In this document: piece by piece, positions 1-64,000 of the stretch | Layout: the number at the start of each line of letters is the position of its first letter | Position numbering within the stretch: the first letter of the stretch is position 1 | NCBI GenBank assembly: GCA_964464055.1 | Contig: CAYXEO010000002.1 | Span: 22,145 to 86,144, forward strand | Direction of reading: 5' to 3' | Source of the DNA: an uncultured Methanosarcinales archaeon | GTDB taxonomy: Archaea; Nanobdellota; Nanobdellia; Woesearchaeales; GW2011-AR9 | DNA: 64,000 nt | Notes under the pieces: model-generated | The model's database searches: none | Seen by the model: the letters and a program-made list of their open reading frames with translations, nothing else | What the model was told of the DNA's origin: nothing | Made by a program: the position numbers and the translations under genes

Positions 1-20
1 AATTATTAGATTCGGGCGCA

Positions 21-203
21 ATGTCTGATGAGGAAGAAGGATTTATGAAAGGTTATTCCGACGATGATGAAGTGGAAGAATGTGCCGAATGTGGTGGTGC
101 AATTAATCCTGAAAAGAAAGTTGTTCGTGAATTTGATGACGAAGAATATGCTTTTTGTTCAGAAGCATGTGCGAAGGAATTCGAAGAGAACTTGAACGGA
201 TAA
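21..203 (+). CDS. small acidic zinc-ribbon protein (CxxC...CxxxC, TRASH/YHS-like)
   Basis: 60-aa ORF with CAECGG...FCSEAC paired Cys motifs. The acidic flanks give no family-level match I can name. Confidence 0.35.
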   Translation: MSDEEEGFMKGYSDDDEVEECAECGGAINPEKKVVREFDDEEYAFCSEACAKEFEENLNG

Positions 204-550
204 TTTTTATTCTTCAAGTTCGAAGACTCAATTTTTTATTTTACTTATGGAGAGAGTTCTCAATCTTATTTAGGTTCCAACAGTTTAAAATGTTTTTCTT
301 TTCTGGCCATCCATGATGTAAATTAAAAACTCCTGGGCGATAATTGTCAATTTGAGATGCTTGGTCCGCATCTGTTCCTACAGAGAATTTACAGCCGTAA
401 TCAAGAGTAGATTTAATGTTTTTACTTAACACGTTTTCTTAATACGTACTTTTAACCGAACATTTTTTAAAGGAAATAGTGTTTTAATAGAAAATAGCTG
501 AGATGGTCCATTGTAGGCAAGAGTTGTTAAACTTTTAAATCTCGGGAAAC

Positions 551-979
551 ATGGAGAAAATAAATAAAATGGTAAATTTAAAAATTGTAATTGGAGCTAA
601 AAACGGTAAGTGTTACCAGAAAGAATTGAACGAAACAGAAACAACAGTATTGCATAAGAAGCGAATTGGCGACACTGTTAAAGGTGACGAGTTAGGTTAT
701 GCTGGTTATGAATTTTTGATCACTGGTGGATCAGATAAATGTGGTTTCCCAATGCGGAAAGGTATTCAAGCACCAAGAAAAAGAGTTATGATTGGTAAAG
801 GTGTTGGTTTTTCAGGTAAAACTCGTACTAAAAAAACTCAGAAAGGACTTTTGAAAAGAAGAACTGTATGTGGCGAATTCGTTACTAAAATAATTCATCA
901 AGTTAATTTAAAAGTTACTAAAGAAGGAACTCAACCGTTAGGTGAAGCACCTGCTGCAGAAGAAAAGAAGGAAGAGTGA
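551..979 (+). CDS. rps6e: 30S ribosomal protein S6e
   Basis: GGSDKCGFPMRKG signature, KRR/K-rich C-terminus, and length typical of archaeal eS6. Confidence 0.85.
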   Translation: MEKINKMVNLKIVIGAKNGKCYQKELNETETTVLHKKRIGDTVKGDELGYAGYEFLITGGSDKCGFPMRKGIQAPRKRVMIGKGVGFSGKTRTKKTQKGLLKRRTVCGEFVTKIIHQVNLKVTKEGTQPLGEAPAAEEKKEE

Positions 980-997
980 AAAAATAGATATAGATGA

Positions 998-1369
998 TTA
1001 GAATTTTATTCTTACTTTTCCAATTTTTATTCCTTTTTTTAATTTTTCTTTTAAACCACTTTTTGATTCTTTTTGTTTTTCAATACCATAACTTAAATCT
1101 AAATATTTGTGCATTGATTTTTCTGTTTGTAATCCAACTAATCCTATCGGTTGCGAATATCCTGGCCCTTCAATAATAAATGCTGGTACACTCATCACGC
1201 CATACTTGTTGGCTTTGTTATATCCTTCTTGTGTCATAGTAGAAAATTCTTTTAACACAAAATCGTTTCTTGTTTTCATGAATTCGTGAATTAACTTTTT
1301 TGCTGGTGGACAGTTGGGGCAAGTTGGTGAGGTGAATAAATATATTATGGATGTATTTGTATTTATCAT
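998..1369 (-). CDS. thioredoxin/glutaredoxin-fold protein (CPxC active site)
   Basis: TSPTCPNCP motif near the N-terminus, a Gly-rich ...VPAFIIEG... motif typical of the thioredoxin fold, 123 aa. Confidence 0.55.
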   Translation of the reverse strand: MINTNTSIIYLFTSPTCPNCPPAKKLIHEFMKTRNDFVLKEFSTMTQEGYNKANKYGVMSVPAFIIEGPGYSQPIGLVGLQTEKSMHKYLDLSYGIEKQKESKSGLKEKLKKGIKIGKVRIKF

Positions 1370-1518
1370 TTTGTTTTTGGTGGTTGGAAATCATTTATAA
1401 TTGTGTCTAAGTTGGGCATGGATTGTTTTTTTAATTGCAGTAACGTGTTTAGCCAAATAGTAACTTATATAAACTAAAAAATTATTCTTCACTTATTATT
1501 AAAGAGGATGCTTAATAG

Positions 1519-3489
1519 ATGGTGCAAACTAAAAAAAGGGCTAGTAAGAAACAAAAGCAACAGTCTCCTTACCATTCTGCGCATCCACAACATCCTTTCG
1601 ATCAAAAAATTGCTAAGATATTATTGTTGTCTGCAATTTCTTTAGTATTAATTGCAGTTTTAATTCTCTTTTTTGCTTCTAACATTACCGGGAAAGCAAC
1701 TGCGTACACCTGTGATGATTTGGCGTATTGCTCTTTTGAAAGTTTTGTAGATTGGAAAGATATTGCAATTAAAGTTCCGGTGAGTCATTCTGTATTTACA
1801 ATAGTGGGTAGTACTGGGATTAATGTCAGAGTAACAAACATAACTGAAGAAGATGGACAAAAGACATGTATTTTTGATGTTTTAGGTTATGAATTAGGGG
1901 AAGGACCTGTTGTAAATGACGAATTAAATCAAAATTTAACTTTGGGTAAACATTTTGTATTATCTGGCGAAAATGATGAACAAAAAAATTGGTTAACTTT
2001 AACTGGGGTTGGTTGTGATTCTTGTATCTCTCCACAAGATAATACTTTTGCTTTTAGTGAATTGATTCTGAGTGATGAACCGACATTTAATCCAAAATAT
2101 GTTATTAATAAAACCGGAAATTATGTAAACCTTTGTAATTCTTCAAATTCACTTAACAAATATACTTGTTCTAATGGCGAAGTTGTGTTGGAAACCAATA
2201 CGTCTTGTGAAAATGATGACACTTGTAATAATGGTATTTGTGGAGATCCTTTTTATAATGGTGCCTTGGTTTCATTTTTAGCAAATATCATTCAAGCAAC
2301 AAACGATTTAACAAATGAAGGTATAAATAACTCAGTAACTAATGGTACTTTAACTAACCAAACAGGCACAAACATAACAAACACCACTTTTGTTTTGGAT
2401 ACGTCATCGGAACCAGATACTCCTTTCATTGACAAAACATCTTATAATTACTTTAATACCACTTACCATAATTACACCCTCACTTTTGAAAATCGGACTG
2501 ATTTGTATGAAACTGATGTGGAAAATTATACCGACAAAATAGATGATACCGATGACGAAGATTTAATAGAGTTTTACGAAGACAAGATAGAGGATTTGGA
2601 AGCTGAGTACTTAGAAGAGATCGAAGAGTTTGAAAAAGATTTGGTGGATTTGGAAGAGAATTTAGAAGATGCTATTGAAGATGCTGAAGATGATAAAGAA
2701 GATGCTATTGGTGATGGGGACGAAGAAGAACTTGAAGCAGTGGTTAAATTATTAGGTGATTTGGAAGATATTGAGGAAGATTTGAAAGAATTAATTGTTG
2801 AAGTTTGGGATATTTTAGGAAAAGAAGCAGAAGAGGTAGAAATAGATTCAATTGCAATAAATACAACTCAAACAAATATCGCAAATACTACTAATCAAAC
2901 AAATACTAGTTTTGCTGACATTTGTTTAGAGTCTTGGATATGTGATGACTGGTCTGTCTGTTTAGCTGGTCAAGAGACTAGAACTTGTACTGACTTAAAT
3001 TCCTGTGGTACAACCATACAAAAACCAAGTGAAACTAAAAGTTGTATTGTGTCCACTGATTCAAGTACGGATTCTAGCGGAACGGATTATGATACTGATA
3101 CAAGTTCACAAAGTTGGGACACCAGCACAGAAACAGACGATTATGGTTTAGAGACTACCGGTGGTTCTGAATATGGTACTGATTCTTCAGATGTTCAATC
3201 AACAACAAAAACAGAAGGCGCTATGTTAGTTCCAACTTTAATTATTTCGTCAGTTTTATTATTATTCGTTATTGGCGGTTTAATGTATTTTCTTTATTTG
3301 AAACCAAAGCAAGGTGAGGGATTCTCTAAAGTTGGTGGTTCAACTAAAATCGTGGGGGAAAATGCTTCATTATCAACTTATATCCGAAAAGAGAAGCGTA
3401 AAGGGCTTTCTAACACACAAATAAAATATGCTTTATTAAATTCTGGCTGGGATGCAAACCAAGTTGATTCTGCTTTGAAAGGTAAATGA
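1519..3489 (+). CDS. type-I membrane surface glycoprotein (Cys-rich modules, acidic coiled coil, S/T-rich stalk, C-terminal TM plus cytoplasmic tail)
   Basis: N-terminal signal anchor, dozens of N-x-S/T sequons, an EDLEAEYLEEIEEF... acidic helix, a TDSSTDSSGTDYDTDTSS stalk, and a TM helix LVPTLIISSVLLLFVIGGLMYFLYL followed by a basic tail. Confidence 0.6.
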   Translation: MVQTKKRASKKQKQQSPYHSAHPQHPFDQKIAKILLLSAISLVLIAVLILFFASNITGKATAYTCDDLAYCSFESFVDWKDIAIKVPVSHSVFTIVGSTGINVRVTNITEEDGQKTCIFDVLGYELGEGPVVNDELNQNLTLGKHFVLSGENDEQKNWLTLTGVGCDSCISPQDNTFAFSELILSDEPTFNPKYVINKTGNYVNLCNSSNSLNKYTCSNGEVVLETNTSCENDDTCNNGICGDPFYNGALVSFLANIIQATNDLTNEGINNSVTNGTLTNQTGTNITNTTFVLDTSSEPDTPFIDKTSYNYFNTTYHNYTLTFENRTDLYETDVENYTDKIDDTDDEDLIEFYEDKIEDLEAEYLEEIEEFEKDLVDLEENLEDAIEDAEDDKEDAIGDGDEEELEAVVKLLGDLEDIEEDLKELIVEVWDILGKEAEEVEIDSIAINTTQTNIANTTNQTNTSFADICLESWICDDWSVCLAGQETRTCTDLNSCGTTIQKPSETKSCIVSTDSSTDSSGTDYDTDTSSQSWDTSTETDDYGLETTGGSEYGTDSSDVQSTTKTEGAMLVPTLIISSVLLLFVIGGLMYFLYLKPKQGEGFSKVGGSTKIVGENASLSTYIRKEKRKGLSNTQIKYALLNSGWDANQVDSALKGK

Positions 3490-3547
3490 AAAACGTTAAT
3501 TATTTAAACTAAATTAAATTAGTAATTCATAAAGAGGATAGATTTAA

Positions 3548-3724
3548 ATGGGTATTAATCAACAATTTGAAGAAATCAGTAAAAAAATAATTAGTTTTAT
3601 GAATATTATTTCTAACAAATTACAACATTTTCCAGACCTTACTTTAGGTGAACAGATATCTTATGCTTGTGTTGGTGTTGGTTTTATTTTGGTTTTAATT
3701 TCGTTAATATTGTTTATAATTTAA
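3548..3724 (+). CDS. possible small membrane protein (58 aa, below the ORF-track cutoff)
   Basis: ATG at 3548 reads MGINQQFEEISKKIISFMNIISNKLQHFPDLTLGEQISYACVGVGFILVLISLILFII*. It has a hydrophobic C-terminus and sits in the gap between two surface-protein genes. Confidence 0.2.
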   Translation: MGINQQFEEISKKIISFMNIISNKLQHFPDLTLGEQISYACVGVGFILVLISLILFII

Positions 3725-3750
3725 AAAAGTAATAACTTAAAAAAGAGGAA

Positions 3751-4692
3751 GTGATGATGGTAGGACATAAAGAATTTAAAGAAAAAAAAGAAAAGATATT
3801 TCATGATGGGATAAAACCTAAAAAGAAAAGTTTTTTAGACGGAGAAATTGATATTAAGATTAGGCCGAGAAAAATATTAAAAGCGATGGTTTTGATCGCT
3901 TTATTTGCTTTAGTATTTCAATTAGGTAAATTGAGTACAGATACAACAAGTTGTCCGACAGTTGATTGCCCAGTTATAGCAGAAACCGCAGAAGTTACAC
4001 TTGAATCTGCAGAAGCAACGGAATCTTTTATTACTAAAACGGTAAATTTCTTCTCCGGATTGTTAACCGGTGTTTCGGCAACAGGAAGTGAAATTGAAGT
4101 AGTTGTTTTGAATGGATCTACAAATGAAACAACAGCAAATTTAACAGGACAAACAACAGCTGTTGATACTGAAGAAGAAACAACAGAAATTGAAGAAGAA
4201 ATTGAAGATACCCCAGAAGAAGAAGCTGAAGAAGAAGCTGAAGAAGAAATTGAAGAAGAAGCTGAAGAAGAAATTGAAGAAGAAGCTGAAGAAGAAGCTG
4301 AAGAAGAAACTATAATCACTGAATATAGTGCTGTAACTTTAACAATTTCTGATTTAACTTTGGATTGGAAAACAACGTGGGGAAAAGTAACTCGTTTCAA
4401 ATATACTATTAAAAATTCCGAATCTGGAACAATTTTGCCAAGTTATTTTGTGATGTCTATGGCTGCTTATGGTGAAGATGGAGAAAAAACAGTTGATATC
4501 CCCGCAAATTCACAAACAGTGGAATCATCAAGTACAATCTCTTCTTCGGTAATATTGTCCAGTGGCTATGCTTATAACGAAATTGTTACTGGTGATTTAA
4601 CGGATGTAGCAATTAGTTGGAGAATGTATGATGCTGAAGATACTTTAATTGACACTTATACTGCTTCGTTTAATTTGGATGGTGAAGAGTAG
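3751..4692 (+). CDS. membrane-anchored secreted protein with an (EEEAEEEI)n acidic repeat
   Basis: TM helix LKAMVLIALFALVFQL, an NxT-rich region, and a tandem acidic repeat. The antisense ORF 3918..4400 is an artefact of the repeat. Confidence 0.5.
   Translation: MMMVGHKEFKEKKEKIFHDGIKPKKKSFLDGEIDIKIRPRKILKAMVLIALFALVFQLGKLSTDTTSCPTVDCPVIAETAEVTLESAEATESFITKTVNFFSGLLTGVSATGSEIEVVVLNGSTNETTANLTGQTTAVDTEEETTEIEEEIEDTPEEEAEEEAEEEIEEEAEEEIEEEAEEEAEEETIITEYSAVTLTISDLTLDWKTTWGKVTRFKYTIKNSESGTILPSYFVMSMAAYGEDGEKTVDIPANSQTVESSSTISSSVILSSGYAYNEIVTGDLTDVAISWRMYDAEDTLIDTYTASFNLDGEE
4198..4312 (+). repeat. in-frame tandem repeat (12/24-nt units gaagaagctgaagaagaaattgaa...) encoding the EEEAEEEIEEEA tract
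   Basis: Direct reading shows gaagaagctgaagaagaa(a/g)(t/c)tgaagaagaa iterated about 4.5 times. Confidence 0.75.
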
Positions 4693-4828
4693 GAATAAAT
4701 TATGACCTAACACAATAACTAAAGCACAAATGTAATATTAATGTCATATTTTTTGTGAATTTAAATGAGTAAATGATATGGTTCACATTCGTTGTGCTTT
4801 GTACTTTAGTCTAAGGAACTAACAGAAA

Positions 4829-5551
4829 ATGAATGATATATTGGAATTAATCAAGTCCCGAAGAAACATTAAACATTTTTTACCAAAATATGTTTCTTGG
4901 GAAAAAATTGCTCATGTAATAGATGCCGGAAGGCACGCACCTAGTTGTGGTAATATCCAAAATTGGAAGTTTGTAGTTGTTTATGAACATGCTCAGAAAC
5001 AAGCAGTGGCAGATGCTTGTTATGATCAGTATGAAATAATTCAAGCAGGGGCATTAATAGTTGTCTGTGCCGAACCAGAGAAAGCAGAAAGGTATTATAG
5101 TTTGCGTGGAGAACGACTTTATTCTGTACAAAACTGTGCGGCGGCGATTCAAAACATGCTCTTAGAAGCTCATTCATTGGGCCTGGGAACTCGTTGGATT
5201 GGCGGGTTTGATGAAGAAGTTATCAAGTCGATGTTAAGTATTCCTGAGGAGGTTCGTCCACAAGCAATCATTGCTTTAGGTTACTCGAAAGAAGTTCCTG
5301 CTAAACCTCCGAAATATCCTCTTGAATCCGTGGTTTATTTTCAAAGTTGGCGGAACAAAATGCGTGACCCAGCAAAGTATTTGAATGACATAGCTACAAT
5401 CACCGGTAGAAAAATTGATGCTGCGAAAGAAGTTGTGGCTGAAACTAAAGAAAAAGTTGTTACTAAAACAAAACATGTTTCTAAGAAGTTACACGAACGG
5501 ATCAAACACAAAATTAAGAAGAAACTGAAAGAAAAATTGGGCAAAAAGTAG
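4829..5551 (+). CDS. nitroreductase-family flavoprotein with a Lys-rich C-terminal tail
   Basis: The N-terminus LIKSRRNIKHFLPKYVSWEKI...HAPSCGNIQNWKFVVV is the classic nitroreductase fold opening. It is followed by a 50-aa KKxK tail. Confidence 0.7.
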   Translation: MNDILELIKSRRNIKHFLPKYVSWEKIAHVIDAGRHAPSCGNIQNWKFVVVYEHAQKQAVADACYDQYEIIQAGALIVVCAEPEKAERYYSLRGERLYSVQNCAAAIQNMLLEAHSLGLGTRWIGGFDEEVIKSMLSIPEEVRPQAIIALGYSKEVPAKPPKYPLESVVYFQSWRNKMRDPAKYLNDIATITGRKIDAAKEVVAETKEKVVTKTKHVSKKLHERIKHKIKKKLKEKLGKK

Positions 5552-5971
5552 TTGTGTTGTTATATTTGTCCTCTTATTTTTTCTTTTATTATTTGGAAAA
5601 TAAGATAATTATCATAATCACTCCAAAATAGAAATATTTATATAGCTAATATTCTTTACTAAAAAAATAAATTTAGAATTTTACAGGCTGGTAACCCGTA
5701 AAAAATTTATGATTATTAAAAAAGCTTGGTCGGCTTTTAGTAAATTCAGTTGGTTAAACTAAATTTAGTTTTTTTCTTAGATAATGGTATTCATCTAATC
5801 TAGGCAACGTCTGGTAAACGTTAGGTAGAAGTATACTGGACAGATATATAAAATTTTATATTGTCTGGACTATATTTGTTCAAAAATTGGACGAATGAAA
5901 AATAAAATATGGGGAAAAAGAAAAAATTAAATTCACGTGAGGGTGGAAAAAATTTAGAGGTGGTGTAAAAA

Positions 5972-7042
5972 ATGGATTTTATGGTAGAACAGGCGATGGA
6001 AAATGCGCCAGAGGACAACAACAATTTTGAAAATATGAGTCAAGCTAATATTAAGGTTATTGGTGTTGGCGGTGCCGGCAATAATATGGTTGGTTGGTTA
6101 TATCGGAAAGGAATTAAAGGTGCAGAAATTATTGCTACAAATACGGATCATCAACATTTAGCAATAACGGGTGCAGATAGAAAGTATTTGATTGGTAAAG
6201 AGTGTACAAGAGGGCTTGGTTGCGGAGGGTTCCCTAGTCGAGGAGCAGAAGCAGCTCAAGAATCTTTGATCACAATTAAAGATTCATTAAAACAATCTGA
6301 TATGGTTTTTGTTTGTGCTGGAATGGGTGGTGGAACAGGAACAGGTGCTGCTCCAGTAGTTGCCCAGGTAGCGAAAGATACTGGTGCGATTGTAATTGGA
6401 ACTGTTACTATGCCTTTCAATATTGAAAGAGCACGGTGTGATAAAGCAGAGTTTGGGTTACAACAGTTAAGACAAGTTTCTGACACAGTTATTGTAATTG
6501 ATAACAACCGGTTAGTACAAATTGCAGGAAATTTACCTATTCAACAGGCGTTCTCTGTGGCTAACGAACTAATCTCAACCATGATTAAAGGAATTGTCGA
6601 AGTTATTGCTGTACCTTCTTTAGTTAACTTGGATTATGCTGACGTTAAGGCAATCATGTCTAACGGAGGTGTAGCTGCGATTGGAGTTGGAAGTTCTGAT
6701 ACTAATAACAGAGTGGACGAAGCTGTCAAAGGTGCATTAAGTAACCCATTACTGGACATCAATTATGATGGTGCAACTGGTGCTTTGATACATATCACTG
6801 GTGGTCCAGACATGACTCTTGATGAAGTATCTAAAATTGGTGAATTGGTAACAGAATCTTTGGATGATGATGCTAATGTGATTTGGGGAGCAAGAGTTGA
6901 TGAACCAATGAAAGGAAAATTAACAGTGATGACAATAATCACTGGCGTAAATAGTCCTTGGATTTTGGGTAAAGTAGATCAACAGAAATCTCAGAAAAGA
7001 GCAGAATCAATCACTAACGAGTTAGGGATAGAACTGGTTTAG
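5972..7042 (+). CDS. ftsZ: cell division GTPase FtsZ
   Basis: GVGGAGNN and the [13 protein letters not shown] tubulin signature, with an NxDxxxL T7 region. A GAGGTGG Shine-Dalgarno-like motif lies 8 nt upstream. Confidence 0.9.
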
Positions 7043-7254
7043 ATGCATTAGTTAAGGCAGAAACAGGCTTTCACTAGCTTGTTTTTTTCTTTTTATTTCT
7101 TTTTATTTCTTGCCTGGGCTAATTCTACTTACGCCACCCCCTGTAAGATAAATACCCAGGCAAGATTTTTTTTCTTTTCTTTTGTTATTAGTTACTTATT
7201 TGTTTTATCTCTATCAGCAAACCTTTATAAAAACATCTTGATTACTTCTTTTTC

Positions 7255-8706
7255 ATGGCAAAAAAAGATATTAAAGGTATCACTGTAAAAAAAGATGAAG
7301 ATTTCAGTGGCTGGTATACACAAGTTATCCAGAAAGCTGATTTAGCAGATTATTCCGCTGTATCAGGATGCATGATTTTTAAACCTACTGCTTGGGCAAT
7401 GTGGGAAAAAGTTATGGAATTAGTTAATGCAAGAATTAAACCGATGGGTGTGAAAAATGTCACCTTTCCTTTATTTATTCCAGAAAATCTTTTGACAAAA
7501 GAAGCAGATCATGTTGAAGGGTTTGCTCCTGAGGTGGCGTGGGTAACTCATGCTGGTGGTTCAAAACTTAGTGAACGACTAGCTGTTAGACCAACTTCTG
7601 AAGCAATCATGTACGATTCTTATGCAAAATGGATCCGTTCATGGCGAGATTTACCTTTAAAATATAATCAGTGGAGTAACGTTGTCAGGTGGGAATTTAA
7701 TAACCCTATTGCTTTTTTTAGAACTAGAGAATTCTTTTTTAATGAAGGGCATACAGTTTTTGCAACTGAGGAAGAAGCTATCGCTGAACAGCAACCAATT
7801 TTGGACATGTACGTAGAAATCTTGGAAGATTATATGGCAATCCCTAGTTTGGTGGGTAAGAAATCTGAGAAAGAGAAATTTGCTGGGGCAGTTTACAGTG
7901 CCAGTATTGAAAACTTTTTACCAAACCATAAAGCTATTCAAGGTCCAATATTTCACCACGATGGACAAAATTTTGCTAAAGCTTACGATATAAAATTTAA
8001 AGGTCAAGATGGAAAAGAAACTTATGCTTGGCAAAACACTTGGGCAATATCTACAAGAATGTTGGGCGTTTTGTTTGCAATCCATGGTGATGATAAAGGT
8101 TTAGTTCTCCCACCAAAAATGGCCCCAACCCAAGTAGTAATTGTACCTATTTTATTTGATAAAACTAAAGCAGAAGTACTTAAAGCAGCAAACAAGATTA
8201 AGAAACAACTGGAAAAAAAAGGCATCTCCGTACACCTTGATGATAGAGATGGTTATTCACCTGGTTGGAAGTTTAATGAATGGGAAGTTAAAGGTATCCC
8301 GGTAAGAATTGAATTAGGTCCAAGAGATTTAGAGGATCATCAAGCGATGGTTTCCAGAAGAGATACTGGTGAAAAACAAGCACTGGAATTGACAGCTTTG
8401 GCAACAGAAATTAAAATTGTTTTAGACAACATCCAATCTAATTTGTTAGAAAAAGCACAGAAACATCTAGACTCAAATATCGTGGAAGTTACAACCCTCT
8501 CCGATGCTAAGAAACAATTGAAAAATAAGAAACTTTTGTTCGCTCCTTGGTGCGGATCAGTTGAATGTGAAGAACAGTTTAAAGCAGATACAACCGCTAA
8601 ATCTTTGAACAGTCCTTTTGACCAACCTAAACTAAATAGTGGTCAGAAATGTTTCGCTTGTGAAAAGAAAGCTGAGAAATGGTTTTATTTTGGGCGAAGT
8701 TATTAA
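7255..8706 (+). CDS. proS: prolyl-tRNA synthetase, archaeal/eukaryal type
   Basis: Class II motifs (FRTREFFFNEGH, GAVYSASIE), a YSPGWKFNEWE anticodon-binding region, and the C-terminal Zn-binding CFACEKK...YFGRSY domain. Confidence 0.9.
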   Translation: MAKKDIKGITVKKDEDFSGWYTQVIQKADLADYSAVSGCMIFKPTAWAMWEKVMELVNARIKPMGVKNVTFPLFIPENLLTKEADHVEGFAPEVAWVTHAGGSKLSERLAVRPTSEAIMYDSYAKWIRSWRDLPLKYNQWSNVVRWEFNNPIAFFRTREFFFNEGHTVFATEEEAIAEQQPILDMYVEILEDYMAIPSLVGKKSEKEKFAGAVYSASIENFLPNHKAIQGPIFHHDGQNFAKAYDIKFKGQDGKETYAWQNTWAISTRMLGVLFAIHGDDKGLVLPPKMAPTQVVIVPILFDKTKAEVLKAANKIKKQLEKKGISVHLDDRDGYSPGWKFNEWEVKGIPVRIELGPRDLEDHQAMVSRRDTGEKQALELTALATEIKIVLDNIQSNLLEKAQKHLDSNIVEVTTLSDAKKQLKNKKLLFAPWCGSVECEEQFKADTTAKSLNSPFDQPKLNSGQKCFACEKKAEKWFYFGRSY

Positions 8707-8808
8707 AAAGAAAGTTATTAGTTTTTGTTTTTTACTTCTTATTTTTTCATTTAATTATTCACTTCCACTTCAACAATACTTATATATCTCCAACTCTCTA
8801 AAACTTCT

Positions 8809-10695
8809 ATGAAAGATATCAATTTACTAGATGAATCGCTTATTAACAAAATTGCTGCTGGGGAAGTCATTGAACGACCTGCTGCGGTGGTTAAAGAGTT
8901 GATAGAAAATTCTCTCGATGCAGATGCAACAAGAATTTCTGTTGAAATTGTTGATTCTGGTAAAAAACTGGTCAGGATAATTGATAACGGGACCGGGATG
9001 AACGAGGAAAACGCTAAAAAATCTATTCTTCGTCATGCAACCAGTAAAATTCAAACCACTGATGATTTGTTTTCCATTAATACGCTCGGTTTTCGTGGCG
9101 AAGCACTTGCTAGTGTCGCTGCAATCTCCAAATTTTCATTAATTACCCAACAAGAAAACCAATTGGAAGGTTACAATCTTTTAGTTGAAGGTGGGAACAT
9201 TACCAAATCAACCATTTGTTCAGCAGAAAAAGGCACAACCATAGAAATCCGTGACCTTTTTTTTAATACTCCAGCGAGAAAGAAGTTTCTTAAAACTGAT
9301 GCAGTGGAATTAAGACACATTATTGATGTTGTTAGTAGATACGCACTTGCAAACGATTCAGTGGGTTTTAAATTAACTCATCAAGGCAAATCTTTACTAA
9401 ACTCTCCTGCGGTAGATAGCCAACAAGATAACATCTCTTCTGTTTACGGCGTGAAAGTTGCCAAAGAATTGTTGGGAGTAGAGTTCCAAAACGGATCTGG
9501 GACAATTAAAGTTAAAGGGTTCGTTAGCAAACCTTATGATGCTCGGAACGATAAAAATCAACAGAACATTTTTGTTAATGGTAGATGGATTAAAAACGAA
9601 GATTTGAGTCGGGCAATTTATGATGCTTACCACTCTTTACTTTTTGTGGGCAAACATCCTGTGTTTGTTTTACATCTGGAACTAGATTCTAGTAAAATCG
9701 ATGTTAATGTCCACCCAACAAAACAGGAAATCAAATTTGAACAAAAGAAAGAAGTTGAGAATACTGTGTTTAGTGCAGTGAAAGAAACATTACGACAAAA
9801 CGATTTGATCCCAGTGATGAATTTTGAAACTGAAGAACAAACAAGTTTCATTAGTGACGAAGTTGTGGGGAAGAGACCAGTAGAAACTAAGAGTACAATT
9901 CTAACTTTAACTCCTACTCCTAAATATCAGTTTGAACCAAGTGAACAACAGGTTTTGTACGTGGAAAAAGAGAAAACAAACAAAGTCACTACTACTGACC
10001 CTTTTGTAACCACGATACAAAAAGTAACAAATGGGCTACAAGATACACAAGATCCTCAAACTTCACAAGACCCTCAACCCTCTGTTGCACAGGAACAAGC
10101 ACCAACAAATGTTGCTTTACCACCACTAAAAATTCTTGGACAAATCCATAAAACCTTTTTCGTGGCTGAAACACCGGGGGGGATAGTTTTCATTGACCAG
10201 CATGTTGTCCAAGAACGAGTACTTTACGAACGGTTCATGGAACAGTTGTTAAATAGTAATGTGGCAGTACAAAATTTATTACAAGGTGAAGTACTAGAAT
10301 TCGCCCCTTCTGAAAAAGTGAATGTATTAGACAACCTAGAAAATCTCACTCAACTTGGGTTTCAATTAGAAGAGTTTGGCGAGAATGCTTTTGTTCTCAA
10401 AACAATTCCAACTTTGTTCGGCAGATTGCAACCGAAAGAGATATTGTACGAACTACTTAACGACTTTTCTCAAGGTAACGGTAAAAATAAACTTGAAGAA
10501 GTTCAAGAAGAAATTATTACTCGTATGGCTTGTCGTGCTTCTGTGAAAGCTGGAGATACAATGACCATCCCAGAGATTCAAAAGTTACTAGATGAACTTA
10601 AACAAACTAAACTACCTTACACTTGCCCGCACGGAAGAGCAATTTTGATCAAGATGAATGTTGATGAATTGGAGCGGAAGTTTCATCGAAAATAA
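8809..10695 (+). CDS. mutL: DNA mismatch repair protein MutL (GHKL ATPase plus C-terminal endonuclease motif)
   Basis: N-terminal LIENSLDA / DNGTGM / GFRGEAL GHKL motifs. The C-terminal FIDQHVVQERVLYE matches the DQHA(x)2E(x)4E nicking-endonuclease motif. Confidence 0.85.
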   Translation: MKDINLLDESLINKIAAGEVIERPAAVVKELIENSLDADATRISVEIVDSGKKLVRIIDNGTGMNEENAKKSILRHATSKIQTTDDLFSINTLGFRGEALASVAAISKFSLITQQENQLEGYNLLVEGGNITKSTICSAEKGTTIEIRDLFFNTPARKKFLKTDAVELRHIIDVVSRYALANDSVGFKLTHQGKSLLNSPAVDSQQDNISSVYGVKVAKELLGVEFQNGSGTIKVKGFVSKPYDARNDKNQQNIFVNGRWIKNEDLSRAIYDAYHSLLFVGKHPVFVLHLELDSSKIDVNVHPTKQEIKFEQKKEVENTVFSAVKETLRQNDLIPVMNFETEEQTSFISDEVVGKRPVETKSTILTLTPTPKYQFEPSEQQVLYVEKEKTNKVTTTDPFVTTIQKVTNGLQDTQDPQTSQDPQPSVAQEQAPTNVALPPLKILGQIHKTFFVAETPGGIVFIDQHVVQERVLYERFMEQLLNSNVAVQNLLQGEVLEFAPSEKVNVLDNLENLTQLGFQLEEFGENAFVLKTIPTLFGRLQPKEILYELLNDFSQGNGKNKLEEVQEEIITRMACRASVKAGDTMTIPEIQKLLDELKQTKLPYTCPHGRAILIKMNVDELERKFHRK

Positions 10696-10699
10696 CTTA

Positions 10700-11779
10700 T
10701 CATCTTATTCGTGGAACTTTCCTTAACCAACCCTCTGGAGCTTCTAATCTCCCATATTGGATTCCTGTCAATAAATCGTACATCTCTTGGGTAACTTTTC
10801 CAACTTTCCCATCTCCAACTTGTATCAAATCTCCTTTTTCCGAAACATATTCACCTACTGGGGAAACTACTGCTGCTGTACCTAATCCCCCTGCTTCAAC
10901 AATTCTTTCCGAATGTAACCCAAACAAAAAATCTATCAATTTAACTTTTTCTTGTTTAACAGGGTGCTTTAAACGACTTTCCAAATCAATAATAGATTTT
11001 GAAGTTATAGATTGTAAAATTGTATCGGTAAATTCTGGAATAATTATTTCTTCATTTTTAGTGACGTGAAAATGGTTCATTGCTCCTGCTTCTTCAATAT
11101 ATCTTCCACTAACATCAACATAAAGTACTTGTTTAGCATTTTTACTTGTTGCTAATTTACCTGCTCTTAGAGAACCTCCATAATTACCTCCTGCTTTTGC
11201 AGTTCCAGTACCGCCTGGTGCAGCACGATGCAAGGTGTCTGTAATCATTAGTCTAATTGGTTCAAACCCTTGCTGATAATATGGTCCTGATGGTGAGGTA
11301 AAAATACAAAAAGTATATTCTTGGCTTGGCCGTACTCCTAAAAAATCTTCTTTTGCAAAAATGAAAGGGCGGATATAAAGTGATGCATTTTTTTGTTCTG
11401 GATAACAAAAACGATCAATATCAAGTAATGCGTCAAGTGCTTGTAACTGATCATTAACAGGGATTTTTGGAATAATCATAGTTTCTGCAGATTTATTTAA
11501 TCTTTGACAATTTTCGGCAACTCTAAACGTATATATCTCTCCGTTGTCATGTTTGAAAGCTTTTGCACCTTCAAATATTGTTTGAGAATAATGTAACACT
11601 GCGGCACCAAGAGAAAGTTTTTGTTCGCCATATGGGACAATCCTTGGTGAATGCCATTCATTTTCACTATGATCCATTAAAAACATATGGTCAGATCGCA
11701 ATTTACCAAAAGGTAAAGGTTTATCAGGAACAAAAGGGTTTTGTCGTTTGTTATTAGAAAGTTTGTATTTTATGTCCAT
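10700..11779 (-). CDS. ilvE: branched-chain amino acid aminotransferase (fold-type IV PLP)
   Basis: FGKLRSDHMF...IVPYGEQKLSLGAAVLHYSQTIFEGAKAF closely matches the BCAT N-terminus. The length is 359 aa. Confidence 0.8.
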   Translation of the reverse strand: MDIKYKLSNNKRQNPFVPDKPLPFGKLRSDHMFLMDHSENEWHSPRIVPYGEQKLSLGAAVLHYSQTIFEGAKAFKHDNGEIYTFRVAENCQRLNKSAETMIIPKIPVNDQLQALDALLDIDRFCYPEQKNASLYIRPFIFAKEDFLGVRPSQEYTFCIFTSPSGPYYQQGFEPIRLMITDTLHRAAPGGTGTAKAGGNYGGSLRAGKLATSKNAKQVLYVDVSGRYIEEAGAMNHFHVTKNEEIIIPEFTDTILQSITSKSIIDLESRLKHPVKQEKVKLIDFLFGLHSERIVEAGGLGTAAVVSPVGEYVSEKGDLIQVGDGKVGKVTQEMYDLLTGIQYGRLEAPEGWLRKVPRIR

Positions 11780-11851
11780 TTTATGTAATCATTATGTGGT
11801 CAAATACTTAAATATTTTTCCTTGTGAAAATATATGTCTTAGTGGTACATA

Positions 11852-12163
11852 TTGAACGAAAAGTGTCTCTTAGTAAACTATTTAAATCACGAAAATATAC
11901 TATCTCTCATGACAGCAATAATTAGTTTAGCAATTATCTTTTTTACTTCAATAATTATCCATTTTAGTGGGAAATATTTCGCTGAAAGTTCTTCCAAGGT
12001 GGGAGATTATTTACATTTACCGCGGTCTGTTAAGGGTGTGACTTTCGATGCTGTTTCAAGCTCATTACCTGAATTGATGATCGCACTTTATTCAGTAATT
12101 TTTTTTCACAAATTTGAAGTTGGTATTGGTATGAAATCACTTCCATTTAATATTTTGAGGTGA
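11852..12163 (+). CDS. hypothetical small membrane protein
   Basis: 103-aa ORF with one hydrophobic helix, co-oriented upstream of the helicase, and no recognisable motifs. Confidence 0.3.
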   Translation: MNEKCLLVNYLNHENILSLMTAIISLAIIFFTSIIIHFSGKYFAESSSKVGDYLHLPRSVKGVTFDAVSSSLPELMIALYSVIFFHKFEVGIGMKSLPFNILR

Positions 12164-12182
12164 ACGAAGAGATACGAAAAAT

Positions 12183-14294
12183 ATGAAATTCCACAATTTT
12201 ATACTAGATAAATTTCAGGAAGATTCTGCCGTCGCGATAGGGAATAATTATTCGGTAGTTGTTTCTGCTCCAACAGGTAGTGGGAAAACTCTTATCGCAG
12301 ACTACATAATCCATAAACATAAAGATGACGATAAACGAATTATATACACTGCGCCAATAAAAGCACTTTCAAATCAGAAGTATAAAGATTTTTCTCTTGA
12401 GTATGGAGAAAGTAAAGTTGGATTGATGACCGGTGATATCGTAATTAATCCAACAGCAAAAATTCTGATTATGACTACAGAAATATATCGTAATATGGTG
12501 GTTGGTGGCGACACAGAAGAAACTAAGAATATTGCCTATGTTATTTTTGATGAAGTCCATTACATTAACGATTTTGAGCGTGGTTACATTTGGGAAGAAT
12601 CTATAATTTACAGTCCTAAATCTATCCGGTTTTTATGCCTTTCAGCAACAATTCCTAACGCAGTAGAGTTTAGTAACTGGATCCAAGCAATTAAAGGACA
12701 TGAAGTGAAAACTGTCGTTGCTACTAAAAGAAATGTACCTTTGAAAGTTTCTTTTTACGATGTGGAATTAGGACTTACGACACTTGAGAAAATTCGGGCA
12801 GAGAAAGAAACTCCTAATTATTACAAAGTTATGAACTTGCAAGGAAATCGACAAACAGAGTATGGTAGTGGTAGTGGGCGAAGAAATAGATCTGGTGATG
12901 GGGATCATAGTCATAGACATCGGCTAGGATGCAGACAAGTCCAAAGTAAAAATAAGCAAGGGGGAATGAAAATGCCGGCACCTAATCATGTTGATTTAAT
13001 CAAAGAATTGGGCGGTGACAAATTACCTTGTCTTTATTTTCATTTTTCAAGAAAAGCATGTCAACAACAGGCCCAAGAACTGACTAGGAAAAATATTTTT
13101 TCTCGGAACCGAGAAATAGTAGACATTATGAACGAAAAGTTACGGGATGCACCGTCTGACATTAACAAACTTAAAACAACTCAGGCACTGAAACAGACGC
13201 TTCCTTATGGGGTTGGTTTTCATCATGCTGGGATACTTCCAATTTTGAAAGAGCTAATTGAAGAACTTTTTGCTAAAGGACTAATTAAAGTACTTTATGT
13301 GACTGAAACTTTTGCAGTAGGGATTAACATGCCCGCGAAGACAGTATGTTTTGATAGTTTGCGTAAATATGATGGGCGAAATTTTAGAAACTTGAATACT
13401 AAAGAGTTTTTTCAAATCGCTGGGAGGGCAGGAAGGAGAGGGATTGACACGATTGGTTATGTGGTGGTCATGATTTATCGGCCGACTTTCAGATATAATG
13501 AAGTGCATAAGATCACCAAAGAAGATGTCGAACCGATTAAATCTCAATTCAAATTGTCAATAAATACTGTCTTGAATTTGGTTCATTTACATACCGAAAA
13601 AGAAATCGAACATTTGTTACGGGTGAGTTTTTATTCTTATCAAAAGTTTGGTAACAATTATGATAAAATCCCCACAAAAGTGTTGTTGTCAAGGTACCGA
13701 AGTATCATTAAGAAATTAATTAAGTATGAGTATCTTAGTCAAGTTACTACTTATGATGGTGATGGGGAAAAAATAAAAAAACGAATTACTTTTGGTAAAA
13801 AGAATGCGGTGACCAATAAATTAACTGATAAAGGTATTTTTTCCAGTAAGATCTTTTCAGAAGAGATTTTAACAGGAGAATTTTTTGCCACTGACTTGTA
13901 CAAAAACTTAGATGAGTACCAGATTTTGTTGGTGATTTGTTCAATCATTTACGAACTACGGTTAAATAACAAATTTAAAACACAATTTAAAGATGACAAA
14001 TTGCGGTTATTAAGAAAAACAATTAATTCTAGCGACTTCCTTTCTCAAAATAAAAAGTTTGATGAATTGGGTGACTTGACTACACTAATTAAACCAATCT
14101 ATGATGGGAAAACTTTTTTTGATGTGTTGGAGTTGACCAACTTTTTGGAAGGTGATTTGATACGGATCTATGCCCAAATTCTAGACCGGATTGGACAAAT
14201 TAAAAAAGCTAGTAGTGATACGGACTTGCTAAGAAAACTTGCTAATTGTCAAGGGATAATTAAGAACTCTTTGGAAGGGATTTATCTTGTTTAA
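12183..14294 (+). CDS. Ski2-like/Hel308-family SF2 helicase (DEVH box)
   Basis: Walker A APTGSGKT, DEVH, LSATIPN, and a helicase C-domain (HHAG, QIAGRAGRRG). It carries an odd low-complexity insert GSGSGRRNRSGDGDHSHRHRLGCRQ. Confidence 0.8.
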   Translation: MKFHNFILDKFQEDSAVAIGNNYSVVVSAPTGSGKTLIADYIIHKHKDDDKRIIYTAPIKALSNQKYKDFSLEYGESKVGLMTGDIVINPTAKILIMTTEIYRNMVVGGDTEETKNIAYVIFDEVHYINDFERGYIWEESIIYSPKSIRFLCLSATIPNAVEFSNWIQAIKGHEVKTVVATKRNVPLKVSFYDVELGLTTLEKIRAEKETPNYYKVMNLQGNRQTEYGSGSGRRNRSGDGDHSHRHRLGCRQVQSKNKQGGMKMPAPNHVDLIKELGGDKLPCLYFHFSRKACQQQAQELTRKNIFSRNREIVDIMNEKLRDAPSDINKLKTTQALKQTLPYGVGFHHAGILPILKELIEELFAKGLIKVLYVTETFAVGINMPAKTVCFDSLRKYDGRNFRNLNTKEFFQIAGRAGRRGIDTIGYVVVMIYRPTFRYNEVHKITKEDVEPIKSQFKLSINTVLNLVHLHTEKEIEHLLRVSFYSYQKFGNNYDKIPTKVLLSRYRSIIKKLIKYEYLSQVTTYDGDGEKIKKRITFGKKNAVTNKLTDKGIFSSKIFSEEILTGEFFATDLYKNLDEYQILLVICSIIYELRLNNKFKTQFKDDKLRLLRKTINSSDFLSQNKKFDELGDLTTLIKPIYDGKTFFDVLELTNFLEGDLIRIYAQILDRIGQIKKASSDTDLLRKLANCQGIIKNSLEGIYLV

Positions 14295-14298
14295 TAGA

Positions 14299-14922
14299 TT
14301 ATTTGTCTTCATCTCGTCGATAATCCCAGGAGCATATTTTTAATGAATTTTTTAAAGTTCCAATAAAATCTTGAGTAGGGTCTAAAATCATTACTATTCC
14401 CTTAGAAGATGTGTATCTGCACCATGCATGTGCTGAATGAAAAAATGAATTCCTATCCACACTAACTTTCCCTCTGATATATCCTTCATCAATAAATTGT
14501 TCTAAAATCCCACCTGCTAATAAAGCTTGATGCCTACAAACCCCGTGCCCTTCTTCTAAAAAAAGACCTAACGATATTTTTTGATCATTATTTGAATTAT
14601 ATTTTTTGATTATTTGTTCTGTTTTATAGTCTGAATATTCTAACTTTTCTTTAACTATTTGATATGTTGTAGGGAGTACTAAATGTCGATAAATTTCTCC
14701 TGCTTTTCTCATTATTCTTTGTTTTGTTTCAAAGTATGCAAGTTGTAATTGGGGCGATTTTTCAAAATTAACCACGATGGCTTCCCGAGGATGACCTCCC
14801 ATATAAACCCCCTGATTGATAGGACTATCTCGACTAATTATGTGTCTTCCAAAATAAGTTTTTTTTTCATCTAAAACTTTTTCTAAACGATTTTCAACTG
14901 CAATAGTTCTGTCCCATCCCAT
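14299..14922 (-). CDS. transglutaminase-like cysteine protease superfamily protein
   Basis: GHGVCRHQALLAGGIL (Cys), HAWCRY (His) and ILDPTQ (Asp) match the TGase-like catalytic triad arrangement. Confidence 0.65.
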   Translation of the reverse strand: MGWDRTIAVENRLEKVLDEKKTYFGRHIISRDSPINQGVYMGGHPREAIVVNFEKSPQLQLAYFETKQRIMRKAGEIYRHLVLPTTYQIVKEKLEYSDYKTEQIIKKYNSNNDQKISLGLFLEEGHGVCRHQALLAGGILEQFIDEGYIRGKVSVDRNSFFHSAHAWCRYTSSKGIVMILDPTQDFIGTLKNSLKICSWDYRRDEDK

Positions 14923-15053
14923 ATATAAAAATTTATTAATTAACTTTATAAATATTTTGGTGCTTTTGTCACCTTAAGGTAATCAAATAAATCCGGGCAA
15001 GATTTATATAATCCAAAAAAACAATTTAATAGATAATATTTAACTAACTAAAA

Positions 15054-15587
15054 ATGGGAAAAACAAATGTGCCACCAATGACCATTCGTTATGATGGTTT
15101 GTTCGATTTTGATGGGCTTTACGCCGCGATAATAGATTGGGCTAAAAATTATAATTTCCGGTGGCATGAACCGACTTATAAACATAAAGTGCCTTCTAAA
15201 AGTGGTGCTGAACAAGAATATAAGTGGGTAATGGATTTGAAAGTAACAGATTATATATTTTATGAGATTGAGTTAGAAGTTCACGTTTGGGATTTGAAAG
15301 AAATTGAAGTAAAAGATAAAGGAAAAACAAAAACACTTTCTAATGCTCACCTTTACATTAACATGTCTGGGAAAGTTGTATCCAATTGGCAAAATAAATT
15401 TAAAGGAAAAAAGATTTTTGGCCAAGACATGGGTGGTATGTATGAGAAATTTGTTGGAGTAGGAAAAGTTGAAGAACATTTTGATTTGTTATATTATCGG
15501 ATGATAAATTTACAAGCACTAATTAAGACCTTTTTTAATTTGGAAGCGAAAGGTCATGCTTACAAGGATTATTTGAAAGAGAATTAG
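15054..15587 (+). CDS. hypothetical protein, paralogous to the ORF at 34454..35053
   Basis: 177 aa. The N-terminus TIRYDGLFDFDGLYAAIIDWAKNYNFRWHE is collinear with TIKYKDIFDMKAFYESLHEWFLEHDWGDLE of the second copy. No known domain was recognised. Confidence 0.5.
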   Translation: MGKTNVPPMTIRYDGLFDFDGLYAAIIDWAKNYNFRWHEPTYKHKVPSKSGAEQEYKWVMDLKVTDYIFYEIELEVHVWDLKEIEVKDKGKTKTLSNAHLYINMSGKVVSNWQNKFKGKKIFGQDMGGMYEKFVGVGKVEEHFDLLYYRMINLQALIKTFFNLEAKGHAYKDYLKEN

Positions 15588-15851
15588 GTAATTTCTATTA
15601 ATGAAAAATATAGTCAATTAAATATAAAAAATAATATTAAACAGATTCTTGTGGAACACGTAAAGTTTTAATGCCCCCTTAGGACAAACCAATTGGATTT
15701 TCTAAGCTAAACTTCGGTGTATTTTCACAATCTGCTTAATATTTTCAAAATTAAATCAAATAGATATATAAATATTTCTTATCACTGATTAACAACAAAA
15801 AACGGAAACTTCACTAAAATTATATAAAAGAAACATACTTTTCAAGTAACT

Positions 15852-16610
15852 ATGGTACTATACTTGATAGGTTTGGGGTTAGCGGACGAGAAAGATATTA
15901 CAATTAAAGGGTTTGAAGCTGTTAAAAATTGCGATATCATCTATTTAGAAGGTTATACCTCTTTATTACAAATATCTAAAGAAAAGTTGGAAGAATTTTA
16001 TGGTAAAAAGATAATCCTCGCTAATCGGGAAATGACTGAACAAGGTGACGAAAAAATAATCGCTCAAGCGAAAGAACAAGATGTCGCTTTTTTAATTATC
16101 GGGGATGTTTTTTCAGCTACAACACACATTCAATTATTCAAGTTAGCGAAAGAAAAACAAGTCGACATCCAAGTTATCAATAACGCTTCTGTTCTTAACA
16201 GCGTAGGTATTGTCGGGCTTGAGTTATACAAATACGGAAAAACAACTTCTATTCCTTTCCTGGAAGATCATCCTTTATTAGAAGCTCCTTATAATGTTTT
16301 GAGAGAGAACCAAAAGATGGGTTTGCATACTTTGATGCTTCTAGATCTTAAACCGGAACTTAACAAATTCATGACTGTTAATGAAGCGCTTGATATACTA
16401 ATTTTAATTGAATCTAGAAAACAAGAACAACAAGTAACTAATGACACTTTGGTGGTTGGTTGTGCAAGATTAGGGCATGAAAATTTTGTGGTTAAAGCAG
16501 GTAAATTAAAAGAAATTAAAGAATTCGATTTCGGTGTTCCGTTACATTGCCTTATTTTCCCTGGCAAAATGCATTTTGTTGAAGAAGAAATGTTAGAATT
16601 GTGGGGCTAA
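15852..16610 (+). CDS. dph5: diphthine synthase (tetrapyrrole-methylase fold)
   Basis: MVLYLIGLGLADEKDITIKGFEAVKNCDIIYLEGYTS matches the diphthine synthase N-terminus at 252 aa. This is an archaeal/eukaryal EF-2 modification enzyme. Confidence 0.85.
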   Translation: MVLYLIGLGLADEKDITIKGFEAVKNCDIIYLEGYTSLLQISKEKLEEFYGKKIILANREMTEQGDEKIIAQAKEQDVAFLIIGDVFSATTHIQLFKLAKEKQVDIQVINNASVLNSVGIVGLELYKYGKTTSIPFLEDHPLLEAPYNVLRENQKMGLHTLMLLDLKPELNKFMTVNEALDILILIESRKQEQQVTNDTLVVGCARLGHENFVVKAGKLKEIKEFDFGVPLHCLIFPGKMHFVEEEMLELWG

Positions 16611-16870
16611 GGCCAATATTTTCTATCTTCTTCATTTGAAAATCTTGCAATCCGAAGGTATTTTAATATTTCAGGCGTATAACCAATTGCTGAATAATTT
16701 GGTTCTTCTTGTTTACCGATAGTTTTTTGGTAATGTTCTTTACTATCAAAGACACCATGGCCAACGATATAATGGGCTTGTTTTTTTGTTAGTATTATTA
16801 ATTTTAATTCAATGTTTTCTTTTTCTTGAGCTAATTCTGTTGTCATTTTTTTCTCCTTTAACAACACCAA
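16607..16870 (-). CDS. hypothetical protein
   Basis: 87-aa ORF convergent with dph5 (4-nt overlap), with no recognisable motif. Confidence 0.3.
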   Translation of the reverse strand: MVLLKEKKMTTELAQEKENIELKLIILTKKQAHYIVGHGVFDSKEHYQKTIGKQEEPNYSAIGYTPEILKYLRIARFSNEEDRKYWP

Positions 16871-16923
16871 TCTCTTTTTGGTATTAAAAAAATAAAGTTT
16901 ATTTAAAAGAATTATGTTAAAAA

Positions 16924-17421
16924 CTAGTTATTATAAGAATAATCAACATTGCTCGTTAAAGAGTTTAGTTGGTGTGACAAATTCGCTAATGTTGAATTGT
17001 AAAGGAAATGGTTTGACAATTTTCTTCGTTTGATACAACTAATTTCATGTGTTGATCCAGTAAGGGTGGCATATTGTAATTCTTCAATCGCTTCTTGTGC
17101 TTCTTCAGTGGTCATTTGTTCAGATTCAACATCGGAATCATGCGTATACCTTTCCTCATCATCTGCAAAAGGCGACTTATCTCCTGCATCTTCATTTTGT
17201 TTTTGGAAATAAAATGCGTCAGCTTGCAATTGCTCGTCTTGAGATGCATAATGGATGTGTTCAACCAAATCCAATTCTTCATTTGGTTTAAAATCAACTA
17301 AATCATCTAACTTAACCTTATTTGTATCTACTATTTTCTCTTCTGTTTGAGAACTTGGTTCATATTTCTTTTCTTTTACAGAATCGATAGATTTTTTGAT
17401 AGTAAGATAATTTTCATCCAT
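16924..17421 (-). CDS. hypothetical acidic protein
   Basis: 165 aa, rich in D/E/Q, with no motif. It has a divergent promoter region shared with the GTPase gene. Confidence 0.4.
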   Translation of the reverse strand: MDENYLTIKKSIDSVKEKKYEPSSQTEEKIVDTNKVKLDDLVDFKPNEELDLVEHIHYASQDEQLQADAFYFQKQNEDAGDKSPFADDEERYTHDSDVESEQMTTEEAQEAIEELQYATLTGSTHEISCIKRRKLSNHFLYNSTLANLSHQLNSLTSNVDYSYNN

Positions 17422-17488
17422 GACTCTAGAATTTTGTAGATGTATTTAAAGTTTGTTGGTGATGAGGTGGTGATAACAGTTGTTCCTA

Positions 17489-17630
17489 CTTGTTCGGTTT
17501 TATATCTACCGGACTACCCAATGCAAAAAGTTCGTTGATACTCACTTTCTACGTTCTTTTATGAGATGTTATAATGGTTATCTACCTGCTGAGTTTACAA
17601 CTTGTTCGGTTTTATATCTACCGGACTACC
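17489..17630. repeat. two exact 30-nt direct repeats (cttgttcggttttatatctaccggactacc) 82 nt apart in a divergent intergenic region
   Basis: Copies lie at 17489-17518 and 17601-17630. Each contains a TTTATATA TATA-box-like core. Confidence 0.8.
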
Positions 17631-17707
17631 AAAACTTTAATAAGCAATAACTATTTTATAAAAAACAATTAGTATCAAAAAAGGTAGTAAATTAAGAGGG
17701 TGAATAC

Positions 17708-18352
17708 ATGATGAAAGCTTTTTTTAAAAATATATTTGACAAGATTACAATTTCATTTAATCCGTTTCGGAGAAGGAGCCATATTAAACTTGGACTTTAT
17801 GGGCCACCGAACGGAGGGAAATCAACATTAGCAAATCGTATTTGCGAGGATTGGTTAGGTGAAGAAATGTCTACTGTATCTCACGTTGCGCATGAAACAA
17901 GAGAAATCAAAATTAAAGAACAAATTAACATTAAAAATCAAAAAGGTAAGGAATTAACTTTTTCTTTAGTGGATACGCCCGGTATTGCCACTAGAATAGA
18001 TTATGAAGATTTTCTTAAAAAAGGTATGAAGAAAAAGGAAGCAAAATCTCGGGCTAAAGATGCGACCAAAGGAGTCATTGACGCAATTAAATGGTTAGAT
18101 AATATGGAAGCTGTTGTTGTTGTTCTTGATTCAACTAAAGACCCTTATTCACAAGTTAACATTACTATTATCGGAAATTTACAAGCACGAAACATTCCTG
18201 TTTTAATCGCTGCGAACAAAGTAGATTTGAAAAGGTCTAATTTGGATGTTATTAAAGCAGCATTCCCCCAGTATGAAATTATTGGGATCTCTGCTAAGTA
18301 CGGTAAAAATGTGGATGAATTTTATGAACAGTTGTTCAAATTAGCGAAGTAA
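17708..18352 (+). CDS. small GTP-binding protein (P-loop GTPase)
   Basis: G1 GPPNGGKST, G3 DTPG, G4 NKVD, G5 SAK. It is the first gene of a co-oriented three-gene module. Confidence 0.75.
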   Translation: MMKAFFKNIFDKITISFNPFRRRSHIKLGLYGPPNGGKSTLANRICEDWLGEEMSTVSHVAHETREIKIKEQINIKNQKGKELTFSLVDTPGIATRIDYEDFLKKGMKKKEAKSRAKDATKGVIDAIKWLDNMEAVVVVLDSTKDPYSQVNITIIGNLQARNIPVLIAANKVDLKRSNLDVIKAAFPQYEIIGISAKYGKNVDEFYEQLFKLAK

Positions 18353-18428
18353 ACTCTATACTAAATAATAACATTTATAAAATAAAAAATAATACTAATT
18401 ATAAAAAAACGAGGTAATGTAGATAAAA

Positions 18429-18842
18429 ATGGTTACGTTTCAATATATCCCATTTCAAGAAATTGAAAATTTATCTTCTGCAAAGAGGGTGCACAAATTA
18501 TTAAATATTGTTAAAGAAAATAAGATTGTTTTAATGGAAGGTCGGTTAAAAAAGCAAGAGGAAGCTGATTTGATTGAAATTACCATGGAAGAAATTTCTA
18601 ACAAATTTAAAGGGATTGAGTTAAGTGTTATTTACCCTAACAAAGATAAACAAGACGCTATGCAAAAAATGAAAGGTGTATTTGCTAACGTCATTTTGGG
18701 AGATCGACAAGGGATGACTATTGTTGGACCTGCTTCTGTAGTAAAACGAATTGAACAAAACCCTGATAAAATCGAATTATTTACTAACGAAAATGGTAAA
18801 AAGAAACCAACTAGGAAACGTTCCAAGAGAAGGAAGAAATAG
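18429..18842 (+). CDS. hypothetical protein (GTPase-associated; DUF2073-like by gene context) with a basic KR tail
   Basis: 137-aa ORF 76 nt downstream of the GTPase, ending in a PTRKRSKRRKK tail. Family assignment is from remembered archaeal gene neighbourhoods, not from motifs. Confidence 0.45.
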   Translation: MVTFQYIPFQEIENLSSAKRVHKLLNIVKENKIVLMEGRLKKQEEADLIEITMEEISNKFKGIELSVIYPNKDKQDAMQKMKGVFANVILGDRQGMTIVGPASVVKRIEQNPDKIELFTNENGKKKPTRKRSKRRKK

Positions 18843-18901
18843 GTCTTTTTATTTTTTTAAGAATAGAAACTATTAAATAATACCTTGACTTTACATTTAC
18901 C

Positions 18902-19294
18902 ATGCCACACCAATGCGTTCGATGTAACACGCTCTATCCTGATGGAGCGCAAGAAATTCTTAAAGGATGTAGTTGTGGTGCTCGTTTATTCTTTTATATT
19001 AAGAAAAAGAAGTTGGAAGAAAGTAAGAAAATAATTGAAGAACTTACTGACGACGAAAAGAAACATATTGAACAAGATGTAACCGAAATTTTGCACGTTA
19101 AACAAGAGCAAGATAGTCCCGTTGTTTTAGATATTGAATCTGTTAACATGCTTAGATCCGGACAATATGAATTAGATTTAGTAAAACTGTTCAAGAAAGA
19201 CCCCTTAGTGTTCAAGTTAGAAGAAGGCAAGTACGTCATCGATCTTCCACAGGTATTTAAAGAAGAACGTGAGAAGGAACAAAAAAATAATTAG
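18902..19294 (+). CDS. Zn-ribbon protein (C4) with an acidic coiled-coil tail
   Basis: The N-terminus CVRCNTLYPDG...CSCGARLF forms a C-x2-C...C-x-C zinc ribbon. This is the third gene of the GTPase module. Confidence 0.5.
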   Translation: MPHQCVRCNTLYPDGAQEILKGCSCGARLFFYIKKKKLEESKKIIEELTDDEKKHIEQDVTEILHVKQEQDSPVVLDIESVNMLRSGQYELDLVKLFKKDPLVFKLEEGKYVIDLPQVFKEEREKEQKNN

Positions 19295-19416
19295 TTTTTA
19301 GTAACGTCGGAAATCTAAATCTCATTCAAATTCTTTTATAAATTCTCCGACAACAAAATACCTATATTCTCCTCTACATAAACCTTTTTAAATCACTTAG
19401 TTTCAACATCTCACTT

Positions 19417-22125
19417 ATGATAAAAAAAATTGTTGAAAAATTTCAAAAAGTGAATGAAAAGTTAAGTAATTCTCTTGAAGAACTTAAAACTGCTGCTAAC
19501 GCACCATTATCTTCTAAACATGTTTATTCTTTTGAAGAAGGTAACAGAAGCATGAAAACAGTTTTAGGTGGGAAAGGAGCAAACTTGGCTGAAATGAGTA
19601 ATTTAGGTATTCCAGTACCTCCTGGGTTTACGATTACCACTGATGTGTGTGATGTTTACTATCGTAACAACCAAACTTATCCACAAGATGTCCTTGATCA
19701 AATGGAAGATAAACTTGTTGAACTTGAAAATAAAATGGGCAAGAAATTGGGTGATGCAAATGATCCTTTACTAGTCTCTATCAGATCCGGTGCAGCGGTA
19801 TCTTTACCAGGAATGATGGACACAGTGCTGAATTTGGGTCTTAACGATGTTTCCGTAGAAGGTATGGCACAGAAACTTAACAATGAAAGATTTGCTTACG
19901 ACTCTTATCGAAGATTTTTACAGATGTATGGTGATGTAGTATTAAATGTTCCTCATCATGAATTTGAAAAACTTCTTACTCAGATTAAAAAAGATAAAAA
20001 AGTAGAAATTGATAATGATTTAACTGCTAACGATTTGAAAGAATTAGTTAAACAATACAAAACTTTAATCAAAGACACCATCGGGAAAGATTTTCCACAA
20101 GATGCACGTGAACAATTAAAATTGTCTATTAATGCAGTATTTGATTCTTGGAACAATGATCGGGCAATACTTTACCGAAAACTAAATGATATTAAAGGAC
20201 TGAAAGGAACTGCGGTAAATGTTCAAACTATGGTTTTTGGTAACATGGGCGAAACTTCTGGGACTGGTGTTTGTTTTTCACGTGATCCCGCAACAGGAGA
20301 AAACATTTTTTATGGTGAATACTTAATGGACGCACAGGGTGAAGACGTTGTGGCAGGTATTCGAACTCCGAAACAGATTGCAACTTTAGAAGAACAGAAC
20401 CCTGAAGTTTACAAAGAGTTAATTGGGATTAAAGACAATTTAGAAAAACATTTCAAAGATATGCAGGATATGGAGTTTACTATTCAAGAAGGTAAATTGT
20501 ACATTTTACAAACTCGGAGCGGTAAAAGAACTGCTGCCGCTGCTGTCAAATGTGCAGTTGAAATGTTGGACGAAGGTATGATTGACGAAAAAACTGCCTT
20601 AATGCGAGTTGAACCTGACCAATTAAACCAATTATTACATCCACAACTTGATCCGCAAGGAAAAGAGAAAGCTACAGTTTTAACTACTGGTTTACCAGCA
20701 TCACCTGGTGCAGCTGTGGGAGAAATTGTTTTTGATGCAAAGAAAGCTGATGAACTAAATTCTGAAGGAAAAAAAGTTATGTTAGTAAGAACAGAAACAT
20801 CACCGGAAGATTTGATTGGTATGAACGCTGCACAAGGAATTTTAACTTCTCGTGGTGGAATGACTTCACACGCAGCAGTTGTTGCTCGAGGGATGGGGAA
20901 ATGTTGTGTTGCTGGTGCTAATGAAGTTGTGGTTGACGAAATTGCTGGAACTTGTACTATTAACGGCCAAGAATTCAAAGAAGGAGATTTTATTTCTTTA
21001 GATGGGACAACCGGTCAAGTGTTTGAAGGAAAATTAAAAACAACAGATCCAGAGTTGTCTGGTGACTTTGCTAAACTGATGACTTTGGCTGACAAGTATA
21101 GAAAAATGAATGTAAGAACTAACGCCGAAACACCGCGTGATGCAAAAATGGCTATCAAGTTTGGTGCCGAAGGTATCGGTCTTTGTCGTACTGAGCACAT
21201 GTTTTTTGAAGGTGACAGAATAAATATTATGCGAGAAATGATTTTGGCTAAAGATGAAACTGGAAGAAAAGAAGCATTGTCTAGACTTTTACCAATTCAA
21301 CAAAAAGACTTTAAAGAAATTTTTGAAATCATGGGTGAATTACCAGTGACTGTTCGGTTACTAGATCCTCCTTTACACGAATTTCTTCCACAAAGTAAGG
21401 AAGATATCAAAAAGATTGCTAAAAAAGTTGGAGTTACAATTAAAGAACTGGAACAGAAAATTGAATCTTTGCATGAACAGAACCCGATGCTAGGTCATCG
21501 TGGTTGCCGGTTAGCGATTAGTTATCCAGAAATTGCAGTAATGCAAACTGAAGCAATAATTAAAGCTGCGATTGAAATTAAACAGTCCGGTAAAAATTTG
21601 TCCCCAGAAATCATGGTACCTTTAGTTGGTAATGTGAGGGAGTTAAGTTTTGTTAAGAAGCTAATCAAACAAAAAGCGCAAGAACTTATCTCGGAAGCAA
21701 ACATTGATTTGAAATACATGGTCGGAACAATGATTGAAGTGCCACGAGCAGCAGTTACTGCTAACCAAGTTGCTAAAGAAGCAGAATTTTTTTCTTTCGG
21801 TACTAACGATTTGACACAAATGACGATGGGTTTTTCCAGAGATGATGTTGGTAGTTTTGTACCTGAATACATTGGTGAAAACATTTTAGAAAAAGATCCT
21901 TTCGCAGTACTTGATCAGACAGGTGTAGGAATGTTGATGAGAGTAGCAATTAAGAAAGGTAAATCTGTCCGACCAGATATCAAGTTGGGAATCTGTGGTG
22001 AACATGGTGGAGAACCTTCTTCAGTAGAGTTCTGCCACAGAATTGGACTTAATTATGTTAGTTGTAGTCCGTTCCGAGTACCTATTGCGAGATTGGCAGC
22101 AGCTCAAGCAGTACTAAAATATTAA
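19417..22125 (+). CDS. ppdK: pyruvate, phosphate dikinase
   Basis: ATP-grasp N-domain, phospho-His domain (GGMTSHAAVVARGMGKCCV), PEP-utilising TIM barrel (NDLTQMTMGFSRDD), 902 aa. Confidence 0.9.
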   Translation: MIKKIVEKFQKVNEKLSNSLEELKTAANAPLSSKHVYSFEEGNRSMKTVLGGKGANLAEMSNLGIPVPPGFTITTDVCDVYYRNNQTYPQDVLDQMEDKLVELENKMGKKLGDANDPLLVSIRSGAAVSLPGMMDTVLNLGLNDVSVEGMAQKLNNERFAYDSYRRFLQMYGDVVLNVPHHEFEKLLTQIKKDKKVEIDNDLTANDLKELVKQYKTLIKDTIGKDFPQDAREQLKLSINAVFDSWNNDRAILYRKLNDIKGLKGTAVNVQTMVFGNMGETSGTGVCFSRDPATGENIFYGEYLMDAQGEDVVAGIRTPKQIATLEEQNPEVYKELIGIKDNLEKHFKDMQDMEFTIQEGKLYILQTRSGKRTAAAAVKCAVEMLDEGMIDEKTALMRVEPDQLNQLLHPQLDPQGKEKATVLTTGLPASPGAAVGEIVFDAKKADELNSEGKKVMLVRTETSPEDLIGMNAAQGILTSRGGMTSHAAVVARGMGKCCVAGANEVVVDEIAGTCTINGQEFKEGDFISLDGTTGQVFEGKLKTTDPELSGDFAKLMTLADKYRKMNVRTNAETPRDAKMAIKFGAEGIGLCRTEHMFFEGDRINIMREMILAKDETGRKEALSRLLPIQQKDFKEIFEIMGELPVTVRLLDPPLHEFLPQSKEDIKKIAKKVGVTIKELEQKIESLHEQNPMLGHRGCRLAISYPEIAVMQTEAIIKAAIEIKQSGKNLSPEIMVPLVGNVRELSFVKKLIKQKAQELISEANIDLKYMVGTMIEVPRAAVTANQVAKEAEFFSFGTNDLTQMTMGFSRDDVGSFVPEYIGENILEKDPFAVLDQTGVGMLMRVAIKKGKSVRPDIKLGICGEHGGEPSSVEFCHRIGLNYVSCSPFRVPIARLAAAQAVLKY

Positions 22126-22199
22126 AACTTTTTTTTATTTCTTTTTTTAATGACTTAATTCTAGAATTAGTAAATTGTAAAGCAATAAATAAAAAATAA

Positions 22200-22715
22200 T
22201 TATTTGATTTTGTTCTTGACAGCTTTATCACTGATGATTGCACTGTGACCAGTTTTGTCTTCGATAATGATTTTTAATTTTTCTCTACCAACCAAAACCT
22301 TACCCAATTTCTTGATTATGTTTTTAGCTTTCTTTTTAGCAGCAGGGTCATCTTCTGATTCAGCAGTAGATTCAATTATTTTTTTTACTTTCTCTATCAA
22401 ACCTTCCACGTTAGTTACATAACCTTCGGAAGCTGGTCCAGGAGACATAGTAATAATATGTGGGATTTTAACTGTTGCTTCACCACCTTTAACAATTTTA
22501 ATGTTCAAATCATTGTCTGATTCAACTTCTAAAGTGTATTTACAAGGTTCTTTTTTCTCTGCTGGTTCTACATCAGAAACTCTATAACCGCAAGCGCTAC
22601 AATCCATTGAAAGAATAAATACTCTACCAAAATAAGGTATTTCTACTTCTTCTTCTCTTAAAGTCAGTTGGTTTTCACCACACATTTGACACATTTGTCC
22701 TTTAACTTCTGCCAT
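22200..22715 (-). CDS. ZPR1-type zinc-finger protein (archaeal COG1779-like)
   Basis: CQMCGE...EIPYFGRVFILSMDCSACGYRVSDVEP matches the ZPR1 Zn-finger (C-x2-C ... IPyF ... C-x2-CGy). A beta-rich A-domain follows. Confidence 0.65.
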   Translation of the reverse strand: MAEVKGQMCQMCGENQLTLREEEVEIPYFGRVFILSMDCSACGYRVSDVEPAEKKEPCKYTLEVESDNDLNIKIVKGGEATVKIPHIITMSPGPASEGYVTNVEGLIEKVKKIIESTAESEDDPAAKKKAKNIIKKLGKVLVGREKLKIIIEDKTGHSAIISDKAVKNKIK

Positions 22716-22970
22716 ACGCTGGAAAAAGAGAAGTTGCTTTAAAAAGATTTTGTTTTGTCATAAGTGAATTGTTGGCAACATAAAGTATTATTTCTTTTGT
22801 CCAAACTTTAATATATCTCTTAAAAAAACATAAAAAGTTAGATTGAAAAAGAGATATGTGCTTTAATTTTCAATAAAACATCCCTATCTAACTATTTATG
22901 TTCGTTTTGTACTCTTTTTGGAAACAAAACCTTTTTAAAAGAGCGAACTTCTTTTTATTCTAGTTGCATG

Positions 22971-23097
22971 GCGATGTAGCTTAACCTGGTCATAGCGCCA
23001 CGCTCATAAACATGAGCTATGAGACATTTTCGTCGATGACAAAAATTGGCTTATTGGGTTACGTGGAGGTTGGGGGCTCAAATCCCCCCATCGCCAT
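22971..23097 (+). tRNA. tRNA-Met/Ile2 (anticodon CAT) with a ~52-nt intron after position 37
   Basis: Acceptor GGCGATG/CATCGCC with discriminator A. Anticodon stem CCACG/CGTGG with loop CTCATAA. T-arm GGGGG-CTCAAAT-CCCCC. Intron ~23010-23061 pairs ATGAG with the loop CTCAT (relaxed BHB). Confidence 0.8.
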
Positions 23098-23187
23098 ACT
23101 TTTTCACGTCAATGTAGTACCGAAGTATAAATTCAAAAACAAATTTTATATTTGTCTGTCACTTATGATTTTCGTGAATAACTATTG

Positions 23188-23271
23188 CCAACGTGGCACA
23201 ATCTGGTACTGCGCAAGCCTGGAAAGCTTGTTTCCTTTTGGATATCCCGGTTCAAATCCGGGCGTTGGCGC
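23188..23271 (+). tRNA. tRNA-Ser (anticodon GGA), long variable arm, no intron
   Basis: Acceptor GCCAACG/CGTTGGC with discriminator G. Anticodon stem CAAGC/GCTTG with loop CTGGAAA. Variable arm TCC-TTTT-GGA. T-arm CCCGG-TTCAAAT-CCGGG. Confidence 0.85.
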
Positions 23272-23334
23272 TCTTTTTTTCTTAATTTTTAATCAGAGGG
23301 TTGATAAGGGCAGACTGCCCTTATGTGAGGAGCC

Positions 23335-23356
23335 CGGGCGTTGGCGCTTTTTTTCA
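23335..23356 (+). repeat. duplicate of the tRNA-Ser 3' end (ccgggcgttggcgct plus T-run), 61 nt downstream of the gene
   Basis: An exact 15-nt copy of 23259-23273 followed by a T7 run. It is preceded by the hairpin GGGCAGACTGCCC. Confidence 0.7.
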
Positions 23357-23454
23357 TTTAATATTTAATTAGAAAATATTTGGTGTTATTACTTTTTTCC
23401 TCCTCCTTATAAACAACACTTTTATATATCATAAAAGTTTCTTTTTATTTGTAA

Positions 23455-26400
23455 ATGTATTATAAAAAGAAAGGTGAATTAGTTAGTTTAGTAATTATTA
23501 CGTTTTTAATTTTGGTAAGTGGTATTTTGTTCTGGCAACATGATAGTATTAGTGGTGCAATAACTATAATAAATCCCTCATTGGAATTAGAACCACAAAC
23601 CGTTAATGGCACTTTTGGAACAGGGATTGGTTTAGATGCTGAAGAATTAGTTACTGAAATTAATCATGTTGGCCTTGCTTTGGTTGAAGATGATGGTGAA
23701 GATGATTTTAGTACACAAAATATTGGCGATGGGCTTTTTACCGGAGTGATTAATTTGTCTAATGCAGATGCACAATTTAATGGTGTTTTTGCAAGCGATA
23801 ATGCCGGTAATGCAATAACTTTTGCCGATTTAAATAATGATGGTTTTGCAGATTTTGTAATTGGTGCTACCGGTGCAACCGCTAATGGTAATTCTGCAGC
23901 AGGAAAAGTTTATGTGGTTTATGGCCCGGCAAACGAAGAATTAAATTTGTCTGACGCAGATATTGTTTTGAACGGTGTTGCTGAAGATGTTCAAGCGGGG
24001 AATGCTTTATCTTCAGGAGATTTTAATAATGATGGTATTGATGATTTGTTAATTGGTGCGGAGAGTGCCAATACCGCAAACAAGGGAGAGTCCTATATTA
24101 TTTTTGGTTCATTAAGTTTGGCACAAGAAATTAATTTGTCTGATGCAAATGTGACTTTTGAAGGGATAGATCACCAAGATAGATCTGGGTCTGCCGTGTC
24201 TTCAGGAGACATTAATTGTGATGGTATCGAAGACATTTTAATAGGTGCACCTTATGCAACGGGTGGTGCATCTTATTCAGGTGAAATGTATGTTGTCTAT
24301 GGGTCTTCAATTTTGTCTGGGACAATTGATTTGGTAGATGCAAATGTGACTTTTTTTTCAGATTCTTCATCTGGTTTTTTAACAAATAGAAGAGGAATTA
24401 CAACTGGAGACATGAATAATGACGGGTTTGATGACATTTATGTTGTTGGAACGAATAATAATGGTGATGGGTATTTTATTTATAATAATTGTTCTTTAAG
24501 TTCTTCTATCAATTTAACTGTTGATGTTAATTTTACCATGGGTGGAGTTGGTGAACGAGCAATAGTTATGGGTGATATAAATAATGATGGGTATTTGGAT
24601 TTGATTGGTGGAGATTATGAATTTAATAATGGTACGGTCAATATTTTTTTAGGTTCTGCTGATTTAAGCGGTTCAAAATATTTATCGCAAGACAATATTA
24701 CCATCGAAGGATTAAATTCAGAACAGTTTGGTTATGATGTTGCAGTAGGAGATTATAATGGTGATGATATTATTGATTTATTCGTAAGTGCAAATTATGA
24801 AGATACTAATGGTAACATTGATTCGGGAGCATTACACATTTTTTATGGACCTATTGTTAATGGTACAAACATTTATTCTAATCAGTCAAATGTTACTTTT
24901 AATGGTGTTTCTGCAAGTGATTATGCAGGGGCACTAATTGTTAATGATTTTAACAACGATAATTCCGCAGACATTTTAATTGGTGCTTATTGTGCAGACC
25001 CAAATGGGAATTCGCAAGCAGGGGAAGTTTATTTAGTAAATGGATTGATCACATGTAATTATATCAATTTCAACACTACACTTAATCAAGACATCTCTGC
25101 TAATGGTGAATGTTTCATTATTAATGCATCCAACATTTACCTTGACGGAAACGGGCATATTATAACCGGAAATGGGTCAGGTGTGGGGATCAATTTAACC
25201 AATGTGGAAAATGTTACTATTCGGAATTTTAATGTACTAAATTTTAGTGAGGGGATTTATTTTGACAATTCTGCTAATAACAATAATTTCACAGATGGTG
25301 TTGTGGGCGATAATGCTAATTTAGATATTAACATTACTAACAATGGTGGTTCAAACAACATTTTTGCTAATGTTACTTTTGATAAAACAAGTACTTCAAT
25401 TGGAACTAGTAGTTCTATTTTTGTCAAATGGTATACTGATGTTTACATTAATGATACTTCTGGAAACCCATTGGTTTCAGTTAATGTTACTGGTTATAAT
25501 TTAACTAATGATTTGGAACAAAGTCAATCAACAGATGTAAATGGGGAGGCAAGATTATCTTTGATAGAATATTATCAAGATAATTCTGGTAAAACTTATC
25601 ACACAAATCATACTATTAACGTAAGTAAATCTCTTTATAGTCAAAGTTCACAACAAATAAATTTAACAGAAACTAATAATACGCAATTGACTTACACTTT
25701 AGAAGTGGGTTGCGGCGAGATTGGCGAAGACATTACTTTTTCTCCAACAACATTTAATATTAACGGTTCTTGTTTTACTATTGGTGCGGATAACCTTGTA
25801 ATTGATGGTGCTGGATTAACTATACTTGGTAACACTTCCGGAGCAGGTATTAACATAACCGGGTACAACAATATTACATTTACTAACTTTGATATTCAAA
25901 ATTTTAGTAATGGTATTTATCTTGGTGCAACAAACAATACTTATTTTTATAATTCTGAAATCGGTGCGTCCCATATTAAAGACGTTTTTGTAAATGATAA
26001 CGCAGGCGTCAATAATACTTTTGTTAATGTCACTTTTGACAGAGATAAAACACAGATTGGAACAGACAGTGACATTTTTGTTAAATGGTATGTTGACATT
26101 TTAGTGATGAATAATGGTTTTATAGTTTCTGATGCAAATGTTTCTGCATACAATTCTTCCACAGAATTAGAAGTTAGTCAACTGACAAATGCAACTGGAC
26201 AAATTCAATTCACTTTATTAGATTTCACTGAAACTAGTACCGGGAAAATTCACTCCACCCCCCATAATATAACTGTAAATAAAACTGGCTATAATTTACA
26301 AAGTTGGGAAGTTAATTTGACACAAACAAATAGCACCTTTCATCAATTTGATATTTCTGGTGATTTATCTTGTGGCACAATAAGTTCAAGTATCCTTTTA

Positions 26401-29400
26401 CAAAACCAAACCATTTATCAAAATGGTACTTGCTTTACTATTGGGGCAGATAATATTATTATTCACGGAGGCGGCACCACTTTAATTGGTAACGGAACAG
26501 GAAATGGTTTTCATTTTGCTGAGAGAACTAATGTAACTTTAACAAATTTTAATATTGTCAATTTTTCAAACGGTCTTTATTCTAATGGATCTGACGATTG
26601 TACGTTTAGTTCTTTAACTTTTAACAATAATAGCGTAGCAATGAATTGGTACAATTCTTCAAGTAATAATTTTGAGAATGGAACTATAACAAATAGTACA
26701 GAATTCGATTTAACTTTAGCTGTTGGAACAGACAATTATTTCACTAATATTACTTTTAATAACACTCATTTAAATATTTCAGAAGACGGTCATTTTACCA
26801 CTAGGTGGTTTTTGGATTTTGAAGTAACAGATGTTTCAGACGCAGTTTTAGAAGATGTGAAAATAACTTTGTTTAATGCTGAAAATGAAACTGTTGATGT
26901 GGTGACATCTTCTGCCACAGGAATTGCACAAATGATAATTTCTGAATTTTTCATTGATGAATTAGGTTACATTTATTTGCCGCCTTACCATTTGACAATC
27001 TCAAAAGCTGGTTATATCCCTGAAACTTACTCTCCTCTTGACATTTATGAAGAAAACCAAGAATTAGATTTTTCTTTAACAGAAATTTCTTGTGGGACAA
27101 CTTTAACAACAGACATTGTTTTAACGGAAAATCTTCAATCTTCTGGTACTTGTTTTGTTATTGGTGCGGATAATTTAACAATTGATGGTGCTGGTTATTC
27201 AATTAATGGTACTCTTTCAAATGACGGTATTCGTTCTATTGATCACACTGGTTTAACAATTACAAATTTGACTATAACGAATATGGGGCAAGGAATTAAT
27301 TTGGTCGGAACTAATACGAGTACTGTAAGAGATGTTAATTGTTCGGGTAATGATTATGGGTTAATATTAATTAATTCGTCAGATAATGCTATTTATGATT
27401 CTTTATTTTCAAACAATAATCATAATGATATTTATGTTAATAGTGAATTAGAAACTAACAATTTCTTAATTAATGATTCTTTTGCTCCTGCTGAAATAAA
27501 TGTCACCGGTAATGCAAATATTTTTCAAAAATGGTATTTAGAAGTAAATGTTGTTTTTGGAGATGAAGATTACAATTTACCTTTAGCAAATGTAACTGCT
27601 TATTTTAATTCAACAGGGTTGACAGATGAAAGTAGATTAACTAATACTAATGGCTTAGTCAATTTGGAAATAACAGAAACAAAAATAAATTCTTCGACCA
27701 CAACCTATTTTCCACCACATAATTTAACTGTTTTTTATAATCATTCTGCTATTGGGCAAGTGTCAAATTCAACAGTAATCAATATCTCAGAAACTAATAA
27801 TACTGAAGTAGAATTATGGCTAGATATAACTTGTACGCCTCCAGCAGACAATTTAGAAATAACTTCTAATACTAATCTTTGCCCAGGTGTTTGGGAACTT
27901 GTGGATGGTGGTAGTTACGGGGTAATTAAGATCGCATCTACCGCTAATGTAACCTGTATAGATACAGTTTTAGTTGGTGATGGTTCAGGGCGTGCATTTG
28001 TGGTTAGAAATGCAGAGGATGTCCAGATAAATGGGTGTACCTTACAAGATTATTTAATAGGTGTATCTCCAGATAATATGGAAATTAATGGGTTAGTGGT
28101 TAATGATATTAGTATGTCAAATGTGGATATTGGTATTTCAACAAGTAATTTAGGTGAATCATTTACTCTTTCAAATTTTGCAATTGAATTAACTGAGAGT
28201 GGTTATGGTGTTGGTTCTCAGTTAGATACTGATTCAAATCATTTAATTGAAAATGGTACGTTCTCTGGCGGTGAAAAAGGTATCTTTTTTAGTGGTGGAA
28301 CGTGGAACAACGCACGAATACATAATGTTACTTTTATAGGCCAGGGGAAAACTGGATACGGAATTTACAAGGGAAAAGGTTCAAATAACAATATTACTAA
28401 TTGTACATTCCAAGATTATCGATATGGTGTTTATTGGTATTCCGGAAGTAATAACAACATTTATTACAACACTTTTGAAGATGTTCGAGAATATAATGTT
28501 TGGTCAGTAAGTTCTGGTAATGTATTTAACACTTCTGTAAATATAACGTATGTGAACGAGTCAGGGAATTTAACAAATGCAACTGTTGCATGGGGGAATT
28601 CGTGGGATGACTATTGTGAGTTAGATTTAGAAGATACTAATAACGATGATTATGCAGATAGTGGAGATGATTACCCTTATAGTCCATCAACCACTGATAA
28701 AGTTTTAGGTTATGTGACTGATTGGGGTCCTAAGGTTTTATCTTGTCCGTCCGAAACTCCCGAAGAAGCAAGAGAAGTAAGAGGGAGTAGCGGTTCTAAA
28801 GCAGAAACCACAGAAACCACTGAAGAAATACCAACAGAAACACCAGCGAAACAACCAACACTTAAAAAAGAAACACAAGTAGGACTAACTCCTGACGAAA
28901 TTTATTTGGCAGAAGATGTAAAAAAACATCTTAAAACAGAAGCAACTACTACAACTACTGAACAAGGAACAACCCTTTTAGTAACTTTAGAAAATACTGG
29001 TACAAAATCTATGCAACTGTTCCCAGAAATTTTCCAAGAAATTGACGACCCCTATTTTATTGTTACCAAGAAGACCTTGGGACATGAGAACTCCTTTTTT
29101 AGTAAACTTTCGCACCTTTCTTATTCCGAAAACTCTGTCGCTGGAAGATTATTGGAAGCAACCATAACTAACCCTGAACAAATCCTTCTTGCACCAGGGG
29201 AAACTGTCGAGAAAACGTTACAAATCAACGAAGGTCTGGCAATCCCTAGACAATTAAAAATCCAATTTACAACTTTCGGTGAAACCGTTTATGAGAAAGA
29301 AATTGAAATTGAACAGAAAGCACTTTCAGGTACTGCGGTTGATTTGGATGTTGAAAATAATTTGTTAGACATTTATGCAGTTATTGTCCCTGCCCAAATT

Positions 29401-29784
29401 TCACAACAGTTCGAAGAATATTATGCTAAACAAACAAATAAATTAACAGGTGCGGCAGTTTATGACAAGTTACAAAATCGTAATGAATACAAACTAGAGT
29501 TAAGTTTAGTAAAAATCGTCCCAGATGAAAATAAACCGTCTCAGAACAATTTACCCGGTAAATATCAATTAATTCAAAAAATTGCTAAATCCTTTTCACA
29601 AGAGAAACCTAATTTTAATGATTTATATGGGCCTTACTTTATTAAAAAAGATCAAAGTTTGATTTTTGCTCAGCAACTGAAATATAATCCAGCGACTTAC
29701 AATAGTGATTATTTAATTAAAACTAAAATTTTCTTGGATGATACCCCAATAGTAGAGAATGAATTCGAGATTGAGATGAAGTAG
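23455..29784 (+). CDS. giant extracellular protein (2109 aa): FG-GAP/integrin-alpha-like repeats plus right-handed parallel beta-helix repeats, heavily N-glycosylated
   Basis: N-terminal signal anchor. Seven or more FG-GAP-like DxNxDGxxD loops (DFNNDGIDDLLIGA, GDINCDGIEDILIGAP, GDMNNDGFDDIYVVG...). Repeated IxGxGxTIxG...NxxNITFTNFxI beta-helix units with dense NxT sequons. Confidence 0.8.
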   Translation: MYYKKKGELVSLVIITFLILVSGILFWQHDSISGAITIINPSLELEPQTVNGTFGTGIGLDAEELVTEINHVGLALVEDDGEDDFSTQNIGDGLFTGVINLSNADAQFNGVFASDNAGNAITFADLNNDGFADFVIGATGATANGNSAAGKVYVVYGPANEELNLSDADIVLNGVAEDVQAGNALSSGDFNNDGIDDLLIGAESANTANKGESYIIFGSLSLAQEINLSDANVTFEGIDHQDRSGSAVSSGDINCDGIEDILIGAPYATGGASYSGEMYVVYGSSILSGTIDLVDANVTFFSDSSSGFLTNRRGITTGDMNNDGFDDIYVVGTNNNGDGYFIYNNCSLSSSINLTVDVNFTMGGVGERAIVMGDINNDGYLDLIGGDYEFNNGTVNIFLGSADLSGSKYLSQDNITIEGLNSEQFGYDVAVGDYNGDDIIDLFVSANYEDTNGNIDSGALHIFYGPIVNGTNIYSNQSNVTFNGVSASDYAGALIVNDFNNDNSADILIGAYCADPNGNSQAGEVYLVNGLITCNYINFNTTLNQDISANGECFIINASNIYLDGNGHIITGNGSGVGINLTNVENVTIRNFNVLNFSEGIYFDNSANNNNFTDGVVGDNANLDINITNNGGSNNIFANVTFDKTSTSIGTSSSIFVKWYTDVYINDTSGNPLVSVNVTGYNLTNDLEQSQSTDVNGEARLSLIEYYQDNSGKTYHTNHTINVSKSLYSQSSQQINLTETNNTQLTYTLEVGCGEIGEDITFSPTTFNINGSCFTIGADNLVIDGAGLTILGNTSGAGINITGYNNITFTNFDIQNFSNGIYLGATNNTYFYNSEIGASHIKDVFVNDNAGVNNTFVNVTFDRDKTQIGTDSDIFVKWYVDILVMNNGFIVSDANVSAYNSSTELEVSQLTNATGQIQFTLLDFTETSTGKIHSTPHNITVNKTGYNLQSWEVNLTQTNSTFHQFDISGDLSCGTISSSILLQNQTIYQNGTCFTIGADNIIIHGGGTTLIGNGTGNGFHFAERTNVTLTNFNIVNFSNGLYSNGSDDCTFSSLTFNNNSVAMNWYNSSSNNFENGTITNSTEFDLTLAVGTDNYFTNITFNNTHLNISEDGHFTTRWFLDFEVTDVSDAVLEDVKITLFNAENETVDVVTSSATGIAQMIISEFFIDELGYIYLPPYHLTISKAGYIPETYSPLDIYEENQELDFSLTEISCGTTLTTDIVLTENLQSSGTCFVIGADNLTIDGAGYSINGTLSNDGIRSIDHTGLTITNLTITNMGQGINLVGTNTSTVRDVNCSGNDYGLILINSSDNAIYDSLFSNNNHNDIYVNSELETNNFLINDSFAPAEINVTGNANIFQKWYLEVNVVFGDEDYNLPLANVTAYFNSTGLTDESRLTNTNGLVNLEITETKINSSTTTYFPPHNLTVFYNHSAIGQVSNSTVINISETNNTEVELWLDITCTPPADNLEITSNTNLCPGVWELVDGGSYGVIKIASTANVTCIDTVLVGDGSGRAFVVRNAEDVQINGCTLQDYLIGVSPDNMEINGLVVNDISMSNVDIGISTSNLGESFTLSNFAIELTESGYGVGSQLDTDSNHLIENGTFSGGEKGIFFSGGTWNNARIHNVTFIGQGKTGYGIYKGKGSNNNITNCTFQDYRYGVYWYSGSNNNIYYNTFEDVREYNVWSVSSGNVFNTSVNITYVNESGNLTNATVAWGNSWDDYCELDLEDTNNDDYADSGDDYPYSPSTTDKVLGYVTDWGPKVLSCPSETPEEAREVRGSSGSKAETTETTEEIPTETPAKQPTLKKETQVGLTPDEIYLAEDVKKHLKTEATTTTTEQGTTLLVTLENTGTKSMQLFPEIFQEIDDPYFIVTKKTLGHENSFFSKLSHLSYSENSVAGRLLEATITNPEQILLAPGETVEKTLQINEGLAIPRQLKIQFTTFGETVYEKEIEIEQKALSGTAVDLDVENNLLDIYAVIVPAQISQQFEEYYAKQTNKLTGAAVYDKLQNRNEYKLELSLVKIVPDENKPSQNNLPGKYQLIQKIAKSFSQEKPNFNDLYGPYFIKKDQSLIFAQQLKYNPATYNSDYLIKTKIFLDDTPIVENEFEIEMK

Positions 29785-29958
29785 GAGAGAAAAAAATGTG
29801 TCAAGTTCACCTTATGGTTTTCACTTAACACATTTTTTAATAGAATTTGTTAGTTGGTTAGGCAAGAGATTATTAGAAAGATGTTGTTAACTCATACATA
29901 TAGAGAAAAGATACTTTTATATATTAAAAACAAATAACTATTTAGTGAGGTGAATTAA

Positions 29959-30177
29959 ATGTTAGCGTTTGGTGTAGATGTCCCATTGGTTGAAATTATT
30001 TTTGCATTAGCTTTAATTATTTTTGTTCTCCTAATAGAAACAATTGTGATTATTTCTTTACTAATGAAACAGATGCATAAATCTAAAGAACTTTCTCATT
30101 TGATAGAAAAAATGTCTGATACTTTGTTAAATATTAAAAGAGCAGAGATAGAAGAATTAGATAAACTAAGAAGGTAA
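29959..30177 (+). CDS. hypothetical small membrane protein
   Basis: 72 aa with one TM helix (IIFALALIIFVLLIETIVIISLLM) and a charged tail. Confidence 0.3.
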   Translation: MLAFGVDVPLVEIIFALALIIFVLLIETIVIISLLMKQMHKSKELSHLIEKMSDTLLNIKRAEIEELDKLRR

Positions 30178-30263
30178 CTATTTGTTTATAAATTCTTTAT
30201 TACTTTTTATTTGTTAATTAATTCTAGAAAAAATATTAAAAAAAAATAAAAAAAGGAAAATAC

Positions 30264-30962
30264 TTATTTTTTCTCTTCAACAGGTGCAATTTCGTTGATG
30301 ATAACCATTGGGATACCAGCATCTTCCATTACTTTACGAGCTTTCTTACTATCTTTAGATTTTGCTAAGATTTGTTTCGCTTGTCTTTCGAACTGTTCTC
30401 GCTTAGCTTCTAATTCTTCCTGCATTTTCTTTCGTTCTTCTTCTTGTTCTTTCAATTCTTCTGCAGTAAGTTCAGTTTTTCCAGCGATAATCTTTTCGTC
30501 AAATTTACCTTCTGAGATTGCTTGTAATGCGCCTTGTGCATCCATACCTTCAACCATGACACCCATGGATTGACAAGTACCGACAATTTCTCGACATCGT
30601 GCTTTATTATCACTACCTAACAAAGCATCTTCTTTCATTTTTGCAACTTTGATAATCTGTTCAATTTTAAGATCTGCAACTTTATCTGTTAATGGGTTAC
30701 CTGCACCTTTCTCAATACCTGCTTCTTTTCTGATTAAAGCAGCTGCTGGTGGTGTTCCAATACTGATTTCGAACTCTTTAGTTTCGTCATCAACGATAAC
30801 TTTAACTGGCACTTGCATACCTTTCATGTCGGCAGTTTTTTTGTTAATTTCTGCTACAACTTGACCAATATTAACTCCTGTTGGACCTAATGCTGGACCT
30901 AAAGGTGGTGCTGCGGAAGCTTTACCACCCGAGATTAATGTTTCAACTGTTTGTTTTGCCAT
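30264..30962 (-). CDS. rpl11: 50S ribosomal protein L11 (uL11) with a ~65-aa C-terminal extension
   Basis: MAKQTVETLISGGKASAAPPLGPALGPTGVNIGQVV... is canonical aL11, which is ~160 aa. Here it continues with an acidic coiled coil and ...ARKVMEDAGIPMVIINEIAPVEEKK. Confidence 0.85.
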   Translation of the reverse strand: MAKQTVETLISGGKASAAPPLGPALGPTGVNIGQVVAEINKKTADMKGMQVPVKVIVDDETKEFEISIGTPPAAALIRKEAGIEKGAGNPLTDKVADLKIEQIIKVAKMKEDALLGSDNKARCREIVGTCQSMGVMVEGMDAQGALQAISEGKFDEKIIAGKTELTAEELKEQEEERKKMQEELEAKREQFERQAKQILAKSKDSKKARKVMEDAGIPMVIINEIAPVEEKK

Positions 30963-31314
30963 AATCTTTACAAAAGATTATCATTCAAAGATGTGCGGGA
31001 TGCGCGTTTCTTACCCCCACGAGAGTGTATAACTTTGATTTGATATCTTATATCCTCCTAATTATTAATTCACCTATATTTGTATATCTGTGCGTAACTT
31101 ACCTTTAAAAACGGGGTTTGTTTATATAGTTTGTGCCTAGTTTTGTCCGTAAATTATATAAAAGAATCAAGAATCCATTAGAAACATGAGTTCCGTAAGA
31201 AAGCGTGGAAGTTAGAACATTACTTTTTCTAGATCAATTTAGTTAGTAAGTTGTTACAAAATATAACTACAAAATTAAATAATTTAAAAAATACATCGTC
31301 GAGGTTATAAAAAA

Positions 31315-32265
31315 ATGCAAATAGTAAAAGATTTTCAATGGAAAAAAGATATTACAGTTAAAGAATTGGTTGAAGGATACCAAAACATTGGGTATCAAAG
31401 TATCGAACTAGCCAAAGCATCAGAAGTTATTGTCAAAATGAAGAAAGATTCTGCCAAAATATTTTTGACATTCACATCAAACATGGTCACATCAGGGTTA
31501 CGGGGCTTTTTTGCCCAACTAATTAAATTGGGTATCCCAACCGCGATAGTAACCACCGTTGGTGGGATTGAAGAAGACATCATGAAAGCGAAGGGGGAAT
31601 CATTTAAAATTGGCAAATTTGAAGCTGACGATGTAGAATTGCATGAGCAAGGTGTAAACAGAGTTGGGAACTTGTTCATCAACAACGAAGCGTACATGAA
31701 CTTTGAAGATTATATAAATCCGATTCTGGATAAACTGTACCAGAAACAAAAACGGTGGGCAGTATCAGATTTGTTACGAGAAATAGGATTAATGGTTGAT
31801 GACGAAAACTCCATTCTTTCTCAGGCAGCAAAAAAAGATGTACCAATTTTCTGTCCGGCGATCACCGATGGTGCATTTGGGTTCCATTTGTATTTGTTCC
31901 AACAGAAACATCGTGACTTTATTGTTGATGTGGTACAAGATTTTGGGAACATACTTTTTACCACAACCCACGATGATAAGAAAGGAGTCATTGCACTTGG
32001 AGGTTCAATCAGTAAACATCACGCAATCCTCTGCACATTACTTAATGGCGGGGCAGAATATGCTGTTTATATGACTACTGCACATAAAACTTCTGGCTCA
32101 ATGTCGGGGGCAACAACTAATGAAGCAAAATCGTGGGGGAAAGTCAAAGATGATTCTGATATCGCTACCGTAATTGGTGATGTTACAATCATGTTTCCAT
32201 TAATGATGATAAAAGCTTTGGAAGAACTAGATTCTGAGGGTCTTTTAGAGGGTGAACATGAATAA
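31315..32265 (+). CDS. dhs: deoxyhypusine synthase
   Basis: 316 aa with the characteristic DHS NAD/spermidine-site motif ...GGS.SKHHAILC... and an overall collinear match. It is the first gene of a three-gene operon. Confidence 0.85.
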   Translation: MQIVKDFQWKKDITVKELVEGYQNIGYQSIELAKASEVIVKMKKDSAKIFLTFTSNMVTSGLRGFFAQLIKLGIPTAIVTTVGGIEEDIMKAKGESFKIGKFEADDVELHEQGVNRVGNLFINNEAYMNFEDYINPILDKLYQKQKRWAVSDLLREIGLMVDDENSILSQAAKKDVPIFCPAITDGAFGFHLYLFQQKHRDFIVDVVQDFGNILFTTTHDDKKGVIALGGSISKHHAILCTLLNGGAEYAVYMTTAHKTSGSMSGATTNEAKSWGKVKDDSDIATVIGDVTIMFPLMMIKALEELDSEGLLEGEHE

Positions 32266-33334
32266 AATTAAACCAAAATTTATACTTTCTAAAAGTAAAG
32301 TACTTGAACAGTATCAAAAATTAGTTCCTTTCGCAGACCAGATTTCTTACAGTTCTAAAACAAACCCTTTAGTTACTAAAATTTTAGAAAAAGAAACCAA
32401 ATGCTTTTTTAGCATCCACTTTGTTAATGAACTAAAACATGTCCAAGATAAATCACGAATAGTTTTTCTTGCCCAAGCATGGGATGAAGAAGAAATCAAG
32501 TCACTTTTGGATCAACAAATTCATCATTTTATTGTTGATAACGAATCTGATTTAGATATTTTATTAAATTATCTTTCATCTAATGAAATAAAACAAAAAG
32601 TAACACTCTTTTTACGGATTAAATTGAAAGAAAACACTTTACGTACAGAAAAATATTTTGTTTTTGGGATGAGTTCCAAGATAATTAATTCAAAAATTGA
32701 ACAGATATCCATGAATAAAAACATTAAAAATAAAATTGCTCAATTAGGAGTACATTTTCATCGAAAAACACAAAATATGAGTGAATGGAATTTACAGTAT
32801 GAAATTGAACAGATGTTATCATCATTATCTTTAAGAAATCTTAATTTGATTAATATAGGTGGTGGTTTACCTTCTGTTTATGCTAACACTAATGCAAAAG
32901 TGTTACCAGGAATTTTCAACAAGATCACTGAACTAAAACAGTGGCTTAATGATCAAGAAATCAAGTTGGTAATTGAACCGGGAAGATTTATTGCTGCTCC
33001 TGCAGGCAAACTTGTCACTAGAATAGTGGGGATACATCAACAAAATATTGTTGTTAACGCTTCTGTATACAATAGTGACATGGACGCTTTAATTGTACCT
33101 GTTAAATTGTTAGTGGAAGGAGAATTTAGTCAAGCCGAGGAGAAAGAAAACGAAACGATTCTACCATTTGTTGTCAAAGGTATTACTCCTTGTTCGATGG
33201 ACTTGTTCCGTTATCGGGTTTATCTCAAAAACCCACAAATCGGGCAAGAATTAGTTTTTCTTAATGCTGGTGCCTATGGTTTCTCAACAAACTTTTGTGA
33301 TTTGGACACTTTAGAGATGGAGTTAATAGAGTAA
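32252..33334 (+). CDS. PLP-dependent fold-III (alanine-racemase-like) basic-amino-acid decarboxylase (arginine/ornithine-type)
   Basis: ISYSSKTNP (PLP-Lys region), INIGGGLPSVY (GGG motif), VIEPGRFIAAPAG (EPGR motif), LNAGAYGFS (GAY motif). It overlaps the dhs stop by 14 nt. Confidence 0.75.
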   Translation: MNMNKIKPKFILSKSKVLEQYQKLVPFADQISYSSKTNPLVTKILEKETKCFFSIHFVNELKHVQDKSRIVFLAQAWDEEEIKSLLDQQIHHFIVDNESDLDILLNYLSSNEIKQKVTLFLRIKLKENTLRTEKYFVFGMSSKIINSKIEQISMNKNIKNKIAQLGVHFHRKTQNMSEWNLQYEIEQMLSSLSLRNLNLINIGGGLPSVYANTNAKVLPGIFNKITELKQWLNDQEIKLVIEPGRFIAAPAGKLVTRIVGIHQQNIVVNASVYNSDMDALIVPVKLLVEGEFSQAEEKENETILPFVVKGITPCSMDLFRYRVYLKNPQIGQELVFLNAGAYGFSTNFCDLDTLEMELIE

Positions 33335-33341
33335 ATAGAAA

Positions 33342-34232
33342 ATGGAACAAGATAAATTTCTTAACTGGATGAATTTACCACAGGAATATAGCGGAGAAGA
33401 AAGCAAATTTGTTATACTTCCAGTAGAGTACGAAAAAGAGGTTACTTTTGGTACAGGTGCCGCTCAAGGTTCGCAGGAAATTATTCGTGCTTCGGAACAT
33501 CTAGAGTATTACGATTGTCAATTTGATACTGAACCTTTTTTGGATGGTGTTAAGTTACTTGATCCCATTAAAACGGTTACATCTGAATCACAAAAACAAC
33601 ACACTCCACAAGAGATGGTCAATACTGTTTCTGCAACAGTTGCACAACAGACTGGAAACAGATTCGTTATTGGTTTAGGTGGTGATCATGCAGTAACAAT
33701 AGGATTAGTTAAAGGCCAAGAGCAGTTACATGAAGATTTCTCAGTAATCATCTTGGATGCACACGCAGATTTTCGTGACTCTTGGAATGGTTCGTCTCTT
33801 AACCATGCTTGTGTAGCTAAACAAGTAAGTAAAAAGCACGAAGTTGTAATTGTTGGTGTTCGTTCCATGGACATTGACGAAAAAAAGCAGATAGATTCTA
33901 GTTCAGATGTACATTTGTTATTAGCGCATGAATTTTCTCTAGACAAATTAAAACAACTTCTTCCAGAATTGAAGAAAAAAGTATATCTTTCCATCGATGT
34001 TGATGTATTAGACTCAAGTATTATCAGAAACACTGGAACTCCTGAACCTGCTGGACTAACTTGGAACCAAGTGGTAGACATTTTACAATTAGTATTTCAG
34101 GAGAAGCAAGTTATTGGCGCAGATTTGGTAGAGTTTTCTCCACAACAGAAAAGTGATTTTCAAGGCGAAGCGTATTCATTAGCGAAATTGGTTTACAAAA
34201 TCATGGCTTTACATAGAAAGATAAGTAAATAG
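33342..34232 (+). CDS. speB: agmatinase/arginase-family ureohydrolase
   Basis: GGDHAVTIG, ILDAHADF and SIDVDVLD Mn-binding motifs. It starts 7 nt after the decarboxylase gene. Confidence 0.8.
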   Translation: MEQDKFLNWMNLPQEYSGEESKFVILPVEYEKEVTFGTGAAQGSQEIIRASEHLEYYDCQFDTEPFLDGVKLLDPIKTVTSESQKQHTPQEMVNTVSATVAQQTGNRFVIGLGGDHAVTIGLVKGQEQLHEDFSVIILDAHADFRDSWNGSSLNHACVAKQVSKKHEVVIVGVRSMDIDEKKQIDSSSDVHLLLAHEFSLDKLKQLLPELKKKVYLSIDVDVLDSSIIRNTGTPEPAGLTWNQVVDILQLVFQEKQVIGADLVEFSPQQKSDFQGEAYSLAKLVYKIMALHRKISK

Positions 34233-34382
34233 TCTGGTTTTGATGTGAGCAATGTCGAGTTCGCTTTAAGTATGGTTTTAAAGGGATGTGGTTCCCTCCC
34301 ATAAGGAACAAAAACCCCCCTCCCACCATTAATGGTTAAAATGAGGGACGCTCACGAATTGACATAGTTCATTTACCAGGCT

Positions 34383-34408
34383 ACTTACTTACTTACTTAC
34401 TTACTTAC
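34383..34408. repeat. (CTTA)6 microsatellite
   Basis: ctacttacttacttacttacttacttacag, read directly. Confidence 0.85.
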
Positions 34409-34453
34409 AGAGAAAGTAAATATTTATATACTTCTTTTATTTATTTTTTTAAT

Positions 34454-35053
34454 ATGGCTCAGAAGTTAACAGTGGTTCCTGGTAATGGTGCATTTACAAT
34501 TAAGTACAAAGATATATTTGATATGAAGGCATTTTATGAATCTCTTCATGAATGGTTTCTAGAACATGATTGGGGCGATTTAGAAGATGGTAAAGATAAA
34601 TGGGAACGTCTTTATAGGGAAAGAGTAGCTCAAGGTGGTGCTAGAGAAATTTGGATTGAATGGCGACTTAAAAAACAGCCAGAGAATGTGCCTTTTATGT
34701 ATTATTTAAATCTTAGTTTTCATTGTGTGGCTTTGATGAACACAGAAATCATTAAGGATGGTGAGAAGTTAAAAGTCAATAAAGGTGAAGTAGAATTAGT
34801 AATTAAACCGCAATTAGAGTTGTCTTATGAAGATGCAATGTATAAGAATGATTTTTTAAAAAGGATAACTATATTGTTCCGTAATCGAATGTATAATAAT
34901 ATGATTGGTGAGCGGAAGAAAGAATTGTATCAAGAAGCATTCGTTCTAAACAATTTTATCAAACAATGGTTTAAATTAAAAAGATACTTACCGTACGAAG
35001 AAACCAAGAGTTTTTTCCCTTCTTCTGCGTGGCCGAGCCATTTGAAGGAGTAG
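34454..35053 (+). CDS. hypothetical protein, paralog of the ORF at 15054..15587
   Basis: 199 aa with the same N-terminal architecture (TI+Y..+FD...Y..+..W) and an aromatic/Trp-rich core. Confidence 0.5.
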   Translation: MAQKLTVVPGNGAFTIKYKDIFDMKAFYESLHEWFLEHDWGDLEDGKDKWERLYRERVAQGGAREIWIEWRLKKQPENVPFMYYLNLSFHCVALMNTEIIKDGEKLKVNKGEVELVIKPQLELSYEDAMYKNDFLKRITILFRNRMYNNMIGERKKELYQEAFVLNNFIKQWFKLKRYLPYEETKSFFPSSAWPSHLKE

Positions 35054-35131
35054 GTGGAACTTGTTTTTTTGTTACTTTATTACGCTTTTACACAAGAAAC
35101 GTTTATATATTCTTAATATTAGCTAATTAAA

Positions 35132-36643
35132 ATGGTAAAAACTAATGTAGATGGAAATAAATTAAGGAAACTTAATGAAATGAAAGAGTTGGGTATTAAC
35201 CCGTATCCGTACACTTATAATCAAACGCATCATGCGAAAAATGTTAATGATAAATATACTACTTTGAAATCTGAAGAACATACTGAAGACAAAGTTTCTG
35301 TTGCTGGTAGAGTGATGTTAAAAAGAGTTATGGGGAAAGCTAGTTTTTTCCATATCCAAGATCAAACCGGAAGAATTCAACTCTATTTAACTAAAGACAA
35401 TTTAGGCGCAGATAATTACAAAATTCTTGCTAAAAAAGTTGACATTGGAGATATCATTGGTGTTGAAGGTAAGATATTCAAAACTCGGAAAGGAGAAGTT
35501 ACTGTTGAATGTTCTACTGCACAAGTTCTTTGTAAATCATTACAAATGTTACCAGAGAAATTTCATGGTTTGAAAGATATCGAATTACGTTACAGACAAA
35601 GGTACTTAGACCTAATCATGAACCAAGATTCCAAAATAGTTTTTGAGAAACGAAGTAAAATGATTAAAGTTATCCGGGACTATTTTGACGAAAAAAAGTT
35701 TATGGAAGTTGAAACACCTACTTTACAAACTATTTATGGTGGTGCTAATGCTCGTCCGTTTGAAACACATATTAATGCATGGGACATGAAAATGTATTTA
35801 TCAATTTCTCCAGAACTATATTTGAAACGGCTTTTGGTGGGTGGATTTGAGAAAGTGTTTACTATTTGTAAAAACTTCCGTAATGAGGATGTAGATTTGT
35901 CTCACAATCCAGAATTTACCATGTTGGAGATTTATGAAGCTTACGCAGATTATCGGACCATGATGGGATACATTGAGCAAGTGTATGAAAAGTCTTGTTT
36001 AGCAATTAACGGCACTACAAAAGTTAAGAAAATGTATCATGGTGAAGAAGTAGAACTAGATTTTAAAGCTCCTTGGAAAAGAATGACTATGCTTGAAGCA
36101 ATTAAGAAGTATGGTAATACGGATGCTTCTATGATGTCTGAAGAAGCTATCAAAGCTACTGTTGACAATTTGAACCTTGAATATGAAGGAACTTTTACTT
36201 GGGGATTAGGTGTGCAATTACTTTTTGAAGAATTAGTAGAAGAGAAATTAATTCAACCAATCCATATTATTGATCATCCTAAAGAGTCTACACCTTTATG
36301 TAAAGCACATCCTGAAGATGAGCGGTTAATTGAACGGTTTGAATCATTCTGTATAGGGATGGAATTATGTAATGCTTATTCAGAACTTAACGACCCTGCT
36401 TTACAACGGGAATTATTAGAAAAACAAGCCGTTGAATTACGTGCTGGTGATGGTGAAGCACATCCAATGGATGAAGATTTTATTAAAGCGATGGAATATG
36501 GTATGCCTCCTGCTGGTGGGCTTGGGTTTGGTATTGACCGGATGATAATTGTATTGACAGGAGTAGATTCTATCAGAGATGTGATCTTGTTCCCGACCAT
36601 GAAACCTGTTAAGGAAGACAAGAAAGAAGATAAGAAGGAATAG
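35132..36643 (+). CDS. lysS: lysyl-tRNA synthetase, class II
   Basis: N-terminal OB anticodon-binding domain, motif 2 (FRNED), motif 3 (GGLGFGIDRMIIVLTGVDSIRDVILFP), 503 aa. Confidence 0.9.
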   Translation: MVKTNVDGNKLRKLNEMKELGINPYPYTYNQTHHAKNVNDKYTTLKSEEHTEDKVSVAGRVMLKRVMGKASFFHIQDQTGRIQLYLTKDNLGADNYKILAKKVDIGDIIGVEGKIFKTRKGEVTVECSTAQVLCKSLQMLPEKFHGLKDIELRYRQRYLDLIMNQDSKIVFEKRSKMIKVIRDYFDEKKFMEVETPTLQTIYGGANARPFETHINAWDMKMYLSISPELYLKRLLVGGFEKVFTICKNFRNEDVDLSHNPEFTMLEIYEAYADYRTMMGYIEQVYEKSCLAINGTTKVKKMYHGEEVELDFKAPWKRMTMLEAIKKYGNTDASMMSEEAIKATVDNLNLEYEGTFTWGLGVQLLFEELVEEKLIQPIHIIDHPKESTPLCKAHPEDERLIERFESFCIGMELCNAYSELNDPALQRELLEKQAVELRAGDGEAHPMDEDFIKAMEYGMPPAGGLGFGIDRMIIVLTGVDSIRDVILFPTMKPVKEDKKEDKKE

Positions 36644-36645
36644 TT

Positions 36646-36816
36646 TTATTCTTTTGTTCTTTTTATTACACATCTCATGAAATAAGTAAACAGTAAAATT
36701 AAAAATACTAGTGTCCATTGAAGTGTATCAAAACAATTAGTATTCAGAACAGCTAAAAGTAAATAGATAATAAATATTCCATTAACAAATTCAACATATA
36801 TCTCTAAAGGATTCAT
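36646..36816 (-). CDS. possible small membrane protein (56 aa)
   Basis: Minus-strand ORF MNPLEIYVEFVNGIFIIYLLLAVLNTNCFDTLQWTLVFLILLFTYFMRCVIKRTKE*, found by hand translation and below the ORF-track cutoff. Confidence 0.2.
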   Translation of the reverse strand: MNPLEIYVEFVNGIFIIYLLLAVLNTNCFDTLQWTLVFLILLFTYFMRCVIKRTKE

Positions 36817-36948
36817 CTTATTAAAGTTAAATAAATCTCATAGGCAGACAGAATTAAAGTAATAGCTCCAGATGCCCAAGCTAATTTATTAAGAATTTCA
36901 TTTTTTTGTTTTTCAGTAATTTTATTTTGAAGTGTGCTTTGTAAGATT

Positions 36949-36971
36949 ATAAAAAATACGGGCCTGCGAAG
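36949..36971 (-). repeat. duplicate of the tRNA-Arg 3' end plus trailer (ataaaaaatacgggcctgcgaag), 48 nt downstream of the gene
   Basis: An exact 23-nt copy of 37020-37042, which is the complement of the tRNA 3' terminus CTTCGCAGGCCCG plus TATTTTTTAT. Confidence 0.7.
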
Positions 36972-37029
36972 CTTTTCACTAAACTTTTACAAAAAGTTTA
37001 ATCAAAAGAAGTTAAATAAATAAAAAATA

Positions 37030-37143
37030 CGGGCCTGCGAAGATTTGAACTCCGGATCTACAGCTATCTTCAGAGTGATAAAAAATCATTTCTTTTTTCG
37101 CTCTTAGGAGGCTGTCGCCCTATCCAGGCTAGGCTACAGGCCC
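37030..37143 (-). tRNA. tRNA-Arg (anticodon CCT) with a ~39-nt intron after position 37
   Basis: Minus strand. Acceptor GGGCCTG/CAGGCCC with discriminator G. Anticodon stem ACAGC/GCTGT with loop CTCCTAA. T-arm CGGAG-TTCAAAT-CTTCG (one G.U). Intron ~37065-37103. Confidence 0.8.
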
Positions 37144-37457
37144 ATTTATTTACAAAAGGACTGTATCTGAGTTTTGTTTGAAAGACAAACAAAAGAAAGA
37201 TGACGGACCCATTTGTTGTTACTTGGATTCTTTCTCTTTTTATAACTTTTCTTTGAAACAAACGAAAATAATAAATTATGGTGTTGATGTTTTTAAGAGG
37301 GATAATACGTTTTGTTTCATATAATTACCAAATTTATACTTTTTTTTCAAGTAATGTAATTGTGTTTAGTTAAAGGAACGTGTTAATTAATGTTATCAAC
37401 TTTTCACCTAAACAAACGAAAAGTATAAAAAGCAACTAGAAATAAAGAAAATGTTTA

Positions 37458-37579
37458 CGTGGGCGTGCCGGAGTGGTCAAACGGGATAGATGATAATTAA
37501 TCAGTCCAAGCTTAGGCCAGATATTCTGGAAGATACCTATTGACTTAGTGTCTACGCAGGTTCGAACCCTGCCGTCCAC
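37458..37579 (+). tRNA. intron-containing tRNA of unresolved identity (best reading: anticodon GAT, Ile; the long extra arm is unexplained)
   Basis: Acceptor GTGGGCG/CGTCCAC (one G.U) with discriminator A. D-loop GAGTGGTCAAA. T-arm GCAGG-TTCGAAC-CCTGC. It is 122 nt, implying a ~35-45-nt insertion. The best anticodon stem is GATAG/CTATT with loop ATGATA(C). The internal hairpin CCAGA-TAT-TCTGG probably lies in the intron. Confidence 0.55.
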
Positions 37580-37641
37580 ATATATTCTTTATTTTCACAT
37601 ACAACATTAATTTTATAAACCTTCTAAATATACTTCTGGCC

Positions 37642-38031
37642 ATGAAAAAGAAAAGAGGGCTGTTAAAAACATATTTGTTACTTGCTTTAGCATTTGGTTT
37701 GTTTGGTTTACTAGATGCTCTTTTAACTTTTTTTGATGTGGTAACTAATGTTTATGTTTATTTGGCGTTTGTTTTACCTTTCTTGTTTTTCGTATTTAGT
37801 ATTGTAGTTATCCCAATATTTCATCATCACCGATTAGAACGGATAGTTTATGTACTTCCAATTTATCACATCATCAGCTACGGTATTTTCTTTGCTTTTG
37901 CTTTTATTCTATCTTTTTTCTGGTTAGTTTATGGGTGGATTTGGGTTGCGATGTTACTAATTGGTTTTATTACTTCGATATTAGAAATTGGGTTTAGTTA
38001 TTATCTTTTAAAAAGATTCGATTTGATATAA
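37642..38031 (+). CDS. hypothetical 4-TM membrane protein
   Basis: 129 aa consisting almost entirely of hydrophobic helices. Confidence 0.4.
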   Translation: MKKKRGLLKTYLLLALAFGLFGLLDALLTFFDVVTNVYVYLAFVLPFLFFVFSIVVIPIFHHHRLERIVYVLPIYHIISYGIFFAFAFILSFFWLVYGWIWVAMLLIGFITSILEIGFSYYLLKRFDLI

Positions 38032-38078
38032 ATTGTTAAATTTTGATGTTATTATTAATTTATTTATTTTTTTCTAAA

Positions 38079-38528
38079 CTACTTTTCAAATTCTTCCAAC
38101 AACTTACTTTTATCCATCATGATAGAATAATCGGCTTTGTTCAACTTTTTACTTTTAATAAATTCTAGAAATCGTTTTTGCTTCTTTTCGTCCCAGCCAG
38201 AAAATTCTTTTGCAGTTTTACAGAGATGGTTGATATCACAGTGTCCCTCTCGTAAATCTTTACCATTGTTTTGTCCCGGATGTAATGGGCATAACCATTG
38301 TCCTTTTTTCTCAATTAAATTTAAACAAACTCCCCAACGAAGTGTTCTGTTGTAAGCTCGGTCCCGAAATTCTATTAAACTAGTTTCTGTATGTGGTGCA
38401 TAATCTGCAAATTCGATGGTGTTCAGTTGGATAGCCTTAACTATTTTTTCTTTCGATTCAAAATCGTGACCACAACAACCCATGCATCCACCGTTCAATT
38501 GGCATAAAGAAGATTCTGTATAACTCAT
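38079..38528 (-). CDS. Cys/His-rich putative metal-binding protein (possible YkgJ/UPF0153-like CxxCxGCC cluster)
   Basis: N-terminal CQLNGGCMGCCGHDF, then later CPLHPG...HCDINHLC. It is co-oriented immediately upstream of argS. Confidence 0.4.
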   Translation of the reverse strand: MSYTESSLCQLNGGCMGCCGHDFESKEKIVKAIQLNTIEFADYAPHTETSLIEFRDRAYNRTLRWGVCLNLIEKKGQWLCPLHPGQNNGKDLREGHCDINHLCKTAKEFSGWDEKKQKRFLEFIKSKKLNKADYSIMMDKSKLLEEFEK

Positions 38529-38536
38529 TTTACAAA

Positions 38537-40249
38537 TTACATATCTTCTGGTGCTTTAATACCCAACAAAGCAAGTCCGTTCTTGATAACTTGTTTTGTA
38601 CATTTGGTAACTAGTAATCTTGCTTTTGCTAATTCTTTATTTTCTTCTTTCAAACATGGACAAGAGTGGTAAAACTCATTAAAATTCCTTGATAATGTCA
38701 AAAGATATTGTGAAATAAGGTGTGGTTTATAGTTCTCTGCTGCTAATAATGTCTTTTTAGGGAACTCTTCTAATGATTTGATTAAACTAAGTTCTGCTGG
38801 GTGTATTAATGTCCCAAAATCCACATTTGTTATTGTCAATTTCTGTTCTTTCGCTTTTCTTAGAATTGAACTAGCTCGGGCATGAGTATATTGTACATAA
38901 GGTCCTGTATCACCTTCAAACGCCAAACTCTTTTTTGGGTCAAATGTCAAATCTTTAACTGCATCAACTGCGAGTAAGTAGAATTTGATTGCTGCTAAAC
39001 TGATTATGCTTGCTCGGGACCCAACTTCTTTTTCGTCCAAATCTTTGTGCCGTTCTTTAATCGCTGTTTCTGCTAATTGTTTCATTTCTAACATGAAATC
39101 GTCAGCATCGACAACAGTTCCTTCTCGACTTTTCATTTTTCCGTCAGGTAAATTGACCATTCCGAATGAGAAATGGTGGCACCCTTCCGCGAATTTGTAA
39201 CCTAGTTTCTTAAGTAATGTAAAAAGCACTTTGAAATGATAATTTTGTTCAGAAGCGACCACATAAATACATTTGTCAAATTTGAAATCTTTTTGTCGCA
39301 GTTCTGCAAGGTAAAGGTCTTGAGTAATATAAACACTTGTTCCGTCCGATCTTAGAAGAACTTTTTCTCCTAACTCTTCTTTTTCCAAATCAATAATTAT
39401 TGCCCCATCATTTCTTCTTTTGAAAATTCCATCTTTGACACCTTGGACGACTAATTCTTTTCCTTTTTTGTAGGTTTCACTTTCAAAATATTCTTTTTCA
39501 AATTTGTTCATTTCAAAAGTGGAATATGTGGTTGCATAACCGCTTAATGCCCACTTATTCATCTGTTTCCATAATTTAATTGTTTCTGGGTCACCAGCTT
39601 CCCATTTTTGTAGCAGTGCTTTTGTTTCTTCTTCCAATTCTGGATTTTCTTTTACTTTAGTGGCATAAAGAACATAATATTTACCTACGAAATGGTCACT
39701 TTTAACATTTTCACTTTCTGGTGTTTTCCCTTCTCCCCATTTTTGGTAAGCGAGCATACTTTTACAAATGTGTATCCCTCTGTCATTGATAATATTAACA
39801 ACTTTGGTATTGTACCCTTGACTTTTAACTAAATTCGCAAGGCAATCTCCTAAAGCCATAACTCTCATGTGTCCTAAGTGCAGTGGTTTGTTAGTATTCG
39901 GTCCTGGATATTCTACCAGGATGGTTTCTTTTTTGCCAATACTAGATTCTCCATATTTCTCTTTTTCTGTACCTATTCTGTTTAGTGTCTCTTCTGCGAA
40001 AATACTTTTGTTAATGAAAAAGTTCAGATAAGGTCCGGCAGTTTCAAGTTTCTCTAAGAATTTTGGCAACTTGATTTCTTTTTTTAGTTTATCGGCTGCT
40101 TCTTTCGGGTTTTTACCAACTTTGAAACAAGGGAAAGCGTAATCTCCTAACTTTGGATCTGGAGGGGTTGAGATAAGGTTCTCTATCTCCGCTTTCTTTA
40201 GTTCGGTATGTTTAGTCAGTATCTTGATTATTTCGGATTGGAAGTTCAT
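38537..40249 (-). CDS. argS: arginyl-tRNA synthetase
   Basis: Class I HIGH region (PNTNKPLHLGHMR), a KMSK-like region (GKMKSREG), an N-terminal Arg-tRNA add-on domain, and a C-terminal DALR-type anticodon-binding domain. 570 aa. Confidence 0.9.
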   Translation of the reverse strand: MNFQSEIIKILTKHTELKKAEIENLISTPPDPKLGDYAFPCFKVGKNPKEAADKLKKEIKLPKFLEKLETAGPYLNFFINKSIFAEETLNRIGTEKEKYGESSIGKKETILVEYPGPNTNKPLHLGHMRVMALGDCLANLVKSQGYNTKVVNIINDRGIHICKSMLAYQKWGEGKTPESENVKSDHFVGKYYVLYATKVKENPELEEETKALLQKWEAGDPETIKLWKQMNKWALSGYATTYSTFEMNKFEKEYFESETYKKGKELVVQGVKDGIFKRRNDGAIIIDLEKEELGEKVLLRSDGTSVYITQDLYLAELRQKDFKFDKCIYVVASEQNYHFKVLFTLLKKLGYKFAEGCHHFSFGMVNLPDGKMKSREGTVVDADDFMLEMKQLAETAIKERHKDLDEKEVGSRASIISLAAIKFYLLAVDAVKDLTFDPKKSLAFEGDTGPYVQYTHARASSILRKAKEQKLTITNVDFGTLIHPAELSLIKSLEEFPKKTLLAAENYKPHLISQYLLTLSRNFNEFYHSCPCLKEENKELAKARLLVTKCTKQVIKNGLALLGIKAPEDM

Positions 40250-40314
40250 GGTTATAAGAAAATGCTTTTAATTTATATAATTGTTGTTATTATGTTAGAT
40301 TTTTAACTTATTTT

Positions 40315-41022
40315 CTAAATCTTACCATTACTTTTATTTTTGTCCAGAACGAGTTTCTTGATTCTCCCGCCACAGAAAACTCTAATTAGTTCTTCGGTTT
40401 CTTGCAAAATGTTTTCAACCTGTTTTTTGTCTAATGGTGGAAGTATCTCGAAATGGACCAGTGCCGAAGTTGTTTCTTTGCTCGGCAAAGTTTTTTTACT
40501 TTTCCAGAAGTCTAGTTTAGTTCCTAATACATTTTCATTATCGTGGTAGTAAATCGCACCTTTTTTGACAACTTTTAATGGGCTTACTTTTTCTTTCCCA
40601 CTACCTATGGCGAATGTCACTCCTCCATTTATTTTATCAAGATCATCAACCCCAATGGGGACTAAATGTTTTAGAGAGATGTACCTTATCAAGTTAGTTA
40701 GCACTTCTTTATCAGCGACACTTTTTTTGTTTAGTACTTTTTTGAGCAACCTTTCTATAGAGGTGTGGTAATGTTTAGCTTTTGCACCAAACTCTTGTTG
40801 CGCAACTACCCATGGAGAAATTAAATAGTGGTTTTTAATATTTTCTTTGTTAGAAGTTAATCTTGTAAGTTCTTCAATTTCGTTTAGTAAATGTTGAGAC
40901 TCTTCCACTTTATTATAATTATTTAAATTAATGATTTTAAAAAAAACAAGTTTCAAATCTGGGTTAAACTTTTTGAACACTTCTTTCTTGATTCGAACAT
41001 TTGTTTCTTTTATTTTTGCCAT
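40315..41022 (-). CDS. hypothetical protein (possibly an RNA-binding B3/B4-like fold; not established)
   Basis: 235 aa, basic, co-oriented downstream of argS. No diagnostic motif was read. Confidence 0.4.
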   Translation of the reverse strand: MAKIKETNVRIKKEVFKKFNPDLKLVFFKIINLNNYNKVEESQHLLNEIEELTRLTSNKENIKNHYLISPWVVAQQEFGAKAKHYHTSIERLLKKVLNKKSVADKEVLTNLIRYISLKHLVPIGVDDLDKINGGVTFAIGSGKEKVSPLKVVKKGAIYYHDNENVLGTKLDFWKSKKTLPSKETTSALVHFEILPPLDKKQVENILQETEELIRVFCGGRIKKLVLDKNKSNGKI

Positions 41023-41024
41023 TT

Positions 41025-41351
41025 TTATCTAAACAATTTCTTAATTTTTTCGAACATTTTTTTGATGAATGTCTTTTTTGTTCTAGAACACTTAATCCCT
41101 TCATGCATGTTCATTTGATCCAAATTGTAAAGGATTTTTTTCATCAAAATAACTTTTTTTCTTTCGTAATGTAATCTAGTAATAATAAAAATCATGTATA
41201 ATCCAAATAATCCACCAACCATTATACTAACTTTCCCCATAAACGGTTGAATTACTTCACTAAGAACTTGGGTCAATGTACCCGGGTCTATGTTCGCACT
41301 TTGGTTAGAAAATTCTCGTATCATTGCCTGTTCAACAGGAGCTACTGTCAT
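41025..41351 (-). CDS. hypothetical single-pass membrane protein
   Basis: 108 aa. TM helix IMVGGLFGLYMIFIIT. It starts 3 nt after the previous gene's stop. Confidence 0.35.
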   Translation of the reverse strand: MTVAPVEQAMIREFSNQSANIDPGTLTQVLSEVIQPFMGKVSIMVGGLFGLYMIFIITRLHYERKKVILMKKILYNLDQMNMHEGIKCSRTKKTFIKKMFEKIKKLFR

Positions 41352-41468
41352 TTTGTGTACACCTCTTTTATTTCCTAATTATTTTTTTGAGCTTTTTATA
41401 TCTTTTGTTTTTTAGGGTATGTTTCAAATTGTTTTTTTTTTTGTTTTTGTTTTTGTATTTGGAAGTAG

Positions 41469-42422
41469 TTGTTTTCGTTACTTTTATATACTTTAAATTA
41501 TTACTTTTTGTATATGAAAAAAGAGGAACTCATTAAACGACCTAGATGGAAAAAAATCATCATCATATTTTCCATAATTTTTGCTGTATTATTTTTCACT
41601 TCTTTGTTCAGCGATGTTAAAAGTGGTAATACAGCTTTGATACCCATAAATGGCATGATTACAGGTAACGGCGGAAGTTATGTGGGGCAAACAACCGTGT
41701 CTTCCAAAGACATTACTAATTACATAAAAACTGCTGAAGAAGATCCACAAATTAAAGTTATGGTTTTGGAAATTAATTCGCCTGGTGGTTCGGCAGTTGC
41801 TTCTGATGAAATTGCCTCGGCAATAAAAAAAGTAACAAAACCAACCGTGACTATTATTCGTGAAGCTGGTGCCTCCGGTGGTTATTGGATTGCTTCCGCG
41901 ACTGAACATATCATCGCTAATAAAATGTCTATTACAGGAAGCATCGGAGTAATTTCTTCTTACCTAGAATTTAGTGGGCTGATGGATGAATACGGAATTG
42001 GTTACGAGAGATTGGTTACAGGTGATTACAAAGATATTGGGTCTCCATTAAAAGAATCTTCTGATGAAGAGAAAACAATTCTACAAAGTAAATTGGATAA
42101 AATCCATGAAATTTTTATCCAAGAAATTGCTACTAACCGGGGCATGAGTGTTGCAGATGTCCAAAATCTAGCAACAGGAGAATTTTATTTAGGAATTGAA
42201 GCGTTCGAATTGGGACTAATTGACCAGTTAGGTGATGAAAATACCCTTGAACAATATATTAAAACCAATTTTGCACTTGAAGAAGTTGATTATCTTGTTT
42301 ACAAAAAAGAGCCAAGTTTATTGGATGCTTTTGCAGGGGTATTTACTGATTTTTCTTTTGGTATAGGGGAGGGGATTGGTTCAATACTAGTTAAAGGAAC
42401 AAACAAATTAATGTTGATATAG
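41469..42422 (+). CDS. sppA: signal peptide peptidase SppA (S49 family, 36K type)
   Basis: N-terminal TM, the VLEINSPGGSAVASDEIASAIKK ClpP/crotonase-fold motif, and a catalytic-Ser region SIGVISSYLE. Confidence 0.8.
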   Translation: MFSLLLYTLNYYFLYMKKEELIKRPRWKKIIIIFSIIFAVLFFTSLFSDVKSGNTALIPINGMITGNGGSYVGQTTVSSKDITNYIKTAEEDPQIKVMVLEINSPGGSAVASDEIASAIKKVTKPTVTIIREAGASGGYWIASATEHIIANKMSITGSIGVISSYLEFSGLMDEYGIGYERLVTGDYKDIGSPLKESSDEEKTILQSKLDKIHEIFIQEIATNRGMSVADVQNLATGEFYLGIEAFELGLIDQLGDENTLEQYIKTNFALEEVDYLVYKKEPSLLDAFAGVFTDFSFGIGEGIGSILVKGTNKLMLI

Positions 42423-42442
42423 ATGTTGATTTGAAATAACAA

Positions 42443-45400
42443 ATGAAAACTAAACACCACTTCAAAATTGTACTATTGTTCGTTTCACTTATCATATTTT
42501 TGAGCAGTTCTTTATTTTTTTTGGAAGATTTGTCAGTAACTGGTTATATCACTACGGATAACGGAAACCAAGAATCTGTGCGGTTAAGCACCGAGAAACT
42601 AGACACAGAATTAATTAAGGAAATTCAGTCCGGAAATTATCAACCGAAAATCGTTATCATCTTGGAAGACAATTCTGAAACACTCTCCGATGATTTGCAA
42701 GATAAACAAGAAGCTATTGCCGAGTTACAAGAAGAAGTAATGGAAGGGCTACAAGACGAAGATTTGGTGGTTTTAGAAGAAATAATTCAAGACACAGATG
42801 TTGCTGAGGAAGAACCAGAAGAGGATACTGACTTCACAATTACTCAAAAGTTTGATTCTCTTAATGCTATTGCTGGGGAAGTTCATGATGCAGATGCTTT
42901 GGTAGAGTTGAGTAACAATAAAAATGTTAAGAAGATATTGTTAGATTATCCTGTCAAATTCACTCTTGATACTAGTGTACCACAAATTAATGCCGATGAT
43001 GTTTGGGACATTTCTGTTTCTGGGACTAACATTACTGGTGCTGGTGAAACGGTTTGTGTGGTGGATACTGGGATAGATTATACTCACACTGCTTTAGGTG
43101 GTTGTAATCCTGTAACTTACGATTTGGATGGTGACATTGAAATTCTAAACACTTCAATTGAATCTGCCCATGACTATGCAAACAATTTTGATTACACTTG
43201 GAAAATTAACAAAACCAATTACACTAACATCGCGGTGCATTTTACTAACATCACTTTAGAAAACTTGCCAGAAAGTGGTGATACTACTGACCATATTTAT
43301 ATTTATGATCAAAACAATAATACCTTAGCGGTTTACAAAGAGTCTTTATCTGATGTTTGGACACCTTATGGTGAAGGTGATACTATTTATGTGCGATTGG
43401 TAACTGACGGTTCAGTAACAGATTATGGTTTCCTCATTGACAAAATAATTAATGGTACAACTAACACAACAATGAACTGGAACACTTGTTCTAAAGTCAT
43501 TGGTGGTTGGGATGTGCAAAACAACGATTGTGATCCAAAAGATGACCATAACCACGGAACTCATGTGGCAGGGATAATATCTTCTAGTGACTCAACTTAT
43601 CGCGGTGTTGCACCTGACGCAAAATTGGTAGCGATGAAAGTTCTTGATTCTAGTGGTGCAGGTTATTCTTCTGATGTGGCGGCAGGAATCGATTGGTGTA
43701 CAACAAATGCAGAACGATTAAACATTTCAGTTATTAGTTTGAGTTTAGGTTGTGATGGTGCAGGATGTACCCATTATCAAACTTATTGTAACGATGACTT
43801 GACCGCAACTGCGATCAACAATGCTTATGCAGAAAACATCTTAGTGGCAATCGCTGCAGGTAACGGTGGTTGGACAGATGGTATCTCTAGCCCATCTTGT
43901 GTACAAAATGCAACTCCTGTTGGAGGGTTTGATGCTTCTGGTAATCCAGTTTATAATCGAGGGGATTTACTTGAAATTTCTGCTCCTGCGACTTCTATCC
44001 ATTCTTCCATACTTTCTGGGATGTGGCAAGATTTGAGCGGAACTTCGATGGCCACCCCACATTTCTCTGGTTCAGTGGCACTTTTCAGACAATATTGGCG
44101 ATTAGTTTATGGGCAAACTCCTACAGTGGACGAAATAAATGATAAATTCATTTTGACTGGCTCAATCGTTGACGACACTTTTGGTTCTGGGCACAATTTT
44201 TCCGGTGTTGACATCTTGGCCGCTGTTAAACCTATTTTGAACGTCACTTCTCCGATAAACGGAACTTCTTTCGATGTAGATTGGGTTTTGGTAAATGTGA
44301 CTTCAGATGTGAATTTGTCTTCAGCAATTTTGGAACTAGATGGTGTAACTAATTATACCATGAACGAAAGTGGTGAGATAGACGGGACTACTTTTTATTA
44401 CAATTTAACCGGACTAACTTCTGGAACACACGAGTTCAATGTATTCGGTAACGATTCTGTGACAATTGGCGTTTCTGATTCTGTAAGTATAGAAATCGAT
44501 GCAGACTTGCCTGAAATAACTTTTGTCCTTCCAGCAGAAAACGGTATTTATTCAACTAACTTCAATTTGAACATTTCTTTAGAGAATACTTTACTTTCCA
44601 CTTCCTCATACAATATCACCAATTCCACTGATGACATTTTATCAAGCAACTCTACATCTGGAATCAACTCTTCCACATATACCTGGACAGAGCTAGTTAA
44701 TTTGACAGGTTGGGAAGAAGGAGTTTATACTTTATCCGTTTTTGTTAATGATACCAATGGATATTCTACACAGGACACTCTCAATTTCATAGTAGATAAA
44801 ACAGCTCCAACAATAAATTCTGTGGATGTTGTGCCTTTAGTGGTTTACAACAACGATACGGTAGTTTTCACTCTTAACGCTTCCGATAGTAACGATTTAG
44901 GCGACTCTTTATTTTCATCAAACTTCTCTGGCAGTTGGACAAATTATAGTATGACAAATTCTACTGCTTTGGGTGTAGCAAATGTTTTATACAACTACCC
45001 TCTCTCTGGGATAGAGAATCTAACTAACCAAGCGACAATTTATTATCTGTTTCATGCAGTTGATGCAGCTGGGAATGTGGTGAATTCCAGTGTCTATAAT
45101 TTCACTGTGTCTAACAGGAACTTGAGTTCAGCAGAAATATCTTCTCCTGATGATGGCGATACCGTTGGTGTTGATGTTTCTACTTCGTTTGAAGCAACTG
45201 CCGTAGATCCTGATGGTGATACTTTAACTTACACTTGGGATTTTGGCGACTTTTCTTCCAGCGGTTTAGGTCAAACAACATCTCACTCTTATGAAGAACT
45301 GGGGACTTATACTGTAACTTTAAATGTAACTGACTCTTATGGTTCGGATTTGCAAAATACTATTTCTGTAATTGTCGGTGACGTTTCTGGGCCAACAATG

Positions 45401-46159
45401 ACTTATTCCGCTATTCCTTCAACCCCTCATTTGGAAGACGACTCTGCAACTTTCACCATCTATTTCAATTTCACCGATTCTGCTAATGTGACTAATGTAT
45501 CTGGTTCAATTGAAACTGTGGAATTAGCTTCTAGTGGTTGTACTGGGTTAGGCGGCACCAGTGTAACTTGCAGTTGGGGATTAAGTTTTGACTCTTCTGA
45601 TAATGGTGACCATGATATTATTATGAATGCCACTGATGGTGATGGTAATTTTGTTTCTTCAACTTATGAAATAACTTTAGAATCTTGCTCTGATGATACT
45701 AAGAATGGCGAAGAGACCGGTACTGATTGTGGTGGTTCTTGTTCTGCTTGTTCTAGTGAAGATGATAGTGAAGAAGATTCGGTTAGTTCAAGTAGTTCTG
45801 GTGGTGGAGCTGGTGCAAGTGCAACTACAACAACAAGTGCAACGACCGATACTTCTGAGGTAATTGGTACTTTTGATGAAACAAGTGTTGAAGATGAAAT
45901 TGTGGTGGGAGATTCTATTAGTGAAGAAGTAATTCCTAGTAAATCTACTGGTGATATTTCTGTAACTGGTTCTGGTGTCAATGAAAGTTCTGTGACAGAA
46001 GATACTGGAAGTAAGAATTTGGTAGGTGCGGCATTTAGTTTCTTTAAAGGAATTGGTAGTAGTACAGAAAATATGAGGCAGAATGGTATTCTAATTATTG
46101 TTTTATCAATGTTAATACTTATTTTATTGATAACTTATTTTGTGTTTCTGAGAGAATGA
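42443..46159 (+). CDS. subtilisin-like serine protease (S8) with PKD and Ig-like domains and a C-terminal TM anchor
   Basis: Catalytic D (VVDTGID), H (HGTHVAG), S (GTSMATPH). PKD domain (TYTWDFGD...GTYTVTLNVTDSYG). Signal peptide. C-terminal TM ILIIVLSMLILILLITYFVF. Confidence 0.85.
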   Translation: MKTKHHFKIVLLFVSLIIFLSSSLFFLEDLSVTGYITTDNGNQESVRLSTEKLDTELIKEIQSGNYQPKIVIILEDNSETLSDDLQDKQEAIAELQEEVMEGLQDEDLVVLEEIIQDTDVAEEEPEEDTDFTITQKFDSLNAIAGEVHDADALVELSNNKNVKKILLDYPVKFTLDTSVPQINADDVWDISVSGTNITGAGETVCVVDTGIDYTHTALGGCNPVTYDLDGDIEILNTSIESAHDYANNFDYTWKINKTNYTNIAVHFTNITLENLPESGDTTDHIYIYDQNNNTLAVYKESLSDVWTPYGEGDTIYVRLVTDGSVTDYGFLIDKIINGTTNTTMNWNTCSKVIGGWDVQNNDCDPKDDHNHGTHVAGIISSSDSTYRGVAPDAKLVAMKVLDSSGAGYSSDVAAGIDWCTTNAERLNISVISLSLGCDGAGCTHYQTYCNDDLTATAINNAYAENILVAIAAGNGGWTDGISSPSCVQNATPVGGFDASGNPVYNRGDLLEISAPATSIHSSILSGMWQDLSGTSMATPHFSGSVALFRQYWRLVYGQTPTVDEINDKFILTGSIVDDTFGSGHNFSGVDILAAVKPILNVTSPINGTSFDVDWVLVNVTSDVNLSSAILELDGVTNYTMNESGEIDGTTFYYNLTGLTSGTHEFNVFGNDSVTIGVSDSVSIEIDADLPEITFVLPAENGIYSTNFNLNISLENTLLSTSSYNITNSTDDILSSNSTSGINSSTYTWTELVNLTGWEEGVYTLSVFVNDTNGYSTQDTLNFIVDKTAPTINSVDVVPLVVYNNDTVVFTLNASDSNDLGDSLFSSNFSGSWTNYSMTNSTALGVANVLYNYPLSGIENLTNQATIYYLFHAVDAAGNVVNSSVYNFTVSNRNLSSAEISSPDDGDTVGVDVSTSFEATAVDPDGDTLTYTWDFGDFSSSGLGQTTSHSYEELGTYTVTLNVTDSYGSDLQNTISVIVGDVSGPTMTYSAIPSTPHLEDDSATFTIYFNFTDSANVTNVSGSIETVELASSGCTGLGGTSVTCSWGLSFDSSDNGDHDIIMNATDGDGNFVSSTYEITLESCSDDTKNGEETGTDCGGSCSACSSEDDSEEDSVSSSSSGGGAGASATTTTSATTDTSEVIGTFDETSVEDEIVVGDSISEEVIPSKSTGDISVTGSGVNESSVTEDTGSKNLVGAAFSFFKGIGSSTENMRQNGILIIVLSMLILILLITYFVFLRE

Positions 46160-46208
46160 TTTTGTGTAATTAAATAAACTAGAAAATAAAAAAAATAAAA
46201 AAAAAGAA

Positions 46209-46610
46209 CTATTCGTCAATTACACTTTTGTTCCGGTGAATCTTAGCGAAGTATGGTACTGCGACAACGTAATCTTCTCCGAACCCTGCGATATCTCCCT
46301 CGATAGCTTCACAAGTTTTTCTTAACTTAGAAATTGCTCTTTTAAGTTCGATGATATCTTTGTCTTTAAGTGGTTTGATGTTTACCAAAGCGATAGTGGA
46401 CCCTTCTCTCAAAGTATCTAGAATCTCTTTAATATCTTCAAATTCTTCCATAACAAAAGGACGGACTGTTACTTTGGAAGATTTTTCTTCTGCTTCTGCA
46501 CCTAATGTGACGTATTCGTCTGTTTGTTCGATCTCATCTTCTTCATACTGTTCTTCCTCTTCGTTCGGAACAGTAAATTTTTCTTTCAATTGTAAAAAAA
46601 AGTCTTTCAT
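46209..46610 (-). CDS. sepF: SepF-like cell division protein (FtsZ anchor)
   Basis: 133 aa with an acidic N-terminus. The SepF core pattern VRPFVMEEFEDIKEILDTLREGSTIALVNIKPL...GDIAGFGEDYVVAVP is collinear with the DUF552 consensus. Confidence 0.65.
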   Translation of the reverse strand: MKDFFLQLKEKFTVPNEEEEQYEEDEIEQTDEYVTLGAEAEEKSSKVTVRPFVMEEFEDIKEILDTLREGSTIALVNIKPLKDKDIIELKRAISKLRKTCEAIEGDIAGFGEDYVVAVPYFAKIHRNKSVIDE

Positions 46611-46701
46611 TTTAACACCCTCATTATTTGTATTTTATTTTTCTAAGCGCATATATAAATGTTTTTATTGTTGGTACTCTATACTCTGCTAATACTCTCA
46701 A

Positions 46702-48129
46702 TTATCCATTTAAATTGTATGCATTTGAATATGATCTGTTCTTCTTACCGTTTGATTTGGTAAATTCTACTGTTGCTCGTGGCAATGTGAAGTCGCCTAT
46801 AATGTTTAGTTTAGCTTTAATTTCGTAACTGATTAGCCGATGTTCTTCTCCGTCAAGTTCTGCTAATGCCCAAACAACTTTTGTACCTTTTTTAGTATGT
46901 TTAACTTCTTTTGGACGTAATGTACCTAATTGTAAACTTTTTTCAACGTTAGCGATACCCGGTACAATATCGAGGATCTCAATATCTTTGATTGGTTTTT
47001 TGGATTTATTTTTAACTTCTAATTGGATTTTAATTTCTGAAATTGTGCCTTCCTCATCAGCTTTAGCTGTTTGGGCAGTTTTTTTAACAGCGATAGGTGT
47101 TTGAACGGCCCAGTAAAAACTACCTAAAAAGAATAAGGTCATGAAAATATAAAACAAAATTCTATAATTGATGATATAATGTAATTCTTTTGTTGTGTTT
47201 GGAGATAATGATGTTTCCCAAACCATATTATCATTTTTGATTACTCCATCATCTTTAACTGTGGTAAACAAACTTTGCCAAAACGTTATGGGGATATTGA
47301 TTTCTTGTTCATTTTTGACATTACCATCGTTGGAAATAGTCACTTTCATAAATTTTTTAAAAAACACACTCTCCTCTTCAATTTTATTAACAAACGGGGG
47401 CAACAAAGAAACAATTTCAATTCTTTGTTCTAATATTTTAACTTGTTCATCATTATGTATAAACACAAAAAATAAAATGTACTCTTTCGGTTCTTGAAAT
47501 TTGTTTAAAGTGACTGTGGATTCTACTGTTTTTTTTTCTAAAGGTGGTAAGTCTACTTCCACTTCTGTATCAAATTCGGGGATGTCACTTTGAATCCTTA
47601 TTAATAAATTCTCTAAATCTAACGGGTTTTTATTTTCTAAAAATAATTTGATTGAAACGGGTTCATTTGGGTCAATATTCTCGTTCATGTCAATCTCTGC
47701 CATAATGGAGGGTAAATAATCTGCTGGTTCATCTGGACTGAGATAAATTTTCAAACTTTCAGTGTAAGTTTCATATTCACTTTTTTTATATTCGTCAATA
47801 TATAATGTTGGGGCATACGCTCCTGGTTTAAATTCTTCTAATGGTTTAATTGAGATGGTTGTACTTTTAGTTTTACCTGGTGCTAAATCAAAAGTACGAT
47901 CCGTTGGTGCCGGATCAATCATCCATCCCAGATCGAGTGAGTAGACTTTATAATTAGCAGTAGTCTCACCTTCATTTGTAACTTTTAAAGTATACTTTGC
48001 AGTTTCACTAACGGAGATCTCATTATCTATTGGGATTAATTGTATACTTGCATTTGCTAAACATGTAAAAGAGATTAATAAAATAAATAATAAACTTAGA
48101 TTAATAAATTTCCACCGCAATTTTTCCAC
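46702..48129 (-). CDS. secreted/bitopic protein: N-terminal beta-sandwich ectodomains, a central TM, and a basic C-terminal domain
   Basis: Signal peptide LLFILLISFTCLANA. TM ILFYIFMTLFFLGSFYWAV at about residue 320. No enzymatic motifs. Confidence 0.45.
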   Translation of the reverse strand: MEKLRWKFINLSLLFILLISFTCLANASIQLIPIDNEISVSETAKYTLKVTNEGETTANYKVYSLDLGWMIDPAPTDRTFDLAPGKTKSTTISIKPLEEFKPGAYAPTLYIDEYKKSEYETYTESLKIYLSPDEPADYLPSIMAEIDMNENIDPNEPVSIKLFLENKNPLDLENLLIRIQSDIPEFDTEVEVDLPPLEKKTVESTVTLNKFQEPKEYILFFVFIHNDEQVKILEQRIEIVSLLPPFVNKIEEESVFFKKFMKVTISNDGNVKNEQEINIPITFWQSLFTTVKDDGVIKNDNMVWETSLSPNTTKELHYIINYRILFYIFMTLFFLGSFYWAVQTPIAVKKTAQTAKADEEGTISEIKIQLEVKNKSKKPIKDIEILDIVPGIANVEKSLQLGTLRPKEVKHTKKGTKVVWALAELDGEEHRLISYEIKAKLNIIGDFTLPRATVEFTKSNGKKNRSYSNAYNLNG

Positions 48130-48188
48130 CTCACTTAATATTAAAAAATAAAATTATCCAAGTATTTAAAATCTTCGCTTTTGTATGT

Positions 48189-48821
48189 ATGTTGTTTTTG
48201 CAAACATTTATATACTATAATCATTTAATTGAACACATTAAAAGAGGTTTATTAGAGGTTAAAAAGATGGTGGCACAAGAAAGCGCATTCCGGGGCATGA
48301 TAGAATTTTTAGGGAAGTTAGGGGTTTATGATGTTATTCTTCCGTTCTTACTTGTTTTCACAATTGTTTTTGCAATTTTTGAAAAGACAAAAATTTTAGG
48401 AACAGTAAAAATTAATGGTCAAGTTGTTGGTAAAAAAAACTTAAACTCTATGGTTGCTTTTATAATGGCTTTTTTAGTAATTGCCTCTACTCAATTAGTG
48501 GCTTTGATTAGTACCGTGATGGCTAACGTGGTATTATTACTTATCTTGGCAATTTCATTTATGCTTTTGGTGGGCACTTTTTTTGGTGACAGTGAATTCA
48601 CTTTGAAAGATTATCCTGGTTGGACAAAGTTTTTCATGATCTTTATGTTTATTGGTATTGTTTTAATTTTTCTTCATGCACTTAATTGGTTAGATGCACT
48701 TTTCAAACTATTGGATGGTGTTGGTACTGATTGGGTTAGTGGTGCAGTATTTTTTGCCATCTTAATATTTTTCATGTGGTTTATCACTACGGACCAAACA
48801 ATAGGCAAGAAAAAAGATTAA
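48189..48821 (+). CDS. 5-TM membrane protein, paralog 1 of 3 (conserved N-terminal helix PFLLVFTIVFAIFEKTKILG)
   Basis: 210 aa. The true start may be the internal Met at 48267 (MVAQESAF...), which lies 8 nt after a GAGG motif. The conserved helix-1 motif is shared with the next two genes. Confidence 0.55.
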   Translation: MLFLQTFIYYNHLIEHIKRGLLEVKKMVAQESAFRGMIEFLGKLGVYDVILPFLLVFTIVFAIFEKTKILGTVKINGQVVGKKNLNSMVAFIMAFLVIASTQLVALISTVMANVVLLLILAISFMLLVGTFFGDSEFTLKDYPGWTKFFMIFMFIGIVLIFLHALNWLDALFKLLDGVGTDWVSGAVFFAILIFFMWFITTDQTIGKKKD

Positions 48822-48871
48822 ACTTATATATTACAAAAAAATACAAATTATAAAAAGGAGGATTTATTAAA

Positions 48872-49438
48872 ATGGTTGGATTTTCAAATTTAGCATATTA
48901 TTTTCAAATGTACGGTGTAATGGATTTTTTACTCCCATTTCTGTTAGTGTTTACAATTGTTTTTGCTGTATTACAAAAAACTAAAATTGTTGGTGAAGGA
49001 AAAAAGAATTTTAATGTTATTGTTGCTTTGGTTTTGGCATTAATGTTCGTTGTACCTCATATTATTGGGACATACCCTCTAGGTTATGATCCTGTGGCAG
49101 TTATGAACGCTTCATTACCAAGCATTTCTTTAATTGCTGTGGCTTCAATGATGCTTTTATTATTAATGGGTATTTTTGGTACTGACTTTTCTAAAAAAGC
49201 CGCACCATTTATCGCTTTTGGGGCAATAGGTTTCGTAGCTTATATTTTTGGTTCTGCATTAAACGTTTGGAATGGTCCTTCTTACTTTTTTAATTGGTGG
49301 TCACCACAAACCACAGAATTGATGATCATTATTTTAGTGTTTGGAGTGATTATTTGGTTCATTACTAAAGAAGATGATAAGAAGAGTAAAGGTGATTCTT
49401 TTATGAAGAGTTTAGGAGAATTTTTTGAAAAGAAGTAA
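48872..49438 (+). CDS. 5-TM membrane protein, paralog 2 of 3 (MDFLLPFLLVFTIVFAVLQKTKIVG)
   Basis: 188 aa with the same helix-1 motif and TM layout. An AGGAGG RBS lies 8 nt upstream. Confidence 0.6.
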   Translation: MVGFSNLAYYFQMYGVMDFLLPFLLVFTIVFAVLQKTKIVGEGKKNFNVIVALVLALMFVVPHIIGTYPLGYDPVAVMNASLPSISLIAVASMMLLLLMGIFGTDFSKKAAPFIAFGAIGFVAYIFGSALNVWNGPSYFFNWWSPQTTELMIIILVFGVIIWFITKEDDKKSKGDSFMKSLGEFFEKK

Positions 49439-49465
49439 ATAATTTAAAAGAGGTGTAAAGATAAA

Positions 49466-50020
49466 ATGGCAACAGTTTTGGATGTAAGTTTGATACAATC
49501 GTTTGATATAGTATTCCCTGTGTTATTAGTTTTTGCACTAGTATTTTCTCTTTTACAAAAAACTAAAGCGATTAGTGATTCGGTAGGGATTAATTCTCTT
49601 ATCGCAGTAACAATCGCTTTCATGGTCCTTTTATCAGATACTTTAATTGGGATGATTAATTTTATGACACCCTGGTTTGTAGTTATGATAATCTTTTTAA
49701 TTTTGATGATTTTAATGTTCCAAGTATTTGGCGCAAGTGAATCAGATGTTAAAAGTGTTCTTGGCGATAAGGCAATTCAATGGACATTGGTTGGTGTTGG
49801 TTTAATTATCTTAGTTGCCTCTTTCGGACATGTTTTGGGACAATCGATGATAGAACAAAGTGCTGGTGGTGAGTCTGTTGATGCACTTGTTTCTGCTGAT
49901 GGTACTGCAACAGGTAGTTTTGATCAAAATATTACTGCTATAATGTTCCACCCAAAAGTATTAGGGATGTTGATCATGTTTGCTATAGCTATCTTCGCTG
50001 TTTCTCTTCTTAGTAGTTAA
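49466..50020 (+). CDS. 5-TM membrane protein, paralog 3 of 3 (DIVFPVLLVFALVFSLLQKTKAIS)
   Basis: 184 aa with a diverged copy of the same motif. A GAGG RBS lies upstream. Confidence 0.6.
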   Translation: MATVLDVSLIQSFDIVFPVLLVFALVFSLLQKTKAISDSVGINSLIAVTIAFMVLLSDTLIGMINFMTPWFVVMIIFLILMILMFQVFGASESDVKSVLGDKAIQWTLVGVGLIILVASFGHVLGQSMIEQSAGGESVDALVSADGTATGSFDQNITAIMFHPKVLGMLIMFAIAIFAVSLLSS

Positions 50021-50085
50021 TCCAGAACATATATTTTTTTAATTAATAGTGTAATAAGAAATCAATAAATAATAAAGAATTAGTT

Positions 50086-50655
50086 TTACTCTTTTTTCTT
50101 CATGCCAGAACTAACCTCTTTAAGTTCCTTGACATTATCTACAAAGACCGGAATCACATCTTTAAACACTTTCCCAACAGCTTTAAGTTCAGTACCTACA
50201 TCTTGCATCCGAGTGTCATAATCTTCCAATTTACCTAAAACACCTTGGTGTAATGATTTAAAATCATCTTTGATTTTCTCTAAATCTCCTGCAATCTTGG
50301 TTTGTCGTTCTTCAATTTTAGTTCTCCAATCCATGATTTTTTTCACTTCAGAAATTAGTTCGTCCCACTTCTCATTAATCATGTTTTCCGTAATTTCTTC
50401 AATCCTTTCATAGATGTTACCATCTTCTCCGTTGTCTGCTGGTGGTTGACTTGTTTGTTCTGGGGCAACCAGCCCTGGTGTTGGTTCATTCATTGTTGGC
50501 ATTCCTCCTGCACTTTGGTCAGTTTGACTAATTGCTTGACTTATTTGTTGTGGTGTGTGTCCTTCATTAGTTAATTCTTCAGTAATTAAATTGTCTGTTA
50601 ATCCTTGTGATCTTAATTGGGTCACTTTTTGTAATAAGGGGTTTCCTGCATTCAT
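50086..50655 (-). CDS. hypothetical coiled-coil protein with a Q/P/T-rich linker
   Basis: 189 aa. The C-terminal half shows heptad-like charged repeats (EKWDELISEVKKIMDWRTKIEERQTKIAGDLEKIKDDFKSL). No TM. Confidence 0.45.
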   Translation of the reverse strand: MNAGNPLLQKVTQLRSQGLTDNLITEELTNEGHTPQQISQAISQTDQSAGGMPTMNEPTPGLVAPEQTSQPPADNGEDGNIYERIEEITENMINEKWDELISEVKKIMDWRTKIEERQTKIAGDLEKIKDDFKSLHQGVLGKLEDYDTRMQDVGTELKAVGKVFKDVIPVFVDNVKELKEVSSGMKKKE

Positions 50656-50678
50656 TTTGTATCACCTTTTTTTATATT

Positions 50679-51158
50679 TTATCGAAATGGGCCATGTTTC
50701 TCTGGCTCTTTTTTAATTTCTTGTTTTTGTTCAACTATTGGTTTAGTTGGAACTTCTTTTTTTTCTAACTCTTTAATTTTAGTTTCTACAACTCGTTGCA
50801 AATCTGCTTGAGTAACAAAATTCATTGGGTTCCAGAATTCTAAATATTTTTTAAGTGTCATTACTTCTTCTATCCCTGCGGTTTTTTTAAGTTCTTTAAC
50901 TATCAAATCTAGTTTTTCAGAAATTTTTTCTTTTTCTCGTTTGGCCTGGATAACATCTTCATTAACAGTTTTTAACTCTTTTTTAGTTTCGTTATTCTTT
51001 TTAGTAAACCCATCTTTAAGCATAGTGACCTCTCTCTGCAGATTATTAATTTTACTTTCCAAACTTTTTATCCATAAATAAAGTTTAGCAGTTGTAAATT
51101 CCTGTTCAGCAGGTTTAGTTGCTTTTTTATCAGTAGATTTTTTAGTTCCAAAGTCCAT
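50679..51158 (-). CDS. hypothetical coiled-coil protein
   Basis: 159 aa, K/E-rich heptads, adjacent to and co-oriented with the previous coiled-coil gene. It is divergent from the ATPase gene. Confidence 0.45.
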   Translation of the reverse strand: MDFGTKKSTDKKATKPAEQEFTTAKLYLWIKSLESKINNLQREVTMLKDGFTKKNNETKKELKTVNEDVIQAKREKEKISEKLDLIVKELKKTAGIEEVMTLKKYLEFWNPMNFVTQADLQRVVETKIKELEKKEVPTKPIVEQKQEIKKEPEKHGPFR

Positions 51159-51269
51159 AATGACTAATGTATAGAAAAGAGTATAATAAAGTTATGTGAG
51201 TATTGAGGAGTAGTTTCAAGGGTGTTAGAGTAAATTATTTAAACTCATCTCTTATCTATTATTAAAAAG

Positions 51270-53597
51270 ATGGTGGCCACAGATAAAAAGTGTTTCGAAT
51301 ATGAAACTTACCATGAAGGAGAAAACAAAATTGTTAAAATTAACGCTGAGCGTTGCAATTTTCCTCCTTCAGTGGAGTATAGCGCTCATTGTATGGCAAA
51401 AGTTGTCAATGTTTTGTTAGAAGTTACTGGTGTTACTAACATAATTATATCTCAGTTACGTGATTATGAATATGATTATACACAAACAAAATTACTCCTT
51501 GAATTAGCGTTAGTTTACAAAAAAATTAACAAAGATGATCGGTTAACTTATTCTTTTATTGTTGTAGATCCAATTCATGAAAGATATATCCGGGGTACTT
51601 ATGCCAAGTTCCAAATATTAATCTCTAAATTGTTAAAAGAGGACCCTTTTGCAGCATATGTTAAATTAAAACGGTTAGAACGAAATGAGCATATCAAGTT
51701 AGATAATTTGGTTGATCAACGGCACAAAATTGCTCAACAGAAATTCGTACAGGTTTTACAATTAGCGATAAGCAAAATAGAAAAAATCAATCTAATCAAG
51801 TACTTGATGCCCCACACTCAGGATTATAAAGTTGGTACTAGAGAAATTTACGCTAACACTTTTCACCCAACTACAAGACCAGATTTTATGTATACTAAAC
51901 TTATCACCGAGTTTCCAGAAGGGGAACTGATTGAAGGTTACACTTTTTCTGGTAGTAGTGATCCAGATGCTGGTACTGAGGAAGAGAAAGACCTTTCTGA
52001 AGTCAACATTTTCAATTTTGACGATAATATCAAAACACTTTATCACATAACTCCTCCTGAATTCAAGTTCAAAGAAGAAGTTTACGAACTTTTGGATGAT
52101 GCTAAGAGAATTATGTCTGAACATAAACCTGATCGGGCAGAGTTTGTTGATCCGCAACGAATGAGGGAAGTTTTTTTTAATATCGGGAAAGATTTACTAA
52201 ACGATTTAATTCAAAGTAAAGGTTTAAAATTAAGTGAGGAAAAAGTTGACCAACTTGCCCGAGCATTATTGAGGTACACTGTTGGGTTCGGCCTTATTGA
52301 ACTTTTACTTGCTGACCCAAAAGTACAAGATGTTAATATTAATGCTCCAAATGGTGAATTGCCAATTTTTATTGTTCATCAAGATTACGGTGATTGTTAT
52401 ACTAATGTTTATCCAACACGAGCAGAAGTTGACAGTTGGGCAACCAAACTGCGATTAATTTCCGGCCGTCCTTTAGATGAAGCAAACCCAATCCTTGATA
52501 CAGAACTTACTGTTAAAGGGTTTAGTTCGCGGGTTTCCGCGATAGGTGCACCTTTAAGTCCAGAAGGGTTAGCGTTTTCTTTCCGGAGACACCGAGATCA
52601 TCCTTGGACGTTCCCTTTATATGTTCAAAAAAACATTAGATATATGAATTCTTTAGCGGCAGGACTATTAAATTTCTTGATTGATAATAATGCTACAATT
52701 TTAGTTGCGGGTACAAGATCTAGTGGGAAAAGTAGTTTGTTAGGTAGTTTCTTGATTGAGATGAGTCGAAGAAGTAGAATAATTACAATTGAAGACACTT
52801 TCGAATTACCACAAGAATCGTTACGTGCTTTAGGTTACAATATGGAACCGCTTAAAGTTGCTTCAGCACTTTCTTCTAAAGGTTCTGAAGTTGATCCTTC
52901 CATAGGTATCCGTTCTACGTTACGGATGGGCGATTCAGCAATCTTTGTGGGTGAAGTAAGGAGCACGGAAGCGATTGCACTTTTTGAAGCGATGAGGGTA
53001 GGTGCAGCCGCTAACGTTGTTGCTGGTACTATTCACGCAGATTCTCCTTACGGTGTATATGATAGGGTGGTTAACGATATTGGTGTTCCTAAAACTTCAT
53101 TTAAAGCGATTGACATTATTGTGACAACTAATCCTGTTATTTCTGGGCTAAAAAAATATAAAAGAATTCTTAAAATTACTGAAGTAAGAAAAATGTGGGA
53201 TGAAGACCCATTAAGAGAAGGAGCTTTTGTAGATCTGATGGTTTATAATCCCGTTACTGATGAATTGGAAATGACTGACAGTTTAATCAATGGTGATTCG
53301 GAGATAATTAAACGGATGGCTGGTAAGGTAAAAGAATTCGCAGGTGATTGGGATTCGGTCTGGAACAATATTCAACTAAGAGCAGATTGTAAACAGGCAG
53401 TAGTAGATATTGCGGAAGAAGTTGATGATACTTTTATTTTGGAAGCTGATTTCATTGTCACTGCTAACGACATGTTCCATTTACTTTCTGAAAAATCTTT
53501 AGAGAGAACCGGGAAACTTGACAGTGAACAAATTCTGTTTGAATATAAAGAGTGGTTAAGTAAAGCGGTACGGTTACGTGAGAAGAAAGAGTTTTAG
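51270..53597 (+). CDS. type II/IV secretion-family ATPase (FlaI/VirB11/GspE-like) with a ~320-aa N-terminal extension
   Basis: T2SSE N-domain pattern (VQDVNINAPNGELPIFIVHQDYG...VKGFSSRVSAIGAPLSPEGLAFSFRRH). Walker A AGTRSSGKSS. ITIEDTFEL (FlaI TIEDTPEL box). VGEVRSTEA (Asp box). GTIHADS (His box). Confidence 0.8.
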   Translation: MVATDKKCFEYETYHEGENKIVKINAERCNFPPSVEYSAHCMAKVVNVLLEVTGVTNIIISQLRDYEYDYTQTKLLLELALVYKKINKDDRLTYSFIVVDPIHERYIRGTYAKFQILISKLLKEDPFAAYVKLKRLERNEHIKLDNLVDQRHKIAQQKFVQVLQLAISKIEKINLIKYLMPHTQDYKVGTREIYANTFHPTTRPDFMYTKLITEFPEGELIEGYTFSGSSDPDAGTEEEKDLSEVNIFNFDDNIKTLYHITPPEFKFKEEVYELLDDAKRIMSEHKPDRAEFVDPQRMREVFFNIGKDLLNDLIQSKGLKLSEEKVDQLARALLRYTVGFGLIELLLADPKVQDVNINAPNGELPIFIVHQDYGDCYTNVYPTRAEVDSWATKLRLISGRPLDEANPILDTELTVKGFSSRVSAIGAPLSPEGLAFSFRRHRDHPWTFPLYVQKNIRYMNSLAAGLLNFLIDNNATILVAGTRSSGKSSLLGSFLIEMSRRSRIITIEDTFELPQESLRALGYNMEPLKVASALSSKGSEVDPSIGIRSTLRMGDSAIFVGEVRSTEAIALFEAMRVGAAANVVAGTIHADSPYGVYDRVVNDIGVPKTSFKAIDIIVTTNPVISGLKKYKRILKITEVRKMWDEDPLREGAFVDLMVYNPVTDELEMTDSLINGDSEIIKRMAGKVKEFAGDWDSVWNNIQLRADCKQAVVDIAEEVDDTFILEADFIVTANDMFHLLSEKSLERTGKLDSEQILFEYKEWLSKAVRLREKKEF

Positions 53598-53891
53598 TTT
53601 GTTTTGTGCGAAATATTAATATTTGTTATTTCTTTTGTTGTTGTTTATTATGGTTTGTTTAGATAAATATTTTGGTCTACTTTTTGCTGGTAATATTATC
53701 TCTACTAGAAAAAGTATTAAAAAAATAAGAGAAGAAATTTCAAAATTTTTTGAAAATCGTTTCTAATCACATTATTTGTTTATTTACATTCACAAAAAAT
53801 ATGGTGTGGAGATATTCATTTATGTTATCACATAAAACTTTCTCATTCAAATTTTTTTAAATCACCAAAAAATTTTCATCGTTTGCTTTAT

Positions 53892-54359
53892 TTACATAAA
53901 GCTCTCTAGTGAAAGGTTGATCAAATTCTCTTTAGCTTGCCGTTCTTTGAAAGAAGTGTTGATTTTGATAAATAGTTGATTGTTAATAAAAGTTCTATTT
54001 ATTGGAATATTTTTGTTAATTAATGAAGAAACCAGTTCCGGCATAATTGATAAAGGTAAGTTTGCACGCACTGCAAGTTCTTGATACGATATTGGTAACT
54101 CTTCAGTATAAAGAATCCTGAACATCTTTTTTTCTGTATGATTCAGTGGGATAACTTTTGGTTTGTTTTCAATTTTACCTTCGCTATTTAAAAGTTGTAT
54201 CTGATCCAAACGTTGGGACATTTTTTCAATTTTGTTATCCATGTCGCCCATGTAATCAAAGAGAGCTTGTATCTCGGAAGTGTTCTCGTTTATCGCCAAT
54301 AAATGTTCTTCTAAAGCGAGTCGAACTTGTTTAAAATTATTTTTAATTTCTTCCGTCAT
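53892..54359 (-). CDS. hypothetical protein (possible wHTH regulator)
   Basis: 155 aa. The C-terminal segment ...YQELAVRANLPLSIMPELVSSLINKNIP... is helix-turn-helix-like. Its upstream region carries the palindrome-containing tandem repeat. Confidence 0.35.
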   Translation of the reverse strand: MTEEIKNNFKQVRLALEEHLLAINENTSEIQALFDYMGDMDNKIEKMSQRLDQIQLLNSEGKIENKPKVIPLNHTEKKMFRILYTEELPISYQELAVRANLPLSIMPELVSSLINKNIPINRTFINNQLFIKINTSFKERQAKENLINLSLESFM

Positions 54360-54389
54360 TTGGATATTTTATGAATTTTTTGGGGTTTA

Positions 54390-54603
54390 AATATGTTTCG
54401 AAATTATGTGGGGATGCTCTTAAACCTTTGATAAAAACTCCCCTTGTACATTCTTTAAAACATCTTTTAAAACAACATATTAATTGAGTTCATAGCGAAT
54501 TTAATATGTTTCGAAATTATGTGGGGATGCTCTTAAACCTTTGATAAAAACTCCCCTTATACATTCTTTAAAACATCTTTTAAAACAACATATTAATTGA
54601 GTT
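54390..54603. repeat. near-perfect tandem duplication (2 x 101 nt, 12-nt spacer, 1 mismatch) containing an imperfect palindrome ATATGTTTCGAAATTATGTG
   Basis: Copy 1 is 54390-54490 and copy 2 is 54503-54603. The only difference is cccttGtaca versus cccttAtaca. Each unit also has a GGGGA...TCCCC inverted pair and an A/T-rich TATA-like tract. Confidence 0.85.
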
Positions 54604-54647
54604 TTTCAACCCTATATTTTTTATACTATCTCTTTTTTTAACAACTT

Positions 54648-55274
54648 ATGTCAATCTGTTCACAAAGAGATTTGTCCGTAAAGTTAAGTAAGTTTAAACA
54701 GTTTGAAAATCCATCTTGGGAATTGGAACAGTATGTTACACCTTCACACATTGCCGCTGAATGGGTTTGGAACATGGCACTAAACTCTGAAGTTGCTAGT
54801 AAAACTATTCTTGACGCTGCTTGTGGCCCAGGTATTATTGGGTTGGGACTTTTGTTACTTGGTGCAAAGAAAGTTTATTTTTTAGATAAAGATCAAAGTG
54901 CACTAAACATATGTCAAGAGAATTATACTAAACTAAAACAGGAGTATGAAGTTGGTGAAGCAGAATTTATTTTAGCAGATATTAGTTTGTTCGATGAAGA
55001 AGTTGATGTAGTTGTGCAAAATCCTCCGTTCGGAACTAAGGTTGAACATGCTGATAAGAAATTTTTAGAAAAGGCGTTTACAATTTCTCCGTTGGTTTAT
55101 AGTATGCACAAATATTCTACCAAAAAGTTTGTGGAAGCAATCAGTGTTGATTTTGAGTTTAAAATAACACATGTTTGGCGGTACGAGTTTCCTATTAAAG
55201 CAGAGTTTAAATTTCATGAGAAGCCTGTCAAGTTTATTGATGTAGGGTTGTGGCGGATGGCCAGATTGTTCTGA
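54648..55274 (+). CDS. METTL5-like rRNA N6-adenine methyltransferase (archaeal COG2263 family)
   Basis: Collinear with human METTL5: FENPSWELEQYVTPSHIAA, LDAACGPGIIGLG, VVQNPPFGTK, YSMHKYSTKKFV, FKFHEKPVKFIDVGLWRM. Confidence 0.85.
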   Translation: MSICSQRDLSVKLSKFKQFENPSWELEQYVTPSHIAAEWVWNMALNSEVASKTILDAACGPGIIGLGLLLLGAKKVYFLDKDQSALNICQENYTKLKQEYEVGEAEFILADISLFDEEVDVVVQNPPFGTKVEHADKKFLEKAFTISPLVYSMHKYSTKKFVEAISVDFEFKITHVWRYEFPIKAEFKFHEKPVKFIDVGLWRMARLF

Positions 55275-55277
55275 TGA

Positions 55278-55526
55278 CTAATTCTCAAAAATCCCCCAAA
55301 AAAGAGTCACAAAATCCCAATCGGATTAACTAAAGAAGAAGTGTTCAGACTTTTTGATGTAATTAAGAATTTGAAACACAAATTACTATTAGAACTAATC
55401 TATGTTTTTGGAGTTCGGGCATAAGAAGCAGTGAAAATAAAAATTAAAGATGTCCTAATTAATGAAAAAATTTTGGTCATCCGTTCTGGTAAAGGAAGGA
55501 AAGATCGGAAAACTATTTATCTCTAA
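55278..55526 (+). pseudogene. tyrosine recombinase (integrase) fragment with an internal stop
   Basis: IGLTKEEVFRLFDVIKNLKHKLLLELIYVFGVRA*EAVKIKIKDVLINEKILVIRSGKGRKDRKTIYL* is the start of a Tyr-recombinase catalytic domain (LT.eE...LL..l.y.tGlRisE...L...di......i.i...KtgK.r.vpl). A TAA lies at 55422-55424. The N-terminal core-binding domain and the distal RHRY region are absent. Confidence 0.65.
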
Positions 55527-55639
55527 CAAATTCATTTAACAATTTAACCAAGAACAAGGCCCCCCACGACACTCAATAACAACATTTTTATACTCTTTTT
55601 CTTTTCTATCATTTATCATATTTTTAAAAAGGTGGAGAT

Positions 55640-58303
55640 ATGGCAGAAAAAGAAACTAAAAAAACAATTAATTTATATCATACAGTGAAGACCGAGAAAG
55701 TTTTTGGGAGGTTAAAAACTTCTGAAAAAGGGATTACTAACCATGAAGCTGAACAACGGGCACATTTATATGGGTTAAATGAACTTAAAGCAGAGAAAGA
55801 GATACATCCTTTCAAAATTTTTCTGGAACAATTTGCTAGTCCTTTAGTTTGGATTCTTATTTTCGCTTTATTTGTTTCAATCATTTTACATGAATATGTT
55901 GATGCAGTTGTTATTGGGGTTATCATTGTCTTGAATGCAATTCTTGGTTTTGTACAAGAGTTTCGAGCAGAAAAATCTATCGAAGCGTTACAGAAAATGG
56001 CTTCACCGAAAGCGAAAGTTATCCGTAATGGGAAAGAGATTAAAATTGATAGTAAATTTCTTGTTCCTGGTGATTTGGTAATTCTTGAAACTGGTGATAA
56101 AGTTCCTGCCGATGGTAGATTGGTTGAAGTACACAGTTTGGAAACTCAAGAAGGACCATTAACAGGTGAATCTCAACCAGTAACAAAAAAACTTGACCAA
56201 TTACCAGAAAAAACTTCTTTAGCAGATCGTAAAAACATGGTTTATTCTTCTACAATTGTTGCTAATGGTAGAGGCACAGCGGTAATCACTGCAACAGGTA
56301 TGAACACTGAAGTGGGAAAAATTGCTAAACTAATTACGGAATCACACGAAAAATTAACACCTTTACAAAAAAAGTTGCGTGATTTAGGAAAATATCTTAC
56401 TTATGCAGTTATTGTTGTGGCAATTATGGTTTTCTTAGCTGGAATTTTGTCTGGGCAAGAAATGACTACTATGTTCTTAGTAGCGATTGCACTTGCTGTA
56501 GCAGCGATACCAGAAGGGCTCCCAGCAGTAATTACCATCTCTTTAGCATTAGGTGTCCAGCGGATGATCAAGAAAAATGCCCTGGTCCGTAAACTTCCAT
56601 CGGTAGAAACTCTTGGTAGTGTCAATGTAATTTGTACAGATAAAACAGGAACATTAACCCATAACCAAATGACTGTAACAAAAATTTGGGCTAATGATAC
56701 ACTTTACGATGTTACCGGGTCAGGTTACGAACCGAAAGGCACATTTGTAGTAAACAAAAAGTTAGCTAACCCTTTACCAATCCATCAACTTCTAAAAATT
56801 GGGGCGTTATGTAACGATGCCAAACTTGAACATAAAAATAAAAATATCGAAGTGTTCGGTGATCCAACAGAAGCAGCACTAGTTGTCTCTGCACAAAAGG
56901 CTGGGTTCACACCTAAAGAATTAGTTAAAGAAAAGCGAGTGGATGAAATGCCTTTCACATCTGAACGAAAGATGATGACCACTGTACATAAACTCAATTC
57001 TAGTAAAAATACGGTTGCTTACACTAAAGGTGCGCCGGACGTGGTGATTAATTTATGTAACCGAATTTTGATCAACGGAAAAGTTCGTCGTTTAGATAGG
57101 AACAAGAAAAAAGAACTTTTAACCCAGAACGAAAAATTTGCTAAACAAGCCTTACGGGTATTAGGATTTGCTTACCAAGATAAATACACCAAAAAAGGTG
57201 CTGAGAGAGACATGATTTTTGTTGGGTTACAAGCAATGATAGATCCACCCCGGGAAGAAGTCAAAGATGCTATTAAACGGTGCCATGAAGCAGGTATTAA
57301 AGTTATCATGATCACTGGTGACCACTTAACAACTGCGCAAGCGATTGCCAGTCAGTTAGGCATTACCGGAGATGCAGTTTCAGGTCACGACATTGACAAA
57401 CTAAACTTGGAAACTGCTGTTAAAAAGATTGGCATATTTGCTAGAGTTAGTCCGGAACACAAACTAGACATAGTTAAAGCGTTAAAAAAGAAAGGTAACG
57501 TTGTAGCAATGACTGGGGATGGCGTTAATGATGCTCCTGCACTAAAAAAAGCTGACATTGGTATTTCTATGGGTCTTTCTGGTACAGACGTTGCCAAGGA
57601 AGCTTCTGACATGATTTTGACCGATGACAATTTCACTTCTATTGTTAATTCGGTGGAAGAAGGGCGTGGGATTTTTGATAATATAAGAAAATTTGTAAAT
57701 TATATGCTTTCAAGTAATTTGGGAGAGATCACCGCACTTTTCTTTGCTTCACTTTTGAGTCCGATTTTTTTCCCAGAGTTCGCTACTGCTTTACCATTAA
57801 CAGCGATCCAGATTTTATGGATTAACTTGGTCACTGACGGATTACCTGCGACAGCGCTTAGTTTTGATACACATGCAGATGGTATAATGAAACGTAAACC
57901 ACGACCTGCGCGAGAAAGTATTCTTTCTAAAGAACTTAAATGGGACATCATCTTGTTTGGTGTCTTGATTGGTTTTGGTACTTTGGGACTTTTCTGGGCA
58001 TATTTAGGATCAGGTTTGATGAAAGCGCAAACAGTAGCTTTTACCGCGTTGGTAATATTTGAAGTTGCCAGGTTACACATGATCAGACAGGATTATAATC
58101 TGAGCATGTTCAGTAACAAATGGCTTATTGCTGCTATTGTTGGTTCTGTCTTGTTACATGCGACAACTATTTACACACCGTTAGCGAAAGTGTTCCATAC
58201 TGCACCTTTATCATTGATTGATTGGGGAATTATTTGTTTGTGTGCTTTGGGAATGGTTTTGATTAACAAAGTGATTTTGTTTGTTAAAAAACGGATGAAA
58301 TAA
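55640..58303 (+). CDS. P-type cation-transporting ATPase (type II, Ca2+/PMCA-SERCA-like)
   Basis: TGES, DKTGTLT, KGAPD, MITGDH, TGDGVNDAPAL motifs and ~10 TM helices. 887 aa. Confidence 0.9.
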   Translation: MAEKETKKTINLYHTVKTEKVFGRLKTSEKGITNHEAEQRAHLYGLNELKAEKEIHPFKIFLEQFASPLVWILIFALFVSIILHEYVDAVVIGVIIVLNAILGFVQEFRAEKSIEALQKMASPKAKVIRNGKEIKIDSKFLVPGDLVILETGDKVPADGRLVEVHSLETQEGPLTGESQPVTKKLDQLPEKTSLADRKNMVYSSTIVANGRGTAVITATGMNTEVGKIAKLITESHEKLTPLQKKLRDLGKYLTYAVIVVAIMVFLAGILSGQEMTTMFLVAIALAVAAIPEGLPAVITISLALGVQRMIKKNALVRKLPSVETLGSVNVICTDKTGTLTHNQMTVTKIWANDTLYDVTGSGYEPKGTFVVNKKLANPLPIHQLLKIGALCNDAKLEHKNKNIEVFGDPTEAALVVSAQKAGFTPKELVKEKRVDEMPFTSERKMMTTVHKLNSSKNTVAYTKGAPDVVINLCNRILINGKVRRLDRNKKKELLTQNEKFAKQALRVLGFAYQDKYTKKGAERDMIFVGLQAMIDPPREEVKDAIKRCHEAGIKVIMITGDHLTTAQAIASQLGITGDAVSGHDIDKLNLETAVKKIGIFARVSPEHKLDIVKALKKKGNVVAMTGDGVNDAPALKKADIGISMGLSGTDVAKEASDMILTDDNFTSIVNSVEEGRGIFDNIRKFVNYMLSSNLGEITALFFASLLSPIFFPEFATALPLTAIQILWINLVTDGLPATALSFDTHADGIMKRKPRPARESILSKELKWDIILFGVLIGFGTLGLFWAYLGSGLMKAQTVAFTALVIFEVARLHMIRQDYNLSMFSNKWLIAAIVGSVLLHATTIYTPLAKVFHTAPLSLIDWGIICLCALGMVLINKVILFVKKRMK

Positions 58304-58335
58304 TTTATTTATTTATTTATTTATTTATTTATTTT
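58303..58335. repeat. (ATTT)8 microsatellite
   Basis: atttatttatttatttatttatttatttatttttt, directly after the ATPase stop. Confidence 0.85.
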
Positions 58336-58343
58336 TTAAAAAA

Positions 58344-58474
58344 GAAAACAAAGGTTTCCCCCCGCACCCCCCTTCCAAAACCATTTAATTCGCTAATGCT
58401 CATTCAATACTTTGGTTTAAAGAACAAAATAAAGAAGAAACAATTACAATAACACGCGCGCAAGCGCCCGCGCG
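58344..58474. repeat. composite intergenic element R1: gaaaacaaaGgtttCCCCCCGCACCCCCCttcc ... aacaattacaataac ... CGCGCGcaagcgccCGCGCG hairpin
   Basis: Sharply GC-rich islands in an AT-rich background. The opposite strand reads GGGGGGTGCGGGGGG. The CGCGCG/CGCGCG hairpin sits 3 nt beyond the cdc48 stop. Compare R2 at 63451-63534. Confidence 0.8.
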
Positions 58475-58477
58475 ACC

Positions 58478-60826
58478 TTAACCAAAATAGTCTGCTTTTT
58501 CTTCAATTTGTTTGGCTCGGGCAGAACTAAAATAATCTTTCAATTTCAGATAACTTTCTTGCACTTTTTCATCCACACTTGGTCGAACTATTTCCATCGC
58601 TTGATTAAAATGTTCCATGGTAACTTCTTTGGCATCAGTATTTTCTCGTAATGCGCACATGGCAGCTTCTCGACATACACCTTCAATATCGGCACCAACA
58701 TACCTCTCTGTTTTCCTAACTAACTCTGTAACATCAACATCTTTCATTGGTATTTTTTGTAGATAGATTTCAAAAATTTGTTTTCGACCTTTTTCATCTG
58801 CTACTGGTGTATAAATCATCTGGTCAAATCTTCCTTGTCGTAACAGTGCTGGATCAATCATTTTGGGTCTATTTGTTGCGGCAAGTATAATCACATCATT
58901 CATACTTTCTAATCCGTCCATTTCTGTTAATAAAGTATTAATTGCATCCATTCCGCTTGAGTTACTTTTATTCATTTCACTAAATTCTCTACTTGTTGCA
59001 ATAGAATCAAATTCGTCAAAGAAAATAATTGTTGGCGCTGTTTCTCGTGCCTTTCTAAATATATTTTTAATTATTCGTGGAGTTTCATTGACCCATTTAC
59101 TTAACAAACTAGGACCATTGACCAAAATAAAGTTAGCTTCACTTTCTTTGGCCACAGCTTTGGCAAGCAAAGTTTTCCCTGTGCCTGGTGGACCGTACAA
59201 AAGTACTCCTCGTGGTGGCCTAATTCCCAGTTGCTTGAACCTTTCTGGGTTTTTAAGTGGCCATTCCACAGCTTCTTTTAATTTGTTTTTAACATCTTGT
59301 AACCCGCCGATGTTTTCCCAACCAACTTCCGGTGTTTCAACCAAAACTTCCCGCATAGCGCTCGGTCTAACAACTTTAAGTGACTCTTTGAAATCTTTTT
59401 GTGAAACCATTAGTTTGCTTAATATCTCTGGTGGGATAGGTTGCCCCTCTTCAATACCTGCTTTTTTAAGATCGGGCAAAATTCTTCTTAACACTACCAT
59501 AGCCGCTTCTTTGGCCAAAGCGTTCAAATCTGCGCCAACGAAACCGTGGGTAACTTTGGCGATTTCTTTCATGTTAACTTTTTTGTCCAACGGCATGTTC
59601 CGAGTATGAATTTTAAGAACTTCTAACCTGCCTTTTTTGTCTGGAACACCAATTTCTATTTCTCTGTCAAACCTGCCTGGTCTTCTTAGTGCTGGATCCA
59701 AGACGTTTGGCATGTTGGTGGCCGCGATAACAATAACTTTCCCTCTGTTTTTTAGTCCATCCATAAGCCCTAACATTTGGGCAACAACCCTTTTTTCCAC
59801 TTCACCTTTAGTTTCTTCCCTTTTGGTAGCGATCGCATCAATTTCGTCAATGAAAATTATTGATGGTGCATTTTCTTCTGCTTCTTCAAACTTTTTCCGT
59901 AAATTTTTTTCTGATTCGCCGTAGAACTTGCTCATTACTTCCGGACCATTGATTAAAATAAAATGTGAATTTGTTTCACTTGCTACAGCTTTCGCCAATA
60001 AAGTTTTCCCTGTACCTGGCGGACCATGTAACAAGACTCCTTTCGGCGCTTCGATACCTAACTTCTCAAATATTTCTGGGTGTTTAAGTGGTAATTCGAC
60101 CATCTCCCTAACTTTTTTAATTTCGTCTCCTAACCCGCCGATATCTTCATAGTTGATACCTAAACTGATACTTTCTTCTTCTTTCTCTACTGCTTGAGGT
60201 CTGAAATCAATAAATGTGTCCTGGTTAACAACAACAATTTCTTGTTTCGGATCTGTACTAATAACTAACAATTTCAAATCACCGAACCCTAACCCGGCAA
60301 ATTGTTCTTCTAATGCTGAGAAGACATTATCTAACCCTTGGCTTTGGTTTTGTGACCCTTGAGATGGTTGTGGCATCCGCCTTTTAGCTCTCCCGAGCGA
60401 AACCAAATCCCCTTTAACTAACGCTTTACCCATTAACCCCTGCTTAAAAAATACTGGGTGAGCTTTGATCATGATACCTTTTTGTGCAGGCGCGATAGTG
60501 ATTTTCTTCGCCGGTTTAACTTTTGCTTTTTTGACAGTAACAATTTCACCGATAGATGTTTTAGCGTTCCTTCTGATGTTCCCGTCCATTCTAATTATGT
60601 TAAGTCCGATATCTCCCGGGTATGCTCGGTCAACTAAAGCCGCGGTTTTTCTTTCTCCGTTAATTTCTATGAAGTCACCAGGATTAACTTGGATTTGTTT
60701 CATTAAATTAGAATCAATTTTGACGATACCTTTGTTAACATCGTCCTGTACGGCTTCCATAACTTTAAGTTTCAGTTCTGGAGCAGAATTGTTTGTGTTA
60801 TCGTTTGTATTATTATCTATTGACAT
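58478..60826 (-). CDS. cdc48: CDC48/VCP/p97-like AAA+ ATPase (N-domain plus D1 plus D2)
   Basis: Two AAA cassettes, each with [20 protein letters not shown] and a second-region-of-homology/arginine-finger segment. The N-terminal double-psi barrel region. 782 aa. Confidence 0.9.
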
Positions 60827-60967
60827 ATACCTTCACCCGTTGGAGGTGGGAGTAAAGGTTTTATATAAATGTTATGAGTGGTTTGTGCCTGTCTTGTTTT
60901 TGTAAATGTTGTAAATTTGGTGTTTCTTATAGGAATATTCAAATAATATGGCGTTTTATAGCACCAT

Positions 60968-61178
60968 ATGACCACCACGATTCAAGTTAGCCAAGATTTA
61001 CTTTCTGAACTGAAGAGTAGAAAGATGTTTGAACAGGAACCTTATGAAGAAGTTATTTGGTGGAAAATATTTTCGGTTAAGAGTAGGTGATTATAGGGTG
61101 GTTTTGGATATTATTAATGATGTTTTAAGAATTCATGTAATAGAAATAGGACACAGTAAGAAAATATACAAAAAATAA
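60968..61178 (+). pseudogene. RelE/ParE-family toxin gene disrupted by a frameshift
   Basis: Frame 1 (60968-61090) reads MTTTIQVSQDLLSELKSRKMFEQEPYEEVIWWKIFSVKSR*. A shifted frame (61044-61178) reads MKKLFGGKYFRLRVGDYRVVLDIINDVLRIHVIEIGHSKKIYKK*. Spliced together they reproduce the RelE pattern (..L..L.K.......EP...+KL.G...yRLRVGDYRvvy.i.d..l.i..i.HR+.iYk). The frameshift is near 61041-61046. Confidence 0.6.
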
Positions 61179-61179
61179 A

Positions 61180-61722
61180 TTACGCAAGTTCTCTTTTAAG
61201 AATTTTATGCGCATTGTTGATTTCTTTAAATTTGTCTATGTCGCCACCGTCCATGTCTGGGTGATACTTTTTAGCCAAAACTTTGTACTTTTTGTTAATT
61301 TCTGCTAAATCTAATGACTCTTCTTCAATACCTAACAATCTCCTGGCATCTTTTCTTTGTTTTTCTATATCTTTATCTTCCATGAACACTCTTAAAAAAT
61401 CGTCAAGTGACTTTTGTCCAGATACAAACAGGTCAACTTCTTTCTCGATAACTTTTGATGCTACAAATAAGTTTTGTGCATAATTAAATTCTGGGTTTTG
61501 GTATGTGTAAAACATGTTTTGCCAATCGAAAAAGAATTCCACTTTTGCTGGGACTTTTCTGCTTGCTAACTTCGCCAGTTTAATTTCACAATCGTCTTCT
61601 GTTAATCCAATTTTTTTAAGTGTTTTAATAATATCGTTCTTGTACTGTTGAGACCTTCTTAGAAACGAATCTCTGATGGTTGCTAACTTGATTTCGTGCC
61701 CTTTAACTTTTATAATTGTCAT
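61180..61722 (-). CDS. J-domain protein (C-terminal DnaJ J-domain, HPD motif)
   Basis: The C-terminus INKKYKVLAKKYHPDMDGGDIDKFKEINNAHKIL is a canonical J-domain helix II-III with HPD. The N-terminal ~110 aa are of unknown function. Confidence 0.7.
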   Translation of the reverse strand: MTIIKVKGHEIKLATIRDSFLRRSQQYKNDIIKTLKKIGLTEDDCEIKLAKLASRKVPAKVEFFFDWQNMFYTYQNPEFNYAQNLFVASKVIEKEVDLFVSGQKSLDDFLRVFMEDKDIEKQRKDARRLLGIEEESLDLAEINKKYKVLAKKYHPDMDGGDIDKFKEINNAHKILKRELA

Positions 61723-61755
61723 TTTTATTATCTCTAGAATATTCCTATTATTTTC

Positions 61756-63345
61756 CTAATCTCTTCGTTCTTTTCTTTTCCGAGATTTTTTATCCTCTTT
61801 ACTGAACTCGTGATTATGATTTTTTCTTCTTCTTTCACGACGATTTGGTCTTTTCCCTTCTCTGTTACTTGTGCTTCTGTTACCTCGACCATTTCCTCGG
61901 TCATCTCTTCGACCACTTCCTTCTTTTCTATCGTTTCTTCTTCTGCCTCTATCTCCTCGACCACTACCTTTACCACTTCGTCCACGGTTTCTTCTTTTTC
62001 CACCTCTTGGACTTGAGTCAAGGTGACTAACTTCTTTCAAATCTTTATAATTACCTGGGTTAAATTCGTTTTTAAAAACGTACTTAAGAATTGCAGAAAC
62101 CACTTCAATAGGATCTTGGTGATCAAGTAACTCTTCCGCTAACGGAGTAAACCTTTGCAACTTTTTCTTCTCAATGATGTTCATCACGGTCAGTTGTAAC
62201 TTATTTTTTTTAAGTTCGATAAGTTCTTTCACGGATGGTAATTTTTGTTTTTCAATCTTGATTTTGGATATTTTTTCAATGAACCGTAATTTCCTTACTT
62301 CGCTAGGCATTACAAAAGTAATTGCTGTACCTTCTTTCCCTGCTCGACCAGTTCTACCAATTCTGTGTGTGTAAGCTTCTGGACTTTGTGGTACTGAGAA
62401 ATTGATTACATGCGTTAAATTGTTTACATCAATACCTCTGGCAGCAACATCTGTAGCAACCAAAATGTTAATCGTACCTGTTCTAAACAGTTTCAATATT
62501 TTTTCTCTTTGTGCTTGACTAATATCACCATGTAACGCAGTAGCATTGTACCCTTTTTCAGCTAAATGTTGTGCAGTGGAGTCCACCATATGTTTAGTGT
62601 TACAAAATACAATCCCATGAAAATCGTGGTTCAAATCAATGATCCTTTTTAACCCTTCAACCCTATCTTTGGCAGCGATACTGTAACATATTTGTTTAAT
62701 TAAATCTGTACTTTGATGAGTTTGTTGAATCTCAATCATTTTGTATTCACCCATGAACTTTTTAGCAATAGCAAGAATTTGTCTGGGCATTGTTGCTGAG
62801 AATAATAGCATCTTTTTGTAACTGTTAGTTTCACTTAATATTTGTTTGATATCATCAACGAAACCCATGTTTAACATTTCGTCAGCTTCATCAAGTACCA
62901 TGAATTGGATCTTGTCCAACATTAAATATCTTCTGTTCATTAAATCCATAACTCTGCCCGGTGTTCCTACAACAATATCAACACCTTTTCTCAGTTGACT
63001 CATTTGTTCCCTGATATTTGAACCACCATAAACTGCTAATATATTAAGACGCTTATCACCTTTCATCGATTCAATATCTTTACTAACTTGGATAGCTAAT
63101 TCTCTGGTTGGTGTTAAAACGATTGCTTCAACTGTTCTAGAATTCCCTTTCAATTTTTCAATTATCGGGATAGCAAAACTTGCAGTTTTCCCTGTCCCTG
63201 TCTGTGAATGTCCTACAACATCATATTGTGAACTAAGTAGTAAAGGAATAGCTTCCTTTTGAACTAGTGTTGGCGCTTCAAACCCTTTCTTTTTAAGAGT
63301 TTTAAGCATGTTTTCTGATAATCCTAATTTTTTAAATTCTTCCAT
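61756..63345 (-). CDS. DEAD-box ATP-dependent RNA helicase with an Arg/Gly-rich C-terminal tail
   Basis: Q motif, GSGKT-type Walker A (GTGKT), DEAD, SAT, HRIGRTGRAG. The RG-rich tail reads RGGKRRNRGRSGKGSGRGDRGRRRNDRKEG... Confidence 0.9.
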   Translation of the reverse strand: MEEFKKLGLSENMLKTLKKKGFEAPTLVQKEAIPLLLSSQYDVVGHSQTGTGKTASFAIPIIEKLKGNSRTVEAIVLTPTRELAIQVSKDIESMKGDKRLNILAVYGGSNIREQMSQLRKGVDIVVGTPGRVMDLMNRRYLMLDKIQFMVLDEADEMLNMGFVDDIKQILSETNSYKKMLLFSATMPRQILAIAKKFMGEYKMIEIQQTHQSTDLIKQICYSIAAKDRVEGLKRIIDLNHDFHGIVFCNTKHMVDSTAQHLAEKGYNATALHGDISQAQREKILKLFRTGTINILVATDVAARGIDVNNLTHVINFSVPQSPEAYTHRIGRTGRAGKEGTAITFVMPSEVRKLRFIEKISKIKIEKQKLPSVKELIELKKNKLQLTVMNIIEKKKLQRFTPLAEELLDHQDPIEVVSAILKYVFKNEFNPGNYKDLKEVSHLDSSPRGGKRRNRGRSGKGSGRGDRGRRRNDRKEGSGRRDDRGNGRGNRSTSNREGKRPNRRERRRKNHNHEFSKEDKKSRKRKERRD

Positions 63346-63450
63346 TTTTCATTATTAATTGGTGGTTACTAATTATTTAAAGCCACCCCTTATAAAGCTA
63401 TGGGGTGTTTTTGTGTTGAAAATTGACAAATTACTAACAAACAAAAAAAA

Positions 63451-63534
63451 GAAAACAAAAGTTTCCCCCCGCACCCCCCTTCAAAAATAAAGAAAAAACA
63501 ATTATAGAAACCCGCGCGCGCCAGCGCTCGCGCG
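63451..63534. repeat. composite intergenic element R2: gaaaacaaaAgtttCCCCCCGCACCCCCCttc ... aacaattatagaaac ... CGCGCGCGccagcgctCGCGCG hairpin
   Basis: Same motif order and orientation as R1 with a shorter spacer (33 versus 82 nt). An additional TTCGCGCGAA palindrome lies at 63578-63587. Confidence 0.8.
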
Positions 63535-63665
63535 AAACAAACAAATCTTGAAACCACTTGAATCTGGACACTTTTGGTTCGCGCGAAATTATTAAGAGGT
63601 GAAAAGTGAAGGTTACTATCAACTTTCCCTATTAAATCCCTCCTAACCATTATTTTTCGAACTTT

Positions 63666-63953
63666 TCACCTCGGAATAATTTCGTAAACATTATTACCAA
63701 TTTTCTCTAACCCAAACTTTGACAAATCCTGCAAAAAATTATTCTGTTCCTTTTTCCAACTATAATTAGCTTTATCGGAACAGAATAATTTTCCGTCAGG
63801 AACCCAGTAAGATGCATCAAGAATTAATAAGTTACCAGGTTGCATGTTGCGAGTCAAATTGTCAACAGCAGTTTTACAACCGTACAAATTGAATCTTGGT
63901 AACAAATTGAGACAATAAATAGCGTCAAAATTTTCTTGCACAGGGCTTTTCAA
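63666..63953 (-). CDS. hypothetical protein (95 aa)
   Basis: ORF from the track at the window edge, with no recognisable motif. Confidence 0.25.
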   Translation of the reverse strand: MKSPVQENFDAIYCLNLLPRFNLYGCKTAVDNLTRNMQPGNLLILDASYWVPDGKLFCSDKANYSWKKEQNNFLQDLSKFGLEKIGNNVYEIIPR

Positions 63954-64000
63954 TATGTCATGAACAAAATATTCGCACTTCCGTTTAATTCCTTTGGTAA

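Follow-up and report, generated by a model that had tools for sequence, protein, structure and literature searches.

What leaves the 3' end of a tRNA gene repeated a few tens of nucleotides behind the gene itself? This question is raised by the tRNA-Ser(GGA) locus of a low-GC archaeal contig, of which a stretch of 64,000 nucleotides (hereafter the window) was analyzed. The window belongs to Woesearchaeota (DPANN). Homologues of its ZPR1 gene are named Woesearchaeota or Nanoarchaeota, the same sequence is present in JGI marine metagenomes, and the tRNAs of the host carry many introns.

The 3' end of tRNA-Ser(GGA) is repeated downstream

tRNA-Ser(GGA) is intact, lacks an encoded CCA and lies on the forward strand at 23187-23270 according to Rfam (56.2 bits, full-length model match) or 23187-23271 according to ARAGORN. 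Its end belongs to a 15-mer, CCGGGCGTTGGCGCT, which is followed by a T-run and was found at exactly two sites in the 64-kb window, 23258-23272 and 23334-23348. No further site was detected in the window with up to two mismatches, nor a third copy of the repeat with up to three mismatches on both strands; dinucleotide shuffles gave an expectation of 0 chance matches, even with two mismatches allowed. The sequence-only reading had stated that the last 15 nt of the tRNA and the T-run recur exactly. The exact repeat was confirmed, but only 13 of its nucleotides belong to the tRNA (positions 61-73, i.e. the 3' strand of the T stem, the 3' acceptor strand and the discriminator G), the remaining two being trailer. 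Moreover, the trailers differ by small indels (GCGCT-C-T7-C behind the first copy, GCGC-T7-C behind the second), and the second copy, placed earlier at 23335-23356, was one base off.

When two small indels are allowed, the similarity extends to about 40 nt (85% ungapped). The first copy (23258-23297, forward strand) then comprises positions 61-73 (23258-23270), CTC, a T7 run (23274-23280) and an AT-rich trailer, and the second (23334-23373, forward strand) comprises positions 61-73 (23334-23346), a T-run (23348-23354) and again an AT-rich trailer. The first copy thus yields the full-length tRNA recognized by Rfam and ARAGORN, followed by T7. The spacer between the copies is 61 nt long if counted from the exact 15-mer and 36 nt if counted from the extended repeat, and it contains a perfect 10-bp inverted repeat (23304-23313 and 23315-23324), forming the hairpin ATAAGGGCAG A CTGCCCTTAT (23304-23324), which is also designated by GAGGGTTGATAAGGGCAGACTGCCC.

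The same structure was present in four independently assembled contigs of the species from other samples, indicating that the repeat is not an assembly artefact. In short-read contigs of the species and its relatives (L003, L006, L007 and L282), contig ends fall within tRNA-Met or within the T arm of tRNA-Ser, where the duplicated tRNA ends probably break assemblies.

A parallel repeat at tRNA-Arg(CCT)

The same architecture, already proposed from the sequence, was verified at tRNA-Arg(CCT) on the reverse strand (37030-37143; intron of about 40 nt; Rfam 48.8 bits, also called by ARAGORN). Here a 23-nt repeat, CTTCGCAGGCCCGTATTTTTTAT, occupies 37020-37042 and 36949-36971 with 23/23 nt identical, and it also starts at position 61. 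The second copy, consisting of positions 61-73 and TATTTTTTAT, lies 71 nt downstream of the first, start to start. Between them, the 48-nt spacer (36972-37019, reverse strand) holds an imperfect hairpin with 17-nt arms (36972-37008), as seen from the inverted repeat and from folding (z = -3.5; 0/200 shuffles folded as well). The first copies have U60 in both tRNAs, and the base preceding the second copy is C at tRNA-Ser and G at tRNA-Arg.

No downstream copy of the 3' end was found at the other two tRNAs of the window. One of these is tRNA-Met(CAT) (22970-23096, forward strand; intron of about 52-54 nt; Rfam 54.3 bits, ARAGORN with introns). The other (37459-37580, forward strand) contains at least two introns; its ARAGORN call is Ile(GAT), and with Rfam it went undetected at the gathering score. 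Its homologue in L283 is called Leu(UAG) once a T-loop intron is removed. The T arm of this Leu-like tRNA was seen in three states: plain in the window, with a 59/60 intron in L283, and plain with a downstream copy in L284.

Among relatives, the nearest LysRS homologues were only 76% identical, and their LysRS does not have tRNA-Arg beside it. The window gene concerned (35132-36643, forward strand) encodes a class II aminoacyl-tRNA synthetase (Pfam tRNA-synt_2, D/K/N family), all named homologues of which are lysine-tRNA ligases.

Short downstream copies recur in related loci

A metagenome scan using the T loop and 3' end of this tRNA-Ser as query returned 66 loci, mostly from DPANN archaea. 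With up to two mismatches, CCGGGCGTTGGCG gave 17 downstream copies in 14 distinct tRNA-Ser loci of the 66 (L235 and L260, which duplicate L210 and L215, were left out), all starting 60-251 nt from the start of the tRNA repeat. Up to about one quarter of related tRNA-Ser loci thus carry a short downstream copy. In L245, one copy lies at 1516 nt and the interval encloses an MFS transporter gene. Insert sizes are bimodal, with many of 47-170 nt, one of 1.5 kb and none between. The sequence-only reading had suggested the scar of an element almost wholly deleted. This was only partly borne out: the size distribution would not be expected from random internal deletion of 10-kb elements and suggests a separate class of event.

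The same pattern was found behind tRNA-Glu (L219), tRNA-Met (L221) and the Leu-like tRNA (L284), as well as behind tRNA-Arg in the window. Among 92 tRNAs surveyed with ARAGORN in DPANN loci totalling 0.98 Mb, upstream copies were seen only beside tandem tRNA genes; the tRNA-Ser scan added one upstream match, in the nested arrangement of L213. Across loci the repeat has a constant left edge, within tRNA positions 58-61, and a variable right edge, which lies anywhere between the discriminator base (0) and 27 nt beyond the tRNA. An att identity block would be expected to show this pattern, since it has to restore the tRNA.

Repeat length ranges from 12 to about 41 nt between loci, with no fixed size. 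This bears on a further reading, in which the repeat is a target-site duplication left at the tRNA 3' end when a casposon-like or transposase-driven element inserted there. Casposon target duplications at tRNA 3' ends measure about 15 nt, which is also the size of the exact repeat in the window. However, besides the variable length, no terminal inverted repeats were noticed and the inserts are devoid of any gene or ORF. We consider this origin extremely improbable.

Three loci (L220, L246 and L256) have two copies in series, resembling tandem accretion. Spacers are unrelated in sequence and length between loci and lineages, and an antisense T-loop/T-stem motif was present in 10 of about 23 of them. 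L219 presents a related pair: its spacers behind tRNA-Glu and tRNA-Ser are homologous (score 64 versus 24 +/- 4.5 for shuffles), and both interrupt a copy of the T loop after TTCA. In the L253/L257 pair, the flank common to both follows the second copy, and L257 carries a different insert of 0.5 kb.

These comparisons also bear on a possible present function. The copy could be an RNA or DNA signal, such as a back-up terminator, a decoy for 3' processing, or a small RNA with its own promoter made of the hairpin and the tRNA 3' end. Both cases in the window keep an exact copy, a hairpin and a T-run, and the structure is fixed in four population samples. Against a signal of this kind, the spacers share neither sequence nor length, and many second copies have decayed (L214, L216, L232 and L234), as have the third copies of L220, L246 and L256. 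Most tRNAs lack the feature altogether, including two of the four in the window, and the fold of the tRNA-Ser spacer is unremarkable (z of -0.96 to -1.56). A functional signal is improbable in our view.

Some related tRNA-Ser genes showed other rearrangements. At L213:2873-3340, an insert of about 200 nt separates the variable arm of a tRNA-Ser (acceptor GCCAACG...CGTTGGC) from its T arm. Bounded by a perfect 14-nt inverted repeat, GAAAATGAGGAAAA / TTTTCCTCATTTTC, this insert includes another, complete tRNA-Ser (acceptor GCCAGTG...CACTGGC) that has a T-run of its own. Either a tRNA is nested here in the intron of another tRNA, or the two halves of a split tRNA lie on either side of a second gene. 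At L282:1-150 (reverse strand; ZPR1 identity 87%), tRNA-Ser is preceded, at a distance of 68 nt, by a 17-nt copy of its own 5' end, TCATGCCAACGTGGCAC. In L246 and L256, two hairpin units built from GCCAACGTCGCA and its complement precede tRNA-Ser.

Split and nested arrangements such as that of L213 are what a split-tRNA reading would draw on, in which the hairpin and second copy of the window would be the 3' piece of a trans-spliced tRNA, joined to a 5' fragment of another tRNA-Ser. We know of no precedent for a 13-nt tRNA piece split at 60/61. In addition, the repeat includes part of the neighboring gene's trailer, a sign of local duplication, and the window contains no partner with a complementary leader or trailer. 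Shared 3' halves of split tRNAs are known in Nanoarchaeum and Caldivirga (see also PMC3218864). For the window, such an arrangement appears very improbable. Altogether, the terminator or decoy, split-tRNA and casposon readings are weakly supported.

Integrases at the same tRNA-Ser

Tyrosine integrase genes (PF00589, E 1e-14 to 1e-18) were found directly behind the same tRNA-Ser in L222, L255, L241 and L249. They encode proteins of about 415 aa, lie on the same strand as the tRNA and start about 40-100 nt behind it. A homologue search with contig look-ups added L266-L272 (L241 being grouped with L270, and L249 with L266-269); the integrase of L272 stands behind a related tRNA-Ser. This family leads elements on the 10-kb scale with primase-helicase, terminase and antitoxin genes. 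In L272 a complete 9.6-kb element is bounded by a 16-nt repeat, AATCCTGGGCCTGGCG, that corresponds to tRNA positions 58-73. Its second copy is followed by the native T-run, and its register is the same as that of the short repeats. The attR of the elements in L241, L249, L266 and L270 was not reached within 4-11 kb of sequence.

L255 is the closest relative found, with 87% amino acid identity in ZPR1 and 97.6% nucleotide identity in tRNA-Ser. It shares OapC/OapB and the order ZPR1, tRNA-Met, tRNA-Ser with the window, and an integrase stands where the window has the spacer and the second copy. The earlier proposal of an integrase att register at a recurrent integration site is thus borne out by these relatives. 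In the window itself, tblastn with four clade integrases detected no integrase or remnant (best E 0.05).

The relatives' integrases, the register of the L272 element and the flank of the L253/L257 pair lead us to favor an att-type origin as the best single explanation. Accordingly, the window repeat would be an attL/attR-type footprint of integrase-type recombination at a hot-spot, with no present function, a reading which we hold with about even confidence. The first copy and its T7 run would have arrived with the incoming DNA and preserve a complete, terminated tRNA. The second would represent the original 3' end, pushed downstream together with its T-run and native flank; we infer which copy is ancestral from another lineage. 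The most likely agent would be the Woesearchaeota tyrosine integrase family, with a core site at tRNA-Ser positions 58-73, and an empty allele would have the tRNA followed directly by TTTTTTTCATTTAATATTTAATTAG. No such empty site was found for the window species. The same kind of event would have occurred independently at tRNA-Arg. Between the repeats there are now only trailer and an intron-like hairpin, with no gene. The absence of a gene leads us to read the locus as a non-autonomous scar, similar to a miniature cis-mobilizable element.

A simple att scar does not account for everything. Besides the absence of an integrase from the window, the window spacers showed no homology to the integrase-proximal arms of the L255, L266, L270 and L272 elements. 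The 5'-end duplicates upstream of tRNA-Ser in L282, L246 and L256 also count against this reading. Viral contigs scanned with both repeat cores gave only chance matches in GC-rich phage DNA, and the spacer hairpin matched nothing in them.

ORFs for LAGLIDADG homing endonucleases were noticed beside, and slightly overlapping, tRNA genes at L266:8942-9676, between tRNA-Met and tRNA-Ser, and at L284:6728-7429, next to the Leu-like tRNA with the 3'-end copy. They could be a source of breaks in tRNA genes.

The tRNA-Ser spacer resembles a tRNA intron

The spacer segment containing the hairpin (23290-23328, forward strand) matched the 44-nt anticodon-loop intron of a tRNA-Gly(UCC) in L022 at 36 of 39 nt (92%), with one gap (blastn-short, E 2e-7) and one compensatory stem change, A-T to G-C. 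The L022 gene lies at the syntenic place next to ZPR1, and ARAGORN folds it into a 72-nt cloverleaf once both inferred introns are removed.

The L022 gene itself (9720-9899, reverse strand) has introns of 44 nt at 37/38 and 62 nt at 59/60. In this two-intron form it was not called by ARAGORN, and Rfam also missed it, even at E 0.1. The apparent 7-nt repeat TCGAAAG at the borders of its T-loop intron is the central helix of the splice motif, since TTCGAA is a palindrome.

This match, which an att scar would not lead one to expect, raises the possibility of a bypassed or nascent T-loop intron. The spacer would be, or would once have been, a bulge-helix-bulge (BHB) type intron at 59/60, and the second copy would be the former 3' exon, still followed by its terminator. 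The layout would read E1-E2-T-I-E2-T (E1 and E2, exons; T, trailer with terminator; I, intron). Insertion of a duplicate 3' exon and trailer at the 5' splice site would have freed the tRNA from its need for splicing. This duplicate could come from the cDNA of a spliced transcript, from RNA-templated repair or from an intronless att site. Intron loss would be completed by recombination between the repeats; conversely, an intron would arise if the first copy were lost.

Genuine T-arm introns do occur in the clade, at 59/60 in the tRNA-Gly of L022 and the Leu-like tRNA of L283 and at 53/54 in a tRNA-Ser of L233, and spacer lengths match intron lengths. The homologous spacers of L219, both interrupting a T-loop copy, are also in line with an intron. 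However, the intron homologous to the tRNA-Ser spacer sits in another tRNA and at another position, and the T arm is uninterrupted in the closest relatives L255 and L282, up to the end of the sequence. No homology to a verified intron was found for the tRNA-Arg spacer, and the similarity of the L284 spacer to the T-loop intron of L283 was not significant (137/1000 shuffles).

The splice motif, with its 3-nt bulges and 4-bp central helix, predicts by its geometry that at a 59/60 intron a 4-mer complementary to the T-loop UUCA precedes the T-stem strand of the 3' exon by 3 nt. Such a 4-mer was found at exactly this distance at tRNA-Arg in the window (GUGAA-AAG-CUUCG), in L213 and in L215, and at 4-5 nt at tRNA-Ser in the window (UGAG, 4 nt) and in L236, against 4 matches in 552 other offsets. 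This register test was devised after the data had been seen and is suggestive only. At tRNA-Arg, GUGAA-AAG directly precedes the second copy, placing UGAA, the 3-nt bulge AAG and the T-stem strand in the correct register, but the inner helix measures only 2-3 bp (manual inspection). A scar would need no such correctly placed BHB half-site, nor does the att model predict the antisense motif in 10 of about 23 spacers. At tRNA-Ser, UGAG and GAGC (23323-23333) lie just before the second copy, but the bulge is 4 nt, manual inspection revealed no inner helix, and no complete BHB forms. More generally, no H-helix signal was detected in 17 of the 23 second copies.

Folding also speaks against splicing at the window tRNA-Ser. 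Left unconstrained, the sequence folds with the first copy (-56.7 kcal/mol, versus -45.0 kcal/mol when the first copy is blocked), and this copy gives a full-length tRNA followed by T7, so splicing is not required. The T7 run would, moreover, lie inside the intron. On the other side, the mechanism of archaeal intron transposition is stated as unknown (PMC4090602). On balance, we regard the T-loop intron as a live alternative, though less likely than an att-type footprint.

The two readings overlap: an att site that carries an intron, or lands beside one, would give the same picture, and a combination of att site and intron has been proposed for one locus (PMC3293823). An intron at 59/60 would split the integrase core site 58-73. 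It is possible, if rather doubtful, that the short repeat-bounded inserts in general represent stages by which archaeal tRNAs acquire or lose T-loop introns, in a process that would be either linked to the integrases or opposed to them.

No evidence in the window for an island delimited by the repeat

The repeat adjoins a gene for a giant FG-GAP / beta-helix surface protein of 2109 aa (23455-29784, forward strand; Pfam), and it had been considered possible that a cargo island begins here. The window did not sustain this view. Its GC content at the gene is 0.31-0.35, like that of the flanks, with no compositional break, and no distal repeat bounding the gene was found in the window. As the window contains neither an integrase homologue, nor an element body, nor a third copy, the giant gene as cargo is not supported. 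In 36 relatives, the giant gene, L11 and DHS were not in conserved synteny with ZPR1 on the tRNA side, so that this comparison is uninformative.

An element integrated at tRNA-Ser in L266, with its integrase, carries a 605-aa FG-GAP protein (L266:15238-17055). The giant FG-GAP gene of the window adjoins the same tRNA as this element, but has no bounding repeat.

Elsewhere in the window, a pyruvate phosphate dikinase (PPDK) gene (19417-22125, forward strand) lies between ZPR1 and OapC/OapB. In the 16 relatives with a locatable OapC/OapB, including L255, OapC/OapB lies within about 0.4-3 kb of ZPR1 with no PPDK match. PPDK therefore appears to be an insertion specific to this lineage. At 58304-58334, serial 12-nt BLAST matches drew attention to a short AT-rich stretch of 4-nt period.

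Discussion

The arrangement in the window recalls several known systems. pNOB8-type archaeal elements likewise combine a reconstituted tRNA with a downstream tRNA-fragment repeat, next to an intact integrase (PMC3293823), and archaeal tRNA fragments left by integration have been described (PMC9897764). T-loop cores are also known in bacteria: at tRNA att sites of this class, such as that of mycobacteriophage Ms6, the repeat runs from the T loop or its end past the end of the tRNA, as it does here (PMC1762012). In contrast to pNOB8 and Ms6, no integrase or element body lies between the repeats of the window, where 36-61 nt are left, partly intron-like, and in the clade short inserts far outnumber long ones.

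Segments flanked by att sites and devoid of an integrase are also found among CIMEs (cis-mobilizable elements), remnants that have lost their recombination genes. Known CIMEs are gene-bearing and hundreds of bp to kb long, whereas the segments described here measure 47-170 nt. The serial repeats of L220, L246 and L256 resemble tandem accretion at tRNA/tmRNA sites, for instance in the Dehalococcoides ssrA islands (PMC3146451).

The intron side has its own parallels. In the intron transposition of Thermoproteales (Fujishima 2010, as cited in PMC4090602), as in the window, a sequence is homologous to the intron of another tRNA at another position. The insertion point also fits the 59/60 geometry of archaeal non-canonical BHB introns, with half a BHB at tRNA-Arg. 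The difference is that the window tRNA needs no splicing to be complete, since the putative intron comes after a duplicate 3' exon and a terminator. The model in which mobile-element integration disrupts tRNA genes (Sugahara 2012, PMC3293823; Randau and Soll 2008) links integrase att sites, tRNA fragments and intron gain. It differs in concerning one locus, a 1.8-kb element and a 5' fragment, whereas many short 3' duplicates in another phylum are described here.

Three further analogies were considered and dropped: a retroviral PBS (no CCA complement), a T-box (the repeat matches the tRNA end itself rather than its complement) and an integron attC (no core-site match).

Partial tRNA copies are routinely read as prophage borders, but here they mark something smaller and much more frequent. 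Up to one quarter of tRNA-Ser genes in the clade, and some other tRNAs, bear an appendix of 50-170 nt that ends in their own last 13 bases, and the break falls exactly where local integrases cut and T-loop introns sit. If these appendices are only scars, they are a warning for annotation: they break assemblies, create false tRNA fragments and mark no islands. If they are intron intermediates, they would provide testable material on how archaeal tRNA introns move and on whether introns protect tRNA genes from integration. Were the intron reading true, it would offer a DNA-level mechanism, visible in genome sequence, for the so far unexplained intron transposition of archaea.

What the first reader, a model, noticed from the sequence alone, without database searches (positions are those of the whole stretch)
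31315..34232. Compact hypusine/polyamine operon: deoxyhypusine synthase, a fold-III PLP decarboxylase, and agmatinase with overlapping or adjacent reading frames
The dhs stop overlaps the decarboxylase start by 14 nt and speB follows after 7 nt. This implies a single transcript that makes agmatine then putrescine (or uses agmatine directly) and channels it to aIF5A deoxyhypusination. The decarboxylase is an alanine-racemase-fold (ODC/ADC/CANSDC-like) enzyme. Most archaea instead use the pyruvoyl-dependent ADC. The substrate could also be carboxy(nor)spermidine.
Basis: partly seen in the sequence, partly recalled or inferred. Interest (0 to 1): 0.5.

Follow-up and report, generated by a model that had tools for sequence, protein, structure and literature searches.

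The report
Agmatine-type hypusine operon in DPANN archaeon
A small archaeon carries a tightly packed three-gene operon (deoxyhypusine synthase, an unclassified PLP decarboxylase, an agmatinase-like enzyme) whose synthase has lost the residues that bind spermidine, so it probably modifies translation factor aIF5A starting from arginine/agmatine, a route proposed for archaea but never shown.

Summary
Three co-directional ORFs, DHS (31315-32265), a fold-III PLP decarboxylase (32252/32258-33334) and an agmatinase (33342-34232), overlap or abut as described.

The DHS-decarboxylase pair is conserved in 78 of 80 related DPANN loci. An arginase-family gene joins it in 41 of 74 informative loci and is fused to the decarboxylase in one.

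The decarboxylase belongs to a distinct DPANN family. It is about equally distant from DAPDC, ODC, ADC and CANSDC, falls below every curated cut-off and lacks the DAP-binding arginine. Relatives carry an AdoMet_dc-type decarboxylase in the same operon, once fused to DHS, which points to arginine decarboxylase.

The new result concerns the DHS. It keeps the catalytic Lys/His and the residues that dock the eIF5A loop. All three polar anchors for spermidine (human D243/N292/D316) are replaced by F/L/M, invariably hydrophobic in 72 relatives. Agmatine-coupling bacterial SpeY/CdmS shows the same pattern.

Best reading: Arg→agmatine, then an agmatine-dependent DHS, then a ureohydrolase, giving spermidine-independent deoxyhypusination. 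Substrates are inferred, not assayed. This is a new variant of the known ADC-SpeY-SpeB cluster type. It bears on whether archaea have agmatine-dependent DHS.

The parts
31301..31305 (+). Shine-Dalgarno-like GAGGT 9 nt upstream of the DHS ATG. An A/T-rich stretch at 31259-31292 (AAATATAAC...AATTTAAAAAAT) is a possible archaeal TATA region. Both are inferred only.
   Evidence: Sequence read. No transcript data. The sigma-70 scan does not apply to archaea.
31315..32265 (+). Deoxyhypusine synthase homologue, 316 aa. Catalytic K276 (= human K329), H235 (H288), W274 (W327) and E270 (E323) are kept. The eIF5A-loop docking residues N124, Y127 and L242 (= N173, Y176, L295) are kept. The spermidine anchors are replaced: F190 (D243; codon 31882-31884), L239 (N292; 32029-32031) and M263 (D316; 32101-32103).
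   Evidence: Pfam DS 5.5e-99. Best PDB match is P. horikoshii DHS 7cmc, 2e-62. Ungapped alignment to human DHS. Conservation in 72 relatives. Codons checked.
32258..33334 (+). [quoted passage not shown] It is 358 aa from ATG 32258, or 360 aa from the alternative GTG 32252. Residues below are numbered from the GTG. PLP lysine K36 (YSSKTN), H168/H170 (HFHRKTQN), GGG203-205, E242-P-G-R245, C314-S315-M-D317, Y342 (NAGAY). The specificity-helix segment 274-283 carries invariant D278 and V282-P283.
33342..34232 (+). Agmatinase-family ureohydrolase, 296 aa, with the full arginase-family metal-ligand motifs: GGDH113-116, DAHAD139-143, SIDVDVLD217-224. Its real substrate (agmatine, diguanidino-homospermidine or a guanidinobutyl-lysine on aIF5A) is not known.
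   Evidence: TIGR01230 184.9 bits > 174.3. Pfam Arginase 9.6e-52. Best PDB match 3pzl, T. volcanium agmatine ureohydrolase, 2.7e-27. Motif positions.

Best explanation
This is a conserved operon of DPANN (Woesearchaeota-like) archaea that supplies and uses a four-carbon donor for modifying translation factor aIF5A without spermidine.

Step 1 (inferred): the fold-III PLP enzyme decarboxylates L-arginine to agmatine.

Step 2 (inferred from pocket residues): the DHS oxidises the primary amine of agmatine with NAD and holds the 4-guanidinobutyl group as an imine on K276. It then transfers the group to the conserved lysine of aIF5A or, as bacterial SpeY does, to a second agmatine, giving diguanidino-homospermidine.

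Step 3 (inferred): the agmatinase-family ureohydrolase removes urea. This yields deoxyhypusine on aIF5A directly, or homospermidine that can then donate the aminobutyl group.

Shown here: the gene order and its conservation; intact catalytic motifs in all three proteins; loss of the spermidine-anchoring residues in the DHS; retention of its eIF5A-docking residues. No substrate has been tested.
For: (1) Linkage. DHS lies directly upstream of the decarboxylase in 78 of 80 species-level loci, and also in a more distant lineage (P0121, 59% identity).

(2) Ureohydrolase. An arginase-family gene is in the cluster in 41 of 74 informative loci, often with a 4-nt overlap. In L076 it is fused to the decarboxylase in one 622-aa ORF: Orn_Arg_deC_N 49-243 plus Arginase 363-619.

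(3) Non-orthologous displacement. Related DHS genes sit in DS - AdoMet_dc - Arginase clusters (L084). In L087 the arrangement is an AdoMet_dc+DS fusion protein followed by Arginase. A Woesearchaeota SpeD homologue from a speDA-speY-speB cluster was assayed as a specific arginine decarboxylase (PMC10407285).

(4) DHS pocket. Human D243 and N292 bind spermidine N10, and D316 binds N1 (PMC7226451). D243A abolishes spermidine dehydrogenation and hypusination (PMC10042821). The window DHS has F/L/M at these positions. In 72 relatives they are F 72/72, L 72/72 and M/V/L 72/72.

(5) Match to agmatine-coupling enzymes. T. thermophilus CdmS has F204/L286 at D243/D316 (PMC10981699). SpeY-like proteins fetched here have F/V/C and F/V/L. 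Spermidine-using Thermococcales-type DHS keeps D/N (T. kodakarensis activity in PMC5178350).

(6) Still a DHS. N173, Y176 and L295, whose Ala mutants abolish hypusination (PMC10042821), are kept in the DPANN set (N 64/72, Y 72/72, L 72/72). They are E/L/E in the SpeY-like proteins. H288, Y305 and E136/E137 are likewise kept.

(7) Target present. aIF5A with the GKHGHAK loop occurs in relatives (L018, L065).

(8) Decarboxylase. All catalytic motifs are invariant and there are 70 invariant columns across 80 sequences. The DAP-binding Arg is absent (PMC7857480).
Against: No enzyme was assayed, and the decarboxylase's specificity cannot be read from its sequence. The Asp next to the catalytic Cys of ODC/ADC is Ser315, and the usual specificity-helix Asp column holds Val282.

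The segment 274-283 is modelled with pLDDT below 50.

33 of 74 loci have no ureohydrolase within about 6 kb. I could not check whether those genomes carry one elsewhere.

Not every hydrophobic-pocket DHS has polyamine-gene neighbours (P0123, P0134, P0136, P0144).

I could not establish that these genomes lack spermidine synthase, AdoMetDC or a second, canonical DHS. Only the 64-kb window and 13-kb loci were visible.

The only in vitro attempt at an agmatine-dependent archaeal DHS (Haloferax) gave no activity with any donor (PMC5178350).

The CdmS pocket description rests on an AlphaFold docking model, not a crystal structure (PMC10981699).
Confidence: 0.55

Rival explanations
1. Canonical route. 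ADC makes agmatine, agmatinase makes putrescine, a spermidine synthase encoded elsewhere makes spermidine, and the DHS uses spermidine as in eukaryotes and Thermococcus.
For: Overall the DHS is most similar to archaeal DHS: PRK01221 336.6 bits and 7cmc 2e-62. The ureohydrolase passes the agmatinase equivalog cut-off. The decarboxylase-ureohydrolase fusion in L076 would fit direct agmatine -> putrescine channelling.
Against: All three polar anchors of spermidine's terminal amines are hydrophobic in every one of 72 relatives, and human D243A is inactive (PMC10042821). No speE, speD or pdaD was found among the window ORFs scanned. The DHS-decarboxylase pair persists where no agmatinase is nearby.
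Confidence: 0.15
2. A SpeY-type homospermidine pathway with no role in aIF5A. The DHS homologue only couples two agmatines and the ureohydrolase yields homospermidine, as in bacteria. aIF5A would be modified by another enzyme or not at all.
For: Bacterial SpeY proteins all make diguanidino-homospermidine, and their partner ureohydrolases convert it to homospermidine (PMC13625781). The pocket triad here matches SpeY/CdmS. The Woesearchaeota speDA-speY-speB cluster was read this way (PMC10407285).
Against: The window DHS keeps N173/Y176/L295, H288, Y305 and E136/E137, which the SpeY-like proteins have lost. It scores 137 bits on the SpeY model against a cut-off of 500. No second DHS was found in the window or in 80 loci. 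aIF5A with the target lysine exists in relatives.
Confidence: 0.13
3. The decarboxylase is an ornithine (or lysine) decarboxylase. Putrescine is handed directly to the DHS as donor, in the manner of homospermidine synthase, and the ureohydrolase is an accessory.
For: Foldseek ranks L/ODC and ODC structures first. JGI annotates family members as ornithine decarboxylase. 33 of 74 loci have no ureohydrolase nearby.
Against: The ureohydrolase is frequent in the cluster and once fused to the decarboxylase. Relatives place an AdoMet_dc-type decarboxylase together with an Arginase gene in the same operon. A putrescine donor would still need the D243/N292 anchor for its distal amine, and that anchor is gone. 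No column of the decarboxylase separates loci with and without the ureohydrolase.
Confidence: 0.1
4. The decarboxylase is a diaminopimelate decarboxylase (lysine biosynthesis) or a carboxy(nor)spermidine decarboxylase.
For: The best sequence matches are DAPDCs: TIGR01048 at 89 bits and 2p3e at 1.5e-14.
Against: These scores lie far below the cut-offs (89 against 298; nspC 38 against 409). The column of the DAP-carboxylate-binding Arg (M. jannaschii R343, PMC7857480) holds invariant Val282. The profile scores DAPDC, L/ODC and ADC within about 20 bits of one another. The gene is invariably linked to DHS rather than to lysine or CASDH genes.
Confidence: 0.03

Closest known systems
ADC-SpeY-SpeB (diagmatine/caldomycin) homospermidine clusters. 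These include the Woesearchaeota speDA-speY-speB cluster (PMC10407285) and the alpha-proteobacterial AR-fold ODC->ADC + speY + speB clusters (PMC13625781, PMC10981699).
   Same: The same three functions sit in one cluster: a decarboxylase, a DHS homologue and an agmatinase-family ureohydrolase. The DHS homologue has Phe at human D243 and an aliphatic residue at D316, as in CdmS/SpeY. An AR-fold decarboxylase lies next to the DHS homologue, as in L083 from Sphingomonas.
   Different: The decarboxylase is neither an ODC-clade enzyme nor a SpeD homologue. It is a separate family, about 21-24% identical to any named relative. The DHS keeps the DHS-specific residues that SpeY has lost (H288, Y305, E136/E137, N173/Y176/L295) and scores far below the SpeY model. 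The host is an archaeon that has aIF5A.
Canonical deoxyhypusine synthase (human; T. kodakarensis / P. horikoshii)
   Same: The fold, NAD site, catalytic Lys/His/Trp/Glu and eIF5A-loop docking residues are shared.
   Different: D243/N292/D316 (human) and D/N/L (Pyrococcus) are F/L/M here. The protein scores slightly below the NCBIfam DHS cut-offs: 336.6 against 350 and 291.4 against 304.25.
Haloferax volcanii model of agmatine-dependent deoxyhypusination (Prunetti et al. 2016, PMC5178350)
   Same: DHS is clustered with an agmatinase-like gene, ADC is required, and the proposal is that agmatine is the DHS substrate and the ureohydrolase finishes the modification.
   Different: In haloarchaea the ADC is pyruvoyl-dependent and unlinked, and the cluster includes aIF5A. 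Here the ADC candidate sits in the operon and aIF5A does not. The model remains untested biochemically in either system.
Fold-III basic amino-acid decarboxylases (ODC, L/ODC, PBCV-1 ADC, SpeA, DAPDC, CANSDC)
   Same: The two-domain fold (AF2 model pLDDT 81; Foldseek E about 1e-18 to L/ODC and ODC) and all catalytic motifs are shared.
   Different: It is not a member of any curated subfamily. The specificity-helix and Cys-loop residues differ from all of them. It is short, about 345 aa.

Membership tests
Deoxyhypusine synthase (PF01916 / TIGR00321 / PRK01221) | Family model score above the curated cut-off | tested here: inconclusive
   Pfam DS scores 331.5 bits, well above 27. The NCBIfam equivalogs fall just below their cut-offs: 336.6 against 350 and 291.4 against 304.25.
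Deoxyhypusine synthase | Catalytic Lys329, His288, Trp327 and Glu323 (human numbering) | tested here: met
   K276, H235, W274 and E270, each conserved in 72/72 relatives.
Deoxyhypusine synthase | Spermidine anchors Asp243, Asn292 and Asp316 | tested here: not met
   F190, L239 and M263. In relatives: F 72/72, L 72/72, M/V/L 72/72. Residue roles from PMC7226451.
Deoxyhypusine synthase | eIF5A hypusination-loop docking residues Asn173, Tyr176 and Leu295 | tested here: met
   N124, Y127 and L242. In relatives: N 64/72, Y 72/72, L 72/72. Residue roles from PMC10042821.
Deoxyhypusine synthase | Transfers a butylamine-type group to aIF5A Lys | not testable with these tools
   Needs an enzyme assay. 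aIF5A with the GKHGHAK loop is present in relatives.
[quoted passage not shown] | Family model score above the cut-off | tested here: not met
   137.2 bits against a cut-off of 500.
SpeY / CdmS | Hydrophobic residues at human D243 and D316 (CdmS F204 and L286) | tested here: met
   F190 and M263. SpeY-like references have F/C and F/L. CdmS residues from PMC10981699.
SpeY / CdmS | Couples two agmatines into diguanidino-homospermidine | not testable with these tools
   Needs an assay.
Fold-III (alanine-racemase-fold) PLP decarboxylases (PF02784 + PF00278) | N-terminal barrel and C-terminal sheet domains; PLP Lys, HxH, GGG, EPGR, catalytic Cys and GAY motifs | tested here: met
   PF02784 scores 59.5 bits, above 23.4. 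PF00278 scores 19.8 bits, below 23. All motifs are invariant. AF2 model plus Foldseek to ODC and L/ODC at E about 1e-18.
Diaminopimelate decarboxylase (TIGR01048) | Model cut-off, and the specificity-helix Arg that binds the distal carboxylate (Mj R343) | tested here: not met
   89.1 bits against 297.9. The Arg column holds invariant V282. Residue role from PMC7857480.
Carboxy(nor)spermidine decarboxylase (TIGR01047) | Model cut-off | tested here: not met
   38.2 bits against 409. PDB CANSDC chains score 25 bits or less.
ODC / L-ODC clade | Asp on the specificity helix (Tb D332 / Vv D314) and Asp next to the catalytic Cys (D361) | tested here: not met
   The profile alignment to 2plj places V282-P283 at the DD column and S315 after C314. 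An invariant D278 lies 4 residues earlier, and in a separate alignment it aligns with the Asp of the Sphingomonas ODC-like enzyme. The alignments are remote, so the residue mapping is tentative.
Arginine decarboxylase (functional class) | Decarboxylates L-arginine to agmatine | not testable with these tools
   Supported only by context: the ureohydrolase neighbour or fusion, and displacement by AdoMet_dc-type genes.
Agmatinase (TIGR01230; arginase fold) | Model cut-off and the six Mn ligands (GGDH, DAHxD, SxDxD motifs) | tested here: met
   184.9 bits, above 174.3. H116, D139, H141, D143, D219 and D221 are present. hutG scores 63 against 229 and arginase 94 against 228. Substrate (agmatine or a larger guanidino compound) not tested.

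The most novel reading that the evidence does not exclude
DPANN archaea deoxyhypusinate aIF5A without any polyamine. The DHS transfers the 4-guanidinobutyl group of agmatine straight onto the aIF5A lysine. The agmatinase-like enzyme then works on the protein-bound intermediate and releases urea to leave deoxyhypusine. A previously uncharacterised alanine-racemase-fold arginine decarboxylase family supplies the agmatine. This would be the ancestral-looking, agmatine-dependent form of hypusination from which bacterial SpeY was derived.
Probability: 0.3. Interest if true: 0.85.

Novelty: new variant of a known kind. Interest (0 to 1): 0.66.

Why it matters
How archaea that make no spermidine build the essential (deoxy)hypusine on aIF5A has been open since the Haloferax work of 2016. 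A 2026 study of bacterial SpeY asks explicitly whether archaea have both agmatine- and spermidine-dependent DHS enzymes (PMC13625781).

This operon offers a concrete, widely conserved candidate. Its DHS still looks able to dock aIF5A, but its donor pocket matches the agmatine-coupling enzymes, and it is wired to its own decarboxylase and ureohydrolase. All three proteins are small and soluble-looking, so the hypothesis can be tested directly.

The locus also defines a new subfamily of fold-III decarboxylases, found in at least 159 species-level genomes. If it is an ADC, it would add a further enzyme type to those archaea use to make agmatine, which they also need for agmatidine in tRNA-Ile.

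The D243/N292/D316 triad is a simple sequence marker that could sort DHS homologues in genome annotation.

Tried and rejected
- No phylogenetic tree of the decarboxylase was built. The only named relatives I could fetch are 21-24% identical: 4 weak plasmid hits and the Sphingomonas enzyme. Profile scores against PDB families lie within about 20 bits of each other, so a tree would not be trustworthy. I relied on curated model cut-offs, diagnostic residues and context instead.
- Sequence and structure rank the neighbours differently. HMM searches put DAPDC first and Foldseek puts L/ODC and ODC first. I take this as equidistance, not membership.
- I looked for decarboxylase residues that separate loci with and without an adjacent ureohydrolase, which would suggest ADC versus ODC subtypes. 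None were found.
- I looked for agmatine deiminase or N-carbamoylputrescine amidohydrolase downstream in loci lacking the ureohydrolase. None were found. The neighbours were DisA-like, DHH, radical-SAM or unannotated proteins.
- The listing of cluster members returned no names or taxonomy for the DHS representatives.
- The aIF5A motif search and Pfam scans of 30 further window ORFs found no aIF5A, speE, speD, pdaD or tiaS. This covers only 64 kb.
- Rfam found only three tRNAs and nothing in the flanking intergenic regions.
- The sigma-70 promoter and terminator scan was no better than shuffles and does not apply to archaea.
- I suspected that window ORFs 15054-15587 and 34454-35053 were paralogues. 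BLAST found no similarity.
Full report
OBSERVATION

The DHS stop TAA is at 32263-32265, so a GTG start at 32252 gives the reported 14-nt overlap. The gap before the third gene is 7 nt.

Homologues of the middle protein start about five residues later. An ATG at 32258 sits 3 nt downstream of GAGGGTG (32248-32254). I therefore prefer ATG 32258, which gives 358 aa and an 8-nt overlap. A GAGGT lies 9 nt upstream of the DHS ATG.

Domain assignments:
- DHS: PF01916, 5.5e-99.
- Decarboxylase: Orn_Arg_deC_N 4e-16, with a sub-threshold C-terminal sheet domain.
- Ureohydrolase: Arginase family 9.6e-52; TIGR01230 agmatinase 184.9 bits (cut-off 174.3).

The window is archaeal and low in G+C (about 33%). 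It has an archaeal-type L11 upstream, S6e, FtsZ, SepF, OapB/OapC and intron-containing tRNAs.

IS THE ARRANGEMENT MEANINGFUL?

The decarboxylase has thousands of relatives in metagenomes. The closest 120 are 58-69% identical and about 345 aa long. Their sources name them only 'decarboxylase' or 'ornithine decarboxylase', from Woesearchaeota or Nanoarchaeota MAGs.

A scan of one genome per GTDB species found 159 species with a relative. The 80 loci kept carry record titles of Woesearchaeota, Nanoarchaeota/Nanoarchaeia, 'Iainarchaeum' or Micrarchaeota. Many TPA MAGs are titled 'uncultured Methanosarcinales archaeon'; I report those titles as given and did not verify them.

- In 78 of 80 loci a DHS gene (72-88% identical) lies directly upstream on the same strand. 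The other two loci have too little upstream DNA.
- An arginase-family gene is in the cluster in 41 of 74 loci with enough sequence. It usually overlaps the decarboxylase stop by 4 nt, and twice it lies upstream of DHS.
- In L076 it is fused to the decarboxylase in a single 622-aa ORF: Orn_Arg_deC_N 49-243 plus Arginase 363-619. This is one MAG, so a frameshift artefact cannot be excluded.
- 33 loci have no ureohydrolase within about 6 kb.

The invariant core is therefore DHS + decarboxylase, and the ureohydrolase is a frequent third member.

THE DECARBOXYLASE

All fold-III catalytic motifs are invariant: PLP lysine K36 in YSSKTN, HFHRKTQN, GGG203-205, EPGR242-245, C314 and NAGAY. Across 80 sequences there are 70 invariant columns. 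An AlphaFold model (pLDDT 81.4, pTM 0.79) has the expected barrel plus sheet domains.

It is not a member of any curated subfamily. Scores are lysA 89 bits against 298, nspC 38 against 409 and DokD 28 against 700. A family profile scores PDB DAPDCs at 62-48 bits, V. vulnificus L/ODC at 49, the chlorella-virus ADC at 42, ODCs at 34-29 and CANSDC at 25. Foldseek ranks L/ODC, ODC and the viral ADC first. I read this as a separate, roughly equidistant lineage.

According to PMC7857480, specificity in this fold is set by a 3-10 'specificity helix' and the loop around the catalytic Cys. DAPDC uses Arg343 (M. jannaschii) for the distal carboxylate. The basic-amino-acid enzymes use an Asp on the helix and an Asp next to the Cys. 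In HMMER alignments the Arg column of DAPDC and the DD column of L/ODC fall on invariant V282-P283, and the residue after C314 is S315. The DAPDC assignment therefore fails.

An invariant D278 lies four residues earlier on the same segment. In a separate alignment it aligns with the Asp of a SpeY-linked Sphingomonas ODC-like enzyme. D317 is also invariant. Acidic residues for a cationic side chain are thus available, but the alignments are remote and the segment 274-283 is poorly modelled. The sequence alone does not identify the substrate.

Context does the work instead:
- The ureohydrolase is a neighbour or fusion partner.
- Two of the nearest non-family DHS relatives carry an AdoMet_dc-type (SpeD-like) decarboxylase in the same operon. 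L084 reads DS - 196-aa ORF - AdoMet_dc - Arginase. L087 encodes an AdoMet_dc+DS fusion protein followed by a 176-aa ORF and Arginase.
- A Woesearchaeota SpeD homologue from a speDA-speY-speB cluster was shown to be a specific arginine decarboxylase (PMC10407285).

Two unrelated decarboxylases in the same operon context is classic non-orthologous displacement and makes arginine decarboxylase the most likely activity. No column of the decarboxylase distinguishes loci with and without the ureohydrolase, so the family probably has a single specificity.

THE DHS (MAIN NEW POINT)

The protein is closest to archaeal DHS: P. horikoshii 7cmc at 2e-62 and PRK01221 at 336.6 bits, just under the 350 cut-off. 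It scores 137 bits on the SpeY model, whose cut-off is 500.

Ungapped alignment to human DHS shows that K329, H288, W327, E323 and E136/E137 are kept. The three residues that anchor spermidine's terminal amines (D316 for N1; D243 and N292 for N10; PMC7226451) are F190, L239 and M263.

In 72 full-length DHS genes from the related loci these positions are F (72/72), L (72/72) and M/V/L (64/7/1). Human D243A loses spermidine dehydrogenation and hypusination (PMC10042821).

The agmatine-homocoupling enzyme CdmS of T. thermophilus differs from human DHS in its pocket mainly by F204 and L286 at D243 and D316 (PMC10981699; based on a docking model). All bacterial SpeY proteins tested make diguanidino-homospermidine from agmatine (PMC13625781).

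Two SpeY-like proteins I fetched have F/V/C and F/V/L at the triad. They are from Sphingomonas, next to a type-III PLP enzyme (L083), and from Trichormus (L082). Pyrococcus DHS has D/N/L, and Thermococcus DHS is known to use spermidine (PMC5178350).

The window DHS is nevertheless not simply a SpeY. The eIF5A-loop docking residues N173, Y176 and L295, whose alanine mutants abolish hypusination (PMC10042821), are N124, Y127 and L242 here. In the relatives they are N 64/72, Y 72/72 and L 72/72. In the SpeY-like proteins they are E/L/E. H288 and Y305 are also kept, whereas SpeY has N and Q.

aIF5A with the SRPGKHGHAKV loop is present in two related loci. No second DHS homologue occurs in the window or the 80 loci.

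The enzyme therefore combines a DHS surface for aIF5A with an agmatine-type donor pocket.

A survey of 150 representatives of the DHS superfamily shows that this is one of several hydrophobic-pocket classes (LGL, MIL, TWL, LQL and others) alongside the canonical DND class. Some sit in ADC/ureohydrolase clusters. Others do not.

MECHANISM PROPOSED

1. Arginine is decarboxylated to agmatine.
2. The DHS uses agmatine, not spermidine, as the four-carbon donor.
3. The ureohydrolase removes urea, either from a guanidinobutyl-lysine on aIF5A (model d of PMC5178350) or from diguanidino-homospermidine. In the second case the resulting homospermidine can serve as aminobutyl donor.

The genes, their linkage, the intact catalytic residues and the altered pocket are shown. 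Every substrate is inferred.

The main rivals are:
- the canonical spermidine route, disfavoured by the pocket;
- a purely SpeY-like homospermidine pathway, disfavoured by the retained aIF5A-docking residues;
- an ODC feeding putrescine to DHS, disfavoured by the ureohydrolase linkage and fusion and by loss of the distal-amine anchor;
- DAPDC or CANSDC, which fail the membership tests.

COMPARISON WITH WHAT IS KNOWN

ADC-SpeY-SpeB clusters are known in bacteria, and one with a pyruvoyl SpeD-derived ADC has been described in a Woesearchaeota MAG (PMC10407285, PMC13625781). AR-fold ODC homologues turned ADC sit next to speY in alpha-proteobacteria. That paper's TBLASTN survey covered bacterial ('eubacterial') genomes only.

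I found no paper describing this DPANN decarboxylase family or the hybrid character of the archaeal DHS. As of 2021, only pyruvoyl ADCs and one AAT-fold ADC had been characterised from archaea (PMC8503589).

I therefore rate this a new variant of a known kind. It has direct relevance to the open question, stated in PMC13625781, of whether archaea have agmatine-dependent DHS.

LIMITS

- No whole genomes could be inspected, so I cannot show absence of spermidine genes, of a second DHS or of unlinked ureohydrolases.
- Taxonomy rests on record titles.
- Residue mapping for the decarboxylase rests on remote alignments.
- The CdmS pocket description is itself model-based.

Noticed in passing
L076:5992-7860 (+): A single 622-aa ORF fuses the DPANN-type decarboxylase (Orn_Arg_deC_N 49-243) to an arginase-family domain (363-619). 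It comes from one MAG, so it could be a genuine fusion or a frameshift or assembly artefact.
   Followed up: partly
L087:5001-6326 (+): A 441-aa protein fuses an AdoMet_dc (SpeD-like pyruvoyl decarboxylase) domain to a DHS domain whose pocket triad is L/G/L. It is followed by a 176-aa membrane protein and an Arginase-family gene.
   Followed up: partly
L085:5937-6458, L087:6323-6853, L088:5930-6502: A family of small (173-190 aa) multi-pass membrane proteins with no Pfam hit directly follows hydrophobic-pocket (LGL/LAL) DHS genes in three unrelated contigs (BLAST 1e-11 to 4e-5 between them). It might be a transporter or a further pathway component.
   Followed up: partly
Related loci, e.g. L003:970-2189, L057:4090-6014, L080:3408-5990, L024:7017-8391: In about 20 of 78 related loci the operon holds extra small co-directional ORFs (100-250 aa) between DHS and the decarboxylase (28 ORFs) or between the decarboxylase and the ureohydrolase (15 ORFs). 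They have overlapping stops and starts, are heterogeneous and mostly unannotated, and include tandem 171-175-aa paralogues. None are present in the window.
   Followed up: partly
window 18429-19294 (+): Adjacent OapB (PF09846, 7e-18) and OapC (PF09845, 6e-26) origin-associated proteins. A replication origin may lie nearby.
   Followed up: no
window 22970-23096 (+) and 37030-37143 (-): Rfam calls two long tRNAs (127 and 114 nt, presumably intron-containing) that ARAGORN missed. Only tRNA-Ser at 23187-23271 was found by both tools. The ORF 23012-23368 overlaps these tRNAs and is probably spurious.
   Followed up: no
window 23455-29784 (+) and 42443-46159 (+): Two very large ORFs with N-terminal signal or TM segments. 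The first (2109 aa) has FG-GAP-like and repeated NxT-rich modules; the second is 1238 aa. They are probably surface or adhesion proteins typical of DPANN cells.
   Followed up: no
window 34233-34453: The intergenic region after the agmatinase contains a (CTTA)n microsatellite at about 34382-34409 and a G+C-rich patch at about 34290-34350. A G+C-rich patch also lies at about 30990-31040 in the L11/DHS divergent spacer. Rfam finds nothing in either region at gathering threshold.
   Followed up: partly
window 34454-35053 (+): A 199-aa ORF just downstream of the operon has no Pfam or NCBIfam hit. Its only homologue in the related loci (37% identity) is in L072, and there it is not next to the operon, so it is probably unrelated to the pathway.
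   Followed up: partly
window 15852-16610 (+): A TP_methylase-family protein (PF00590, 8e-19). Its N-terminal sequence resembles diphthine synthase (from memory, not tested). If so, it is another translation-factor modification enzyme.
   Followed up: no
L081:3935-4909 (Haloferax volcanii pHV3): The plasmid-borne second DHS homologue of haloarchaea has the pocket triad N/M/L. It sits next to an amino-acid racemase and a DoxX protein, not next to polyamine genes. About 19 haloarchaeal megaplasmids carry such a copy.
   Followed up: partly

Follow-up and report, generated by a model that had tools for sequence, protein, structure and literature searches.

Direct repeats of the tRNA 3' end beside a hairpin module at two tRNA genes of a low-GC DPANN archaeon

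Partial tRNA copies are a standard landmark for integrated elements and a known source of wrong tRNA calls. Integrative elements that target tRNA genes leave one complete and one partial tRNA copy (PMC9897764; PMC6972569; PMC3218864), and in the known tRNA-integrated elements the repeats enclose 9-120 kb together with an integrase gene (PMC9897764). The known archaeal att sites in tRNA genes are about 44-100 bp long, span the palindrome of the T-arm and usually include the anticodon (PMC6972569). In Caldiarchaeum subterraneum a 5' fragment of tRNA-Thr, a 1.8-kb insertion encoding a recombinase and the complete tRNA were described together with heterogeneity in the population (PMC3293823); the same publication proposes a link between the integration of mobile elements and the gain of tRNA introns. 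For tRNA introns, 59/60 is documented as a non-canonical position, and the mechanism of gain and loss is still unknown (PMC4090602).

Here we present two tRNA genes, tRNA-Arg(CCT) and tRNA-Ser(GGA), where this signature spans about 70 bp and is accompanied by a conserved structured module, without an element attached. At this scale it would be missed by island-finding tools, and nothing comparable turned up in the literature searched. Both genes lie in a stretch of 64 kb, the whole of which was analyzed and which is referred to below as the window. The organism is a low-GC (about 32%) DPANN archaeon, and the proteins closest to its class II LysRS carry the labels Woesearchaeota or Nanoarchaeota.

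Anatomy of the two loci

tRNA-Arg(CCT) is encoded on the minus strand (37143..37030; Rfam tRNA 48.8 bits) and is seen by ARAGORN solely with the intron search, as Arg, cct i(41,39), with an intron of 39 nt. A first-pass annotation of the window had noted a 23-nt exact repeat at this gene with 48 nt between the copies, and both statements were confirmed by exact matching: ATAAAAAATACGGGCCTGCGAAG occurs twice in the window, at 36949-36971 and at 37020-37042, on either side of a spacer (X, 36972-37019) of 48 nt, with a repeat period of 71 nt. Zero copies are expected in shuffled sequences, no third copy with three or fewer mismatches is present in the window, and the 13-nt tRNA portion likewise has just two occurrences there when up to two mismatches are allowed.

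Read on the tRNA strand, the repeat consists of CTTCG (3' strand of the T-stem), CAGGCCC (3' strand of the acceptor stem), G (discriminator) and TATTTTTTAT (trailer), which amounts to 13 nt of tRNA (positions 61-73) followed by 10 trailer nucleotides, among them a T6 run. [quoted passage not shown] The description of the repeat as acceptor 3' strand plus trailer is right for these two parts but slightly too narrow, as the 3' strand of the T-stem and the discriminator are also included. The features of the locus are as follows.

37030..37143, minus strand: tRNA-Arg(CCT) gene, complete cloverleaf with a canonical 39-nt intron at about 37066-37104 (Rfam, ARAGORN intron search)
37020..37042, minus strand: repeat copy R(Arg), which completes the functional tRNA with positions 61-73 and the trailer TATTTTTTAT (exact 23-mer match, Rfam alignment)
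36972..37019, minus strand: spacer X(Arg), 48 nt, AT-rich, with no other copy in the window
36972..37005, minus strand: module M(Arg), made of TTGAT, the hairpin TAAACTTTT/TGT/AAAAGTTTA (37000-36980) and GTGAAAAG, abutting R' (regular expression and hairpin scans, fold)
36949..36971, minus strand: repeat copy R'(Arg), the second, stranded copy with positions 61-73 and the same 10-nt T-rich trailer (exact match)

M(Arg) folds with -12.2 kcal/mol, its stem being extended to 17 bp. The canonical intron of tRNA-Arg (37066-37104, minus strand) holds a U6 tract, AUUUUUUAU, which is almost identical to the trailer of the gene itself, UAUUUUUUAU; because this tract is contained in the intron, a U6 run is no absolute terminator in the organism. 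Between the LysRS gene and the stranded 3' copy (36646-36948, minus strand) there are two overlapping small hydrophobic reading frames, an ORF of 56 aa and an upstream frame without start codon. Both are annotated by no gene caller and may represent a decayed gene for a small membrane protein. A mirror-image copy of the 5' end of tRNA-Arg, located 67 nt upstream, was dropped as not significant, its score being at null level.

The same layout was found at the second tRNA for which it had been claimed, the intron-less tRNA-Ser(GGA). Here CCGGGCGTTGGCGCT occurs at 23258 and again at 23334, 76 nt downstream. The similarity of the copies runs about 27 nt into the trailer, with two indels and two mismatches, and the spacer between R and R' measures 36 nt (36-61 nt between the copies). 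Its GC content is 56%, against about 32% for the genome. This locus comprises the following features.

23187..23270, plus strand: tRNA-Ser(GGA) gene, intron-less (ARAGORN; Rfam 56.2 bits)
23258..23297, plus strand: repeat copy R(Ser), tRNA positions 61-73 and about 27 nt of trailer
23301..23333, plus strand: module M(Ser), made of TTGA, the hairpin TAAGGGCAG/A/CTGCCCTTA (23305-23323) and TGTGAGGAGC, abutting R'(Ser)
23334..23373, plus strand: repeat copy R'(Ser), 15 nt the same as in R(Ser), then trailer with two indels and two mismatches

R'(Ser) is kept in all strain contigs. Strain differences near tRNA-Ser are limited to two, a SNP in the variable arm at 23238 (T in the window, C in the other assemblies) and an AT-rich insertion of 13 nt, TTTATATATATTG, at about 23378 in the trailer of the second copy, observed in a single strain (locus L212, one ENA assembly).

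At both genes the repeat begins at tRNA position 61, directly after the T loop, and the right ends are unequal, reaching 10 nt (Arg) versus about 27 nt (Ser) into the trailer. A simple tandem duplication is ruled out, because at both loci the sequence after R' is unrelated to the spacer. The Arg and Ser spacers are unrelated overall, the first being AT-rich and the second GC-rich at the value given above, yet both finish in module M against R'. M consists of TTGA(T), a perfect hairpin of 9 bp that opens with TAA and closes with TTA, and (T)GTGA-RRAG(C). Between the two stems the three closing pairs are identical, whereas the inner pairs, six of the nine, are changed on both sides with none of them broken. 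M(Arg) and M(Ser) thus differ at 12 stem positions, the structure being kept and not the sequence. As the stems were mis-aligned by MAFFT, this structural comparison was scripted instead.

The modules are 33-34 nt long and the repeat period is 71-76 nt. The hairpin lies internally and asymmetrically in the spacer, 11-14 nt from R and 0-9 nt from R', and both matched tRNA sites are preceded by the T-loop sequence TTCAAAT. No local source copy was found for the Arg or the Ser spacer, which, together with the high GC content of the latter, would fit a foreign origin. With a loose definition of M (TTGA, 0-2 nt, a perfect hairpin of at least 7 bp with a loop of up to 6 nt, 0-2 nt, GTGA), both strands of the window and of the loci from relatives, about 1.1 Mb, yielded matches at the Arg and Ser sites only. 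M and R' are present at both duplicated tRNAs and M is absent from the other three tRNAs of the organism (0/3), and M plus R' is therefore regarded as a linked cassette.

Statistics, relatives and genomic context

Five tRNAs of the organism were examined: the four of the window, and tRNA-Gly(TCC), which is encoded on a contig that shares the start of the window and continues upstream of it. The tail of each was aligned locally against its own downstream 400 nt. The score is 49 for tRNA-Arg and equally for tRNA-Ser, against null maxima of 28-29; the remaining three tRNAs score at null level and have no downstream copy. Taken together, the shuffles and the tail-alignment nulls rule out a chance origin of the Arg and Ser repeats, in agreement with the first-pass annotation, which had called two such cases unlikely by chance. 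Its proposal that one mechanism would have made both duplications is strongly supported as well, by the common start at position 61 and by M lying against R' and nowhere else in the roughly 1.1 Mb.

The structure of both repeats is identical in five independent assemblies (JGI, ENA), all more than 99.7% identical, and an assembly artefact is rejected on this ground. The repeat structure is fixed in the population (at least five assemblies), and no empty-site allele was found among the five. Conservation of the spacer between strains, which the earlier annotation had put forward as a point to check, was found in that the spacer is invariant, but this holds within one near-clonal population; because all strain contigs exceed 99.7% identity there is no informative population variation. 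Elsewhere in the window, at 54390-54603, an intergenic tandem repeat of 113 nt (1.9 copies, 99% identity) was observed; the alignments of the strain contigs L221 and L222 to it show additional or offset segments. This suggests that its copy number varies between strains which are otherwise more than 99.9% identical.

The nearest other lineage has a LysRS with 74-76% identity, and no closer relative appeared in the LysRS search. In the 80 LysRS loci from related genomes, none of the roughly 12 archaeal tRNAs has a tail copy, and the tail duplication is lineage-specific. There is no conserved synteny around LysRS across the 80 GTDB loci. Many records with a LysRS that clusters with Woesearchaeota/Nanoarchaeota (L011, L014, L019 and others) are titled 'uncultured Methanosarcinales archaeon' (binchicken MAGs), and a few other such records bear the titles Clostridia, Bdellovibrio or Acidobacteriota; these titles seem to reflect taxonomic mislabelling or contaminant contigs.

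Next to tRNA-Arg a fourth tRNA, of class II with a long variable arm, is located at 37459-37580 on the plus strand. It is homologous to the tRNA-Leu(TAG) of the relative L004, contains an intron of about 40-47 nt and has no downstream tail copy. This tRNA was missed by default ARAGORN and by the whole-window Rfam run at gathering threshold, and is mislabelled as Ile(GAT) by the ARAGORN intron search. In L004, the nearest GTDB relative (LysRS 74% identical), the Leu-type tRNA (6173-6306) comes immediately after LysRS, encoded on the opposite strand, and tRNA-Arg is missing; this tRNA neighbourhood has been rearranged between the lineages. A direct repeat of 32 nt with 81% identity, AACTTTTC...AAACAAACGAAAA.. 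ATAAA, occurs at 37244-37275 and 37398-37429 on the plus strand. Its second copy is the TATA-like region preceding the Leu-type tRNA. No gene is annotated downstream of the first copy, which could be a duplicated promoter or could drive an unannotated small RNA at about 37300-37390.

Among the Pfam families of the genes called in the window and in 9 kb upstream of it, no integrase, transposase, Cas or reverse transcriptase family was found, and tnpB or another effector gene is likewise lacking among the called genes of these 73 kb. All called genes encode housekeeping, surface or unknown proteins, for example aaRSs, ribosomal proteins, FtsZ, MutL, PPDK, CDC48 and a P-type ATPase. Neither a third copy of the repeats nor a larger enclosed element was found in the window. 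Searches of IMG/VR, JGI metagenome contigs and GenBank phages for an attP-like copy of R, X or shorter cores gave random GC-rich matches only. Rfam at E<=5 reported nothing beyond the four tRNAs of the window. X together with R' as a tRNA half, a pseudo-tRNA or another known RNA was rejected on the lack of an Rfam match at this threshold and because the copy is without its T-stem partner.

Explanations of the duplications

Our preferred reading, held tentatively and at somewhat less than an even chance, is that the Arg and Ser loci are footprints of a small site-specific insertion or integration that brought or duplicated a replacement tRNA 3' end. The tRNA gene would have been interrupted right after the T loop, at position 60/61, by DNA with its own positions 61-73 and a T-rich terminator (R) at the left end; because the insert supplies this copy, the tRNA would stay intact. 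The original 3' end (R') would have been displaced 71-76 nt downstream, and the right end of the insert would be the conserved hairpin module M, adjoining R'. As in tRNA-targeting integrative elements, attL would lie in the tRNA and attR would correspond to the stranded partial copy. The two inserts would be relatives within a single element family, each specialised on its own tRNA, which would explain both the common M and the common left boundary. Almost nothing of the element would remain, or it may always have been a non-autonomous stub; the insertion would have been carried out by an enzyme encoded elsewhere, either an integrase or an enzyme that generates target-site duplications by nicking, and R' and M are probably inert now. 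The difference between the right ends fits this reading, being expected for att identity blocks as well as for a first nick at a fixed and a second at a variable position. Since nick-and-fill, with one fixed and one variable nick and a target-site duplication, fits equally well, no enzyme is named.

Several points stand against such an insertion. The repeats enclose 36-48 nt only and no mobile-element gene; they begin after the T loop, so that the 5' strand of the T-stem and the T loop are not duplicated; two elements each eroded to the terminal module are not predicted by random deletion; and the complementarity of M to the T loop in the register of a splice motif is left unexplained. The suggestion of an 'integration/excision scar' in the first-pass annotation is borne out by the direct repeat of the tRNA 3' part beside an intact tRNA, but not by other features of integration: the insert is very short, an integrase in the 64 kb and a T-arm palindrome are missing, the viral, phage and metagenome collections searched yielded no attP, and the five near-identical assemblies contain no empty site.

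The splice motif concerned is a potential bulge-helix-bulge (BHB) at the Arg locus.

36972..37049, minus strand: potential bulge-helix-bulge motif of the Arg locus (BHB scan, validated on the canonical intron of tRNA-Met)

Its outer helix of 5 bp is formed by CGGAG, the 5' strand of the T-stem, and CUUCG of R', and its central helix pairs UUCA of the T loop (37049-37046) with UGAA (36978-36975), all 4 bp being Watson-Crick. The bulges are AAU (37045-37043) and AAG (36974-36972), and there is an inner helix of 2 bp. The predicted cleavage would remove exactly 71 nt, the repeat period, from an intron position of 59/60 and would join ...GGAGUUCAAA to GCUUCGCAGGCCCG. In shuffles of X the frequency of the 4-bp helix in register is 0.0125, and that of the complete motif, 2-bp inner helix included, is 0.00065. 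At tRNA-Ser a BHB is obtained in relaxed form only, from UUCA/UGAG with a bulge of 4 nt and an inner helix of 1 bp, and its product would have a T loop of 8 nt.

X could accordingly be read as a BHB intron at 59/60 with R' as the true 3' exon, i.e. as a T-loop intron that is either a fossil or a usable alternative 3' exon, although we regard this as unlikely. In this scenario a copy of the 3' exon and terminator (R) would have been placed later at the 5' splice site, which would yield a working intron-less gene and leave the old intron and exon stranded. The canonical hBHBh' geometry at Arg with its low shuffle frequencies, the agreement of the excision length with the repeat period and the recovery of the known tRNA-Met intron by the same scan speak for it, as does the presence of UUCA/UGAG at nearly the same place in Ser, where, however, the bulge of 4 nt, the almost complete lack of an inner helix and the 8-nt T loop weaken the parallel. 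Position 59/60 is a known non-canonical intron site (PMC4090602), four of the five tRNAs of the organism contain introns, whose 39-52 nt are close to the length of X, and the U6 tract in the Arg intron shows that the U6 trailer need not terminate transcription absolutely. A T-loop intron would also account for the start of both repeats beside the T loop. On the other hand, spliced tRNA-Arg would carry G60, whereas all five tRNAs of the organism have a pyrimidine at this position. Nucleotide 60 moreover differs between the tRNA and the base before R' in Arg as in Ser, so that R does not simply reproduce an exon whose first nucleotide is 60. An unusual exon duplication of this kind would have had to occur twice, the identity of 10-27 nt of trailer has no rationale at the RNA level, and the intact tRNA gene is complete without splicing.

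The 'processing-related element' that had been offered as the alternative to a scar consequently finds a canonical BHB at Arg but no clean version at Ser. In a wider form, the loci might represent an undescribed tRNA architecture of DPANN archaea, a 59/60 BHB intron or a mobile intron-like element with an internal copy of the 3' exon and a terminator; this, too, is rather improbable. If it were true, the gene could mature in two ways, either with termination and RNase Z processing at the first copy or with splicing to the second after read-through, and the loci would capture a moment in the gain or loss of archaeal tRNA introns by T-loop-targeted DNA insertion.

It is equally doubtful that local errors of replication or repair, by template switching or slippage near a hairpin, happened twice independently without a mobile element and without a function. 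Hairpins are known hotspots for template switching, the duplications are short-range and situated in intergenic DNA, and the neighbourhood is free of mobile-element genes. Such errors, however, do not lead one to expect an arrangement that is not head-to-tail and spacers that are not copied from nearby sequence, and a common boundary at 61 with a common flanking module is very unlikely for independent events; M is also absent from the three tRNAs without a duplication.

There is only a slight chance that M and R' form a small functional RNA gene, like a solitary CRISPR-type repeat with a self-matching or homing spacer. Its RNA would have a repeat-like hairpin, an 8-nt handle, a guide identical to the 3' end of the tRNA gene and a U-run terminator. 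The succession of a 5' flank, a hairpin, 8-9 nt, a guide-like match (13-23 nt) and a T6-7 run does mimic repeat-spacer units, the module length and period given above are CRISPR-like, TTCAAAT before both matched sites could serve as a PAM-like motif, and the stem is conserved in structure rather than sequence. Yet the two 'repeats' differ at the 12 stem positions, a second repeat is lacking, and the 73 kb contain no cas, tnpB or other effector gene; no convincing promoter lies at the right distance, no Rfam family matches, and identity to the target is equally explicable by plain duplication.

Three further candidates were dropped: a K-turn or C/D-box reading of the UGA...UGA flanks, which fits the Ser module and not the Arg module, an internal BHB within M, which is not supported, and a MITE with terminal inverted repeats or a casposon-like duplication of 14-15 bp, the geometry of which does not fit.

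Comparison with known systems

If M marks a family of tiny insertions that target tRNAs, it would indicate that a mobile or recombination activity has gone unrecognised in the reduced genomes of DPANN archaea. If instead the splice-motif reading is right, the Arg locus would offer a concrete intermediate for how non-canonical archaeal tRNA introns arise or vanish.

The two modules differ from a CRISPR array or solitary repeat in not being identical to each other and in the absence of cas among the called genes. With target-site duplications of transposable elements, MITEs and target-primed insertions the loci share the order repeat-insert-repeat, one fixed and one variable boundary, and an insert with a conserved 3' end and a variable 5' part. 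Unlike in these, no terminal inverted repeats abut the duplications, which are long and unequal (23 versus about 41 nt), and unlike in transposable-element families just two copies are known, with stems that differ in sequence.

The hBHBh' geometry of the Arg motif, the intron-like size and the richness of the organism in tRNA introns resemble the archaeal BHB introns at 59/60. In contrast to these, the tRNA is complete without splicing, the 'intron' would hold a copy of the 3' exon and a U-run, and the Ser locus shows the relaxed motif only. The tRNA-Thr case of Caldiarchaeum has in common with the present loci a tRNA fragment and a complete tRNA in direct orientation with inserted DNA between them; it is the 3' part, however, that is duplicated here, with less than 50 nt and no gene in between and without heterogeneity.

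Compared with elements bounded by attL and attR, only 36-48 nt and no gene are enclosed here, and whereas known archaeal att sites reach further into the tRNA, the present repeats begin after the T loop and are 23-41 nt long. Like the attL/attR repeats of the pT26-2 family plasmids, of SSV/pNOB8-type elements and of genomic islands, both loci carry, downstream of an intact tRNA, a direct partial copy of its 3' part, with an identity block that extends beyond the tRNA 3' end, and as in those systems related elements would use different tRNAs.

Follow-up and report, generated by a model that had tools for sequence, protein, structure and literature searches.

The question raised by this locus is what two GC-rich direct repeats, R1 and R2, are doing on either side of a 5-kb block of genes in a marine Woesearchaeota-type (DPANN) archaeon. 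The window analyzed was a single stretch of 64 kb (64,000 nucleotides), which was compared with sequences from related genomes. An earlier note had placed cdc48, a frameshifted RelE toxin, a J-domain protein and a DEAD-box helicase within the block, and an integrase fragment nearby. The four genes were located as described, and a weakly matching tyrosine-recombinase remnant lies 2.8 kb outside the block:

58478..60826, minus strand: cdc48, 782 aa, with the element at its 3' end in both this species and its closest relative
~60950-61178, plus strand: C-terminal fragment of ParE/RelE, frame disrupted
61180-61722, minus strand: J-domain protein
61756-63345, minus strand: DEAD-box helicase
55341-55526: short tyrosine-recombinase remnant, weak match to PF00589 (E = 7e-4, below the curated cut-off)

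An ungapped repeat search recovered R1 (58338-58474) and R2 (63443-63534) where they had been reported, with two modules common to both in identical order and orientation. The first block (58338-58380 vs. 63445-63487) spans 43 nt at 95% identity and includes CCCCCCGCACCCCCC, and the second (58426-58474 vs. 63484-63532) spans 49 nt at 78% identity and includes the CGCGCG hairpin. They are separated in R1 by a 49-nt insertion, which is missing from R2 and from both copies of the closest relative. The module is non-coding and measures approximately 95 nt (145 nt in R1), with the following parts:

58455..58474, minus strand: R1 CG-rich hairpin, CGCGCGGGCGCTTGCGCGCG on the minus (sense) strand, with a 6-bp GC stem and an 8-nt loop
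58373..58454, minus strand: R1 U-rich linker, TATA-like TTGTAATTG plus the 49-nt insertion, with two sense-strand T4 tracts upstream of the core
58355..58376, minus strand: R1 purine mirror-repeat core, GGAAGGGGGG-TGC-GGGGGGAAA (plus strand TTTCCCCCCGCACCCCCCTTCC), G4Hunter 2.24
58338..58354, minus strand: R1 U-tract tail, CCTTTGTTTTCTTTTTT, with T4 and T6 tracts; candidate termination point of the cdc48 transcript
63513..63534, minus strand: R2 CG-rich hairpin, CGCGCGAGCGCTGGCGCGCGCG on the minus strand
63482..63512, minus strand: R2 U-rich linker, GGTTTCTATAATTGTTTTTTCTTTATTTTTG, with T6 and T5 tracts and a TATA-like CTATAAT
63462..63481, minus strand: R2 purine mirror-repeat core, AAGGGGGG-TGC-GGGGGGAAA, G4Hunter 1.96
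63443..63461, minus strand: R2 U-tract tail, CTTTTGTTTTCTTTTTTTT, with T4, T4 and T8 tracts

The resemblance between R1 and R2 is not due to chance, since four counts exceeded expectation. The 15-mer of the C-motif occurred exactly twice in the window, even with 3 mismatches allowed (0.14 expected), CGCGCG-N4-20-CGCGCG was confined to R1 and R2 (0 expected), and all six CGCGCG hexamers of the window were in or adjoining them (0.47 expected). Likewise, GC-rich homopurine/homopyrimidine perfect mirror repeats (arm of at least 8, spacer of at most 8) were found in the 64 kb only at R1 and R2, and in none of 20 shuffles. The C-rich stretch at 34315-34330, formerly taken for a weaker relative, has neither mirror repeat nor CG hairpin and does not belong to the family.

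Both repeats follow genes on the same strand. The R1 hairpin begins 3 nt past the cdc48 stop codon (58478-58480), abutting it as had been noted, and the R2 hairpin lies 131 nt past the stop (63666-63668) of a CheR-like methyltransferase gene that continues beyond the end of the window. R2 is also 100-189 nt upstream of the helicase ATG, in agreement with the 100-200 nt given earlier, and the helicase promoter region is found ~45 nt downstream of its tail.

The composite element was present twice in the closest relative (L120; cdc48 84% identical). The first copy lies 26 nt past the stop of a 148-aa gene, the ortholog of a 149-aa gene of the studied genome (87% identity), and abuts the cdc48 promoter; the second lies 1 nt past the cdc48 stop. 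L120 has neither the helicase nor the J-domain and RelE genes, and its two elements bracket cdc48 alone. This arrangement bears directly on the proposal that a mobile 5-kb element carrying cdc48, RelE, J-domain and helicase genes integrated here, with the repeats as its attL/attR-like borders or as scars of recombination. The direct orientation of the repeats, the 95% identity of their 43-nt block, the toxin pseudogene inside and recombinase remnant outside, and the absence of three of the genes from the closest relative are all compatible with it. However, L120 retains both repeats, so there is no empty site with a single copy, and the variable genes were therefore gained or lost between one repeat and the cdc48 promoter, separately from the repeats. 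Moreover, cdc48 is a core gene whose promoter ACATTTATATA is kept in all relatives, the block holds no mobility gene, neither an intact mobility gene nor a tRNA target was seen, and no viral contig gave a match in an AT-rich context. The copies are, in addition, diverged composites with an internal indel, unlike clean att duplications. The mobile-border explanation put forward in the earlier note is thus largely refuted and highly improbable; the locus is indel-variable between the two species, yet the unit gained or lost does not end at the repeats.

Alignment of the four copies showed conservation of the hairpin, a TGTTTCTATAAT-like linker, the G6-N3-G6 core and the AAAC-T-run tail, with unrelated flanks. 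On the gene-sense strand every copy reads stop codon, CG hairpin, at least two U4+ tracts, G6-N3(7)-G6 and again at least two U4+ tracts. The upstream gene was co-oriented in all four, at a stop-to-hairpin distance of 1 to 131 nt. Two of the copies sit between convergent genes, which makes their orientation uninformative, and the two informative ones may be orthologous, leaving an effective n of 1-2 for orientation. Copies within a genome were more alike than positional counterparts across the two species (R1 and R2 have a TGC spacer and a GCT(T/G)GC loop, both L120 copies a GCAAGC loop). The element was identical in three population contigs, in which an adjoining (TTTA)n microsatellite varied.

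The module is restricted to a single marine Woesearchaeota-type lineage. No copy was found in 57 kb of sequence surrounding cdc48 from four more distant Woesearchaeota; one of these is syntenic over cdc48, exchanger, ATPase and methyltransferase genes, and only a plain T-rich stretch follows its cdc48. Only two copies were found in ~81 kb of the studied genome, so that, of the suggested dispersed intergenic element, the "many dispersed copies" are unsupported. The boundaries are sharp, at least three different flanking contexts were observed, and gene content beside the upstream copy differs between the two species on both sides. From its boundaries, its contexts, the likeness of copies within a genome and its absence from a syntenic relative, the module behaves like a repeat and not like a long-standing component of the adjoining genes.

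The alternative of an intergenic regulatory or terminator-like element, also raised in the earlier note, fits better, as all four copies follow co-oriented genes and contain several U4+ tracts. Based on the observed anatomy, conservation, position relative to genes and lineage restriction of the module, we infer, tentatively and with a probability of roughly 0.45, that R1 and R2 are a strong, lineage-restricted composite transcription terminator or insulator at gene 3' ends, built on a repeat prone to non-B DNA; transcription through them, termination there and any non-B structure are all part of that inference. [quoted passage not shown] The U-tract clusters would be the actual termination signals, either intrinsic or through aCPSF1/FttA as in other archaea, while pausing, a roadblock or protection of the 3' end might come from the CG hairpin, the G-rich core or both. 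Either RNA structure, with the G-runs forming G-U pairs with the following U-tract, or non-B DNA (H-DNA or a two-tetrad G4) could bring this about, and cdc48 and the downstream promoters would thereby be insulated from read-through.

Archaeal U-tract terminators are the closest functional parallel. Term-seq in Methanococcus, Sulfolobus and Haloferax places them, like the module, directly after co-oriented genes, with at least two sense-strand U4+ tracts (PMC8716108). In Methanococcus at least two U4 tracts, the criterion adopted here, mark high-efficiency terminators bound by aCPSF1, and a hairpin is not required (PMC8716108). Such terminators, intrinsic or aCPSF1/FttA-assisted, need neither hairpin nor conserved sequence, whereas the module is a conserved repeat with a CG hairpin and a G6-N3-G6 core between two U-tract clusters. 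It is used by only 2 of the ~60 window genes; plain T-runs evidently serve the others, so the hairpin and the G-core need another reason to exist. A simple terminator scan of the minus strand detected the R1 CG hairpin with its T-rich tail, as well as GCGGGGGGAAACCTTTGT together with TTTCTTTTTT. RNAalifold predicted two hairpins on the sense strand, the second formed by G-U pairs that are impossible on the opposite strand. Several results count against a terminator: none of the 22 pairs in the two hairpins showed compensatory changes (the CG hairpin is simply kept in sequence in all four copies), folding z-scores were modest (-2.2 and -2.7), the distance to the stop codon is widely spread, and bacterial BoxC/PIT repeats had no promoter or terminator activity in the published tests as summarised in PMC4666352 (Hoyne and Maher 2002).

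Each copy might instead be an independent small non-coding RNA gene, or a processed 3'-UTR RNA of the upstream gene, acting in trans either as a minus-strand G-rich RNA ending at the U-tract or as a plus-strand C-rich antisense RNA. GC-rich islands in a 33% GC genome, conserved across species and invariant in the population, would suit such a gene, the U-tract would supply a defined 3' end, and in three copies a TATA-like TTTCTATAATT precedes the G-core by ~25-30 nt. This box is, however, split from the core by the insertion in R1, a transcript starting at the core would measure only ~30 nt, and no promoter upstream of the hairpin is conserved across the four copies. With no Rfam match even at permissive thresholds, no tRNA-like feature and no covariation found, this explanation is improbable.

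A rather unlikely explanation, though one with more in its favor, is a DNA-level structural repeat of the BoxC/PIT/rPQS kind, which has no dedicated role in gene expression and persists and spreads as an intergenic repeat. Its (CG)3-containing palindrome and homopurine mirror repeat would be prone to non-B conformations (candidates being H-DNA, two-tetrad or intermolecular G4, and Z-DNA) and would make a rearrangement hotspot. The purine arms of the core mirror each other perfectly across a 3-nt spacer, the arrangement that defines H-DNA (PMC4666352), and in one L120 copy (L120b) the symmetry is kept by matched changes flanking the spacer, G6-AG-TGC-GA-G6. G-quadruplex formation, as originally proposed, is weakly supported: G4Hunter scores were 1.9-2.4, but the four G-tracts exist only as GG tracts and the canonical pattern of four G3+ runs matched none of the four copies. 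A three-tetrad canonical quadruplex is impossible. A homopurine mirror repeat of the H-DNA/triplex type describes the stretch better, and H-DNA or a two-tetrad G4 is possible; against H-DNA stand the shortness of the 8-10 nt arms and the low pH that C+.G-C triads require.

Two thirds of a motif of known type, that of the bacterial BoxC/PIT intrastrand-triplex repeats and the recurrent G-run repeats of methanogens, make up the core. BoxC/PIT/TM_ECO elements (Hoyne and Maher 2000, 2002; Holder et al. 2015, PMC4666352) are likewise intergenic, highly conserved repeats at rearranged loci, with two mirror-related G-rich blocks around a 3-nt loop. The archaeal core corresponds to their Hoogsteen and purine blocks, and a bacterial family was found with an identical core over 20-34 nt (GAAGGGGGGTGCGGGGGGAAAC plus a T-run). 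None of the four archaeal copies has the defining third block, a pyrimidine stem that pairs with the purine stem, and this rules out an intrastrand triplex in them; the module also adds the CG hairpin and U-tracts. Such motifs have been linked to locus rearrangement (PMC4666352), in line with the differing gene content around the upstream copy, and presence or absence among relatives with sharp boundaries also suits a structural repeat. By contrast, a strand-neutral repeat predicts no conserved gene-sense U-tract clusters, which all copies have, and copy number was very low in the sequence covered.

Recurrent G-run repeats, two-run GnNiGn forms among them, are known from intergenic DNA of archaea, where most lie at the ends of genes (50% between tail-to-tail and 39% between head-to-tail genes; PMC8044849). 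The rPQS plus C-tract of Methanomicrobiaceae and the interspersed GnNiGn repeats share with the module G-runs around a short central loop, sometimes GCA. rPQS differ: they have four G3-5 runs beside a C3TC3 tract, number in the tens to hundreds and point either way, as opposed to two G6 runs, no C-tract and two copies in consistent orientation; they are often near DEAD-box helicase genes (PMC8044849). REP/BIME-type extragenic palindromes typically reach high copy number, and no terminal inverted repeats, target-site duplication or RAYT-type transposase were seen with the module. It nevertheless resembles them in being a short structured repeat placed at the 3' ends of genes, in its discrete boundaries, in occurring in some relatives and not in others, and in the concerted evolution of its copies within a genome.

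The two composite repeats reported in the earlier note, R1 (58338-58474) and R2 (63443-63534), were both recovered by an ungapped repeat search, as a 43-nt block of 95% identity (58338-58380 vs. 63445-63487) including CCCCCCGCACCCCCC, and a 49-nt block of 78% identity (58426-58474 vs. 63484-63532) including the CGCGCG hairpin. Gapped alignment placed both blocks in the same order and orientation in R1 and R2, with a 49-nt insertion between the blocks in R1. The 15-mer of the repeats occurred twice in the window even with three mismatches permitted (0.14 expected), the pattern CGCGCG-N4-20-CGCGCG was present in R1 and R2 only (0 expected), and all six CGCGCG hexamers of the window were located within or beside them. 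The only GC-rich purine/pyrimidine mirror repeats of the window were also these two (perfect 8-nt arms, TTCCCCCC, with a 3-nt spacer, at 58356 and 63463; 0 in 20 shuffles). Based on these counts, chance does not account for R1 and R2. The gene annotations previously given for the neighbourhood were likewise upheld, including cdc48, a J-domain protein, a DEAD-box helicase, a disrupted ParE/RelE fragment and, with a weak match, a short tyrosine-recombinase remnant. On the minus strand, which is the sense strand of cdc48, R1 and R2 showed the same layout.

Table. Features of R1 (58338-58474) and R2 (63443-63534), in order from the stop codon of the upstream gene
CG hairpin, R1 and R2, minus strand: 6-bp GC stem
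U-rich linker, R1 and R2, minus strand: contains TATA-like CTATAAT
Core, R1 and R2, minus strand: GAAGGGGGG-TGC-GGGGGGAAAC
Tail after the core, R1 and R2, minus strand: (C/T)TTTGTTTTCTTTTTT

The hairpin of R1 begins 3 nt beyond the cdc48 stop, and that of R2 131 nt past the stop of a CheR-like methyltransferase gene running off the window end, with the helicase promoter region ~45 nt downstream of the end of R2.

The source contig (~33% GC in the window, with cdc48) was present in several marine metagenome assemblies, and the best homologs of its cdc48 were named Woesearchaeota or Nanoarchaeota in their sources. Only one close cdc48 relative was on record (84% identity), encoded in L120, a 6.3-kb TARA marine contig. 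The composite element was found twice in L120, oriented like its genes: the first copy begins 26 nt beyond the stop codon of a 148-aa gene and runs right up to the cdc48 promoter, and the second starts 1 nt past the cdc48 stop and faces a convergent P-type ATPase gene, as R1 does. In both species, one copy is upstream and one downstream of a unit ending in cdc48. The 148-aa gene is the ortholog (87% identity) of a 149-aa gene of the source genome, there followed by a plain T-rich stretch, by NUDIX, phosphodiesterase and CheR-like genes, and then by R2; helicase, J-domain and RelE-fragment genes are located between R2 and the cdc48 promoter. Gene content thus differs on both sides of the upstream copy. 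In the four-copy alignment the element showed sharp boundaries, from the CG hairpin through the end of the T-run, with unrelated flanks. Copies from the same genome were closer to each other than to their positional counterparts in the other genome (R1 and R2 have in common a TGC spacer and a GCT(T/G)GC loop, and both L120 copies a GCAAGC loop), pointing to concerted evolution or recent duplication. The element was identical across three population contigs, whereas the neighbouring (TTTA)n varied in length.

Across 57 kb comprising the cdc48 loci of four other Woesearchaeota, neither G5+-N-G5+ sites nor CGCGCG were found; one of these loci, at 77% identity, shares the synteny of cdc48, exchanger, ATPase and methyltransferase, and its cdc48 is followed by no more than a T-rich stretch. 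The DNA adjoining the window (10 kb on its upstream side and 6.8 kb downstream) contained no third copy, which leaves two copies in ~81 kb of the source genome and two in the 6.3 kb of its relative. Based on these null results in relatives and adjoining DNA, the element is lineage-restricted and low in copy number in the sequence covered. Scans of public collections with a 20-mer of the element returned no further AT-rich archaeal copy (the metagenome collection lacks the source contig and is weak on copy number), concatenated six-frame translations of the element used as query matched no copies hidden under spuriously called ORFs, and a literature search on the literal sequences gave nothing relevant. 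The element is a composite intergenic repeat that is real, conserved and lineage-specific.

Several local features adjoin the copies of the window. A TTCGCGCGAA palindrome (63578-63587) and a 12-nt inverted repeat (63596-63607 / 63661-63672; GAGGTGAAAAGT / ACTTTTCACCTC), the arms of which span the stop codon of the CheR-like gene, are located beside R2 and absent at the other three copies. The likely helicase TATA box, CTTTATAA, is placed inside the loop of a CACCCC...GGGGTG inverted repeat (63380-63412, minus strand), ~40 nt before the ATG. Between the ATPase stop and R1 there is a (TTTA)n microsatellite (58303-58338) of ~9 units in the window and in contig L002; contigs L001 and L004 carry 6 extra units (24 nt longer), and the assembly of L003 terminates inside it.

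The earlier note had read the repeats either as borders of a mobile segment or as copies of an intergenic regulatory or terminator element. The first reading, in which R1 and R2 delimit a mobile block of ~5 kb, found no support in L120, which has both copies without the helicase, DnaJ and RelE genes. Att-type ends of the block were ruled out, since gene content differs on both sides of the upstream copy while two copies are kept. No empty site carrying just one repeat copy, with repeats co-varying with the block, was found in L120 or in the relatives at 77% identity, in which cdc48 is present and repeats and block genes are both absent. No intact integrase or mobility gene was detected within the block or at its edge (only cdc48, the J-domain protein, the helicase and the ParE/RelE fragment), the sole recombinase trace being a tyrosine-recombinase remnant of ~60 aa, 2.8 kb outside. 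This remnant (55341-55526, plus strand) is interrupted by a stop and lies in the 365-nt spacer between methyltransferase and ATPase genes, with a PF00589 match (E = 7e-4) that falls short of the curated cut-off; only 86 nt separate the same two genes in L251, the syntenic relative. Regarding a MITE/REP type, the ends of the four copies (CGCGCG... vs. ...CTTTTTT) were not inverted repeats and the flanks had no common duplicated target. In viral contigs, the 20-mer had GC-rich chance matches only, and hits to the hairpin pattern were drowned out by GC-rich phages.

The comparison with L120 showed an unusually indel-rich neighbourhood, with three extra gene blocks within 10 kb of the source genome.

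Table. Gene blocks of the source genome that are extra with respect to L120 (positions in L001, a contig with the source arrangement)
1533-3998: 821-aa ORF, no Pfam match
4666-7161: NUDIX/phosphodiesterase/CheR-like genes
7482-9783: helicase/J-domain/RelE-fragment genes

A number of other known element types were considered. Searches against Rfam 15 (window and both elements) gave no match at the gathering threshold and only generic hairpin noise at E up to 10, and ARAGORN found no tRNA at R1 or R2. Replication origin (ORB) elements, split tRNA halves, C/D or H/ACA sRNAs, CRISPR repeats, IS200/IS605 ends or PATEs, and mimics of the tRNA-acceptor minihelix were rejected, as their defining features were absent in the archaeal copies.

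The second reading, that of an intergenic regulatory or terminator-like element, is the better of the two; its terminating role we infer from U-tracts and gene-end position. The genes upstream of the copies are co-oriented with them (cdc48 for two copies, the 148-aa gene and the CheR-like gene), and two of the four sites fall between convergent genes. On the gene-sense strand, all four copies have at least two T4+ tracts before the core and at least two after it. Archaeal U-tract terminators have been defined by at least one run of at least 4 U on the sense strand just past the gene, at least two denoting high efficiency; in Methanococcus maripaludis, terminators with at least two U4 tracts are highly efficient, represent the binding site of aCPSF1 and do not need a hairpin (PMC8716108). 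The element shares with them both the U-tracts and the position at gene 3' ends. These tracts are the strongest functional lead for the element. Folding of the sense strand with RNAalifold predicted the CG hairpin and a second hairpin, impossible on the opposite strand, which pairs the G-runs with the following U-tract via G-U pairs. Given that none of the 22 predicted pairs showed compensatory changes and that single-sequence folding z-scores were modest, the RNA structure of the element is predicted only. Our preferred reading, held tentatively with a probability of roughly 0.45, is that the element would work as a sense-strand composite terminator or insulator, with the two U-tract clusters as effective signals. 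The CG hairpin and the purine mirror-repeat core would then be accessory structure-forming parts, either inherited from, or convergent with, repeats of the BoxC/PIT/rPQS kind.

To our knowledge, almost nothing is known about how transcripts end in the compact genomes of DPANN archaea, or how adjacent genes are insulated there. A terminator cassette that is conserved and repeated, and whose core is structured, would provide a concrete DPANN example; a purely lineage-specific terminator repeat would be a modest finding.

H-DNA-forming sequences are defined by a homopurine mirror repeat whose two arms are separated by a short spacer. The core is a repeat of this type with a 3-nt spacer, and H-DNA formation is a potential of its sequence. 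Core forms among the copies were G6-TGC-G6, G6-CGC-G6 and G6AG-TGC-GAG6, with arms running on into GAA/AAA. In L120b, one of the two L120 copies, the core (G6-AG-TGC-GA-G6) has matched changes on either side of the spacer by which mirror symmetry is kept, a single case that may hint at selection on the symmetry. Extended mirror symmetry of the U-rich flanks was discarded, being significant in one copy only (p = 0.002) and indistinguishable from a direct T-tract repeat. The intramolecular G-quadruplex proposed in the earlier note did not hold in its canonical form (four runs of at least 3 G, loops of 1-7 nt), which was absent from all four copies; only four GG runs (two-tetrad) are available. 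G4Hunter scores of the copies ranged from 1.9 to 2.4. A quadruplex at the core could possibly be of the two-tetrad or bimolecular type only, and the G-core oligonucleotide GAAGGGGGGTGCGGGGGGAAAC is a possible candidate for a two-tetrad or dimeric G4.

The same core was found outside the Archaea. The scan of public genomes and metagenomes with TTTCCCCCCGCACCCCCCTT, the 20-mer, yielded no further archaeal copy and ~45 bacterial contigs from diverse lineages, with record names including Syntrophaceae, Mailhella, Desulfovibrio, Clostridia, Planctomycetota and others. In these contigs the 20-mer corresponds to the 3' arm and tail of a long hairpin, in which tGCGGGGGGAAAC is followed by a covarying AT-rich top and by GTTTCCCCCCGC-A-CCCCCCTTC(C)AAAAACT (short form, GCGGGGGGAAAC-loop-GTTTCCCCCCGCACCCCCCTT). 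The loci of this bacterial family are L006-L010, L020, L021, L025, L026, L028, L036-L046, L051, L055, L060, L063, L064, L074, L086, L088, L090, L093, L103, L105, L106, L112 and L118. In 24 of 25 clear cases the hairpin was located 0-60 nt past the end of a co-oriented ORF, often with a polypurine tract just before it, and sometimes with a diverged second copy nearby, inverted. No conserved neighbouring gene was found, 19 bacterial loci searched against Rfam gave no match, and the bacterial consensus had no BLAST match in plasmids, possibly owing to the low-complexity filter. In diverged bacterial copies the purine arm, pyrimidine arm and tail agreed three ways (e.g. GAGAGGGGAAAC / GTTTCCCCTCTC / CTCTCCCCTTT), and mirror tails prevailed over direct ones (~11 vs. 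2, query family excluded). R2 was identical to one bacterial family copy over 34 nt. Beyond the 20-mer, the flanks of R1 were suggestively similar to the bacterial family (p = 1.6e-4), those of R2 weakly so (0.017), and those of L120a showed no such likeness (0.08). Since this similarity is suggestive for R1 only, common descent and convergence with the bacterial family are both possible.

The scan also returned sequences of other kinds. In a Propionibacterium MAG (L012, ~4003-4022) the 20-mer falls inside an apparent type I-E-like CRISPR spacer, with repeats ending in ...AAACCCCGCGCAAGCGGGGATGATCCC; this spacer may target DNA with such a motif. In three marine contigs of ~40% GC (L101, L104 and L110), the same core is flanked by AAAAGTTT / TTTCAAAA and forms part of a small conserved ORF (~40 codons; ...DFERGVRGE...) read on the G-strand, with GGAGGTG just before it, a context unlike the bacterial hairpins and the archaeal element alike.

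BoxC/PIT/TM motifs are intergenic and highly conserved, have a 3-nt second loop, occur sometimes as inverted pairs, and are associated with rearranged loci; earlier tests, as summarised in the same source, gave no promoter or terminator activity (PMC4666352). The mark of an intrastrand triplex is three blocks in a row on one strand, namely a pyrimidine stem, the purine stem complementary to it, and a (reverse-)Hoogsteen stem as the third. The bacterial family has this three-block architecture of BoxC/PIT/TM, while its strongly stop-proximal and strand-specific placement is unlike that published for TM_ECO of E. coli. In the archaeal element, the purine and Hoogsteen blocks in mirror relation and the ~3-nt loop are present, yet no C-rich or complementary block was found within the element in any of the four archaeal copies; without the pyrimidine block, it falls outside the three-block triplex class. 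BoxC/PIT/TM motifs have many conserved intergenic copies per genome; for the archaeal element, two copies were counted in ~81 kb of the source genome and two in the 6.3 kb of L120. Recurrent G-run repeats with a flanking C-tract are known from Methanomicrobiaceae, and two-run GnNiGn repeats from three other archaeal genomes; these archaeal repeats are intergenic and mostly at gene ends (PMC8044849).

The main rival to the terminator or insulator bears on these comparisons. According to it, the element would be a DNA-level repeat of the BoxC/PIT/rPQS kind only, promoting rearrangements as a side effect and playing no role in expression. In the comparison with L120, genes have naturally been gained or lost to either side of a repeat of this kind, in agreement with the published link between these motifs and instability; the U-tracts on the sense strand of all four copies are what favours a role in expression, and we regard the rival as rather unlikely. 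The element adds a DPANN lineage to the poorly understood intergenic repeats prone to triplex or G4 formation, known as BoxC/PIT in bacteria and rPQS in methanogens, in a form without a third strand, which raises the question of whether function resides in the purine mirror repeat as such and not in an intrastrand triplex.

A further proposal, which we consider very improbable, takes the purine mirror repeat as a functional "two-thirds triplex" module across domains, by transfer or by convergence with GCGGGGGGAAAC...GTTTCCCCCCGC-A-CCCCCCTT, the same-strand copies acting jointly. If so, either H-DNA formed at the individual sites, or a G-quadruplex (four runs) or triplex between copies that loops out the cdc48 unit, would link DNA topology or stress to how the proteostasis genes clustered here (cdc48, J-domain protein, DEAD-box helicase) are expressed or rearranged.

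Elsewhere in the window, the C-rich sequence at 34315-34330, flagged in the earlier note as a weaker relative, turned out to be unrelated to the element. It lies in a GC-richer intergenic island of 130 nt (34236-34408) with GTGAGC...GCTCAC flanks, followed by a (TTAC)6 microsatellite; its fold was not significant and it had no Rfam match. A 113-nt unit is present in tandem at 54390-54603 (1.9 copies, 99% identical), in the intergenic region from a 155-aa ORF without Pfam match to the methyltransferase gene. Two tRNA genes, at 22970-23096 and 37030-37143, were detected with Rfam and not with ARAGORN; their lengths, 127 and 114 nt, are consistent with archaeal introns.
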